Shown piece after piece: positions 1 through 64,000 of a stretch of DNA of 64,000 bases. Source of the DNA: Candidatus Omnitrophota bacterium (GTDB taxonomy: Bacteria; Omnitrophota; Gorgyraeia; Zapsychrales; JANLHA01); contig JACKFJ010000002.1 of assembly GCA_020632535.1 (NCBI GenBank), forward strand, positions 120,245 through 184,244. The letters run 5' to 3'. Position numbers and translations under genes: made by a program. The first letter of the stretch is position 1. Every line of letters begins with the position of its first letter. The notes beneath the pieces were generated by a model that searched no databases, was not told the origin of the DNA, and saw only the letters and a list, made by a program, of their open reading frames with translations.

Positions 1-1137
1 AATTTCATACTGCAAGAACTCATAAATTCCTAATTCGCGTTTCTTAATCGTAATATCATCGACATTATCGCCACTGCCTAAAATATCATTCGTATGATCA
101 TAATAGTCTATTCCCGTAACAAAATTCACCTCTTTATTAAAAATGACACGATCAAAAACATATTTTCCGTCGATTCCGTACGTGTCTATGGCGCGCTTGG
201 TATGAAAAGGGCCAAACCGATTAAAGGAATCAAAAGTATCGCGATTGCGATAAAGAAAGTCGACAAAAATACTACCAAAATACACATCTTTAATCCATGG
301 CTTAGCGTTTAAACCCAGCTTAACGTAACGATCCTTGGTTGAAGAAAAGTCCCCCGGAAATGTTGTCGCGCGTCTGCCAAGATTCGCTAATTCAGAACCC
401 GAGAGGCCTCCCGGAAGACCAGAATCATCTTTGTGCCAGCCTAATTCCAAATCTGCTAAAAAGCTTGGTGAAAATTCATATCCTATGCGGCCATTAAAAT
501 CTCTTGCCAACCCACCGCTATTATCGCGATATCCATTTTGATCTAAATATTTAGAATATACAAAATATGTCAAATCACGATGCGATCCCGAAAGTTCTAA
601 ATGCTCTCCAAGTGTGTCATAACTACTATAAACTACTCCAACTTTTCCCTGCAAATCACCTTCACCCTTTTTGGTAATGATATTAACCACACCTCCGACG
701 GCATTATCACCATAAAGCACTGAGCCTGCGCCACGAATAATTTCAATTCTTTCAACAGCACCAAGAGGAATTTGTTCCAAATCCGGCCCAGAAATATCAA
801 TCGAATTGACTTTACGGCCATTGATCAAAATCAAAACATTACGCGCCGCGGTATCACCAAAACCACGAATATCAACGATCGCGGTCTTATTCGTATTGTT
901 ATCATAAACATTAACACCTTGCGCTGTTCTTAAAATATCCGGAACACTATGCACATTGGATGCCGCAATTTGCTCCTGCGTAATAACGGTAACATTGCTG
1001 GCAATTTTATAATCTTTCTGCGCGAAGCGCGAATTGGTCACAACGATCGTGTCAAGATCATAAGAAAGATTTGCCCACGCACTTGATAAATTACCCCAAA
1101 TAATCCATGCTAAAAATAAAATTAATACTCTTTTCAT
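1..1137 (-). CDS. btuB: TonB-dependent outer-membrane receptor (vitamin B12 transporter BtuB-like), 5' portion; 3' end runs off the left window edge
   Basis: Manual translation of the minus strand from ATG at 1137-1135, with RBS GGAG (plus 1143-1146) 5 nt upstream. It begins MKRVLILFLAWIIWGNLSSAWA (signal peptide), then ANLSYDLDTIVVTNSRFAQKDYKIASNVTVITQEQIAASNVHSVPDILRTAQGVNV...IRGFGDTAARNVLILINGRKVNSIDISGPDLEQIPLGAVERIEIIRGAGSVLYGDNAVGGVVNIITK, a classic TonB-box/plug domain. The frame stays open to position 1, which is why it is absent from the complete-ORF track. The B12 riboswitch upstream supports the btuB-like call. Confidence 0.85.
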   Translation of the reverse strand, partial: MKRVLILFLAWIIWGNLSSAWANLSYDLDTIVVTNSRFAQKDYKIASNVTVITQEQIAASNVHSVPDILRTAQGVNVYDNNTNKTAIVDIRGFGDTAARNVLILINGRKVNSIDISGPDLEQIPLGAVERIEIIRGAGSVLYGDNAVGGVVNIITKKGEGDLQGKVGVVYSSYDTLGEHLELSGSHRDLTYFVYSKYLDQNGYRDNSGGLARDFNGRIGYEFSPSFLADLELGWHKDDSGLPGGLSGSELANLGRRATTFPGDFSSTKDRYVKLGLNAKPWIKDVYFGSIFVDFLYRNRDTFDSFNRFGPFHTKRAIDTYGIDGKYVFDRVIFNKEVNFVTGIDYYDHTNDILGSGDNVDDITIKKRELGIYEFLQYEI

Positions 1138-1186
1138 ACTTTCTCCTATTAATAATCCTATTCTTCAAACCATACTTCACTTGGGA

Positions 1187-1243
1187 TTAAAAAACAAAAT
1201 CCCAATCGAAAATGAATTCAATTGGGATTGCACCCTTTATGTC
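1187..1243 (-). terminator. Intrinsic terminator hairpin forming the riboswitch expression platform (attenuator) before btuB
   Basis: On the minus-strand RNA, AAUCCCAAU-(14 nt loop)-AUUGGGAUU (plus 1198-1206 and 1221-1229) is followed by UUGUUUUUUAA (plus 1186-1197). A third copy, AAUCCCAA (plus 1181-1188), downstream offers an alternative pairing partner. Confidence 0.6.
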
Positions 1244-1445
1244 TATGTTCCCAAGGTGTAAGCATCTCTCCTCTGTCTTCGCAGAGAAAACTGCTTTTGT
1301 ACCAGCGAGGCGACCTGACTTTCCTAAAAAACAGGATTCACAGTGGCGGGACCGCTCCCGATTTTCACGGGATTCTCCTTCCCACATTATTGCTGTGGGA
1401 TCATCCATAATGGATAAAACTGATACAACGATATCGTGAAGAGCA
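1244..1445 (-). promoter_or_regulatory. Cobalamin (AdoCbl) riboswitch in the 5' leader of the TonB-dependent receptor gene
   Basis: The reverse complement of 1325-1385 reads AAUGUGGGAAGGAGAAUCCCGUGAAAAUCGGGAGCGGUCCCGCCACUGUGAAUCCUG. This carries the conserved GGGAA...GUGAAAAUC...GCGGUCCCGCCACUGU core with the B12 box GCCACUG. Downstream lies AGUCAGGUCGCCUCGCUGG (compare the consensus CAGGA.ACCUGCC). It sits directly upstream of a BtuB-like receptor and ends in a terminator hairpin. Confidence 0.75.
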
Positions 1446-1458
1446 AAACAACTTTACT

Positions 1459-2022
1459 TTAAGCCGATAACAAAACTTTCGACCAACGGGTCTTTTGAAT
1501 CCATGAAGCCAAAAGCTCATACCCGCCAAACAAAACCGCGCTATAGACAAGAGTGCTAACCAATGTACTGCGGAAAAACGGCACAGCCGCCCAAAAACAC
1601 TCCTGTAATCCCAAAAATGATTTAGGGTACATCGCAATCCAAGCACCCAAATTTGTAATAACAAAAAACAAAACCGCTGAGGTCACCGCTCCCAATGCAA
1701 TATTTAACGATGTTTTATGAGAACGAAGATACATGCCCAAAACCGAAATAAGAATAATGCTGCTCCACGTAAAAAGAATCGTGTCATGCAAACCTATTAG
1801 CAAATCTGAGATAATCATTAAAAGAATAGGCATCACTAAAGCACGGCGAGTACTTAAATAAACACCGCCGAATAAAGCGAGAGCTAATACCGGAGTAAAA
1901 TTCGGCACATGGATAACTACACGCGACATAATTCCCAAAACCAATAACCCTATTACTAGCATTGACTTTCCTCCCAAATAAAATCTATGAAAGAATATAA
2001 TACGATACGAATTCTTTATCAA
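1459..2022 (-). CDS. Small polytopic membrane protein (187 aa, 5-6 TM helices; possibly ECF-type S-component/BioY/BtuM-like vitamin transporter)
   Basis: ORF-track ORF whose start codon lies 1 nt after the stop of the upstream gene. The sequence is hydrophobic throughout (LVIGLLVLGIMSRVVIHVPNFTPVLALALFGGVYL..., LGAVTSAVLFFVITNLGAWIAMY...). The family assignment is a guess. Confidence 0.7.
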   Translation of the reverse strand: MIKNSYRIIFFHRFYLGGKSMLVIGLLVLGIMSRVVIHVPNFTPVLALALFGGVYLSTRRALVMPILLMIISDLLIGLHDTILFTWSSIILISVLGMYLRSHKTSLNIALGAVTSAVLFFVITNLGAWIAMYPKSFLGLQECFWAAVPFFRSTLVSTLVYSAVLFGGYELLASWIQKTRWSKVLLSA

Positions 2023-2023
2023 C

Positions 2024-2812
2024 TTATTTTTTTATTTCTCTGACAGTTTGTGGAGCTTGACTAAACCAACGATTGAGCATTGTTAGAAACATAAGCGTTG
2101 GCGGTAGAGTAATAATAGGCAGAAGCGGAATCAATAAAATCAATGACCATCCATTTTTCAATATGAAATCTGTGGCGGAGTACCAATAAAAAAACATTCC
2201 CCATGTCGCAATAAAAAAAAGAAGATAAAAAACCACCCTCGGGACTGTTACAAGAATCGCGATCAACATGGCTGCACCATAAAACAAATGCGGCAAAGCC
2301 TCTCGCAACATTATTAAACGAGTCGGAACAATTTCATCAGCCGAAACAAGAAAGTCAGGTTTTAAAAGCCCGAAAATGTTTAGCAATATTGAACAAAACA
2401 AGAAAATCAATATATACATTTTATTTATCGCTGGAAGAATCCCTTGTAGAGCAGATGGCTTTTTTTCACTAACTGATTTTGTGTTTTGGCTTTCTGGGGA
2501 CGTCAATGTTGGTTTAGGTAGCTTGTCTTCCAGAAGGGAATTGAAATAAGCGGGATCAAATACTTTCTTGCCTTCAAGACATTCTAGAAAATATTGCAGA
2601 ATTATTTTAATGGAAGCGGAAGAATTGCGGGGTTTGTTAATTTCAATGAGAAATTGAAATATCTTTTCATTAAGCGGATTATTATTGATCAGCTCTTCGT
2701 AATCACGAGAAACCGCGACAAAGAGCGACCACTCATAAATTTCTGTTTTAGAAATCTCGCCGGTCAAAAATCCCACAAGTTTGGAAATGATTAATTCTCG
2801 TTCAACCGACAT
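2024..2812 (-). CDS. Hypothetical protein: N-terminal soluble domain plus C-terminal 3-4 TM helices (262 aa)
   Basis: ORF track. It is translationally coupled to its neighbours (27 nt after the upstream stop; 1 nt before the downstream start). The C-terminal half is hydrophobic (MYILIFLFCSILLNIFGLL..., LFYGAAMLIAILVTVPRVVFYLLFFIATWGMFFYWY). Confidence 0.7.
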   Translation of the reverse strand: MSVERELIISKLVGFLTGEISKTEIYEWSLFVAVSRDYEELINNNPLNEKIFQFLIEINKPRNSSASIKIILQYFLECLEGKKVFDPAYFNSLLEDKLPKPTLTSPESQNTKSVSEKKPSALQGILPAINKMYILIFLFCSILLNIFGLLKPDFLVSADEIVPTRLIMLREALPHLFYGAAMLIAILVTVPRVVFYLLFFIATWGMFFYWYSATDFILKNGWSLILLIPLLPIITLPPTLMFLTMLNRWFSQAPQTVREIKK

Positions 2813-2839
2813 AATTTTTAACGCAGATCAAAGATAATA

Positions 2840-5404
2840 TTAAAATGCTGACAATACACTGTTAAGTTGTTTCTCAAGTTCCTTAATCTGATCATCCTTT
2901 TCACGCAAAATCTTTTCTACCATTTCAAGGCGCTCTTGCGAATCTTTAAAACGCGCTTCCATCAACGCATAATCTTCAGGTTTTCCACCTGCAATGGCGT
3001 TCTTTTCACTCAATTGCTTTTTAACCATAGCCAATTGTTCCTTCAAAGCCGCCATTTTTTGATCACTAAGCTTGATATCATAACGACCCAAATATTCAAT
3101 TTGCTCACCAGCCCAAAGCAGTTTTTCCTTAAGACGAGTCACTAACTTATCATGACGCTGTATCCATTGTTGATACATCTCTTCATCTTTATTGCGGGGA
3201 GCTGGTAAATTTTGCGGGTCGATCTCAACCAAAAGCGCGGTATCAGTTTTATCACCACCGCTACTCTGCATGCCAGACAAACGACTTTCTAAATCAGCTA
3301 AAGTCTTTTTAACTTCTTCATATTGATTAATCTTGGCAGTGTAAAGCTCCTCGCTCTTATGCAATTTATTCTCAGTGAAAAGAAGCTGAGCCTGAGCATC
3401 ATTGAGCTCTTTAATTTTCTTCGCCAAAGCTTCTTTCAAAGTCCGCAATTGATCCTGAAGCTCTTCTTCATTTTGAGCTTTTTGAGATTTATAATTGCCG
3501 AACTCTTCTTCAATAGCTTGGATTTTCTTTTCATACTCAAGCTGTCTATCTTTAAAATTATATTGCTTAGAGTGAACATCCGTTTCCATCGCATCAATGC
3601 GAGCCTGTAAATTCATCAATTTTTGGCCTTGTTCCTTAAGTTTAGTACGACGCACTTCCAAATCAGTTTTGGCTTCAACTAAATCCGTTTCTAATACAGC
3701 AACCTTCTGATCCTTCTGCTTACTGCTCTTCTCTAAATCCTGAATCAGAACTTGATCTTTCTGCGACATATCAACAATCTCTGCTAACTTTTTCTTTAAA
3801 ACAATATTTTGTTTTTGAACTGCCTTAACCGCAGGAGAAACAGCTTCTTGCGCCACAAGCATATCCAATGATTCCTCGCTGCCGACATCATCATCTTCAA
3901 TAGCATCAAGCGGCATCTTTTCCACGCGCGAAGCATTTACTTTATAATTTTTACGCACCTGCTTTATTTTTTCTGCTTTTTTCTGCGCAAAACTTTGACG
4001 AAGTTCCTTTTCCTTTAACGCTTGATCTGCTTCAAGCTTTGCTAGCACATCCTCTTCGTCATCATCCGCGTCAATAACGACAGCACTATCTTGCGAATGC
4101 TCATCGACAATATCTTCATATTCCGAATCATCTAACTCAAAATCATCATCATGACTTGCAACTGGCATAACCTTATCCACCACAGATTTTTTAGCAGGAA
4201 TGTCTTTATCAATCTTTTGCATCTTTGGCGCTAATTTTTTATTCTTGGAGGATTCAATGGAAATTTTTCTTAAAGCAATTCTTTGCTTTTGCTCAGCTTT
4301 TTTCTCAATAACTTTTAAACCCGCCTGTTCCTGTTTATCAGCCTGTTTCTTGATATTTTCAATGGCTGCGTTTTCTTTAAGCGTTATAACTTCCTTAATT
4401 CCGTCTCCATCAATATCGACCGGAACCATCTTTTCATTTGGAGCTACTTTTCTTGCACTGAACTTTTTATGAGTGGCCGCAATCTTATCAGCAGTCTGAG
4501 CAGCAATCTCATCCTGTAATCGTGTTTTCGCACCGCGCGCTTCAGTTTGTATTTTAAAAATTGCGGCTTTTTCTTTATCTTGAGCGACTGTATTACTGAC
4601 TTGCGCAACATCTACGGCCGTCGCTGGAGATTGCGTCTTCTTTGATGTTTGTATCTTTTTACTCTTGTCTATTTTTTCTTCTATTTTGGTACTTTTGGGG
4701 GGAGTAACTGCGGATTGCTTTTCCTTATCATAAACTGCCGCGGCTGCTGTGATCTGATTTTCAAAATCATCCATCGATGAATCAAGGGACAAATGGACAT
4801 CGTTATCCTTGTCCATATTTTCGTCGGAAACAACGACTTTACGGTCAATAACTTTCTTAGAATCTTTTGCCTGAGAAGATTTTGCTTTCTTTATCGCAGG
4901 TTTATTTTTAACTGACTTTTCTTTCTTGCTTTGAGCACGAACTTCCTTTAAAGCCGCTTTTTTGTCTTCATCAGCCTGCAATCGCAAAGCTTTCAAAGCT
5001 GCCATTTCTTCCTTCGCAGTTTGCTCTTCTATCGCTTTAATCTTTTGCGCTTCTTCTTTTTTACTGCTTTTGCCAACATCATTTTTAGTTGTTTCAGAGA
5101 CCTCTTTAACTTTTTCTAACACAGGCGTAGGGGTAGCGGCCACCTTCTTATATTGCTCTGTCTTTTGTGTACCACCAAAACCAAGCATGCGTAAATACAT
5201 CAAGGCTTCCTCGTTATTGGGATCAGCTAAGAGTGCCTTGTTAAATTCTCGAATGGCAAGATCGTAATCTTTAACTTTAAAATGTTTTTTACCTGCTTCA
5301 ATATAAAAATTCGCGACGAGATTAGGCTCAGCGGCGTGGCTGCTAGAAGAAAATGTCAGCAGATAAACAATCGAAAGCAATAAAAAGAATGATTTTTTAT
5401 TCAT
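2840..5404 (-). CDS. Secreted/periplasmic TPR-containing, K/E-rich coiled-coil protein (~854 aa from the MNKK start; the ORF track gives an alternative start at 5458)
   Basis: The preferred start is ATG at 5404-5402 with RBS GGGGA 5 nt upstream, giving MNKKSFFLLLSIVYLLTFSSSSHAAEP (signal peptide). A TPR-like motif follows (NFYIEAGKKHFKVKDYDLAIREFNKALLADPNNEEALMYL). Then comes a long K/E/A-rich low-complexity tract and a C-terminal heptad-rich coiled coil (LEKSSKQKDQKVAVLETDLVEAKTDLEVRRTKLKEQGQKLMNLQARIDAMETD...). Confidence 0.8.
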   Translation of the reverse strand: MNKKSFFLLLSIVYLLTFSSSSHAAEPNLVANFYIEAGKKHFKVKDYDLAIREFNKALLADPNNEEALMYLRMLGFGGTQKTEQYKKVAATPTPVLEKVKEVSETTKNDVGKSSKKEEAQKIKAIEEQTAKEEMAALKALRLQADEDKKAALKEVRAQSKKEKSVKNKPAIKKAKSSQAKDSKKVIDRKVVVSDENMDKDNDVHLSLDSSMDDFENQITAAAAVYDKEKQSAVTPPKSTKIEEKIDKSKKIQTSKKTQSPATAVDVAQVSNTVAQDKEKAAIFKIQTEARGAKTRLQDEIAAQTADKIAATHKKFSARKVAPNEKMVPVDIDGDGIKEVITLKENAAIENIKKQADKQEQAGLKVIEKKAEQKQRIALRKISIESSKNKKLAPKMQKIDKDIPAKKSVVDKVMPVASHDDDFELDDSEYEDIVDEHSQDSAVVIDADDDEEDVLAKLEADQALKEKELRQSFAQKKAEKIKQVRKNYKVNASRVEKMPLDAIEDDDVGSEESLDMLVAQEAVSPAVKAVQKQNIVLKKKLAEIVDMSQKDQVLIQDLEKSSKQKDQKVAVLETDLVEAKTDLEVRRTKLKEQGQKLMNLQARIDAMETDVHSKQYNFKDRQLEYEKKIQAIEEEFGNYKSQKAQNEEELQDQLRTLKEALAKKIKELNDAQAQLLFTENKLHKSEELYTAKINQYEEVKKTLADLESRLSGMQSSGGDKTDTALLVEIDPQNLPAPRNKDEEMYQQWIQRHDKLVTRLKEKLLWAGEQIEYLGRYDIKLSDQKMAALKEQLAMVKKQLSEKNAIAGGKPEDYALMEARFKDSQERLEMVEKILREKDDQIKELEKQLNSVLSAF

Positions 5405-5570
5405 AATTTCCCCAATGATGTTTTGGATTATAACATTGTTAAAATGCCACTGCAACAAAGGTTAAAAGTATTTATTGATATAGGTAAAAACTTTTATCCA
5501 CCAAATTTAACTTTTATGTTATAAATATCCATAATTTAAAAACACCCTTATTTCTCTATATATAGCCCTG
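5405..5570. promoter_or_regulatory. Divergent intergenic region likely carrying promoters for mutS (+) and the coiled-coil operon (-)
   Basis: A 166-bp AT-rich spacer between divergent starts. Candidate sigma70-like hexamers on the plus strand: TTGATA at 5476-5481 and a TATAAAT-type -10 at ~5521-5527. Not verified. Confidence 0.3.
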
Positions 5571-8129
5571 ATGACTACTCAAGCATCCACCCCAATGCTC
5601 GCGCAGTACCAAAAAATCAAATCACAATATCAAGACTGCATTCTTTTTTTCCGCCTCGGTGATTTTTATGAAATGTTCTACGATGACGCCAAAAGTGCGG
5701 CCAAAACCCTTGATTTGGTTTTGACAGCCCGCGGTCGCGGGACAATCAACGAAGCACCCATGTGCGGCATACCCTATCATACGGCCAATAGCTATATCGA
5801 CCGTCTTATTAAAGCAGGGCACAAAGTCGCTGTCTGCGAACAGGTTGAGGATCCCGCGGTCGCGGTTGGCATTGTCCGGCGCGATGTCATTCGAGTCATT
5901 TCATCCGGCACTTATCTTGATGAAAATTCTCCTGACTCTCGCTATCTTTGCGCTTTAAGTCCAAATGGAAATACCATTGGCATAGCCTTTACCGATCCGG
6001 TCAGCGGCTCAATTCAGACCAATCAATTCGAAAACACTCATAAAATTATTGAGTTATTAGCACGTCTGCCTATCTACGAATGTGTTTTTCCTGCTAGCGA
6101 AGAAGATAAAATTAAAGAATTGCTCAAACATCCACTTCTCAAAACAAAAATTCTGACGTTAAGTCCGCAGGAAAACTGGTCTTTTAATAGTGATATCGCG
6201 TCCAAAAATCTATGTGAACATTTTGCTGTTTTGAATTTACATGGTTTCGGTCTGGATGGATTGTCAATGGCAGTATCAAGCAGTAATGCGCTCCTTGAGT
6301 ATCTCAAAATCATGAATCGCCAACCGCTTCGTCATATTAATCGTCTCAGTCTCTATACCGACGAGGATTACGTTTATCTTTCACCGGCCGCGCATTATGG
6401 CCTTGAAATCGAAACATTTTTTAAAACCATCAATTGCACATTGACATCCATGGGCAAGCGCCAATTGCGTTCATGGCTTAGCCATCCTTTACGAAAAGTA
6501 GACGCCATCCTTGAACGCCAAAATGCAGTCACGCTTTTACGCAATCATTCCGAAAACTTACGCACACTCAGAGAATGCTTAAGTCCATTGCCTGATTTAG
6601 AAAAGTCCATTTCCAAATTAAGTTCGGGATATACGCAACCCAAGGATTTGCTTTCAGCACGCAACAGCTTGGCTCTTTTGCCAAAAATTCTTGATGCCGT
6701 AGCTCCGCTTGTTACTCAAAATCGACTTTTTTCTGTTGATGACATTCCTTCATTACGAAAGCTTTTAGAAAACGCGATCAATCCCGACATGCCTCTTGCA
6801 AATAATGAAGGCAAGGTGATCAAGCGGGGATTTAATACAGACCTCGATGCTTTGCGAGATATTCAAGAAAATGGACAAGAATGGCTGCGCCGTTATCAAG
6901 CGCAAGAAATCACCCGCTCAAAAATCAATTCTCTTAAAGTCGGTTTTAATAAAGTCTTTGGATATTACATTGAAGTAACAAAGGCTAACGCCAATCTCGT
7001 GCCGGATCACTTTATTCGTAAGCAAACCTTGGTCAATGGCGAACGGTTTATCACGCCGGAATTAAAAGAATATGAAGAAAAGATTTTAACCGCCGAAGAC
7101 AAAATCCGCAAAATTGAAAATGATTTGATTGAGGAATTAAAAAAAACTATCCTTGATCACGCGCCTGCCTTACACAAATTTAGCCAAAGCGCGGCAACAT
7201 TGGATGCATTGTATTCTCTCGCTGTTCTTTCGCAAGAACCCGGTTATGTCGCACCGGAAATTAGTTCTGACAATGTCTTGGATATTCAAGAGGGTCGTCA
7301 TCCTGTCGTCGAAAAAACATCAAACCAGAATTTTATTCCTAACGACACGCACTTGAATTGCCAAGACCAACATTTAATTATCTTAACCGGACCGAACATG
7401 GCCGGAAAATCGACATATATCCGACAAATTGCTTTATTGGTAATGTTGAGTCAAATGGGCAGCTATGTTCCAGCCAAAAGCATGCACGTCGGCGTCGTGG
7501 ATAAAATTTTTACCCGCATAGGCGCGCACGATGACATCACCAAAGGCCAAAGTACGTTTATGGTTGAAATGAGCGAAACTGCGGATATTCTCAATAATTT
7601 AACCCCGCGCAGTTTGGTCATCTTAGATGAAATCGGCCGCGGAACCAGCACGTATGATGGTTTAAGTTTAGCGTGGGCATTGGCCGAGCATTTTCAAAAA
7701 GCAAAAAGCCGCACCCTTTTTGCTACGCATTTTCACGAACTCACAGCATTGGCGAATGAACACAGTGGAGTCAAGAATTACAATGTCGCGGTCAAGGAAT
7801 GGAAAGACGAAATTATCTTTTTACACAAAATTGTCGAAGGCAGTACCGATGACAGTTATGGTATTTATGTCGCAAAACTTGCGGGGGTGCCGCAAAAGGT
7901 TATCGGACGGGCGAAACAAATCCTAGTCGAACTCGAAACGCAAGGAACTTCACAAAAACATCTTATTTCCAAGTCAGCTAACAATGATCAGCTTTCATTA
8001 TTTACCACTAAAATTGATCCGACCTTAGAAGAACTTAAGAATTCGATTGAGAAAATTGATGTGAATCATTTGACTCCGCTCGAAGCTTTGAATAAGATTC
8101 AAGAATTAAAACAGTTGATCAAGGAGTGA
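5571..8129 (+). CDS. mutS: DNA mismatch repair protein MutS
   Basis: 852 aa. The N-terminal mismatch-binding motif matches MutS (TPMLAQYQKIKSQYQDCILFFRLGDFYEMFYDDAKSAAKTLDLVLTARG). Walker A GPNMAGKST at ~7390-7420, then DEIGRGTSTYDG and FATHFHEL. Confidence 0.95.
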   Translation: MTTQASTPMLAQYQKIKSQYQDCILFFRLGDFYEMFYDDAKSAAKTLDLVLTARGRGTINEAPMCGIPYHTANSYIDRLIKAGHKVAVCEQVEDPAVAVGIVRRDVIRVISSGTYLDENSPDSRYLCALSPNGNTIGIAFTDPVSGSIQTNQFENTHKIIELLARLPIYECVFPASEEDKIKELLKHPLLKTKILTLSPQENWSFNSDIASKNLCEHFAVLNLHGFGLDGLSMAVSSSNALLEYLKIMNRQPLRHINRLSLYTDEDYVYLSPAAHYGLEIETFFKTINCTLTSMGKRQLRSWLSHPLRKVDAILERQNAVTLLRNHSENLRTLRECLSPLPDLEKSISKLSSGYTQPKDLLSARNSLALLPKILDAVAPLVTQNRLFSVDDIPSLRKLLENAINPDMPLANNEGKVIKRGFNTDLDALRDIQENGQEWLRRYQAQEITRSKINSLKVGFNKVFGYYIEVTKANANLVPDHFIRKQTLVNGERFITPELKEYEEKILTAEDKIRKIENDLIEELKKTILDHAPALHKFSQSAATLDALYSLAVLSQEPGYVAPEISSDNVLDIQEGRHPVVEKTSNQNFIPNDTHLNCQDQHLIILTGPNMAGKSTYIRQIALLVMLSQMGSYVPAKSMHVGVVDKIFTRIGAHDDITKGQSTFMVEMSETADILNNLTPRSLVILDEIGRGTSTYDGLSLAWALAEHFQKAKSRTLFATHFHELTALANEHSGVKNYNVAVKEWKDEIIFLHKIVEGSTDDSYGIYVAKLAGVPQKVIGRAKQILVELETQGTSQKHLISKSANNDQLSLFTTKIDPTLEELKNSIEKIDVNHLTPLEALNKIQELKQLIKE

Positions 8130-8200
8130 TAATTAATTTTTACGGCTCAAAGTTCCTTCGGAACTGATTCGCCTTAAAAAATTAATTATCACTCCTTGAT
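8118..8200. terminator. Perfect 24-bp palindromic stem (8118-8141 / 8177-8200) with a 35-nt loop holding an inner hairpin; a putative bidirectional terminator or RNA processing site overlapping the mutS stop codon
   Basis: ATCAAGGAGTGATAATTAATTTTT pairs perfectly with AAAAATTAATTATCACTCCTTGAT. The inner hairpin is AGTTC-CTTCG-GAACT (8151-8165). The mutS stop TGA (8127-8129) lies inside the left arm. No U-tract follows, so the terminator call is tentative. Confidence 0.4.
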
Positions 8201-8216
8201 ATAACAATTTAAATTT

Positions 8217-8341
8217 AAGAAGTAAGAACAAGTCCGAAAGCGAATTGAACGCAGCCCCGATTCTGGCCTCCTTAGGCAAATGCCTAAGGAGACATCCACC
8301 GGGGATCGTTCATTGAGATTGAGGACTTGTTCTTACTTCTT
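8217..8341. repeat. Nested inverted-repeat element between mutS and mutL; a structured RNA, regulatory leader of mutL, or MITE-like insertion
   Basis: The outer arms are a perfect 19-bp inverted repeat: AAGAAGTAAGAACAAGTCC (8217-8235) and GGACTTGTTCTTACTTCTT (8323-8341), with an 87-nt spacer. Inside is CCCCG (8255-8259) paired with CGGGG (8300-8304). Inside that is a 10-bp stem CTCCTTAGGC/GCCTAAGGAG (8268-8277 / 8282-8291) with loop AAAT. It ends 14 nt before the mutL RBS. Confidence 0.6.
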
Positions 8342-8365
8342 AGCATAACTACTAAAAGGAAATTT

Positions 8366-10153
8366 ATGTCGCGCGTTCATATTCTTTCTTCTGATGTTAT
8401 CAGTAAAATCGCCGCCGGCGAAGTCATTGAACGTCCAGCTTCCGTCATCAAAGAACTCGTCGAAAACAGCCTCGACGCCGGCAGCAATCTTATCGAACTA
8501 CACCTCAAAGATGCCGGCAAAAGTCTCATTCATCTAAAAGACAGCGGATACGGCATCGACCACGATGATCTCGAAACAGTTTTTGAGCGCCATTCAACAA
8601 GCAAAATCAAAACTGCCGACGACCTCTTCGACATTCACTCGCTCGGATTTCGTGGCGAAGCACTTTACAGCATCGCAGCCGTTTCAGATATCACATTGCG
8701 CAGTAAGACCAAAAAGCAAGATTCCGGCTGGGAAATTCATATGCGCGGTGGTAAAAAAGTAAATCTCAAACCCGCGGCAACACACAATGGAACAGAGATC
8801 GAAATCAAAGAACTTTTCTTTAACACTCCCGCCCGCCGAAAATTCTTAAAAAGCAACACCACTGAACTTAATCAAATTCTAAGCACCCTGATTCCCTACT
8901 GTCTTTTTTATCCGCAATGCCGTTTTCTTGTCACACACGAAAAACGAACTCTTTTAGATTTGGCACCGACCGAGAATCACATTCAGCGTGTGGCTGAAAC
9001 TCTTAATCTGGAAAACACGCATTTACTTGAACTCTCTGAAAACTTTAGCGAACAACGATTTTCTGCGCGTATGATTATTGGCGATATCAATATCAGCCGC
9101 TCACGCCGCGACATGCAATTTATTTTTATCAATGGCCGACCCGTACAAAGCAAAGCAATAAGCTTTCATCTTAATGATATTTATCGACTGATTCTGCCAC
9201 CCAACTCTTATCCATTTTTTACACTCTTTTTAACGATTCCCGCCGGACACGTGGATGTTAATATTCATCCCACCAAACGCGAAGTCAAAATCCATGACGA
9301 GCATAATCTTATGCCGCTTTTACGGCATATGGTTGAACAAACATTAATGACCAAAGGAAAACCCAAAGAAATCAAAGAAAAAGTCTCTTTGGATGAAAAA
9401 GCCATAGCTTTAAGACGGGCTTTAGAAAAAAGCACACCTCATGATTCGACATTTCCACAATCTTCTGAACGTGAAGTCCCGATCACTGGTATTTCCGAAA
9501 ACACATCAGTAACAGAACAATATACTTTTCCAAAACAAGATAACTTTATTCCGGACGGGTCTTCAAGTATTCAAAATGCCGGACAAAACCTCATCAATAA
9601 ATTTTCGCGCAGCCGTTATTTGGGCGCGTTTATCAATAAATTCTTGCTTTTTGAGGCGGATCGTTCACTTTTGATCGTCGATCAACACGCGGCGCAGGAA
9701 AGAATTGTTTTTGAAGCTTTAATTAGACAAATGGAACGCGGAAAAGTAGAAGTACAAAATCTTTTAACACCTGATCTTTTGAAAGTTTCTATGACGGAAA
9801 TGCTCGCATGGGAAGAAAGCAAAGAGACTCTTGAAAAATTAGGTTTAACATCAACACAATTTGATAAAGACACCATCGCGATACACAGCTGTCCGGCACT
9901 TCTGAGTGATCCAATGCGAGCAGTACGGGAACTTTTAACAGGTGGGAATATTTCACGCGCAGACCACGCGACTTTAGCACGTCGGGCGTGTCGCGCGTCC
10001 ATCCGTGCCGGCGATCCACTTAAGGCAAGCCAAGCTGAATTTCAAAAAGATCAACTTCTTAAATGTCGTGACCCTTTCACATGCCCGCATGGCCGACCAA
10101 CAGTCATCGAAATCAAGGAAAACTTTCTCGACCGACAATTCTTCCGAACTTAA
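8366..10153 (+). CDS. mutL: DNA mismatch repair protein MutL (endonuclease-type; DQHA(X)2E(X)4E and CPHGRP motifs present)
   Basis: The ORF track gives 8327..10153. The preferred start is ATG 8366 (MSRVHIL...) with RBS AAAGGA at 8355-8360. GHKL ATPase N-terminus (ISKIAAGEVIERPASVIKELVENSLDAGSNLIELHLKDAG). C-terminal endonuclease motifs LIVDQHAAQERIVFEAL, ACRASIRAGD and CPHGRPT. Confidence 0.93.
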   Translation: MSRVHILSSDVISKIAAGEVIERPASVIKELVENSLDAGSNLIELHLKDAGKSLIHLKDSGYGIDHDDLETVFERHSTSKIKTADDLFDIHSLGFRGEALYSIAAVSDITLRSKTKKQDSGWEIHMRGGKKVNLKPAATHNGTEIEIKELFFNTPARRKFLKSNTTELNQILSTLIPYCLFYPQCRFLVTHEKRTLLDLAPTENHIQRVAETLNLENTHLLELSENFSEQRFSARMIIGDINISRSRRDMQFIFINGRPVQSKAISFHLNDIYRLILPPNSYPFFTLFLTIPAGHVDVNIHPTKREVKIHDEHNLMPLLRHMVEQTLMTKGKPKEIKEKVSLDEKAIALRRALEKSTPHDSTFPQSSEREVPITGISENTSVTEQYTFPKQDNFIPDGSSSIQNAGQNLINKFSRSRYLGAFINKFLLFEADRSLLIVDQHAAQERIVFEALIRQMERGKVEVQNLLTPDLLKVSMTEMLAWEESKETLEKLGLTSTQFDKDTIAIHSCPALLSDPMRAVRELLTGGNISRADHATLARRACRASIRAGDPLKASQAEFQKDQLLKCRDPFTCPHGRPTVIEIKENFLDRQFFRT

Positions 10154-10155
10154 TA

Positions 10156-13100
10156 TTATCCTTCCCGAACTGTTACCAAAAAAGCCACAATAATCAAAGC
10201 GACAAAATTATCAGTATAATCCCCTTCGGGACTCGAATGAATATTGGAAAACGAAGTTGATCCGACACGGCCAAGATTCTCTCGAAAACTTAATAACCAC
10301 GCTCGCAATTGTGCCCCCATCGCATTAAATGGTCTAATTTTCCAATACCGAATAATAATATAAACAATATATTGAATTTTAATATACGAAATAATCTTTA
10401 TTCGTCTTGGATCTTTAGCGCCTTGCATAGCACTGATTTGAGGAACATTGCTCAAACTCAAAACATACGTAATCAATGACCGCGCCGATAAAATCAAGCG
10501 TGAATAATATTCACGAATACGCGCGCTCAACAATAATAAAGAATTCCCTAACCACCCTCCAAAGTTTGATGTTGCGACACCTTGTATTTTTTCTGATCCT
10601 CCTGACGAAAAATGAGCAAAATCAAATGCTTGCTCACCAGCAACTTGCTGCGAAAGTTTCTGAACAGCCAATGTCAAAATAGAAAAACTTCTTAAACCAA
10701 CTCCATCAACAATCACATTCATTTTATAAACCAAATCACCGACCACGAAAAAGACATTGCCTTGACTCAAAACAAATCGAATTGGCACATAATATCGTCT
10801 CTCTTTATCCAGCTTGACTTCACGACCACGCGGCAGAACCGGCCAACGACTCCAATACAACCTTTCTGAAATTTGCTGACGTTTAACCCTAGTCATTACC
10901 ATTACTAAAGTACTTTGATCAAATGCTTTGTTTATATTATTTCTTGCTTGATCACCAATAACCGTCGAACTAGCCGAGTTATTATCTTGCCCATTCTTAC
11001 CATTGCCGTTCTTTCCATGCCCATTCTTACCATTACGGATCATATCCATCAAACCATTGCGCTTGCCGTTCTTAACGAATTCCATCGCATCATAAAAATC
11101 ATCCGTATGAACTTTGATCTCAAGATCATCAGTCATTCTGCGGCTTAACTTTAGATAAACAACCGCATAAAGAATCGCCAATTGACTGATGTCATCTAAT
11201 TTAGAAAAACTATCGTGCATTAAAATATCACCTGAGTCAGACAATACAATGACTTGTCCTCGAGTTGGATAAGGTGTTTGTGTTATTAAAATATTAAGAC
11301 GTTGCGGCAATGTCCCGTTGAATAAAAACGAATGATTAACAATTTTAGATACCTGATTAAGCTGTTTGGTGATGCCAAGCAAATCGAATTCTACGCTTAC
11401 CCACTGTCCATCGCGACGCTCGAGTGTCAGTTGCTCACTCGAATTCACAAAAACGCTACGCTGTGGCAATCGATTAGCCTTAAACTCCGTATTATTCGGC
11501 TCTCGATTTTCTTTATACCAACCATACAAAACATCCATGAAATCAATTTCGTCAATTGCTTCCATATTCTTACGACCATAAATGATATCGTGGTCTCCAT
11601 CAATTTCGACAAATAACGATCCAGTCAAATCCGCAAATCTTCTATTCGTCCGCGATGGTGTCGTTGGATCATCTTTGCCGACGACAACCCAAGAATTCAC
11701 TTTTCTTACATTCCCCACAATTTCGGCCAACTCCTCCTGCGAAAATCGAATTGAAGTAAAAAGCCAAGCTGTTTCAAGCTGTTGCGTAATATCATTTTCT
11801 TCGGTTGATGAAGCTTGAATCAATTTGTTGTAATAATTATTTGATAATCCGCTTGCCAACAATATTCTCTTCATCGAATGATTATGTGTAGCCATCTGAA
11901 AGATAAGCAAAGCGCCCCAACGTAAATTTGCTGAAAACACTGTTGCGACACGAAACAGCCAATTGATAAATGGTGGAACTGTTAGTAAATCCTCATAAGT
12001 CATCGACGTGAATAATATCGCTTGAACGTGTTCATCAACAGCTCCCCAAACCGCAGGATAACCATGAACTTGTAAAATACGATCCGTCTCTGTCCTTAAA
12101 AAGCTACGCAAAACAATCATTGTCGCAAGTGAATGCGGGACAAGATAAACTTTTTTTGCGGTCACGGTACTGTAAAACTGTATTAGCCACAACAAGAAGA
12201 ACTGCCGACGAAGAATTGGATCCGTTTGCCCAGCAAATTTTTTCAGAAATTCAATATCTTCCACGCTAAGTTTACGTTGACCGATTCTAGGCTCTTGCCC
12301 TTTCGTTAAGCTTAGAATTGTTTCTGCGGTAAACCATTGTTGCGGGATAACAATCGTATCGTTTGGATGCGCCTGTTTTAATTCGGCAAGACTAAAACTT
12401 TGATTTGCAGAAAGACCATGCAAGAAAATCAGAACATTGCCATTATGATCTCCTTCGCTAACTTCAACGACATGTTCAGGAACAATTTCCGCGTCTTGAT
12501 AATGCCGATGCAGTGATGCTCCAGCTTTTTCAACCATAAACTCCATTCGCTGCAAGAATAAATTAATCCATGTCAAGATCGCGATAAGGATGCTTCCCGC
12601 GATGACAAATGAAATAATACCATGCGTAAAATGAGCCAATAAAGGAAACATAACAACAATGGCAATTGTAATATTTACGGTTGTGATCAATGACAATAAC
12701 GATGCGGAATAAATACCACGCTCCTCATTAATGTCCAACGCAATCCATCCCAAAAGAACGGCCGTCAATACCGTCCCAACAAAGGATATGAGTCCACCGA
12801 ACAACGGCCATAACAAACCACCAACGAAAAATGGTATACCACGATAAAACAATTCCTGACGAAAAGCGGCTGGAGTTTGTGCCACAAACCACTCCACAGT
12901 ACGCGAAATCGCCTTATAAAGTTTCTTTTCTTTATTTAGTGATGATTCTCGAATTTCTTTCCAGAATGACAAACCCGAAATAATTTTACCGTAATTTTGC
13001 AAAATCATAACAGGAACAAACGTGATAAATAAAAACACAGAAACACCTGCCAAAATCAAAACAGACCGCCAGCGAGGAGTACGATTGGATACAGAATCTG

Positions 13101-16100
13101 TTGATAAATTAACAGCGGCTTCTTTTTTAGTTTGTGATTTTATTTTAGATAGCTTTCGAATCGCAGGAATATACTGCAAAGCATTGAAAATCGCGTGACT
13201 AAAAGCATTAGGGAGAATTAGTAAATAAACGGGAGAATAAATCACCTTTTGCAGCAGAGTAATGGGCTCTTGAGATATTTTGGACAATGAAATTTTCCAA
13301 CCCGACCAGAGCGCATAGGCACCAATCATATGCACTTCTAAAAGATAATTGCCATGCAGCCATATCCACGAAGAGATCAGCGGAGACAACATCATTCCCG
13401 CCCACACAAACCCAATACCAAATCCTTGACGGACTTTTTGACGCTTAAGTTCTGGAGTAAAATCCGTGACTCTTTCAAAATGACGATTCAAAAAGCGATT
13501 CGGACGAAACGTCTCAAAGAATTCAATAACCGGCGCGTAAAAAACTTCAATCATCCAATTTTGAGGTACGTAAATTAAAAACGTCTCGCGTAAATATTTG
13601 CGGCCAGCTTCATACGTCGCAGGCAAAATTAATGCCGACGAGGCGCGAAAATTATTCTTTTCTCTTAACCATTGCGAGTAAGCTGGCCAAACTCCTTTGA
13701 GCGATTCATCAGACGTGACCAAAGCAAAATGATTCGCTTTCGCCGCTAAGAAAACTTTGACTTCCTTTCCTGCGATACGCTCAAGACCCATGGTCGAAAC
13801 TGGCGGAACCACAACATCATCACCACCCATAAAAACGGCAAGACGAATATCTTTTAATTTTTCGGCAAGAACCTTTGCGCCATCTCTCATCAAATAATTT
13901 TGCTTAAAAATACGTCTGGCAAATTGTGCAATCGCATCCGTCGCCAAATTCGGCGTAATCCACACCCACTGTCTAAACTTGACTCCAATAATAAATTTCG
14001 TTAATTCATCTCTAAATTGCTTAACCCCTGCCCTCAATGCTTCATCTTTTAATCCTTTTGATAAATCCAAGTTCTTATAAACAAACAGTCTCACCTGCAA
14101 CGATTCCCTCGCAGATAAATATCGTTTTACCGTTTTTTTCCCATTAATAACATCGTTTAAAATCTTTATTTGCGCAGGCAAATCATTCATGCTTTGTCTG
14201 ATAAATTCATGAATTTCTGGATTTTGCATCATCGCGTCCATGATCTGCGCGAAGGGACCCGCCGTCATACTTTCAAAATCTTTAATGCCATTAGCAATTA
14301 ATAAAAACTCCTCAAATTCACGACCACCAATGAGTCCTCCCGGATTCGTGGAAGCAATTGCTTCCACCATACCAATCATCAATTCATTCATCGCTAAAGG
14401 TCGCGCGTCAGCATTTAAGAAATCTGCTAAATCTGAATGAACATTTTTATAAGCCACAAGCTTTGGCGCAATATTCTCAAGATGTGTATCCACCGGAGCC
14501 GCTAACATTGTGATTGACGCAATCACTTCCGGGTTTAAATCCGTCATAGCTAATGCCAATAAGAACAAAGCGCCACCCTGCGAATAACCAATAACATTGA
14601 CTGGTCCTAACTGCGCAGCAGCTTCAATTTCTTCTTTAATCCAACGTGAATAATCTACCAAAGAATAATTACGTCGAGCTTCTTGCCAATACATGACATC
14701 TAATGAATTACCTTCAGCAATTAAAACTTTTATAACACTCATGTCTAAATAAGGAATGAGATCAATGATATGCGGCGCCTTCCAGAAAAACGGAATAAAG
14801 AATACCCGAGACTGCGATACACCCTTTGCCTCATAATGACGCATTTCATAAGGCCGATCCTGTCTTTCTGATTTCTGACTCGGAGCCGTTTCCACTTGCG
14901 GAAAACTGTCTAATCCCTGACCAAAACTATAAGCCGCCGCCCATTGAATAATATTATCAATCGTGTTATCTAACGTCATTCCACGACGAAATGCTTCTCG
15001 CAAAATATTATCAATTGCCGATTTAAACTTATCTTCCACTTGCGCAATCGTCACTTGCAATTGCTCCGTTCCAGATTGATTCAAATTATCCATAATATCT
15101 CTCGCGTTCGAGAATGGATCACGAAACGCCATACCCAACAAAGCCTGCGATAAAATCTGAGCTTTTTTAAGAGCACTTTGCAATGTATTCTCTTTTCGCA
15201 TCAGAACAGGAATAATCTGTGTCATAAATGTAGCAACCAAGTCTTTGATTTTGTCTTCAGATTGCGCGACCAAGAATTCGGTTCTACGATTCTCATTCTT
15301 AGCCTGTGATCGTCCCGCCAATGCGCCAAGAATATAAACCAAATTGGCAGCTAAATCACTTTGATCTTCAGCATATTCTTCAGACAACACAATATATTCT
15401 GACTCCCCATCTTTAATTTGATAAATTGTTGGCACTATCAAAAAGTCATTGAAAGTTCCCATGCGAATATGATCGGAATATATAATTTTTCTAAAAACTT
15501 TGGCTAATTCAGAATCGTGATGCTCCAGCCAATACAACGCCACATCAATAGCCTTATGTGTTATCTGACTCTTAACGCGGCCAAGTCCCCCCTGACTCTC
15601 AATCACAAAACGCAAAGCATACATTGCGCGCGCGTACTGTTCGCTATGTTTTTGCGCAAACTTCAAAACACTTAGGACAATATCAATAACCAGTTGATTT
15701 GCCTCTCGACTTTGCGAATGTGTAAGAAAATAAACCAAATTTCCACCCGCTTCTTGTTCTTCTTCAATCATTTTCAAAACATCAAATGCAATAAATTCTG
15801 GATGTGACAAGATCCACGAAACACCTAAACTGTTATCTTTATTACCCAAAGACAAGATTTTTCTCAAAACCTGAACGACAACAGCGCGGTCATTAATTTT
15901 ATGCAATTTATAAAAATTACCAGCCCAATCAAGGCCATCATGGTCAATCATATTACGCGCGACACGGTAAAGTTCTTCAACCGCTTGTGAATCCGCAATC
16001 GACGATGAAGCAGATAAGCGACGTTCTTGCGGATACGGATGAATGTCCATAATCTTGCCTACTTTAATAGCATCAATGACCCTTTGCCAATATTGTGCAT

Positions 16101-19100
16101 GAAACAATTCACCATGTGCTCGCTTAAATTCAGAAACATGCTCCTGCGAAACATACCAAGAGGTCAAAATAATGTTTTCAAACTGCTCAGGAAAGAAATC
16201 GTACGGCCTAACCGTTACTCTCTCGCCAAGAGGTTTCATTTCATCATCATCATTACGCGCAGGTGGAATCTTTCGTGGATTCCAGAGAGCGATAGGGTCT
16301 AAATCATCGTAATCATATAAAACAACCCGACCAGTAGATGTAACACCATAATTTTTAGGAAAGAAATCACCTGCAAATAATCCAATACCAATAATTTCCT
16401 TAAGAGCTTGACCATAGTCATCAACTGTCCTGCGAAGTAATTCCGTGTCTATCGTTTCTTTTAAAAAAGTATCTAGCGGTGTAATCTTTAATTGAATAAA
16501 AAGATCTTTAATAATAATCGTCTCTCCATCGATAATTATAGAATCTGGAGCTCTTTGCTTTAATTCTTCAAGCACTTCTGGTGTAAAATCGGCCGTCGCA
16601 AATCGAACATTGGCATAAATCATCGCATCAAGAAGCCTTCCCGCACGATCCATTTCATGGACTAATTGATACTTTGTTTTAACCATTGCCTTCCCGCCTC
16701 GTATATCATAATCTTCTTTCTCAGAATGATCAGCGGCAACTTTTAGAACATATGGAAAATCATTGTTAAGAGTAAACGTGACCATCACCTTCCCCTTGGT
16801 TCCCTTTGCGAAGACAAATTTGCGCTCTGGATGAGTTAATTCCTCTGCCATAGATATTGTAATTTCAACCTTAGCCGGATAAACAAGCCCAATAGCGGCC
16901 AAGAGAAAAGCTCTATCCTTACCACCGGCGATCGTTTCAATAAACTGAATGATCTCTCGATAGTGCTGAATATCAACCATAAAATTCGCGCGTGTTGAAG
17001 CAAATAAAATACCACTGACATCATTATGGTTCATGAGTAAAGCATCAACGACAATACCAGTTTTGCCTTCTGGATGCGTTAGCGCAAAAACAAGTGGTAT
17101 CGTTTGTCCTTGAGAAATGATTCGACCCATCAGATAAGCTCTTTTGTTACGATAAAAAATTGGATTTAACATCTCAATCATATCGTATCGACGAATATTA
17201 TATTTAGCCATTTCTTGCTCAATGCGCTCTTGACTAAGTCGAATATCGCGATCTAAATCTTCAAACGGAACATTAAAATGAACCCTCATAAAGATTTGGC
17301 GAAGGACACTTTCTACCGAGATTTGATCATGATCACCCGAACTTAACAGGTACGATGTATATGGCTGATTTTGCAATGTGTATTGGATAGGAGTATCTTT
17401 ATGAAGACGTTCATCTTGATATTCGACGGGAATTCCCTTGTGAAGAAAAACACGACGAAAAGCCGAATCAAAGAATTGCATTCCAATATCATCGTCGTAA
17501 TCTTGCCGCAAGCGCTTTTCATAACGAATACGAAGATCTGCCCAAACTGCTGGGTCATCCATCTGTTTACCAAAAATCTTACCAATCTTCTGAACAACAA
17601 TCGTTACGGCTTGCGAACGAGATTTATTTCGATTTCTTTGTTCTCTCTGCATACGATTCCAATCACGAGTTTCAAAAGCCTTCTTGGCAACACGATGAGC
17701 ATTCTTGAAAGCACGAAATGAAGAACGAAATTCCTTATGAATGATACGGGCACTGCGATTCACCATTTCTTCATACATCCGTTCTTTAAAAACTGCCGAT
17801 GAGGAACTCAACACAGCTGTAATTAAGAATCCGCTCTTTCCTTCCAAAATTCTAATATCATCGAAAGCATACTCTCGTAACATATCATTAAAAGTCCAAC
17901 CCAAAAGATGAGCTCTTCCCGCATAAACAACCCCTGCCAATTTCGGCAAAACAATAATTATCCGACCAGAATTCTTTAAAATCCATGAAGCCTGCTTAAT
18001 AACTTGCGCTAAAATGTCAACATAGAAAATTATACCGTTATCGTCAGGCCCTGCTCCACGAGAGATTAAAGTCTTCCCAAAATCTGTCTGCATTGTGTTT
18101 TTATCAACAACTATATGATGCAATGACCTATTAAAAACAACTAAATCCATGGAGTGTTCCTCTAGCACTTTGCTTAAAGCGGTTGCATCGCCATACACAT
18201 GTGTTATTTTCTCTACGACTACTATCTGGTCACTTGCAAATAAATCCAACATTGTCATCCTATGCATGCCGCCAAGAAGTAAACCTTGTGCTGGAGCCGA
18301 ATTAGAAGCTGAACCCACATCAACCCCATTTCCTTGAAGCGAATAAAAAGCCGCTAATGTCTCAAACAACAATACGTCTTTATCATGATCCAAATAATCG
18401 ACAATTCTTTCCTCAATTGCTGACGAGGCCAAATTTCCTTTTCGTATTGCCTCGATACGTGCGTATAACTCAAATGCCGCCGCATTATCAGTAACTTCAT
18501 GAATCTTTACTTTGCCGTCGGGCATTATCACAACAATATACTCGTATGGCTCAACACTAATGCGGGGGAAAAGAAGATACGTAGTCTCTTTATTATCACG
18601 ATCCAGCCCCATACTTCTTCCCAGTTTCAAGAAAAAGAACCGTGGCAGAGAGGAGCCTTTAATCACAATCGTTAAAATATTTCTCTTAATCTGTGTTGTA
18701 AAGTTTTCAACGGCTTCCACAGCTTCATAATCAAAAATCTGAATCGGATTTGTTTCCTTAGGCTCAGCGAGATTGGTGTCGCGCAAATCGATATTACTTT
18801 CAAAACGCACTTTAATGCGCAATTCATTAGCCTTACGTCTGACAAAACGTTCAATCAATGTTGAACGCACTACAAAATCTTTAAGCCCGCCGGGTAAAAG
18901 CAATGGCGCGTTCTCAAGAATGACAATCTTCCCACCAATTTGTCGAGCAAATTTAATTAATAATGGGGCGTCATATGCTTGACGCAACTCTGCGGCTAAT
19001 CGCACAAAAAGGTCTTGGTTATTATCATTATAAAAAGCAATCCCCACGCCATCACCTTGGCGTGTCTCAACAATCTCGCCTGTTTTTTGATCAATAACCA

Positions 19101-22100
19101 AAAGATCAGTATTAATTCTGGGATCATCCAAAGTATTTTGCTCTTTCGAAGATCGATCAACACTGAGCGTCATTTGCTTTTCATTACCTGTCTGAGGATT
19201 AACAGTCGCGAGATATCCAAAATAATCATCATTAATAAATTCACGAACAATAATCGAAGGATAAAATCGACTGGCATCAAATTGATGCCGCTGAGCGCTA
19301 TGCGCCCAATCTTTAATTCTCACCATCAAGTCCACCCACTCATCGTCAAAGTGGCGTATCCATGCTTTTTGAACCATTTCAATAATATTATCGGCGGTAG
19401 CAATTTCCGGCAGCGTTCTTTCACCAAATAAGCGCTGATCCGCCATAGAAGATAATTTCACGATCGCTGTTTTATTACCTAAGGTTTCACGATAAGCCTG
19501 TTTGATCTTTGCTTTAAATTTATCAGACAGTGTAAGCCGTCGAACTTCATCCTGAACACGACTAAACTTATTAGGAAGCTTGTCATTAAGAATATCCCCG
19601 ATAGCTTGATCAAACTCAGCAAATCTTTCCCTCCTGAAAATATTTCTTAAGACAACAAAACCAGCAGGAATTGCAACATCATAACCTTGTTCACGAAGCC
19701 TGAGAGCAACTCGATGGATCATCGCTAACCCATAGGCATTTACACCCGCAATATGTGGATCTTTAATACTTAACTCATCGAGACGAACCACATCCGCGGA
19801 CGTATCCAAACTCCGTACAAGTTTTGAATAATATTCAATCAAAACACGATCATCATCTAATCGAAATCTGCGACTTGCCGAAATTATCGATTCAATAACA
19901 AATCCGATATTCTCCTCTTCAAATGTCGAAAGTTTTAATCGTTTACGGATGACTTCTAGTCGTTCAATAATTCTTTGTGTTGTTTGAAAACGTTTTTTAG
20001 ATTTAATGACTTCAGTAAATTGCAATTCTTTCAAATCAAGCGTCGTAAGATCATAAGCGAATCCCGTGAAGTATCTTCTCTCCGCAGGAGTCGCCCTTTC
20101 AATAATTCGACGTTGTGTTATTTGCAGCCAGACAATAAAGTCTTGATATGCTTTCTGTACCTCGTCCTTCTTTCGCGTCGCCCTAATAGCCCTAAGGGCA
20201 TTATGAAGACGAATAGTTGCTACCACTTCTAGACGCTTATGAACTGTCTGCTTGCGATGCGCAATAAGATCTTCGTCGCTCTCTTGATAAAAATGCCCTA
20301 ACTCCTCAATATAATCTTCCATAGACTTTTCATATTGCACAGCCATATGCTTAATCATGTCAAGCTCATGAGATAACCAATACCGGATAAAACGAATCTG
20401 CCACCATGAATCTTGCGCCTCTTCATCAAGTCTTTCGTAAGCTTCATCAAATCGCTCTGCGACAGCAGCATTAATATCAAAATTTTTCGGTGAATAAATA
20501 CCCTTTAAGCGAGTGTCGATAATTATCTCTTGTCCATCATTCAAAAGACCGTAACCTTCTTCCGTAACCGTCGCCCAAGCAAGTCCCAAAAACGCGCTGC
20601 GACTGACCGTATTACCAGTTTGCGTAATCAATCCGCGAATTCCTGTCTTAAACAAATTACGAAACTCATTGATCGAAAGCTCTTTAGCAACAACAACTTT
20701 ATCTTTGTATGCCGCCACATCACCATTACCATTTGTCCAAACCTTAATCGGACCATAAGCAAAACCATGCGATAAAGTTTCAACAGAAACAATAGCCGAC
20801 GAAGCAGACGTGCCGTTTTGTGTAATCTCATCGACAAGATGGGTGACAATCATATTGCTATCAGCCTTCTTAGAAAAATTCACAATACATTCATGAATCG
20901 CCGCTGCTTCTTGAGTCGTGAGTAAATTTTCTTCGCTAAAAAGATCCCAAATCTTACGAACTTCGTCCCATTTCCAATGACGTGACTGCGCTCTATTCCC
21001 GGTAGGTTGAAAAACAATCGCTTCCGCAATCGGTCGCGCGATAAAGTTGGACTTGCGTAATAAATCCCCTTCCATCCGTGTTTTAAAACCAAACATGAAT
21101 AAATACATCAAGCGGGATAAATCATCGCGACGCTTTAATAATTCATCAATCAATTTTTTATCCAAACTATTTTCCATACTCAAATCAACGATCGCCGCGT
21201 AAATAAGCTTACCAAACCATCCTTTGGACAATTGATCACGTAATTGCTGGCTAAGTTCCTTATTTTCGTCATGAAGTTGTTTTTGTGCTGCAACCATACG
21301 CTCTTGCATGACATGCAAATCAAACAATAGCGGCAACCCAACGACAAGAGCCTGTTCTTCGGTAAACCAATCTAAATAATCTTCTACTTTAGTAACAAGT
21401 GCTGCGATCAACTCTTGCTCGACTTTGATCGAAGCAAAATCACTCTTCTCTAAAGTAATACTTTCTAATTCGGCAATTTCTCTTTGCAAACCTGCCAAGA
21501 TTTCGGCCTGCAATTGATCAACACGCGCTTGAAGCATGACTTCTAAACGATCACCACGACTGTCTTGATTGCCATATTCCTCTAACTGAGCGAATTGGAC
21601 TTCCAACTGTTTAATCAATACATACAAAGCGTCCAAACTTGCAACAGCGGTTATTTGGCCGACGAGTTGATCAAATTCATTTTCTAAAGCGATGATGTGC
21701 GAACGATCTTGTACATTTGATAATTGTTCTAATAAAATCTTTCCTTGTGCTAAATCATCAGCGGTCAATCCTAATTGAGCGCGCTTCTTATCCGCCTTTT
21801 GTGCATCTTGAATTGACAAAATATCGTCTAAAAGCTCATGACCACGTTTAGCATCACTTTGTCCAGCCAACCACGCCTGAACACGACCACGATATTCTTC
21901 TTGAATCACCTTTCTTAAAGAAGCCTTTTTATAAATTCGCTCATCCTGCACTAACTTCACTAAAAATGCTGTTTCAACTTTTTCAAATCTTCCTGCTAAA
22001 GCCTCCGCAGCCGCAACAAACAAGTCATTATCCTGAGCGGCTAATAAAGATTCGAGTCTTTGCGTAATTTGAGCTGATTGACTATTAGCCACCATTAACT

Positions 22101-25100
22101 GAGTCAATATTTCAATTTCATTCTTAATTCCGCGTCGTGCTTGTTGCTGCTCTTCTAATTCCTTTTTACCTGCTTTTTTATTTGTACCATTCATAATGAC
22201 CTGTAAATCACTCCATCGCTGTTGCGCTTGATCAAGATCACTTTGAATTCCCATGAGAATATTTGCCGGAAGTTCTCGCTTAATAAAGAATGACATTTGT
22301 AGCGCGATTGATCGAAAAGCCGCGTGTTCTTTTTCCGTGATCAATGCCAATAGAGCATCCCATCTTTGATCTTCAGTCCCAGCAAGCATAAAAGCCACGG
22401 TCGCACGATCAAGTCGGTTAAGATCTTCATGATTTAATAAACGAACAAAACCTTGTTTTAATTGCCCGATTTGAGCCATTTTCTTTAACCAAATCACGCG
22501 AACATAATCTACCTTAGAATTCTTTTCTAACGTTTGTGCCAAAACAGCTTCCGCTTCGTCAAGTTTTTCTGTTTCCAACAACAATGAAAGCAAATTCTCA
22601 TAAAGCTCTTCCCACATTCCATTGAAAGTTGCGGCGGTTTGCAAGTATTGCATTCCCGCAGTATGCATATCTTCATCTTGTAAAGACCCTGCTTCGCTAA
22701 CCAAAATCAATCCGTATAAGCGGTGTGCTTGAGCGGCATCTTTCAAATTGTGTTTTAATACCGTTTCGGCGTATTGCTGACCTTGCTCAACTTGTCCTAA
22801 TTTCATCATGGCTCGCGCTTTATTTAAACCATATTTGAAATCTGAATTCCCACTCGTATTCTCTGCAAGTTCCAAATGTTTCAATGCTTCTGTATTTTGA
22901 TCAAGCGTTAAGTAACGAAGTCCCATTTGATAATAAGTATCGGCAATATATTTAGCATAACGTTGTTGTAGACCCGCAGACTCGATAAATGCCAGCCCCT
23001 TATTTACGACTTCAAAGAATAGATTTGTCGATTGAACGCCGGAAATCACAATGGCTAAATTGCTGTAAAGTTTAGCGATTAAATCATACGGCAAAAACTC
23101 ATTTCTAACTTTCTTCCCACGGCCTTGTTCAATAATCCAAAGAATGCCTTTTTCATATTGAGCTAAATGTTCCATAAAGCCATCAAAGCGGCCAAGTGTT
23201 GCTAAGAATTGGATTTGATTTCCGGTTAATACCGTAAATTCGATAGGCCATTGTTCATAGGATGTTTTCTTGAGTTGCTCTTCAATAACCCAAAGACCTA
23301 AATCCAAAGCTTCGACACCACCAACACCATTAAGTTCTTGAACAGTTTTCTCAAAAATTCCAAAATTAGAACTTTTTGTACCTAAAACGTCCATTGCGGC
23401 AACGCGTTTAGCACGCTCAAATAATTCAAGGGTTATTTTACTTTCGGCAATATTGATCGACTCAATACCTGATGAGGCAAGAATACTTTGTGATTTCTTT
23501 TGCCAAATATCCAAATAATAACCATACCGGCGAACATTCTCAGCCTCTAGTTTCTCATCCAAAAGTCTTAAGCTTGGGCTGTTAAGATTGTAGTAATCTT
23601 CTTGAAGATATTTTCCTAAATCAAAATATCCTCGATATTCACTATAAGGCGTCACGACAATCATTCCGTTGCGCTTTAACCATTCTCGTATCGAAGAAAG
23701 ATTAGTAACAAAATGCTCCATTAAATTCATCCCAGACTTTTGATACAAAACATCGAACCGACCGGCAAACTCCAAATCAAGACTTTGGTCATGACGAACT
23801 ATTGATTTATGAATAAAGATAATATTTCTTATCGTGGATTCTCCCGGCAAACGAAAAGCTAAATTAACTCTTCCCTGTTTTAACTGAGAAATCGCGATAT
23901 CTTCTAAACGCACGCCCATTTGCAACAATTCATGAATTAGGAAAATTTCAATGCCACCGTTCACAAAATAAGGAATAGCACCAAATCCGCTTTTTCTTTT
24001 GTCAGCAAAATATTCGCCCAGTCTTTGCTGCCGAACTTCACCTTCATCTAAATCATTAACCCGAGCACTCATTAAGGCGTCATATAGTTTTTCTCCCGAT
24101 ACAGGAACACGATCAACAACAACCATTGTTGAAAAATCTGTAACCAAAAGAGCCGTGATAATATCCGGGCCATTGCCTAATCCAACAACCCTAACAGGTC
24201 TTCTGTTTGGATTAACCAATTTGCGCACTTCTTGAAAATAAGCTGCTAAATTGGAAGATAAAAGTTGCCCTTGACCCAATAGAGCCGATGAGGCAGATTG
24301 CATGGCATCAAGTTTTCTTTGCCGAACTTGCGCAATGATTTCATACGCTTCTTCCTGCATATCGACAATGTGATAAAGATTTAGATCTTTAGCACTGATC
24401 ATTTTCTTTGCCAAAAGAACTGGGCGGAATAACTTTTCCTGCCACGGTAACCAAAAATCAGAACCCATGAGAATCAAAGGCATAACCTTATCCCCCTTGA
24501 GCTTCTGCGTCTGAATAAGCGTTATCGTTTGAAAGAAAACATCGAGAGCCGCATTGCCGCTTGGAAAGAAAACTATGCCTTGATCGCTAAAATTAATAAT
24601 GGCAGTCTTACGAATAAATTGATGCGTAACCTTAAGATAAATATCAGCTGATCCATTCTTAACACCGTTCTCATCACCAACATAAATGAGCTTTACATTA
24701 TTTTTCTTTGACGCGGCCCTAAATCCTTCTTCAACTGCTTTACCAATTCCCGTATGACTCATGTAAATAATCGAAACACCACGTGTTGCATAGTGTCGCG
24801 CCATTGCCTTAGCCTGTTGATAAGCATTTTGATACTCCGCGTTGAAATCAGCATCGTCGCCATGATAAGGAATATCCGTCCCCAGAATTGTTATTGCTGG
24901 ACCAATTCCACTCAATAATCCTTGCACAGAAAATAACTCACGAATAATATCATCAATCCTTAAAGCCTGCTTGAAGTGCGGATTCGCTTCAATTTGTTGA
25001 TCAATCAACCGAACGATACCATCAGCATCACGAATATCATTAAGCTGGATAAGGTCATCGACGCGATGCTTTAAATAACCTCTATTGTGCAAGTCACGCA

Positions 25101-28100
25101 TTAATTTCACAAAAGACGCGTAAAATGATTGATCAAAGATTAACGGTGTTTGAAGACTGATTACGCCTAAATCTTTAAGGACAAAAAACTCAAATGCTTC
25201 ATTAAGACTACCGAATCCACCCGGCATATAAATCGCGGCCTGACTTAACTCAGCAAAAGCTACCAAACGACTTAAGAAATATTTAAATTGAAGCAATGTT
25301 GAAATGTATGGATTTGCTTCTTTTTCATGCGCAAATTGTTCTAAAATAATTTTTAACCCAATTGAAATACCGTTTGCCTCCACAGCTCCTTTATTCGCAG
25401 ATAACATCGTCCCCGGTCCACCACCCGTGATAACAGCATATGAATGTTGTGCTAACAATGCGGCGATACGCTCAGCTGCCGGAGATTCAACACGCGCAGA
25501 ACCAAAAATATTGACACCACCCTTACCCGTAAAAACATAGTTCTCCAAATGTAAAAGCAGTTCTTTAACCGCCAAAGCAACAAAATCAGGACTCATACCG
25601 ATACGCGGCAAAGTAACTTGCTGTATGTCAGAACTTGCTCTTTTGATCGGTAATGTAAGAATTTTTGCGCTTTTGCCAGTAGAAACATCAGACAAAATCC
25701 GCAATTGAACATCAAAACGGTATTGATCATCGCGATTGGATAAAGAATTTACCTTCAAATGCGTCATATATCTTCGAAGCAAATCTTCGTTTCCAGCTAC
25801 GAATTTAGCATCAAATCCTAAAATCAAAATATATTGACTTGGCAATCCTTCACGAGCTTGTTCTTGAAACTCAATCATTTTTAATGCGTCACCATTTATT
25901 CCTATATGCACCGGATCGTGCTTATATTTCTCAATAGTCAACATGTTCCCTTCCCAGCCAAGAAAGAAACGATGCATCAAATCTCTTTCATACCTCACAA
26001 ACCAAAATGGGCGTTGTAATTCAGACGCTTCAATCGAGAATTCTTCATCTGTTGTTCTTGATGCAAATGTCGCAAAAACAAAACCTTTTCCTTGTTCAAT
26101 TTGCCAGCCTTCATATCTTTTTAAATTGATAATTTGCCGCATCAAAGGTGAATAATGATAGGCAACAGATTTGATATCATCGCCATGTAATAAAGCATTA
26201 CCCAACTCTTTATGTAACCAGCGATAAATCAAATATCCAATACTGCCGACGAAAAGCAATATCCCAATCGCCCAAAGACCCATTGTCGCGTTAATCAGCA
26301 GGGTTGTTCCAGCTATTGCATTCATCGAGAGAAGAAGAACACCCAAACCGATAAGCAGTTGCATAAAATATTTTGCTTTACTTAATCGTGGGAATCCAGA
26401 CATGTCAACACCGGCAGCCTCAAAAACTTGTGCAAAAACCCCAATAAACCGCGGCGTTCTCAAACCATCAGTTAAATTTTTTGATCCTCGATCTAGTACC
26501 AGCTTAAGTCCATTAATTTCATCAATATTCTGACCTCCTAGAATCATCAAAGATAAAACACTCTCCGGACTTAAAACTTGGAAATCTTTGAGAAACTTCC
26601 AGTCAATCAATTGAACATCGATGAGAAGCCCTTGCGATGAAAACCTCACAAGAATATTATGCAAATTAATATGACCGTGTAAAAACCAATCGCCATCCTG
26701 ATACCGCAAAACATGCTCAATCCGATGAAGAATCATATCTTTTTCGTTTTGTGTCAGCTTTTTCTTCTGATTCTCGACAATATCACCCAAAACTTGATAC
26801 CCATAAACACGCAAATCTAACTCATAATAATGAGTGGTATCATTAATTGCGAAGAATGTGGGAACAGCTCCGAAAAGATCTTGATCAATTAACTTTTGAA
26901 TTGTGGCGATTGTGGTGCGGGGTCCAATGAGTTTTTGAATAATGCGCCATTTTTGCTTAGGATGTTCAAAAACAGCCTGCTTCCGATCAAAAGATAAACT
27001 ATTCAAATCCATATTCTTATCGTGCCTTAATCCAGTAATACCTTTGACGGCTAAGTATTCACGAATCGCGGCCATTTGCTGATTCGTCCAAGGTGCTGTC
27101 ATAACCGGCGAGCTGACTTTTTGTCCTTCGACAATACTCAAAGACGTGCGATCTTTCTTGTGAACAAAAACTTTCGAAGGAACATTAAACAATTTTGCTA
27201 ACACACCCCGATACATAGCGGCGGGTCGATAAGCGCCATTTTCCCACTGTTCAATTATTCTGGCTAATGATTCACTTAAAATACGCTTTTGCTGCTCGCT
27301 TATTTGGTCGAACAGTGGACCTTGAATTATGTTAATCATCTGTCGTGCCATTTCATTCGGAGTCAAACCACGACCCATTCTTAACAATCGAATCTTATCT
27401 TTAATCGTGCCTTCCTTTATCAAGTGTTCTTTGGTCATGCCAGCTAAAAGCACATAAGCATCCACTCCGAGGGCAGCTGCTAAACGTGGCCAAATTGCAC
27501 CAGAATCATCAACAGGCTCACCTTTGCTCAATTTTAATATTCGCTTGAATGTTACTCCGGAAATTTCGGCCAACTGTAGAAGACTTAAGCCAGCAATATC
27601 GCGCAACTCTTGCAAACGAACTGGAAGCAATCGCTCTCTTTCTTGCAAACGTCGAATTACTGCTTGTTCTTTAATACTTTCAATAAATTCCCATTTTACT
27701 TGTTCTCGTTTTTTACCCTTACGCAAATACATTGGTTCGACACCCATCATTATGCTCCAGTCACGCAAAGACGATACATAACTTTCATCAATCGGCTGTG
27801 TGACAACCTTACTCCACTTAGCAAGTTGATTAACAAGAACTACGTCGGATCTACCCAGTGGCTGACCGATTTGATCCCATGTTAACGAACCATAAATGAT
27901 ATTATAAAGATCTTTCAAATATCGAATTCTTTGCGCGGCAGCAGCCATTGTTTCTATACCTTCGAGACCTGATAATCTGATAAGAACATGAACAATCTTT
28001 TTTTGTTTTTTAACTTCAAATTGTCCAATAAAATTTACAAGTGACTGCGGATGAATCATCTGAGTTCTTAATGGCATTGTTCCGCTGATTGCCCATTGAT

Positions 28101-31100
28101 ATTGTGTCGTCCAACGACCATCAACCTGAACAATTGCCGCGTGACTTATCAGTGGAAATCCTAACATTTCAAGCCATGCCAAAACTCGATTCACCTTTTG
28201 CGGTGAATTGATTGTGCCCTTTTCCTGCAGCCTTACCAAAATCTCTGTAGCAGTGATAGGTTTGTTTACAAAATATTCCATGCTTAATAGAAGTTTATAT
28301 ATTTTAAAGCCATCTTCTAAAATAAATTCTGAAAGAAATTCATCATCGACAATTGAGTTCCCTTCCATCACCGATTCATAACCAAATTTAACGAATTCCG
28401 CTAAATCAACATTTCCTGCTCTAGTCAAAGGAGTCAAATTTGGCAAATCGCGCAAATTGTGATCTCCGATACCATTCCAATTAAAAGTTTCAAACACTGA
28501 CGAAGAGGCTAAAGCAACGTGGAATATTTCGTCTTCGGTAGCTTCTAATAATTCTGCTAATCGTTGACGTCGTTTCATCGGAACATTTTGTGTTCCTCTG
28601 ATCCAATTTCCAAATTGTGTCGCAGTCACACCAAGATCGGTCGCCATAACATCTTTAATTCTCCCAATGTTTAATCGCAACAGGTCGATCCGCTCACCAT
28701 CCGTTGCTTGACGATCTAAAGCAGCTTTTCTGCTTAATCCGTCTGTGAGAAGACTTATAACAGCATCTTTCCCTTTGTGTCCGCGAGCTCTGGCAATTAA
28801 CGCTAACACTTTAGGATCTTTAATATTTCTAACATCGTCTTGTTTTGCATGAACAGTTGGAAATGGCTCAACAAATGCAACTTGATTAGAAATCGATGTT
28901 TCAGAAACTTTTTGTTTAGCAAGCCACTCAACAAGAATTCTTGCCTTTAATTCGTTATTCCCTCTTGCAAAAACATAAGCCATCGCATCGATATATTTTG
29001 CCGACGGGACCAGAAGATCTTCGCTCCATTTGATAACAATCTTTCTGGAAACTTTAAGCGCAGGATCTAATGCTATGTTGTTATAAGTTAAGCCTTCAAC
29101 CGTTCGATACAAATCTAAACGCTGACCGAATGTGCGCATAGCCAAAGCTTCTGTCCGCGATAATCCGGTCAACAGAACATAAACATCCTGCTCAAGAATT
29201 TTTGCAAGTTTTTGCCATAACATCGTGTCTTCGATAAAATAAATCTTGTCCGCGGTCTCTAATCGATAAATAATATCTTCATCCACATCCACCATCTTTG
29301 CCAAATCTTGACGAGTTAAATTACGGCTTCGTCGGAAGAACGCGAGACGCTGACCACGGCTCTCTTCTTGCTCTTGAACCGACACTATTTTAACTGGCAA
29401 CTTCGCGATCTCGTCACCAGCCCATAGCATAAATGACCCAACCCCTAAAAATGTTCCAATCTCTTTAATGGTACTTTCTTCGGGGAAGCTCACACCCCTT
29501 AACCATGTAGCAACACGCTGATTGATTGTTCTGCGAATTGCTGGACTCATAGCATCACCTTTATATAATTTCTTTACTCGCCATATAATCCTGATTCTCT
29601 GAGCAACAGCCTTGGCGACTTGCTGTAAAAACAATGAATTCGTACGCATCTTTTCCCAGTTATAAATAATCTCTTGATTGACAAAAATCCTCCTCCAGCT
29701 CTTCTGCATTTCTACTGGCCACGTTTCAAATCCATCAATATCCCATTGCGACTTCTCTAAACTTGGAACAAACCATTGCCCGTTCTCACTTACAAGAGTC
29801 AATCCAGCTATTTGCAACCATTCCAACCCTGCCTGAAGAGTGACTTTTGAATAAATAACGCTTGTGCGATATGGCAATTTAATCGCCTCATGTATTAACG
29901 CAATCATCCGCAATTTGATTTTGTCATTAAGCCAATTGGGCTGATAATCTTCAATCATTTTGTAAAACATAAGTAAAAAGTCATTGAGACTATTTGGTCG
30001 AATATATGTCATTTTCTTAATCTCGCTTAAAAGATGACGGAAAAGATCGTCCTGCTTTTGTTCGGCAAGAAAGATAAGAATTTTAGCTTCGGCTAATTTG
30101 ATCGATTGCCCACCGACCCCATTAGCGATCAAGCGAGGAATTTCAATCATAATCTGTTGCGATGTCCAGCGGCTCTTGCTAACAGCTAATTCACGATAAA
30201 CATAAAGTAATTCAGTAATAAACTTTAATAAGTACATTTCTTCATCAAACAACTGACCATTCAAAGTCGATTGATAAGCTCTCATCGTACTTCTATATTC
30301 TTTTCTCGCCTTCGCGTATAAATAATCCTTCAAAGCAATAGGGTCTCGAAGTTCTAATAAATCCTCAGCAATCTTTGTCAGCCGACCATTACCCTGTAGC
30401 ACAATTTCATCAATCGCTGAAGATGCGCTAACAACATCATCCGATGACTCCGCGCTAAGAACAAACCACTGTTCATTTTCTCTCACGAGAGCAAATCCAG
30501 TTCTTCCCAACCAACCTAAACCTACTTCAAGCATCCCTTTTGAAGAAATAACACTCGTACGATATGGCATTTTGATCGCTTCATGTATCAAGGCAATCAT
30601 CTGAGATTTGATTTTGCTATTGAGCCAATTTGGCTGATAGTCTTCAATCATTCCAAAAAACATAAGTAAAAAGTCATTAAGACTATTAGGCCGAGAATAT
30701 GTTATTTTTTTAATCTCGTTTAGAAGATGACGAAAAAGATCTCGCTGTTCTTGTTCCGCAAGAAAGATGAGGATTTTAGCTTCAGCTAATTGAATCGACT
30801 GCCCGCCGGTTCCGTTGATAATTAAGCGAGGAATCTCAATCATAATCTGTTGGGACGTCCAGCGACTCTTGTTCTCAGATAATTCACGATAAATATTAAG
30901 TAATTCCGTAACAAATTTTAATAAAAACGTCTCTTCGTCGATTGGTTGGCCATTTAAAGCAGACCGATAAGCTTTCTTTGCATTTTTATAAACTTTAGCG
31001 GCTTCTCTATTTAAATAATCCTTTAAAGCAACTAAATCCCTAACATCTTCTGGTTCCAACGCGTCAATGATAGCCTGTGGATATGGTTTACGCATTGGCG

Positions 31101-34100
31101 CGGCACTGATCACCCAATGTCTAATCTGTGCTTTGCTAACGTTTCCGATCGCAGCAAGCTCTTCAAATGTAAATCCTTTTTCTTTGCGCAAAAGATTAAA
31201 CCGTTCATTTTGTGAGCTTGCTTCTAATGCGACTACTCTCGGTTGATTCGTCAATAATGTAATGACATTGGTATCACGTCCCCGAGCAATAAACGCCAAA
31301 ACTTTTATATATTGTAATAAATTTAAGTCATAATTATGTTCGGCCAGTGATGGAAACGGCTCAATGCTGCTTAACTCCCCAGAAGGCAAAAGAACTTCTT
31401 GTTTACTAAATAGATCCTTGTCAGATGCGCCCAACTTTTTCTTTAAGCGTTGAATCATTTCCGGTGATGGGAGATTCTGATCCGAAATCCACATCCCAAC
31501 AATAGAAGGAGACACGTCAATGGCTTTGGCTAATTGACCTCTTGTTAATCCGCCAATTAACCGCAACAAATCAAGACGTTGGCCAAAAGTCCTCCGCACA
31601 AGAGCCTGCTCCAATGGCAATCCGGTAAGAATTTCACTAACCGAACGATGAAGAACTTTAGCTATTTTTCCCCACATCCATGGATTATCTAAAAAGTGCT
31701 GTGCTGATCTTTTTTCTAAACGATACAGCTGCATTTCGCCTAGTTCAGGAATAAGCGCTTCAACTTGTGGTCTTGTAAACCCAAGCAATTTACGATAATA
31801 TTCAACTCTCTGACCAATACTTGTTAAATTCTCATTCTCCTTCTCAATTGCCGAAGAACCAACTGAATGCTTTTGTGTGAAAGGAATAATTTTTCCGGAA
31901 TGATTATTCTTTTCCCATGCAAAGAATTCATCTTCACTCATAAATAATAATGCCAGCTTCTTTGTTGCTGTACGTTCAAAAACTCCTTTAATATTCTGCA
32001 TATAGGCATGCTGATCAGCTAATTTCAAATTACGATTAACAAAATCCGCAACTTCACTGCTCAATACAACAACCAATGTCATAAGATCAGCATTAAATTC
32101 TAAAGAAACAAGCGGATCTCTGCGATGATTGATGCGCATAATAAAATGAACTTTGTGCCCATATCTATGTCTCGGATATTCAACATATAAAGAAACTTCA
32201 CCTTCCGTATACCACTGCAACTCAATAATTCTCTTGACCGAATTAGTAAACTTACTAATACTCCAATCCCCAACATCAAAAGCCGTAACCCTAATACTAT
32301 TATTCGCGTATACTATTGTTCTTTGCCGAGCATTACGTGACTTACTTTCATTTTGCCATTTTTGCGATAAATTATGAAGCGCTAACCGCGCGTTGGATAT
32401 AGGTATCCCCGGAGTAAAATCTACGACTTCATCTACTTTCAAACTGCGAAGCTGCAAAACTGCGACATGACTGTTGATAGACATTTTATGTTGCATTTCA
32501 ATATAAACTTTTCGCAATAACCGCGCGTAATCAGAATAAAGAGCAATACCAAATCTTTCAAAAGCTACAAATAAATTCTCAATTTCCGCCAACTTATCTG
32601 TTAATCGTTTAGACGTGCGTAAACGATATGGCTGTGCTAAATTCTCAAACGCTTCCTCCGAAAGCACACCGGCGCCATAAGCAAAGAGAGCATATTCCAA
32701 AATATGTGTAAGAACTTTTAAATAAACAACCGCGGCTCTAACATTTTGGTCAAACAATGGCGCGCGCGATAATAACAATGTATTAATATACAATTGATCA
32801 TCTAATTCATCGTAAACAACAAGATTTCTTCCTAACTGCGCAAATTTAAAAAGTTTTAAGTCGCTAACAGAATTGCCTTGTTTAAGATGCAAAGCTCTCA
32901 TCGCTCGGGTGAGGAATTCCATCTGCCCTTGTTCATTGCTCTTCTGATATTTACGACCAAATGGCATTACCAATTCCCCGGGGAAAAGAACACGCGTATA
33001 AAGCGCGGATGAGGCGACTTGCGACACCTGTTTAAGAATTTTACGAACATCATTCTCTGAAATATCTGTAGAAAATTCCAACATTAACACAACTTTGACA
33101 AATTTCTTGTGCTGATTAATCGACACGACCTTAATTTCTTTAATATTAATCCGAGAATCAAGCTCCCACAGAGAACGTAAAAGCGCGTTCAAAGATCCAA
33201 CTCGATTTGATATCTTAACTTCAAAATCCATCAAAAGATTATTACTAGTGGATTCACCCACGCGAACATCGGGAATACGTCCGATTGCTTCTATCACCGT
33301 TGCTAAAACAGTATGATCCAGATCACCATCGAGAAAGAATCGCACTTTAAAACCGTCTTCGTAACTTGCTTCAAAAGCATGAATATCTAATTGATTGGCA
33401 GATAAAATAGACGTAATCGGCATCAAGATGCCCGGTCGGTCATAGGAACCACTTACCGTCAAAACCCATTCCTGAACATCTACAAACGGAGCTGTCGCAT
33501 TTGCTTGACGACGGGTCCATTGCCTAGAAAATTTACTCCGTAAACCTGAAACACTCAACTTTTCATGAATAACTTTCGCTTCAACAAGGCCTCTCCCAAC
33601 AGCTTCAAAGAAAAGTTTTAAATTTCTGTTATATTTAAACGGCAACTCCGGAAAGATTCCTAAAATGGATTCGAGGCGTAAATCTTTGCTTCGATCTCCA
33701 ACCCAACTAATAACTTTTTGTTCAACCAAAAGCATGCGTCCAGCAAACTCCAATATTTCACCTAAATCCTCAAGATTGATAAGGCCCAAAGCAAAAGCCA
33801 GATAAAGTTCTTCTAAAGTCTCATCTGTTTTAAGCATCAAGGTATCGCTCCACTCCTTGAGAACTCTAATTTTTTGTCCATTACGGAATCGATCAGCAGC
33901 TAGCTCTAAAGCAGCTTTACCGCTATCGCTTTGTCTTTTTCTTTTTTCATTATCCCAAAACACAATACGAGCCATGAGCTTCGCTCGAAGCGTTGTCGAA
34001 TTATGCATAATCTTTGACCAATTGATTACACCGAACTTGCGTGGGAAGTAAAGCGTATTTCCTGTTTTTAAAAATTTATTATCCCCAAAACGTTGCAAAG

Positions 34101-37100
34101 CCCCGGAAGCATGAACGCGACCTTCCTCAACAGACAATTCAACAAAATACGCACCGCTATATTCACCATTTAATCGATCAATACGCCAATATGCAGCCGC
34201 ATCCGCGGGAATCGCGCCATAATCAAGAATAAGAGGATAAATAAATTTTTCATTTTCACTAATCACGTTGCTTAAGCCAAATCCATAACGCGGCGAGTAT
34301 GAATGTACGGTTGGGTTGTAAATAAGTACCACAATTTTGCCATCAAAATACTGTCTCAAATGGACAAAATCATGCGCCAGATCATCAGTCGGAATAGAGT
34401 GCGGAAATTTATCAAATCTCTGATTTTTTAACGCGGGATCTTTATGTGCCGAAAATTCAAAATGCGCAATCCCCTGACCCATAATATAAATTTCATAGCT
34501 AAAACTGTTCATAACAATAATATCAAATGGCCGATTTTCATCATCACGCATGGGGAATTGCCAACCTTCATATCCAAACCGTCTTTGAAAATCAAGATCA
34601 TGATAGTACAAGCCCGGGGCGCTGCGCACTTGCTTGCGGCCAACATTATTCTTCGTCAAATTAGATAGTAAACTATTGATCTGTTCTAACACTTGCTCAT
34701 CTTCAACAACAATCATGATCCCAAATAAATCTTTAATTTCAGATAAAGTTAAATGACGGCGAGTTAATTTATTGGCTAAAGACGCATGAGTTTTTAAGCG
34801 GTTATGATAACTGACGCTCTCCTGAGAAACACCATTGTCTTTTAAATACTTGCGCATCTTACGCATAATATGCTCGATATATCTTTCCTGTTGCTTTTGC
34901 GTAAATCCATGTGTTAACTCACGAATAGCCGCGACAGTACGATGATATTCTTCGGGAGCAACTACTGCAAAAGCCGTATCTTGCAAAATACGCGCAATAC
35001 TGGGAATTCTAAAATAATTCGCTAAAGTTACATAAATATGAGTAGCTTTTCTGGCGTAATATTGCCTTTCTGTAATCGTCATAGCCACAGAACTTTCAAG
35101 TGTCGCCAACATTTCAGCGAAGCCAAATAATAATCCTTGCGAATCATTAATATTCATTACAAACCATGTCATCCATGTTGCCAAAGCCCGGCTATGCAAT
35201 AAGTTGCCATCCTTATCCATTCTCGGGAAATATATAAGTTTACGAATTTTATCAAAATGTTGGGCTTGCTCTGATAGATGATGTAACGAATAAGGGAATT
35301 TGATCACACTGTGAATATCAAATAACCACGCTGCGGCAAGAGTTTCTTCACGCACGGCAGTTGCTTTACTCGCACCCCATTCGTTTAATAAATCGACAAC
35401 CCTTTGCGTATATACAAACTTGCTCGCGGCAAGGTGCTGGCGCGCGAATTCTTTTGCTTCTTCGACAATAACGGAACTCGACGATTGATTTCGACGATCA
35501 ACTTCCTTATTAAGAATATTCTGTAAAGCAGTTAAATAATCTGCCCAATCTCTAGGATTTATCGTTCGTGAAAATTCTGGATATTCTTCATTATCACTTG
35601 CAACTTCATAAAGTGCGGCCGACATTCTAAAATCCGAAGAAACCCAATCTTGTCTTGTTGTAAATTCCGCCCAACGATTAAGAACAGGTTGATCCAAGTT
35701 TTGGAAAAATCCTGCCCAAAATAACTTAACCATATCAAACTGGCTTGGAAGTTTGATTTGCGGTGCATAATAACTCAACTTTTTGTTCGCTTGATTTATT
35801 GCTAAAAGCGCTAACTTAATCTGGGTTATTAGGCTTGAATTATTTGTTCTAAATCCACCTAATTCATTTTCAGCTTCCCGCGTTTCTTCCCGATCAGATA
35901 TCAATCCGCTGACCGTCAAATCCTGACCATGAAATGTCTCAAGATATAAGGCGTGATTATGCATAAGCGCGATTTGACGCGCCACCTGCGCCCCGAAGTA
36001 TAAAAATAATTCCTGCGTAGTACGAATAACAGGCTCGCCAATTGACTGCAGCGCGCGCGACAAATAATGAATCAATACTTCTAAATACGGATCGTTTTCT
36101 GCAATTTGTAAAATCTTGGATAAACGATACGGCGTGTGAGTTAAATTAAAAACTAATACAGGAGGATTATCACTATCCCATCCTTGCTCGCGAATCGAAT
36201 CAAAGCGACCATTAGCATGATTTGGCAAAGTTTTTAAATCCCGATAACCAAGATTACGCATAAACGCCCGACGTTCTTTTTGGGTAAGCATATTCCAAGA
36301 ACGCCCAGATAAACGTTCATTTCTTAAAACTAAACCTTCATAATCACGTCCCCCCAAGCTCTTTTTATATGACAAATCTTCCTCATATTCATTTTGACCA
36401 GAACCCTTGACGCCAACCCAGAATAATTTATTACCAATTAAATGCAAATAATATGCCTGACGACCATTAGCCACAAATCGATACATATTATTAATAAATT
36501 CTTGACGAGCCCGATAATCAACAAACATCACCTGAACAGGAATTCCAGCCTTCAATTTCTTTGCCGCCATCGCAACAGTTGCAATCTTAAAGGAAGTTAT
36601 ATTGTCTATAAATTGCGTTCCACCTATCAACTCTAATGCTTCACGATCAACACCAACAAGCGGACCAACCTGCTCATTTTTTTCTGTCAAAATTTGATGA
36701 AATACTGGCCGTAAGGAACGATCCCAATACAAAAGCATCTTTAATTCTTTATTAAACAATTTTTCTAAAACAATGTACTCTTTTACACCTATATAAGCTG
36801 CTAGATATGAATTAGCTTTATTTAACAAATTATTCCGGAAATGAATTTGCGGGGTAATATGATCCGTAACTTCATCTGGCACGAGTAAAGCAATAAGATT
36901 TTGCGCGAGATCTTCAAGGGCGATAAGGTAAGAATTAAAATTGGATTGTTTATTTGTTGCGAGGAGGATCCAAGGCTGACCATCAACTTCGGTCAAAACT
37001 GCAAAACCGCTTGTCAACGGACCCGCACGCAAATGTCCTGCGGCAATTGTTTCCTGTAACAATTGCAATCTTTGTCTTTGACCAATTCTCGTCAAAAATT

Positions 37101-40100
37101 CATAAACTTCTTTCATGGCAACACTATCCTCATATCTCATGACCCACGGCGAAGCATCCAATTTACCACCATGAATCAATTGCTTGGCTTCATTCACAAC
37201 GGCCGCGATAGCAAAACCTGCACGCGGCAAGGCATGTTCTTTAATCGGGCTAGAACTTTGATTCTGACTCATATCATCATCCTGACCCATTTGTTTTTGT
37301 ACCGCTTCAATTGTGTTATTTAACTGCCACTTTGTCTCAACTTGTTGCGGCGAAACTAATGAATAAAAACCACTCCCATTCCATCGTTTTTGCTTATATG
37401 TGCTTTGTAAAATATGATTCAATACCGGTCGCGCGTCGCGACCATTAGAACCCATAAGTCCAATCACCTTAACAAGCCGTTCTTGCGCCTGATAGGAATG
37501 TTCATTCTGTAATTCAGCAATAATAAGAGATAAAGCAATCGAGCCGTTGAGAGCAAGAGCACGGCTTAACCAAGCGCGTTCAATTTCGGAAGATTCCGCA
37601 CGAAGGAAGAATGCTAACACTGCTTTTTGTACATCCTCATTACCTGATGCTAAAACTTTAGAAACATTGCGCAAGAGATCTTCTTGCCACAAAATATCTT
37701 GTGTTTCTTTTAATGTGTTAACTGAATAATTAGTATCTTGAATCTCGCTCCTAATTGAATCTATTTCCTTCATGAATTGAATTTGTTCTCTGACTTCAAT
37801 AATTCTGCTGTAATGTTGTAAAGTTTTTAGCAAAAATTCTGTCTGGTTCTGTAGCGCAACACTCTCTAGAGATTTAGCCCCTAATATACTCGCGATAATT
37901 GCAAAAAGTTCTTGTCCCGGATGCAAGTAAGATTCACTAACACTTGTAGACGCGACAGTGTCAATACTCAGATTCTTATTTGCGGCAAAAATGCCAGTAG
38001 CGTTTGGTTTTATTTCTGGCGCAGGTTGTGGATGAGGCTGTTGATCAAACTGTGGCTTAGGCTGCTTTGGTTGTGGAACAGGTTGATTCTCCAGCTTTTC
38101 GAGTTCATTTTCAAAATGCTTAATCCAGAGAGGAAGATCTTTCTTAATTTGAGGATATTTCACGGCAAGTCCTACACTATTTAAAATAGTACCCAAAACA
38201 CGCAATGTTTCAATAACTATAATCTGGAGCCTTTGATTTTGTTCCTGAGTTTCAAATTGAAGCTGCGCGCTAAAATAATCATAAAAGAACTGCTCAAGCG
38301 CGAAAACTATGTCTGCCATCAAATGCGCGTCACTTCTCACGGCTTCACTATGAATGAAAATAACGCCACGCGGCTGACCAAGAAATCCATCTGAAACATA
38401 CAATGAATGATTCAACACCGAAGGATGCTCAAGCGGCAAATTAAATAATAGTCGCAAGTTATTGCGTATAGCAACTTGAAATCTTGAACTCAACACAATC
38501 TCACGTTCAACAGGGTTAAGATTTACAACGATAATTTGAAATAATTTGACAAGTCTTCTTGGATCAACAACAACTGTTTTATTTTCATCGATCGTGGAAT
38601 CTTTCGCGGCAAAACCAATAATAGCACCAAGAAAATCTCGTCGCGTAATCGCGCTGGAAGCGACAGGATATTGTGCAATAGCAGAATTCGCGTCAATTGT
38701 AATTTTGCTGACTTCAACCTGACCCGAGACAAATACCTGATAACGCAAAGGCTCTGTCTTTGTTGCATCGCGCCAAAAGACAAGAACCCGATCTCCGTCG
38801 ACTTGAATATTAATTTTATTGGACAAAGTAACAGCACTAGGTTCATCCCAACGATGATTTCTTAAAACCGCAGCCGGCCTAATAAGGCGCACCGTACTAT
38901 CCACTTTATTAATTTCAAATTCGGCGGACCACAATCCATCTTCTTCCCAAATACGAATATCAAACGCTCCATGCCGCAACCAATCAAATTGTGTAAACAA
39001 ACCACTTTGCTGGTCATTCTTGTATCTGGAATCGATGCTATATACTGCATTTGGAGCAATATATTTATAAACCATCCGCATCAAACCATAATTTCTTGTA
39101 TTGTGTATTTCAACCATCGAAAATGAATTTTGCCGTGCAAAATTAACTAAATATGCAAATATCGTACGACCCATGCCCTGTAAATTATAACTATAAGAAG
39201 TCGCACTAAAAGCAATATAAAGTACGTCAATTTGATCTTCTACAAGACTCAACACCAGATTGCTGTCTGTAATCACGTTCCCATTAAGCCAGAGGCCAAA
39301 ACTTACTTCCTGTGAATCATCCTTTTTATAAACAGCATCCAGATTCTGTTTAAGAGTAAATGGCTGGCCATTAACAATGTTAACCAATTTAATTTTTTGC
39401 GGTAGAATGTCTTCGTGCCAATTTCGCTGAATCGGAGATGAAGCACGAGTCTTACCTTGTTTGTCTTCAACCACCTTAATCATGATACGTTCAAAATTTG
39501 AACGAATTAATCCACGAGCCGCAATTTTATTAGCATTAATATCACCCTCGTAAGAAATATACGAAACACCGACTCTCTCAGCTAACCCCTTGAGTAACCA
39601 TTGCGCTACGACCAACCGACCCGTCGACTTCCAAGTTTCACCCCCCAATAGACGCTCAACCCGGCCTAAAATCATTTCATGAGATGGAAAAGCCGTAGCA
39701 TAATTTACTGCCTGCCCCCAGATTGAAATTCCACTGCCAAAAAGCATATAAAAATTTGTATTAGTTTCTCCCTCATGATTAAACCAGACGTCAAAGGTGC
39801 GAACGCCATAAACTCCAAATTCATTTAATTTTTCGCTTAAAAATTGACCCTCAGAAGTCTGTTCAAGATTAAGTTCAACTGAACTCATTAAAGGATTCTT
39901 TGTAATTACAAAAATATCGATATCTTCGCCATAAGGCATTTGCGTCTCAGCTGGATAACTTGACCAAAATTCAACTAAACTGCCACCAATCGTGATATTT
40001 TGAATTTCAATATCTTGGAAATGCCGCTGCAAAATAATTGGTAAATATTCTTGTAAAATGATAAGAACGTGTAGCAAATGATTTCTTTTAATCTCATGAA

Positions 40101-43100
40101 CTGACTGCCAAACATAATGACCAGTTTTTAAATGTCTTACCAAATCTTCAGAAGATAAAATTTTCTCATCTGATAATTGTGCTGTCATCAAATTTATGGC
40201 TTGATAAATATCTGGCACCATTATCATTTTTGCTTCTTCAAAAGTAATAGAAAAACCCTTACCCGCAGCCGCGCTGGAAGCGACAGGATATTGTGAAATC
40301 GCTGTCGGCACATAAATCACGATTTCCTGAACATTATCCTCCGAAAGATAAACCTGATAATTAAGGGGCTTTTTACCACGAGGATTACGCCAATCCACAA
40401 GAAGAACGTCACCCTTAATCTGAATAATAATGCGTTTTAAAAGACGATCCGCAATCGAATTTGTCTCCCAACGATTATTGGCGTAGATTGCACTCGGCCG
40501 AGCAAGCACCACCTGATTATCTTCTTTATTAATATAAAAATTACCAGACCATACTCCATGCACGTCGTCAATAATACGAACATCAAGAATTCCTTGTCGC
40601 AACCAATCCTTCTCGGCAAATAAATATTGACGAACTTGGGATTTACGCTGCCTTACATGATATTTAGCATCCGGAGCAATATGCTTATAAACCATATGCA
40701 TCAATCCATAATTTTTTGTATTGTATATCGAAAGGTGTAAAACTCCGTGCTGACGGGCAAAATCAACAAGATAGGCAAGTATGGTACGACCCATGCCTTG
40801 CAAGTTATGCTGATAGGATACTCTTCCAAGATAAATCTCCGTCACGGCAATGAGCTCTGGCTTAAGCTGTATGACCAAGAGGCTTCCCATAATCTCTTTC
40901 CCATTTACGACAATACGATAATGGACCTCCTGTAAATTTTCCCGACTAAATAAATCAAATTGCTTCAGTGTAAATAGCTTTTGATTTGCGACATTGGTCA
41001 GAACAATTTCGTGTGGCAAAATAGATTCATGCCAGCTTCTTGGAACTAGTGCGGAAGAGGCAGTTATGATTGAAGATGAGCTTCTCGCCAAGTTGGCAAT
41101 CGCAGGAAGAATAATATAATGCCCACCTTTGCCCATATCGCCTAATATCAAAGCCTTCTCTGTAAAATACCCGTCAGAATAACTTTTGACTCTGGTCGCG
41201 CCTGTAGCATTTTTTACAACACGATAAAGATGAATATCACTTTCTGATCCCACCGCATAATAAACACCCACTAATTTAAGATAGACATTTAATCCTTGTT
41301 GGCCAAATACCAAAAGATCTCTCTTTGCTACTTCCGCCTTAACCGCTTGATATCGCTGCGCATCCTGCCACTGGCCAATATTAAAGACCATCAAGTCATG
41401 CCACTTTAATTTCATGAGAAAAACGCGAGCCTGAGCGTGAGTAATATTAAATATCTCGGACAATTGTGTGATGCTATAAAATGGAATAACTTTTGCGGTT
41501 GTCTTGCCGGCTGTCTGCGCAACTTTTGAAATCCTGTTAAAATGTGCGAACGGTTCTTGAATATAAAAGCGCCCATCTCGTCTTAATTCTGTTATCTTTT
41601 TAACTAAGCGTTCACGAGAAGCAAGCGGAAGCTCAACCATCAGTTGACCCAAACGCAATTCAGTGGCAATAGCCGCTAAATATGGTTCGGCAACCTGTTC
41701 AACCATAACATGAAGATCATTGTCAAGAATTGTGCGCATCCATTCACGAAATTCATAAAATTCTTGAACTAAAACCGCAAATTCTTCAATTTGATTCGCC
41801 GCGAGCAATTCGAGCACCTGCTTGCCATAAATAATTCTTTGCTCAAGATCAATTAATTTGTCTTCAACATAAGCCAACAAATGCTGCACTTGTTGCTGCG
41901 TCATAGCATCGGTCAACGCGCTGGAAGCAGTCTTTCTTCCCATCAAACTATGTAATTCGCGAGGAAGCAATTTACCAAACGCGGCATCTCCGGGAAGAAC
42001 AATTTTCACACTCGGCAAGAAAGGTTGTTGTCTACCTTGAAAGATTGCGGTAATCTTTAAAATTTCTTCAACCGTTGGCGTTTGAATAACTTCAATCTTG
42101 TAACTTTCGCCTATATCATTACGAAACTCAAATGGCATGAAGCCTCTTCTAAACGGCATACGGCTTTCAACATACTTTTGCAATGGTAAATACTGAGGCG
42201 CTGTTACTTCACCGCGTCCGCCACTATTTTCCACATTGACAGCTTCGCGAATCGCCTGAACAAAAATCTGCAAAGCCTGTTGATCAGCATACAATTGACG
42301 CGTGACATTATCTTCTAATTCAATTTCAATCGAAGCAAATATGCCAACAATGTCCCTTTCACTAAGTCCGCTTATAACAGCGCCATATGTTAATGCATAA
42401 GCAATTTCCATTTGTGTTGCAACAAACAAATAATTTGATTGTTCCGATGCTTTAGGATCAAAATCAATCACATGCTTGCCATCAAACAAGCCAGCAAAGC
42501 GAGCATTAGTGTGCCCCATAAAATTATTCAAATCTCTAACCGGACTATAATCATCGGTCAAATCTGATAATTTTGCCTGAAAGACACGATTATCCCATCC
42601 GCTATTCGCATGCATCAAAAGCGTAATTGCAGAATGAATTTTATTTTGTGCCAAAAGGCCGTAGTACTGAGTCTGTATGAGAAGCAATGCCGACTTATAT
42701 TTGCGAACCATTTCATCTTGGCTCATCATTCCCTGCAAATTATCAGTCAGATAAGCGAAGACTTCGATATCTGTTTCATATCTGACCTCGCCGGTCTGTT
42801 CATTAGCCTGCACATTGGTTATGCGCCCAAAAGAATACTTTGCAATGGCTTTGATTCCTGAATATTCGGCATCAAATCCGTCACGGCCCGTAATTCCCCT
42901 GCTAGATCGATCAAAATATTTACTAATAACAAATCGTGGACGATACGTCGCATCCGCATTGGTTGGCTTAGGTAATAAATGAACAAACTTATACGTTCCA
43001 AATTGAAAATCCATAGATTGTAGGAACAAATCAATTCCATTTTGTAACGACGATTCAGTAAAGAATTGATTCACGAAAGCGTCAATCAATCTTTTCGCGT

Positions 43101-46100
43101 TTACTTCCGATTGATGCGCTCCAACATATGCCGCCAAACGTATCGCCATATTAAAGGCCATCCCTTGACCACGTAACCGTTGTCTCACATCAATAAGCCA
43201 TATATAAGGCATTGCTAAATTACGCGCTTTTTGAGCATATGCCGGATTTTCCATATTAGACAAAAGCAAATTTAAGGCCTTTTCCAAAACAACATGTGAA
43301 CCAAGTTCAACAGAATTCAAAGGCGATATTTGTGTTATCCTAAAATTGCTCAAATTAATATATTCTGGTCGTGTCTCGGCAATCATTCTCCGCACACCTA
43401 ATTCTGAATTGTCTAAAACCATAATCTTAGAAACTAAGTCAAGAATTTCATCAGAAACATCGTAATTATTGCGCTTCTTAATCCTTTGCAAAACAAGTTT
43501 AACAATAAAGCGTGGATCTTTTTTGTTTAAGATATATGTTAAAAGTCCTATGACTAAACTTTCGGCGTCTGCTTGATAATTCACAAGAGCACTTTCTAAA
43601 GAAAGGTATTCATAAGGGTTGCTTACGTTGTAGGGTATCCCGTGTATCTTGTCCGCCGGTTTATAATGTTGCTGTGTGTACATATATTCTTCCCACAAAT
43701 CTTTGATTTCAGAATCATTAGCTTTTAATCGCATTAAAGCAATCTTTGCGTGACCGACAACATAATTGTAACTAGCAAGAAGAATGCCTAATTTAGGACC
43801 AAATCTTCCTTCGTGAAGCATATAAATAATCGTCAGCGCGACATTGATGCCCACAAGCAAAGCCCCCAAAACAACCACATATGCTGCTCCATTACTAATA
43901 CTAATAAGCAAAATAGGTAGGACAATAAAAACAGATGCACTATATGCAACTCGCACCCAAGAAAACACCGATGTCAATGTTGCTGAAAAGACCGCTTTGC
44001 TTCTTAATGTGTTTTGAATCACTCCTTGACCAAATTGATCGCGGTAAATTCGCTTGATTGAATTAATATCAATTTTAATTATTTTTCCCTCATCTGTCTG
44101 AATCATAACCCCGCTGGAGGCGGATGAATTTTCTTTATTTTGTAAATCAAGCGCGTCTTGAACACGCCAAAGGGCTGCGCTCAACCGGAGATTAAACCAC
44201 TTTCTTTGTAATAAAGTTTGCTCTGGATTTTCTTGAGCATATTGCTTAATTAATTCTGCGGATTGATGCTTAATGGCAAAACCATTTTCTTCAATAACTT
44301 TTGCTATTAAAATCGCCGCGGCATAGCTAATCTTTGAATAATTACGATGCGCGACAAAACTATCATTACTAAGAACCAAGCCGCGAACGGCAACGTCAAT
44401 AATACTTTGATAATATTCCGGTGAACCGACTTTTATACCCAAGATTTGCCATGCACGCTCAATCGAATTCTCTTGCGTCGCGAATATTAATGCATTCTCA
44501 ACCGCGAGCATAATTAATGCTTGCTTTATACTTCTTGTCTGTTGCAACTGATCTCTAGAGATGCTGGTTTCTGGTCGATAATTTAGATTAATTATTTTAT
44601 AGTCAATTTCGCCTACAATATCTAAATTGACTGCAAAGCGAGTATCTTCCGAGTGAATAAAAACAATAACATCGATATCATGCGGTGTCGTTCCTGCCGC
44701 CACAGAACCCAAGGCACTGCCAAACAAATATGCCGATTCAATGCCTTTTAAGCGATACCCTTTTGCTTTTGAGGTGATATTTGTATTAATGATGCCTGCC
44801 AGATCAGCCAAAGATATGCGGCGACCAGAAGGTGTATTGATTTCCTCAATGTGTTTAAGCGCGCTAGAAGCAAATGACGAATCAAGAACTTTAAGTTGTT
44901 GATAGAGTGATTCTTCAGCTGCCTCAAAAACTTCCCTTGCCGAAAGATATCCATAAACTTCCACCACAAAAGTCGGATCGATACGCTTAACAGTTCTAAC
45001 AGCCTCGACAACCGACATGTTCTCAACCGCTGAAATTTTTTCCCATGTTCGGTTAACAGAGTAGAAAAGCGCCCAGAGAAAATATATTTTCACACCTTGG
45101 TTTTCTTTAGATAAAACATTAACAAAGCTTAAATCATACGGAATAATCTTTGTTTCGAGATAGTCATGGATCACTCCACCGACTTGACGTCCACCTTCGA
45201 TTTCTCTTCCAAAAATATGACGACTTACAAAAGCAGTATCTCTTGATAAAACATTGCTGATCATATTATGGATGACGTCGCTAACCTTAACCACGACTCC
45301 CGTTTGTCCAAGCTCAATTAAACCAGCTTTATACGCCAACAAATTGCTTTGGCGGCTTGCTTCAGCCAGTGTAGATAATCGCGTCTTGATAGCACGCGGG
45401 AATACTGGCAAATTAAAATCATTTTCAACACGAACCCAGAATAAATCACGATCTTTAATTCTTGTCAGAACTTGGACATACTGCATAACCAAATCGATAT
45501 CCAAAGGCATACCAATGCTACTTCTTAAATCCACCAATTGACGACGCAACTCTGCCGTAACAGCACGACGCATGCGTTTTGTAATGTGCAACTTAGAAGA
45601 ATAGTCAAGGCGCAGTTGATGCATATCTTGATAAGCCAAAAATCCAGATTTTAAATATAAAAAGTATAAAATCGAATCTTCTCGAACATCATGCAAGAAT
45701 GCAGCTGCAATAATTTCAGGATTCTTAATACCAAACCAATTACCAACAATCAAAACAACCCCAAGAATATGTACCAAATAATCGGACTTCACTTCATCCT
45801 TGCGAATTTGACCAATATGATGAATTCGAGCAATATTAAATAAACCCTGTATAAATTTAACTTGCTGATTTGAATCTAAGCCAATCAAAGAACCTTGTAA
45901 CCCAAATAAATCATACGGACCAACCGGGAATTCACCTTCCACATTGGCCATCAATTCTTGAATTTGTTCCTCAAATGTCATACCGGCAGATAATGCAAAT
46001 TCTTTATTTTGTCGTTCAGCGATATGGACAAATGAATCTAAAGCGGATCGTTTTTCTTGCATAATTGAGTAGATTTTATATAAAACCGCACCCGCAATTA

Positions 46101-49100
46101 CGAACAAGAAAATACCAATGTCAATCAGCCCAGCATATGTTAATAATCCAACAGCTACCAAACCCAAAAGCTGCGCAACACGAACAACTCGCGGCATAAG
46201 CACAAACACAAGCATTGAGCCGGCAACAAAACGCTTACCAAGTGATACCTTTTGATCACTAAAGACACTGTATAACGCTTTTACTTTCCACGAGCGACTG
46301 TCATCTTTGATGGACGAGGAAGCAGACAAAACCTGTGTTTGATTTACCAACATCGTTTCTTTAACAATTGCAGAAGAGCTTTCATCTTCACCTGCGTCAA
46401 CTACTGTTTCGATTGGTTGCATCGTTTTCTGAAGTACTTCCCAGAAATGTTGAATTTCTTTTATCATCGTGATACTGTTTCCCTCCATAGCACGTCTCAT
46501 CCCTATGGCGGCTAACATAAGCTCTGTTTGCTCTTCGGATGTAGCGGGAATCGTGTAATAAATCAAGCGCTTCATGTTGCCCTGATCATCCCATGTGAAT
46601 ATCCCCTCAAGATCTTGGAAAACATTTTGATGCCAAAGTTTCCATTTTGCAAAATGCTGATGAGCTAGAAGCTGTGAAAAAACATCTTTCCAACTCGGCC
46701 ATCGATAAGGGTCAAGCGGATTTTGATCAATACCTAATTTAACTGCAAAATCTTGAGTAGCTGCTAACTTCAAAATCTTTTCCAAATCACTTTCTTCTTC
46801 CTTCTTGTTTTTAATTTTATGAACATGGACCATCCCAATACGATTATCTTCAAAAGAAGTTCCATCTTTATTAACACCGCGAACAATATATTGGTTGCGC
46901 TGCAACACTTCGCGATACACATCAGCGGAAACTATGGTTTGCCCCGGCAAAAAGAGCGCGCTAATTTCAAGAGGTAAGGCTTTATAAGACATGTTTACTT
47001 CCACACCTTTTTCATCAACAATAAAATCGTCTCCTGTGCTAAAGAGACCGCCAACATCGCCAGAATTCTTTACCAAATCCCGGATAATTTCTTCCGTAAT
47101 CACTTCTTGTCCAGCGGTGAAATTTGCAACAATCTTTTGACGATCGCGCAAATAAGGAATAATGCCAAACAATCCCAGACCATGCCATGAGGAGATATCA
47201 TTAATCGGCACACTGTAAGTGCGATAAGAGATAATATTGTCCCCTTCAGGTAATTCGCGTAATTTGAATGTGATATAAATCGCCCCATTATCATAAAATC
47301 TTAAGGTTGCCTCAGCTAATCCACTGAAAACACCGGGGAAGCTTCTGCTGTCTGCCGCATTAAATCCTATCCAGTGCTTTGGAATTGCGATTCGATCAAA
47401 TGACGCGTTTTCCGACTGTGGTTGGCTGGCATACATTATTGCTAACGGTTCCAAGATCGTTCTTTCTTCCTGCTGCATCACTCCAGCATAAAGAACTGGA
47501 TTAATATCATCTTCATCCCACTGCGCGTTTTCTTTAAGAGCTTTGATTTCTAAATATCTCTTATGGATATCTTCAGCTTTTTTATAGTTCTCATTGGCAC
47601 TGCCACGACTGTCGAGTTTATTGTGACTTTCCCAAATAGCGGAAGCAATGCGCAATAGCAACATGTTGTGATTACTCCCATAGTATTCATCCCATTCTTC
47701 AACGTCGTGATATGTGATTTGTCCAAATCGATTCATATGTCTTAGAAGCCAAGTAAAAACATCACCGATTTGTTCTGTTTCATAAATTTCAACAAGATTT
47801 GTGCTTTCAATCGGCGTTGGCTTAACGGATTCTTCGAGGGAACTCGAGGCAGTAGAATTCTTCTTTGCCGCAGCTTGAGCGGCATTATAAACACGATCGT
47901 ACGCAGTAATCTTCTCATCACTCCAGCCGCCTGGAAATTCCATGGCTTTTCGAACTTCAGAAATCCACCATTCTGTGTCATTAAGATAACGGTCGAATGC
48001 TAAAGCAAAAGCTCCTGCTAATTCACGAGCGGTATTCTGCATACTTTCTTTAGAGTTATAATTAAATGGTGAAACTCCAAATTCTTCCGGTGTTCCCCCT
48101 AATTTCACAAAGTCATATAAGCCACCCGTCTTGGTTAAAATTGTGACCAATCCAATAAGTGCGGCTTGAATATTAGAAATTCCACCCGGCTCCCATGCTG
48201 ACGGCATAAAGAACACATCCATACCAGAGCGAATTTGATTAGCCAAAGCTTTGTCAAAAAGTTCAACAAGCATCACTTGGCCGAAGTATTTCTCACTTCT
48301 TGCCAATTGACGCAATTGTTTAGCAGTATTCTCGCCATCCGTGTCACCCGGAGACGCCATGAAAACCAAACGAATCTTTTCGCCATTTTCGCCACGCATA
48401 GCCAAAATACTTTCGATCAATGTCGTACCTTGTCCATCAACAGTTTCAAAAAGAATCGAGTATCCTTTTTGCATAACTAATCGAGAAACCGCGACAACGA
48501 ACATATCTTTTTCCATACCTTCTTGATTCAATGAACCAAAGATTTTTTCTTTATTCTTAGGATCATGACTTAAAGCTTCGAGCAACGCTAAAGTCGCGCG
48601 GAGATTTTGAAATCTCTTTTCAACCAAATCCGCATCTTGAGAGGTAAATCGCGTGAAGCTCAAATCCCCAACAGTCACATCTAAATCCTGCATATAGTCT
48701 GGTCTGTTCGTGTCTAAGTTAATACCATTTGGTACATACGTTAACGCGCCCTGTTTAAATCGATCAGCCATCAAGCCATGTAAACCAACACCTAAGTTTT
48801 CTGTCATAACTTCATGCATATAACCTTCGCTTACCGAAACAATCTGCTTCGCAAATCCTAAACCACCCTTAAGTAAATTATGACGTCCCCAGAATTCTAA
48901 ACCTTCATGACTCTTTAATAATGCAGAAGGAATATTGCTTAACGTCTGTCCACGTCTATTTTCAGTAACGAGATCGACATAAGCCAAATTGTTGCGATAA
49001 CGAATCTGATCAACCGTCAATATTCCAAAATTTAATAAACGAACCAACAACGGATCATTCGTTGTCACTGATTCTTGATTAGCAAATACACCTTGATACG

Positions 49101-52100
49101 ATAAATTGTGAGTAATGATAACGGTACCGGTCTCACCTAAGAACAAATTAAATTGTCCATCATGGCGATAAAGTTTTTCCATATAAACAGGTCCAAAACC
49201 GGTTTGCCAATCATTAAAGTGCAAGATGTCAACCTTAATCCCTAAAGCAACCGCAATATAAAATGGTGCCTTTGCTAATAAAATGGCTTCAATATATCCA
49301 TAAAGACTGTCGGTATATCGGCTACGAACAACTTGCGAGTACCGATTCGCATCAAGATCTTTTTCCGCCGGATACAATGATGGTTGAAGCAATGTCTGTA
49401 AAATCTTATCGGTCGGATAAAAGCGTAAATATCGAACACCGTTGACATCATTTTGTGTCACATTCATTGTCAACTGACCACTTCCCATCGGAACGGTAAT
49501 CGACGTTAGGACAATCCCTTGTGGCATCACAGGTTTTACGACCGGTGAATATTCAGCCTGATAACCCGGATTAATGACAAAGACCATATATCCAGCTTTT
49601 TCGAGAGCTTCAGCATATTCACGAATATAATCACCTTGACCACCCTTCATCGAAACACCCTCAGCAGCGACTAAAAACACAACTTTCTTACCGGCCGCCC
49701 GAACAGCGACAACCTGATTTTGTATATCCTCAATCAAAATCTTTGACTGTTCATCATGGCCTAATTGACGAACATAAACATGACCATTACCATATGGCAG
49801 TTCTGCCCAAACTTGACGATTTCCAAATCCTTCAAAAGCCACTGTAAATTCAAAATCATCACGAGCTTCAACACGAATCGCATAAACCGCGCGACCATTT
49901 TCAGTGTTTCTAACCCAGTTCATCGGTTCATCTCGCCATTGACCTGTACGATTCGAACGCAAAATCACATGACGTTGTTCACCCATACCACGCGCGGCTT
50001 TATCATCAGTCGCGTAAGCGACTCCCTCAATATTAACCTGTTGACCTGCAGCAACGTGATGAACGCGTTCGGCCAAAAACCCACCATTTTGAACCATTTT
50101 CTTGAAATTAAATTCCGAATAAGATTCTTCCTGAATGCGGATATTAGCCAAAGCCCAATCTTGAGCATGCTGACCCGTCGAACTCATACTTTCAACATGT
50201 CTAATATTTACAGTGCTATCAAAAATATTTTTGGATAAATTAAATCGATGATCCCATTCATCCACAGCGCACATACCGGCAACACTAACACTATTATTCA
50301 AAACAAATTGTTTAATCGCTTCTAAATCCCAATCTTGAACTTTCTGCGCGACTGGTTTATGCACAAATCGACTTTGATAATGAATTGTTTGAACGCGAAC
50401 ATTTAAGTCATTTAAAACATCCATCATTTCATTTAATATTTCAGCAAATGTCCGCACCTGCATCGCGTTGCGATAAACGTAGGCACCCACCAACGTACCG
50501 TCAGCCATAAACCCGCGCAACGCGAGAAATTCACTATCATTGTTATTTGCACTCATTCGTAACATATATACGTCCGCCTGAGTTTGTTCTACCATAACGA
50601 TCACCCATCCCGCTTTAATGACAAAACTATTAGCTGGATATTGAGCTTGCATGGAGTAGTTGTTATCCCAAACATATTGTTTTGTGAAAGCATCCTTGTA
50701 ATAATCCGGACGGGCAGATTGAACTGCAGGGATATACGTATACTTCTCTTCTGAATCAATTACACGATAAGAAGCGATTTGACCAATTTCGAGTTCATCT
50801 AAAGCCGTCATGGTTTCAAACCATTGATTGACCTGAAGAACATAGTTTAAGGATGCGTTCGGAAGACGGCTGACAAGACGGCTATGAACAGCGGCGCTTT
50901 GTCCAACATGAAGAAGATGATCGATTTCGTCGGTAATAATTAATTTGAGGGATTCATAAAGGTGCGGTAAATATGCTGCGCTTTCTTGTTCTTCAATGAA
51001 TTCTGGTGGCGCGCGTAAAGCACGATACGAAAGGTAAATCTCGCCATGACGAACATAAGCGATTTCGCCAGCGTCACCGTGTAAAATCAACTTGATAATT
51101 TTGTGAGTCGATTCGCCAAACCAGACCAATTTATCATTTTGTGTTTGCTGAACAAAAGCATAATTGATAGCATCCGCAAATTCTTTCGCAGGAAAATCTT
51201 TCAAATCAGCCGGCAACTTACCCAACTTACTCATGGTCACTTTACCAGTGCTCGGATAAATGCGAACCTTAACATTTAGTTCAACACGCGGCAATCCACG
51301 AAGCGCGGCAACATAAAGCGGGAAGCCATCTTGATTAATCGCGCTGGAGGCGGCATTGCTATGACCAGAACCAACAGACTTAATTTGTGTAGCGTAATTA
51401 TCTAATTGCTTACGGAAAGAATCCACATCCATCGCATTAACGCCGATCGCAGCAATGACATTTGCAGAATGTTGTAGAACTTCTTTAACCGTTCCTTCAA
51501 AAATACCGCCGGCAACAATAATCGGCAATTGGGCATTAGCTTGTCTGACCGCTGTGAGGAAGTTTTCTGCAGCATCCGCAGAACTTTTCTTTAATTGACC
51601 AAACGGCTTAAATAACACGACATCGACGTCTTTGGCCACAGTATTGGCAACTTCACTTTGAACCATTGTCATATCAAGCGGCAAGTTCAACGTCAATTCA
51701 GAGATAATCACGACATTCGCATTATTGCGGCGAATATTAGCAACGATTTCTTTAGTCCAGTTAGAACCGATAAGAATGTTAGCACCTTTGCGATTAGCTT
51801 CTAAGGCGCTGACTTCATCATTGACGAAGAACGCGACGATTGCCGTTGCATAATTTACATCTTGACGTAATGATTCCAAAACATCCATACGATCTAACGA
51901 AGGAATAATTTGACGATCAAGAAGTTCTTTTGCAAAATTCACAAGAAGCGTGGAATCAAGTGCCGCATAACCTTTACCGCCGGTAGTTGTGTGTAACCCA
52001 GCTTCAGCGCGGAAAGATTGTAATACTTCAATCACCTGTTGACGATTATAAACACTAGAAGATACACGATTCTTGACTTGCTCGACACGCTGATCATTTT

Positions 52101-55100
52101 CCAAAGCCCATTTGACAGTTTCAAGTTCATCACCATTGTTGACCGCAGAGCTGGCAGATGTCGAATTTTTGGTTTGAATATATAACGGTTCATAGCTGCC
52201 ACGTTTTAGAAGCACCGACGTTTCATGCACTTGTTCCACATCGCCCCACATATCATGATCTTGTGTGCTATAAACAACAACATTAACTGTCTCAACGATA
52301 CGATCAACTCTGATCATGTCCGGTGTATATGAACCTTGTTGCAAGTTTTGAACATAAGCAATCTCACGCTGCATAATCGCGCCAATTTCATACTTAGAAA
52401 CAGACTGTAAAGCTTTTTGAAGTTCTTCAGCGCGGATCAAATGAATACCTTTTTCCTCTAAGATTTTACGATATTCGACGGCGTATGGTCGAAAGACCGA
52501 TTCAGTCGTTTCGTAATATAATGGGTCTTTGCTCGCCATCTCACGTTCACGTGCTGCATCTCTCCTCGCACGGATGTACATGATAAATCCAGCAACCACA
52601 CCAATAGCAACAAGCACAATTAAAACCATTTGACCGATTGTTAAATAAGCCGCGATAGCGGTGATTGCAGAAGATGATTTGATATCGGTCAAATTCTTAA
52701 CTTTGCTATCCGTACTTGCGCTAGAAGAATTTTCTTCACCCTTCTTATTTAAGGCTTTGATCTTTTCTTCTTCCTTTTTGATCTTTTCTGCGGCAACCCA
52801 CTGATTAATTTGTTCCATTTCCTTTTCTGCAGATTTTGAATCTTTTCCAAATGCGGCAAAGAAGAGAAGGCCGGCAATAAGTACAGGAGATAAAATACTC
52901 AAAAAGATCAACACTGAAACATTTAAAATCGTCGCTAAAAATACTGCTGGCAAAATCCATGCGGCAATAATACCGCCTGTTACAGCCAAAGTGTATTTCG
53001 TATTCTTAACATAACCATTTTCATTTGGACGATTAACACGAGTCTTAGCACCCAAATAAGCGATCTTAATAAAGATGCGGCTGCCCCAAACGCGTTCTTC
53101 AACCAATGTGCTATACAAGAAATCACGGAACCCTGTCAATGTCCATTTATTCACAGTCAAAACATTAGTAGCCCCGCTAGTAACCAAGGCAAAAATTGCA
53201 ACGACCATCAAAACGAAATTGATCAACTGCACTAAAGGATTGTTCCAATTGACAATACCAGTCACCACCATAAAGATGATTGAAGCAAAGAAGACTAAAA
53301 GACCTTTCCACCAACCAAACATAGCAAACAAATCCATACCCTTTAAGTGACGACGGGATTCGCCATTTATCGTCCCTGCTTTAATGCCAAACAGACGAGC
53401 GAGACCATCAAGCTTAAAGAATGCTAACCAACCATTAAATTTCGAAACAAACGTATTATATGCAAATGTACCCGTCAAGAATGACGTTGACGCAAGCATA
53501 TAGACTAAGGTAATTGCTGGACCAAACGGTGTCGTACTTAATAAAGCAAAGAACCAGCCGAGTTGACCAAGCATACCGACAAAGCCGTCGAATGGAAATG
53601 CTTTCTTAAACTTTGACAACATGATAAAGCCGAAGAGCATCACAATCGGAGCAATAATTAATAATGCTGTCGAAATCCAAAGCGAAGCAAATATATGCAA
53701 AATAACAGCGAATATTTCTAAGCCCACCCCAATTCCAAAAACAACTTTACCTGCATTCTCAGTACGATTAACATTCAAACTCAACACCTTGGTATTTTCA
53801 TAACGGGTCTCAACACTCCATTTACTTAAGTTTGGCTCTTTGGCGGTACGAATAAAGCTAAAACTTTCATTCGATGCATAAAAGACACCCTTAACGAAAC
53901 TGGCAATAAGATTGACATAGAATGGGAAGCCGGCCATCGTTTCAATCAGAGCCATCCAAATCGCCTTCAAGAAGCTACCCGTCAATCGTAATTGACGTAA
54001 GAAGTTATGCAAATTGATCGCTTGCATCAAGAATGTACTGACGCCGGCGAATAAGAGAATCGGCGTTAAAAACGCGAAAGAACTAAATGTCGCGCCAACC
54101 GGCAAGAAGATCAAGAGTAAGACAGCATTAATCGCAGTAAAGTAATGAGCAAAGAACCCTAAGTGAGCAAGCTTCACATCGTAACCAATATCTTTATTAG
54201 TGAAGACTTCAAATTGCCCACGATCCATCATAAAGCGAGTAACGTTAAAAGCGTAACGGGTTTCAGTAGCGTACAAGGATTCAGCCAAGAGTGAAGGACG
54301 GCCCCATTCAAACGTAAGCCAATCTACCTGTGTCGAAAGAACATTCGGATAAGAACGCTGCATAACTAAGAACGCGCCAGAGTCTTCACCCGGAGGTGTT
54401 AATAATGTATCGCCAGCCGCCGGTGTGATCAAAGCCTTACCGTAGAACGTTGTCATACCACGACGTGCTCTTTGAACATCAGACGTAAACGTTTCTTGAG
54501 AAACTTTGTATAAACGGGTAACAGGGAAAGCCCAATTGCTAGATGCCCAAATGCGCATGTTCGGGTTAACAACAACAATTTCCGGATTGCGGCCAACTAA
54601 AGAAGCCCATGATGTTGTATAAATGTTTTGCCCCGGATACACACGCACATGTGCGTCTAAGTTCATGCTACGTCCGTATGTTGCCCAGAGATTGATAACA
54701 ATATTACTGTTCTTCACACCCAAAACTGGATTATCTTTCGAGCGATCGTAGAACGGTAAGTAGATATCGTTCTTGATCGTTTCACGAATAACATATGTCA
54801 CGTGCATGGCTTGTTGCCAAGCGGCGATCCAAGCCGTCGGAAGCGTGCCAGTATTACGAGTACGAATGAAATCAACAATATTTTCACGACGGAACTGATC
54901 AAAAGTATCCGCAAGCGTAACCAAATCTTTAGCGCTAATCGTTTTTCCTTCACCACTCCAGAGTCCTTGTTCTTTTAAGAACGCAAGAAGGTTGGCAACT
55001 AAAGGAACTTGTGATTCGGCAAAGAAACCGGCAAATGGTCCTTCTTCTAATTTATATTGTCCATCATTTGTTTTACCCATCAATTGACCCCAGAGTAAAC

Positions 55101-58100
55101 CTTCACTGAATATGCCACGAACTTTTTCATTGGCTAATGCGCGATACATTTCATATCCTTGCATAAAGACTTCGCGAACGGCGACATCACGAACTTGTAC
55201 GGCACCTTCCGCATAAGCAGCGGTCAATGTCCGATACTTAGCTAAAACGTCATTTAATGCTCTAGCGTATTCGAAATCCGCATTTTCGTTAGCAAGATAA
55301 ATATGCATTTCATTGATGTTCTTAGCTTGACTACGGGCAACAGAAATGTTAGCCGGACGAACTTCATTCATCAATTCTTCAAGAGCCGTGATGACCATCA
55401 TAATTTCTTCCTGTGACAACCCTTGCTCAAATAAACGAATCAATTTTTGATTCATATTAGAAAATTCATCAGAGCCCTTGAATTCCTTGATAATCAATTG
55501 CAATTTGTCAGCGGATATTCTGCCGGCCAAAAGATTGATTTGATTATTGAATTCTTCCTTAAAACTACGAATCAAATAACCCAAGAGCGTGGTGTTGCTG
55601 ATATGACGCAAATCTTCACGATTCTTAATCAAATAATCTCTATCGCTTTTATTTAAATCCTTTATACCTGCGACAATTTCAACAACATCCAAATCTGTTT
55701 GTTTAGTTCCTTCGATAGATTGATAAGCAGCGGCAACGCGAGCAGCAGCAATAATGAATGCTTTTTCTTCAAGGCTTAAATTGACAGCCTTATTTACTAA
55801 AGCATTAAGATCTTCAACGCGGACTATCGATTCCACAATGGTAGTAATATCAGCTTGCTTCTTCTTATACTCAGCCAAAGTAATTCTCATGTTTTTCTTA
55901 TTACGAGCCAAAATCATACCCATCACAAGATTGATGAGTTTAAACTTATCTGGAATATCAAATGAACCGGATTGCATATCATTTTCAAAAATATGCGCGA
56001 AAAGTTCACCGTATGCGGCAACGTGACTGGATGTCGGCTGTAAATGTTCCACAACATCGGTGGCCGGTTTCATCTGGCTTAATGAGAAGAATTGCTGATA
56101 AAAGACTTCATAACCTTTTTCGGTATCAGGAAGCATAAACGTAAAGGCATTCGGATTAAGAATGACTTTGACATTCGCATCATAAACTTGCTTGCTGATA
56201 CGGCCTTCTTCTTTTTCGATTAAAAGCATGCGTAAGAAATAGTTCTCGATGGTTTCACCATTAGGCGTGATCGCGCCATAGCGGGCTTCGATTTCGAGAA
56301 ATTCTTGATACCATTTCGTATAGAATGCGCCATTCTTAATACCATTCATATCTCTATTTAATGCCTTCAATAACCAGATCGAACGGGCCGTTTTGCTCCA
56401 TGTCGTAGTATTCAAAAGCAAGTAACTCTTCACAACAGTAAATATATGCATAAAAGTAATTAAGGTCGGAACAAACATAAGCACGAATAATCCAGCTGTG
56501 ATCGCAAACCCTAATGTGCCAAAATGGATAACAGCAAATTTCCAGAAGACAAAATGGGTAATCCAACCTAAGTACAATGTTGTTGCAGTAAATGTTGCAA
56601 CCCATAACCATTTTTCAGATGAGAAACGAACCTTACCAGCCAAAAGCGTAGGTAATCCAGCCAAGAACATCATAAAGATATACCCTAAAGCCGCATAACG
56701 GGTAGCAACAATAATATATCCGCCGCCCAAAATACCAACCAAAGCTAAAGCGATCACTAACATACGCAAAGCTTTTGAATGAATGGCCCAGAAGTTTTCC
56801 AAGCTTCTAAATTTGCCCGGAATCTTCATGACAAAGCGAGCAATCAAAGCACCGAAGAACATCGGACCCAAGATACGGATACCAAACAGATGAATAATGC
56901 CGCGCTTATTATTTGTCATTTCATCTGCTTTAGCTGCATATGGAGACTTTTCTGCGCTTAACTTCATCGTTTCTTGTTTAAGCAAGCTTGTAAACGGGAT
57001 CACTGTTTTTCTAGCGTGATCCAAAATGTCAGAATATCCCAACTTTGTTTTTAAGAAAGCACCGTACAGCTCTTTATGCTTGGCAAGAATTTCTTCTAAA
57101 CGAACTGTAATCGCTTCGAATTTCTTTTCATTGGAAGCTTTATTGTCGGCACCAAATTCATGATCAAACATCGCAGTAATGACACCATTAAATTGAACCA
57201 AACCTTGCTCACCCTTGTTTGCCAAACGGTCAAAAAGATCATGCACGTCAGTATCAACAAGGATCTCATACAAATGAAATTCAGCTTGGGCTTGTTCGAG
57301 CGGCGGCTGTGTAACTAATTTCCATAAACCAGCACCAAAATGAAGCGGCGCATACCAATTATTCAAATGGAATAAAGCCTTCCAAAAACGAGCATAAGTG
57401 TGAATATGCTCCATAACAAAAGCGGCGTCCTTACCTATAGAAAGATTTTTAGCCGCTTCGCGAACAATAAACAGCGTTAATGGATAGTTGAATGTTGTCC
57501 CACCCAATGAATATTCATTGGTTTCGCTCGGAGGAGATTGTAACAATTTCACAAAGATATGTTCAAAAACCGTTGTTGCTTCAACATTCGGAGTTGTCGG
57601 ATACGGATTATACTTTGCGGTTAAAACTTCGCCAGCTTTAGCGATGCGAGACGGATACAAGGTGAAGAATCTCTTTAATTCGCCAACAACGCTAACAAAG
57701 AGCTCATTGATAAATGCAGCATTTTTAATTGTGCTCTTTGAATAAGCATTAAATGTCTTATTAAGAACCTCATCAAAAAGTGTTCTGGCGATGCGAGTCT
57801 TAACACTTTCGACAAAGAGTCTCATGCTCGCTCTTTGGCCGTGACGTGCAACATACGCCTGAGCTTGACCAGCAAACACAGCATCGGTTTCATCACCAAA
57901 GTATTGTGTATCAATTAAATGCGCCAAAACACGGACAGCTGGTGTTGGCAAGAGCGTGTTTAAATCTTCGCGGATATCTTGACCTGCCGCCAATGCCTGA
58001 AGCGTACGATTTTCGACTTCGATAACAAGTGCTTTCAATAACTGTGCCCAACGCAAACTGTCATTATTAATATTGATCTGCAAACGACCATTAATACTTT

Positions 58101-61100
58101 GCAATTCTTTTTCACTGATTAAATTACGAGTAATAAGTTCCTTTAAGACAATCGCCGGAGAATAACCCTTAGCGGCCGCAACAAAAATTTGAGCTTTCAA
58201 GGATTTCTTAAGATTAAACTTCACAGCAACCTCACGTAAGCGCGGATCAATTTCTTTAATATCTTTGAAACTTAAGCGGCCACTAATAACCATTCTAATG
58301 ACAGCTTTTAATTCTGTGACTGTTAAAATACGCGCCGATCCTAAATATCTAATCAATTCCTTCCGAACTTTATATTTGCTGTCGATATTGATCGTCAAAT
58401 TAAAGACTGAATTCATCTGACGAATGATGATCAATGCCGTCGCGATGCTGTGTGTCATACCCTTGATCTTCATCAACTGAGCATACGTAGCAAAGTTCGC
58501 ATTCTTGCGGAAACTAGACTGACGAACGAATTTCATCACCCAAACAACAGCGTACGGCGCGGTAAAGAAGATCGCGATAAGTGCTAAAATTCCAAAGCCC
58601 CAAACTGTGCCAGTATTGTATTGACGAGCGCCTTCGTTAAAGATTTCTTTCGGAATCGGTAACCCTTGGCTAACGTAAAGTGTTAAGATTTCGCTACCTT
58701 TAGCTTCAAATGCTAAACGAATATCCTTAACGTTGTCGCCGTCTTTCATAAAGCTAAACGGATTATGGATTCCGCCGATCGTGATGGCTCCGATACCGGC
58801 ACGTTCCAATAACCACGTTGTCGGAGCATTACGAATTTTATCTCCCAGCGTATTGTCATAAACATCCAAATTCGTCGAAGTTCCATCAATACGGGCAAAT
58901 AAACGACCATTTTTCAAAATACGGATATCCGGAGAAGCCACCGGAGTTGGCGATTGGATATTCTCCTGCAACATCACAAAAATATTCCCGCGAATCTTAT
59001 CTGGCCAAGCACGAATCGTATACAAGCTATACAATTCTTCTTTAAGCGGGTCACCTTGATTAATACCGAAGAAGTTCTCAAATCCTCGGACCACTTTGTC
59101 TTCCAAAGTTAACGGTGTGTTTTCATTAAATAAAGCACGATAAATATCCTTAGCATTGCGCGGTAAGCGAGTTGTCCACATCGGCAAACCGTCACGAGAA
59201 GAAATCTTATATTCTTCATCAACACGGAACTCATCAACAACGCCAGTCTTGTAGTTAAAGAGAATCAAGATGTTTTCATTCTTATATTCAAGACCGTCAC
59301 GATAATCTTCCGTAACATCATAGATATATTGATAAATATTTTTGTCCTGAACAATGCGATGCGTGCGATATACGGTCGCACGAACGATGCGCCCTAACTC
59401 TTCGTTGTACGAAGTTTCACCCGAAGCAATACCCGGCGGGACATCAAGAGACTTGCCGTTACGATCAATCGTCGGTTCATATTTCATGAAGCGCCAATCG
59501 CCGCTATCAAACTTGACAAAGTCGCGTGATAAAGGATCGCGAGCACCTAAGTAACGGGTAAGAACCGGTGCTAGAATCTGTTCAGTCGCTGGATCAATAA
59601 TCAAATTACGCTTGATCTTAATTAATTTTTCTTGAGTAAAGACACCCGCATTCTCGCTGCGCAATCTATTCATAGTTGCAGAGGAAAGGTTAATTTCATT
59701 CTTGAAGAAATCTTGGACAGTCATTTCGCCATCTTGGTCTGTTTCTTGTTTGAAGATCTGACCAAGATAAGAATACTCATAAGCAACCGTTGAGTTTTGA
59801 CCAGCCCACACTGTGTTAATGATCGTATTCGGATTCTGATCGCTCGTGATAAAGACGAGAACACGAGCCAAAGGATCTTCTTTAATGCGGAAGAAGAAGC
59901 GAGTTCCATCTTCATTGAAAGTAACGCGACCCTTCACGAAGCTGAATTTATCAGCATTAGCTTTATCTCCGGTCAATTCAAGAGCAACCAATTCAAGAGC
60001 ACCGCGCAATTTTGCGCGAGCATTGGCTTTAAGATTGTCCGCAAAAACCAAATCTTGCATAAGCGCGTCTAAGGCAACGTCTAAATTGCCTGTGGCTTTA
60101 AATTCCTTAACGCTATAACCGCGAATGACTTCTTTATCAAGTTTAAAGCTATCGCCTTCTTTAAACGCTAAGTACGTTTGGCGGGTCGTCTTTTTATCAT
60201 CGATCGTATTTTCATGTTCGATACGGAATTCGATCAGATACCCTTCGCGCTTGACATATTCCGGTAAACGGTCAATTTGAGCGACAACAGTATCTTTGCT
60301 TTCATTAACAAGGAAGGAGCGAACAAACTTGTTTTCATGATCACGTTCTTCGGAAATAACGAACTGATCATTATTCATAAATTGCAATTCTTGTGACAAT
60401 TGATTCAACGTCTGCTTCGTGCGAGATGTTTTTCCAACCACATCATTCGCGTTAACCACGGCTAAAACTTCTCCATTGCGAGTGATGATTTCATAATCGC
60501 CTAAAACATTCGTTTGATAATAATAAATCGGACGAACTTCATCTTTGTTGTAACCGATTACGATTTTACCGTAAATCTTCTGATCGCCGGCGTTGACCTT
60601 AATCGTCTCATTGGTGTAATACGATTCAAGATATGTTTCACCCTTGGTATCGACACCAAACACACGCTGAATAATACCAATATGATCTTTACGTTCTGTC
60701 ATCGTGATTTCTTTATTATCAATCGTCACAGCGCCCTGTTGAGTCGTGTAAGCAATCGGCTTAATTACAGCCTGGCTGCCTAATAATTTCTTATTGAATT
60801 CTGCTAAGCGATAAATTTCACCACGTTTTTCGTTAAGGACAACTTCGGCTTCCGCGTTTTGTGTTTCATATGGAAGGTAAACACGAACCATCTTGCGATC
60901 ACCACCATTACCTAAGAGCGTGATCGATTTAGCGGTTTGGCGAATCGCAGCGAAGTTTTCTGTCTTTTCAAATTCTGCGATTGGAACATAGTAAGATGTC
61001 TTTTTCTCATCTTTTCCGATGACCAAATAATGTGTCGCTTGTAAAAGATCTAATGTCGCATCTCCAACCGTGTTGTAATCCAAAAGGCCAAGCAATGTTG

Positions 61101-63954: not shown

Positions 63955-64000
63955 AACAGCCGCATTGATTCCTTCAACAGAACCCGCGTTTAAGAAATTA

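Follow-up and report, generated by a model that had tools for sequence, protein, structure and literature searches.

The giant reading frame and its host

The window, which is the whole 64-kb stretch of DNA that was analysed, carries a giant minus-strand reading frame with mutS, mutL and genes for a TPR protein and a DUF6580 protein as its neighbours (Table 1). The frame is still open at the right edge of the window, so the encoded protein is at least 17,932 aa long, and from composition alone the probability of this many codons passing without a stop by chance is about 1e-547. A 'Candidatus Omnitrophica bacterium' MAG encodes a protein with 100% identity to the neighbouring MutS, and the named relatives all belong to Omnitrophota; judged on these matches, the host is a member of Omnitrophota.

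In the Pfam scan the giant protein is a patchwork of enzymatic and regulatory modules, with about 10 distinct families tiled along it in one to three copies each and none dominating. These include GT5/GT1, HTH_XRE (three copies), LOG/SLOG, a full AceK, alpha/beta-hydrolase and TPR, with weak matches to RelA_SpoT, ACT and Pol-beta NTase. No Pfam match was found in the first 4,700 aa (E <= 0.01), and at the same threshold the whole protein gave no match to SecA_DEAD, HEAT, dockerin, C39 or S8, although divergent copies could escape such a scan.

Table 1. Features of the giant reading frame around the GT5 module; nucleotide positions are those of the window and aa positions those of the giant protein.
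Feature	Position (nt)	Strand	aa	Basis or remark
Giant ORF carrying the GT5 module	10156..63954	minus		one reading frame, 17,932 codons
Nearest upstream hydrophobic helix	52573..52629	minus	3776-3794	0 K/R in the preceding 15 aa, 6 K/R in the following 15 aa
Upstream punctuation motif ASSAI	51337..51351	minus	4202-4206	opens the 1,167-aa unit holding the GT5 module
All-beta extension (~100 aa)	49750..50052	minus	4635-4735	conserved; directly N-terminal of the GT5 core
GT5 module core, a GT-B glycosyltransferase with two Rossmann-like halves	47920..49692	minus	4755-5345	Pfam, profile vs PDB, AF2, Foldseek
N-terminal half, PF08323 Glyco_transf_5	48769..49677	minus	4760-5062	Pfam
Glycine loop M4769-K-G-G-Q-G-D-Y4776	49627..49650	minus	4769-4776	alignment; counterpart of K15-X-G-G-L
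C-terminal half, PF00534 Glycos_transf_1	48094..48513	minus	5148-5287	Pfam; has R5158, K5163, E5255 and the TGGL motif
Downstream punctuation motif ASSSL	47836..47850	minus	5369-5373	lies 5 aa beyond the GT5 profile match
Nearest downstream hydrophobic cluster	46081..46230	minus	5909-5958	K/R on the upstream flank

The GT5 module, its catalytic centre and its lineage

The initial annotation had placed a complete GlgA-like domain at 48,055 to 49,690 inside a giant protein, and the module does lie in this single frame. The interval covers the core, and profile alignment extends the module past the core to about aa 5364 (nt ~47,863). The embedded module is complete, with both GT-B halves present: PF08323 scored 105.7 bits, well over its gathering score of 22.7 and thus over the GT5 threshold that had been at issue (98.9 bits when scanned within a 4,700-aa chunk), and PF00534 scored 34.3 bits against 26.4. 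Two lineage-specific insertions interrupt the N-terminal half, at about aa 4853-4883 (~30 aa) and aa 4955-5026 (~70 aa). The all-beta extension also adjoins GT5 in three relatives (L052, P0187 and P0188), and one idea is that it has a putative glucan-binding role. Six of the seven motifs quoted earlier were found verbatim and in the order given, namely KGGQGDY (aa 4770), HFNDW (4912), NGINLDTNRPD (5076), VSRLVMQKG (5156), FMPSAWEPGG (5249) and TGGLYDFV (5276), while the seventh, 'TIHNLSYQG', was mis-transcribed and actually reads ITHNLSYQG (aa 4947-4955).

The module was aligned to E. coli glycogen synthase, whose residue numbering is used here. Its catalytic plausibility was borne out, as equivalents of E9 (E4765), G17, G18, D21, Y95, D137 (D4915), H161 (H4949), N162 (N4950), R300 (R5158), K305 (K5163) and E377 (E5255) are all present. 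D137, H161, R300, K305 and E377 were invariant in 30 of 30 sequences spanning embedded, free-standing and canonical enzymes; since the catalytic residues do not vary in the embedded copies, the alignment indicates purifying selection on catalysis there. An orthologue with 63% identity (L052) keeps every catalytic residue and has the loop S-K-K-G-G-Q. The Asn of HFNDW was considered as a lost catalytic His and this was ruled out, because it falls at the non-catalytic His136 position and the catalytic His161 is kept as the H of ITHNLSYQG. At the position of the adenine-stacking Tyr355 the module has Phe.

The glycine loop departs from the family pattern. KGGQGDY had been taken as a GT5 hallmark, yet it is not a true K-X-G-G-L: the module's S-M-K-G-G-Q has Met in place of Lys15, Lys at the X position and Gln in place of Leu. 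In PMC2576272, strict conservation of Lys15 of this motif is described for all starch and glycogen synthases. Among the embedded copies the position is occupied by K, Q, A or M, and GGQ is found throughout the lineage; donor binding may differ.

The predicted fold agrees with the expected likeness to GlgA and starch synthase structures. The AF2 model of the module (pTM 0.76) has two Rossmann-like halves, with both insertions at pLDDT <50, and its top 16 Foldseek matches were all glycogen or starch synthases, the best being starch synthase IV (6gne, TM 0.79), with E. coli glycogen synthase (2qzs) at TM 0.74. The lineage profile matched E. coli glycogen synthase in the PDB at 4.9e-103.

We found that the label 'GlgA-like' is correct and that 'GlgA' proper is not. 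The best-scoring named families for the module are all GlgA, but none of the NCBIfam GlgA cut-offs is reached: TIGR02095 gave 172.6 bits (E 1e-50) against a cut-off of 328.45, and the best NCBIfam GlgA equivalog (NF0018xx/NF0106xx) gave 135.9 bits against 459. On TIGR02095, canonical GlgA controls scored 528-559 and members of the module's own group 174-211, and the clade of the module is separate from canonical GlgA. By sequence, the module is a member of a distinct 'GGQ' GT5 lineage. This lineage is rare (19 cluster representatives at E <= 1e-30 among 1.84 billion) and occurs in two settings, within long proteins and as free-standing proteins of about 615 aa. The free-standing 'putative starch synthase' proteins (for example P0005 of an uncultured Desulfobacterium sp., P0142 and P0143) align with 97-99% of the module at 38-43% identity and share both insertions and the HFNDW, F355 and GGQ signatures; they differ in being separate genes, whose products measure 607-623 aa, and in having K-K ahead of GG in most cases. 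The genomic context of the Desulfobacterium gene offers no functional clue, with no glycogen genes among its neighbours, and glgC, glgB and glgP are likewise missing from the 64-kb window. In another relative (P0144), a GT5 of the GGQ type is fused to a GH77 4-alpha-glucanotransferase (251 bits), which supports a link to alpha-glucan metabolism.

Membrane placement and module borders

Using hydropathy alone rather than a dedicated predictor (19-residue Kyte-Doolittle window >= 1.7), we counted 28 peaks in six clusters along the giant protein. The module does sit between membrane-spanning clusters, as first described, with aa 2353-2499 and 3278-3794 upstream and aa 5909-5958 and 6669 downstream, but the nearest helices are about 960 aa upstream and about 560 aa downstream. 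We infer that the module lies in a cytoplasmic loop of about 2,100 aa, because the flanking helices show a positive-inside charge pattern and the modules that share the chain are of kinds found in the cytoplasm (AceK, HTH, LOG, RelA/SpoT), with the topology call based on crude hydropathy and charge counts. For proteins of this kind, most domains were predicted to be extracellular by West-Roberts et al. (bioRxiv 10.1101/2023.11.21.568195), who deemed such predictions unreliable.

The borders of the modules are marked by a short motif. [AS]SS[AS][ILV] was observed 21 times in the giant protein against 0.36 expected, and of 13 independent borders, 11 have a copy within 30 aa, a result matched by 0 of 20,000 random placements. 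The motif is specific to the protein: the form above is shared by the window's protein and the orthologue L052, which has ASSAL at the same place as ASSSL, while RTSP is found in P0140, [STG]SSP in L046, P0146, P0151 and P0153, and R[AS]E[VL]R in P0154. In P0140, P0154, P0151 and L046 the relatives' own motifs bracket GT5 modules of 583-630 aa, a size that, set beside the 607-623 aa of the free-standing relatives, speaks for the autonomy of the module. The motif also coincides with breakpoints of module shuffling.

Such border-marking punctuation motifs appear not to have been described previously, and they are candidate processing sites. At E <= 0.01, no peptidase family was found by Pfam in the giant protein or its neighbours; the protein has one alpha/beta-hydrolase module. 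We tentatively raise the wider possibility that the giant ORF encodes a bacterial polyprotein, in which the protein-specific motifs would be processing sites releasing or hinging enzyme-sized modules, including the GT5 unit of about 600-1,170 aa, and would also be the joints of module shuffling between related giant genes. If the motifs are processing sites, giant genes would resemble operons, with several proteins strung together and translated into a single chain, the 'cleavage points' missing from the giant-gene literature would be supplied, and giant proteins could be split computationally into the units they naturally consist of before their structures are predicted and annotated. Whether they act as a single chain or as many could then be tested directly by proteomics.

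Proposed function and comparison with known systems

We consider it probable that this is an autonomous, enzyme-sized GT5 module of a giant, multi-enzyme, membrane-anchored Omnitrophota protein and that it works as an alpha-glucan synthase, a role that its sequence makes plausible; we infer its donor, acceptor, cytoplasmic location and activity. As a retaining GT-B enzyme from CAZy family GT5 and the 'GGQ' lineage, it would hold NDP-glucose in the C-terminal Rossmann half (a phosphate clamp of R5158 and K5163, the Phe at the Tyr355 position, E5255 and TGGL) and the end of an alpha-glucan acceptor in the N-terminal half (E4765, the Y95 equivalent, D4915 and H4949/N4950). The M-K-G-G-Q loop would close the cleft, and alpha-1,4-linked glucose would be added to the growing glucan. 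The cytoplasmic loop would be where nucleotide sugars are available to the module, and since its borders are marked by the punctuation motif, it would be active while still anchored in the membrane or once cleavage has released it. In line with a role in alpha-glucan metabolism, the literature on long Omnitrophota proteins reports phosphoglucomutase and ROK kinase domains together with PF08323.

The alternative that survives best, although we regard it as unlikely, is a GT5-derived transferase with another job, such as synthesis of a polymer other than glycogen (alpha-1,3-glucan, or a glucan of the envelope or capsule) or glycosylation of proteins or lipids, possibly tied to a predatory or epibiotic lifestyle. 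The altered glycine loop with its variable Lys15, the two insertions in the acceptor-side half, the lack of glycogen-pathway neighbours in both the window and the Desulfobacterium relative, and the membrane anchoring suggested by hydropathy are consistent with it, and glycosylation of extracellular proteins is named as an option in the giant-protein literature. Against it, the window's copy retains E9, Y95, D137, H161 and N162, with which glycogen synthases engage the acceptor, and the GH77 to which a relative is fused is an alpha-1,4-glucan enzyme. We know of no characterised GT5 enzyme whose product is anything but an alpha-glucan.

An ordinary ADP-glucose glycogen synthase, that is, a GlgA orthologue fused into a giant gene for housekeeping glycogen storage, is improbable. 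The best named families and the intact catalytic set point towards it, as does the suggestion of West-Roberts et al. that degradation products are converted to glycogen, but the TIGR02095 shortfall against both cut-off and controls, the separate clade, the altered K-X-G-G-L and the two large insertions argue against it, and the rarity of the lineage is unlike that of a housekeeping enzyme. A catalytically dead relic serving as a glucan-binding or scaffolding domain would suit the Met at Lys15 and the high divergence common among giant-protein domains, but it is very improbable given that all other catalytic residues are intact and invariant across the 30 sequences, that the L052 orthologue keeps them all, including Lys at position 15, and that the window's copy still has a Lys one position along.

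Among solved structures, the best match in both sequence and fold to the alpha-glucan synthase proposed here is the catalytic domain of Arabidopsis starch synthase IV (6gne; phmmer 6.4e-19, Foldseek 1.6e-27, TM as above); identity is 19%, starch synthase IV is a plastid enzyme with a coiled-coil N-terminus, and the relatedness is seen at the GT5 family level only. GlgA (E. coli 2qzs/3guh; A. tumefaciens 1rzu) shares the GT-B fold (TM 0.69-0.76), the motif order and E9, D137, H161, R300, K305 and E377. The module differs from it in its ~21% identity, its sub-cut-off scores, its loop (K-T-G-G-L in GlgA), the Phe for Tyr355, the insertions and N-terminal extension, and its embedding in a giant polypeptide rather than a glg operon. 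The border motifs resemble the protease-specific cleavage motifs of viral polyproteins in being short, uniform within a polypeptide, different between polypeptides and placed at the borders of enzyme-sized modules; the host here is bacterial, no protease domain was found by Pfam in the giant protein (E <= 0.01), and the analogy extends to the motif only.

GT5 domains in Omnitrophota giant proteins ('Archaeovorins') have already been published (West-Roberts et al. 2023, bioRxiv 10.1101/2023.11.21.568195). In such proteins GT5 is reported as the most prevalent glycosyltransferase domain and ranks among their commonest domains, with PF08323 in 153 long proteins according to a 2026 preprint (bioRxiv 10.64898/2026.06.07.730766) that uses the term 'class 1 multi-enzyme metabolic clusters', and the present module is thus real and not new, one more case of the published pattern. 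The giant protein resembles these proteins in its Omnitrophota origin, its length (>10,000 aa), its many hydrophobic helices, its many tiled Pfam domains and its PF08323 with PF00534; it differs in that SecA_DEAD, HEAT, dockerin, C39 and S8 were undetected here (E <= 0.01), a divergent SecA_DEAD domain (in 'most' full-length giants) and HEAT repeats being traits of the Omnitrophota giants. Both papers state the cleavage points as unknown, and they report no residue-level audit, no GGQ lineage with free-standing members and no boundary motif. The present analysis adds that the embedded modules are not GlgA and belong to a rare GT5 lineage moving between free-standing and giant genes with its catalytic centre kept, and that module borders can be read from the sequence through a short protein-specific motif. 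The GGQ lineage is a defined target for biochemistry, which could address the kind of sugar polymer that these predatory or epibiotic nanobacteria build at the membrane.

The GT5 module and its catalytic residues

The core at residues 4755-5345 of the giant ORF was assigned by Pfam to Glyco_transf_5 (105.7 bits against a gathering score of 22.7), followed by Glycos_transf_1 (34.3 bits against 26.4), which is the full two-domain architecture of glycogen and starch synthases. A phmmer search of the PDB sequences returned Arabidopsis SS4 and the glycogen synthases (GS) of A. tumefaciens and E. coli, and a profile of the module and its relatives matched E. coli GS at 4.9e-103. The AlphaFold2 model, built from a 13-sequence alignment, reached a pTM of 0.76 with low confidence only in two lineage-specific insertions. 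The best Foldseek matches in the PDB were all glycogen or starch synthases, including 6gne (TM 0.79) and 2qzs (TM 0.74). Domain architecture, fold and catalytic residues therefore agree with the initial annotation, which had called the module complete and catalytically plausible. Six of the seven hallmark motifs that it quoted were found verbatim and in order (aa 4770-5283), while the remaining one, given as TIHNLSYQG, had been mis-transcribed and reads ITHNLSYQG.

The E. coli GS sequence was rebuilt from the HMMER alignment, and the resulting numbering recovers K15, D137, H161, R300, K305, Y355 and E377 of the literature. Equivalents of the catalytic set were present as E4765 (E9), D4915 (D137), H4949 (H161), R5158 (R300), K5163 (K305) and E5255 (E377). 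N162 corresponds to N4950; G17, G18, D21 and Y95 are retained as the same residues, and Y355 is replaced by F. An apparent loss of the catalytic His in HFNDW was considered and rejected, as the Asn occupies the non-catalytic His136 site and His161 is the H of ITHNLSYQG. Asn occurs naturally at the His136 position of further GT5 enzymes, among them the canonical-length relatives P0010, P0012 and P0018. It was noted that D137, H161, R300, K305 and E377 are invariant in 30 of 30 sequences compared, which argues that embedded copies of the 'GGQ' lineage, a separate GT5 group with GGQ in the glycine loop, are still selected for catalysis.

The glycine loop is the only departure of the module, reading S-M-K-G-G-Q versus K-X-G-G-L. 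The latter has been described as strictly conserved across starch and glycogen synthases, where Lys15 touches the substrate (PMC2576272). In the sub-clade of the module, the two positions before GG always hold at least one Lys (KK, QK or KE; MK in the window), and the loop of L052, an orthologous giant ORF from a metagenome, reads S-K-K-G-G-Q. This makes the Met a recent substitution that left the adjacent Lys in place.

The GGQ lineage and its relation to GlgA

The earlier designation as GlgA-like holds for the GT5 family, fold and catalytic set, but does not extend to GlgA proper. The module scored 172.6 bits with TIGR02095 against a cut-off of 328.45, and it fell below the cut-off of every GlgA equivalog. 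Free-standing GGQ members also failed TIGR02095 (174-211 bits), while canonical controls passed (528-559). An exploratory NJ tree placed every GGQ module in one clade separate from canonical GlgA, and the sub-clade holding the window's copy mixed embedded and free-standing forms. From this examination, the best description of the module is not GlgA but a predicted alpha-glucan-synthase-type GT5 module of the 'GGQ' lineage.

Among 1.84 billion cluster representatives, an exhaustive HMMER search recovered only 19 at E<=1e-30. Eleven of these exceed 1,000 aa and carry the GT5 module internally (longest 7,724 aa), and two are free-standing (607 and 623 aa). A further eight free-standing proteins (612-616 aa, 37-39% identical) came from a word-index search, including one named 'putative starch synthase' from an uncultured Desulfobacterium. 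Among the genome representatives, relatives in three Omnitrophota MAGs lie in frames open throughout the fetched locus for more than 7,000 codons, as does one on a contig labelled Elusimicrobiales for 3,056 codons. Around the free-standing Desulfobacterium relative (scaffold L001) no glycogen genes were found, which leaves this context uninformative. The same scaffold (L001:239-6089) carries ORFs of 1,944 and 1,943 aa on opposite strands that overlap almost completely, neither with a Pfam match. Within the window, the single profile match left no second GT5 copy or free-standing glgA, and glgC, glgB and glgP were likewise absent.

Architecture of the giant ORF and its punctuation motif

No in-frame stop occurs from the first ATG of the giant ORF to the window's right edge, a run with a chance of ~1e-547 given the window base composition. 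As the frame is open to that edge, the protein comprises at least 17,932 aa. Its true N-terminus may fall beyond the window; upstream of the start there is just a weak, distant GAAGGA. The stop codon (10156-10158) adjoins mutL, whose end is at 10153, and the neighbouring MutS has a counterpart with 100% identity in a MAG labelled 'Candidatus Omnitrophica bacterium', with named relatives that are all Omnitrophota.

Features of the giant ORF, its neighbours and its relatives (residues are those of the giant ORF unless a relative is named)
Feature	Window position	Residues	Strand	Remarks
Giant ORF	10156..63954		-	Single reading frame, 17,932 codons; contains the flagged interval 48055-49690
mutS and mutL	5571-10153		+	Directly downstream of the giant gene, convergent with it
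AceK (isocitrate dehydrogenase kinase/phosphatase), complete	16027-17751	15402-15976	-	Pfam
Regulator-type modules	~21600-34800	~9719-12973	-	RelA_SpoT and ACT_4 (weak), HTH_XRE-type x3, LOG/SLOG
268-aa unit before the GT5 unit	51349-52155	3934-4202	-	
~180-aa recurring module	50700-51336	~4207-4400	-	Directly after the motif at aa 4202
Range of [AS]SS[AS][ILV]	10156-52677	3760-17932		Every copy after aa 3760
Motif copies, examples	51337-51351, 47836-47850, 17791-17805, 15997-16011			
Block shared with L052		5368-5884		L052 400-908
Block shared with L052		4600-5378		L052 1160-1938
Block shared with L052		5979-6372		L052 1939-2320
Block shared with L052		9462-10329		L052 2305-3180
RTSP bracket of GT5 in P0140		P0140 1983 / 2607		624 aa; nine copies against 0.03 expected
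R[AS]E[VL]R bracket in P0154		P0154 5849 / 6432		583 aa
SSSP bracket in P0151		P0151 20 / 650		630 aa
[STG]SSP bracket in L046		L046 3227 / 3841		614 aa

Besides GT5/GT1, Pfam revealed a mosaic of three HTH_XRE domains (HTH_31, 68.7 bits), a LOG/SLOG module of the 'lysine decarboxylase-like' type (93.2 bits), AceK (200.6 bits for the regulatory and 235.7 for the kinase domain), an alpha/beta-hydrolase and TPR, with weak matches to RelA_SpoT, ACT and Pol-beta NTase. It is odd that a membrane-anchored giant protein carries DNA-binding domains. In residues 1-4700 (window 49855-63954, minus strand), Pfam detected nothing at E<=0.01; three clusters there comprise 12 hydrophobic helices. The GT5 module does sit between hydrophobic clusters, as had been proposed. 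A hydropathy peak within it, at aa 4888-4906, was rejected as a membrane helix, since soluble free-standing relatives share this stretch, the conserved 'YGYIEAxxLS' helix of the core.

The GT5-bearing unit spans 1,167 aa (aa 4202-5369) and consists of the ~180-aa recurring module, a conserved all-beta extension of ~100 aa and the GT5 core. The recurring module shares the features DKLxWF, HGxxGxIA, YRAxRAPP and [DE]ExxH and has no Pfam match; the relative P0147 holds three copies, two of them beginning right after that protein's own motif. For the extension (aa 4635-4735), a glucan-binding role was considered, and its profile gave only spurious matches to PDB sequences. Pfam returned one weak Alpha-amylase_N match (E 0.017) in one of five members, the word-index search found no homologue, and the single-sequence AF2 model was all-beta (pLDDT 48) with no Foldseek match below E 0.02. 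The preceding 268-aa unit matches modules of the GT5-bearing P0152, P0155 and P0156 at 28-33% identity, with sub-threshold Pfam hints only (TMP-TENI, B12-binding), and possibly works together with the GT5 module.

Aligning L052:1-11765 with window residues 4600-10329 revealed shared modules in altered order, with the GT5 block at 63% identity and the block breaks falling at punctuation motifs. This reordering indicates that modules are shuffled within giant genes.

We found 13 copies of ASSA in the giant ORF against 0.41 expected, and 21 copies of [AS]SS[AS][ILV] against 0.36 in shuffles; the first 3,759 residues contain none. The A and S codons differ freely among the 21 copies, so that conservation lies at the protein level and a DNA-level repeat or recombination signal was rejected. 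No copy falls within a Pfam-detected domain. AceK is flanked by copies at aa 15384 and 15982, and the GT5 profile match stops at aa 5364, next to a copy at 5369. Eleven of 13 borders set independently by Pfam or homology have a motif no more than 30 aa away, a count equalled by none of 20,000 random placements, with some borders having one motif in common and thus not being fully independent. Each relative carries its own motif bracketing the GT5 module at a span equal to the free-standing protein size. L052 shares the window's motif, with ASSAL at the exact site of the window's ASSSL in an otherwise diverged linker. The motifs are candidate processing or hinge sites. A protease domain was found neither in the giant ORF nor in its neighbours, and cleavage at the motifs is therefore put forward as a hypothesis. 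The border motif, which lies outside the original finding, is the part that merits follow-up.

Predicted function, location and published giant proteins

To our knowledge, the GT5 enzymes characterised so far all make alpha-glucans. Alpha-glucan synthesis by the module is plausible, backed by its conserved acceptor-side residues and by the context of two relatives. The P0144 chain joins a GH77 4-alpha-glucanotransferase (251 bits) and two HAD modules to a GGQ-type GT5. P0140, the closest relative, is encoded by a complete gene for 3,969 aa (L051:3137-15046) with CsrA, GT5 and transaldolase modules, adjoined by a sugar ABC transporter. It was also noted that a 129-aa unit of P0140 (aa 1654-1783), flanked by two RTSP motifs, has two CsrA matches (78.6 bits), so that a small RNA-binding regulator appears as a tandem pair within this polypeptide.

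The helix preceding the GT5 module (aa 3776-3794) has no K/R in its upstream flank and six in its downstream flank, and the next helix (aa 5909) has K/R on its upstream side. Because of this pattern and the positive-inside rule, we infer from these crude measures that the ~2,100-aa stretch with the GT5 module probably faces the cytoplasm. Such a placement is consistent with an enzyme that uses nucleotide sugars and with the cytoplasmic character of the other modules.

A search of the literature library combining Omnitrophota with 'polyprotein' found no paper. Of the two giant-gene preprints, one describes the cleavage points as unknown and neither mentions border motifs. In the 'Archaeovorin' giant proteins, the commonest glycosyltransferases are GT5 domains homologous to glycogen synthase (West-Roberts et al. 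2023, bioRxiv 10.1101/2023.11.21.568195). Among long Omnitrophota proteins, PF08323 occurs in 153 and PF00534 in 127, and a 'multi-enzyme metabolic cluster' class was defined (2026 preprint, bioRxiv 10.64898/2026.06.07.730766). Embedded GT5 in Omnitrophota giant proteins is thus already published, and the window's module adds one further case. The module mix of the giant ORF fits the 'multi-enzyme metabolic cluster' class; the phenomenon is therefore known, and the giant ORF is a further member.
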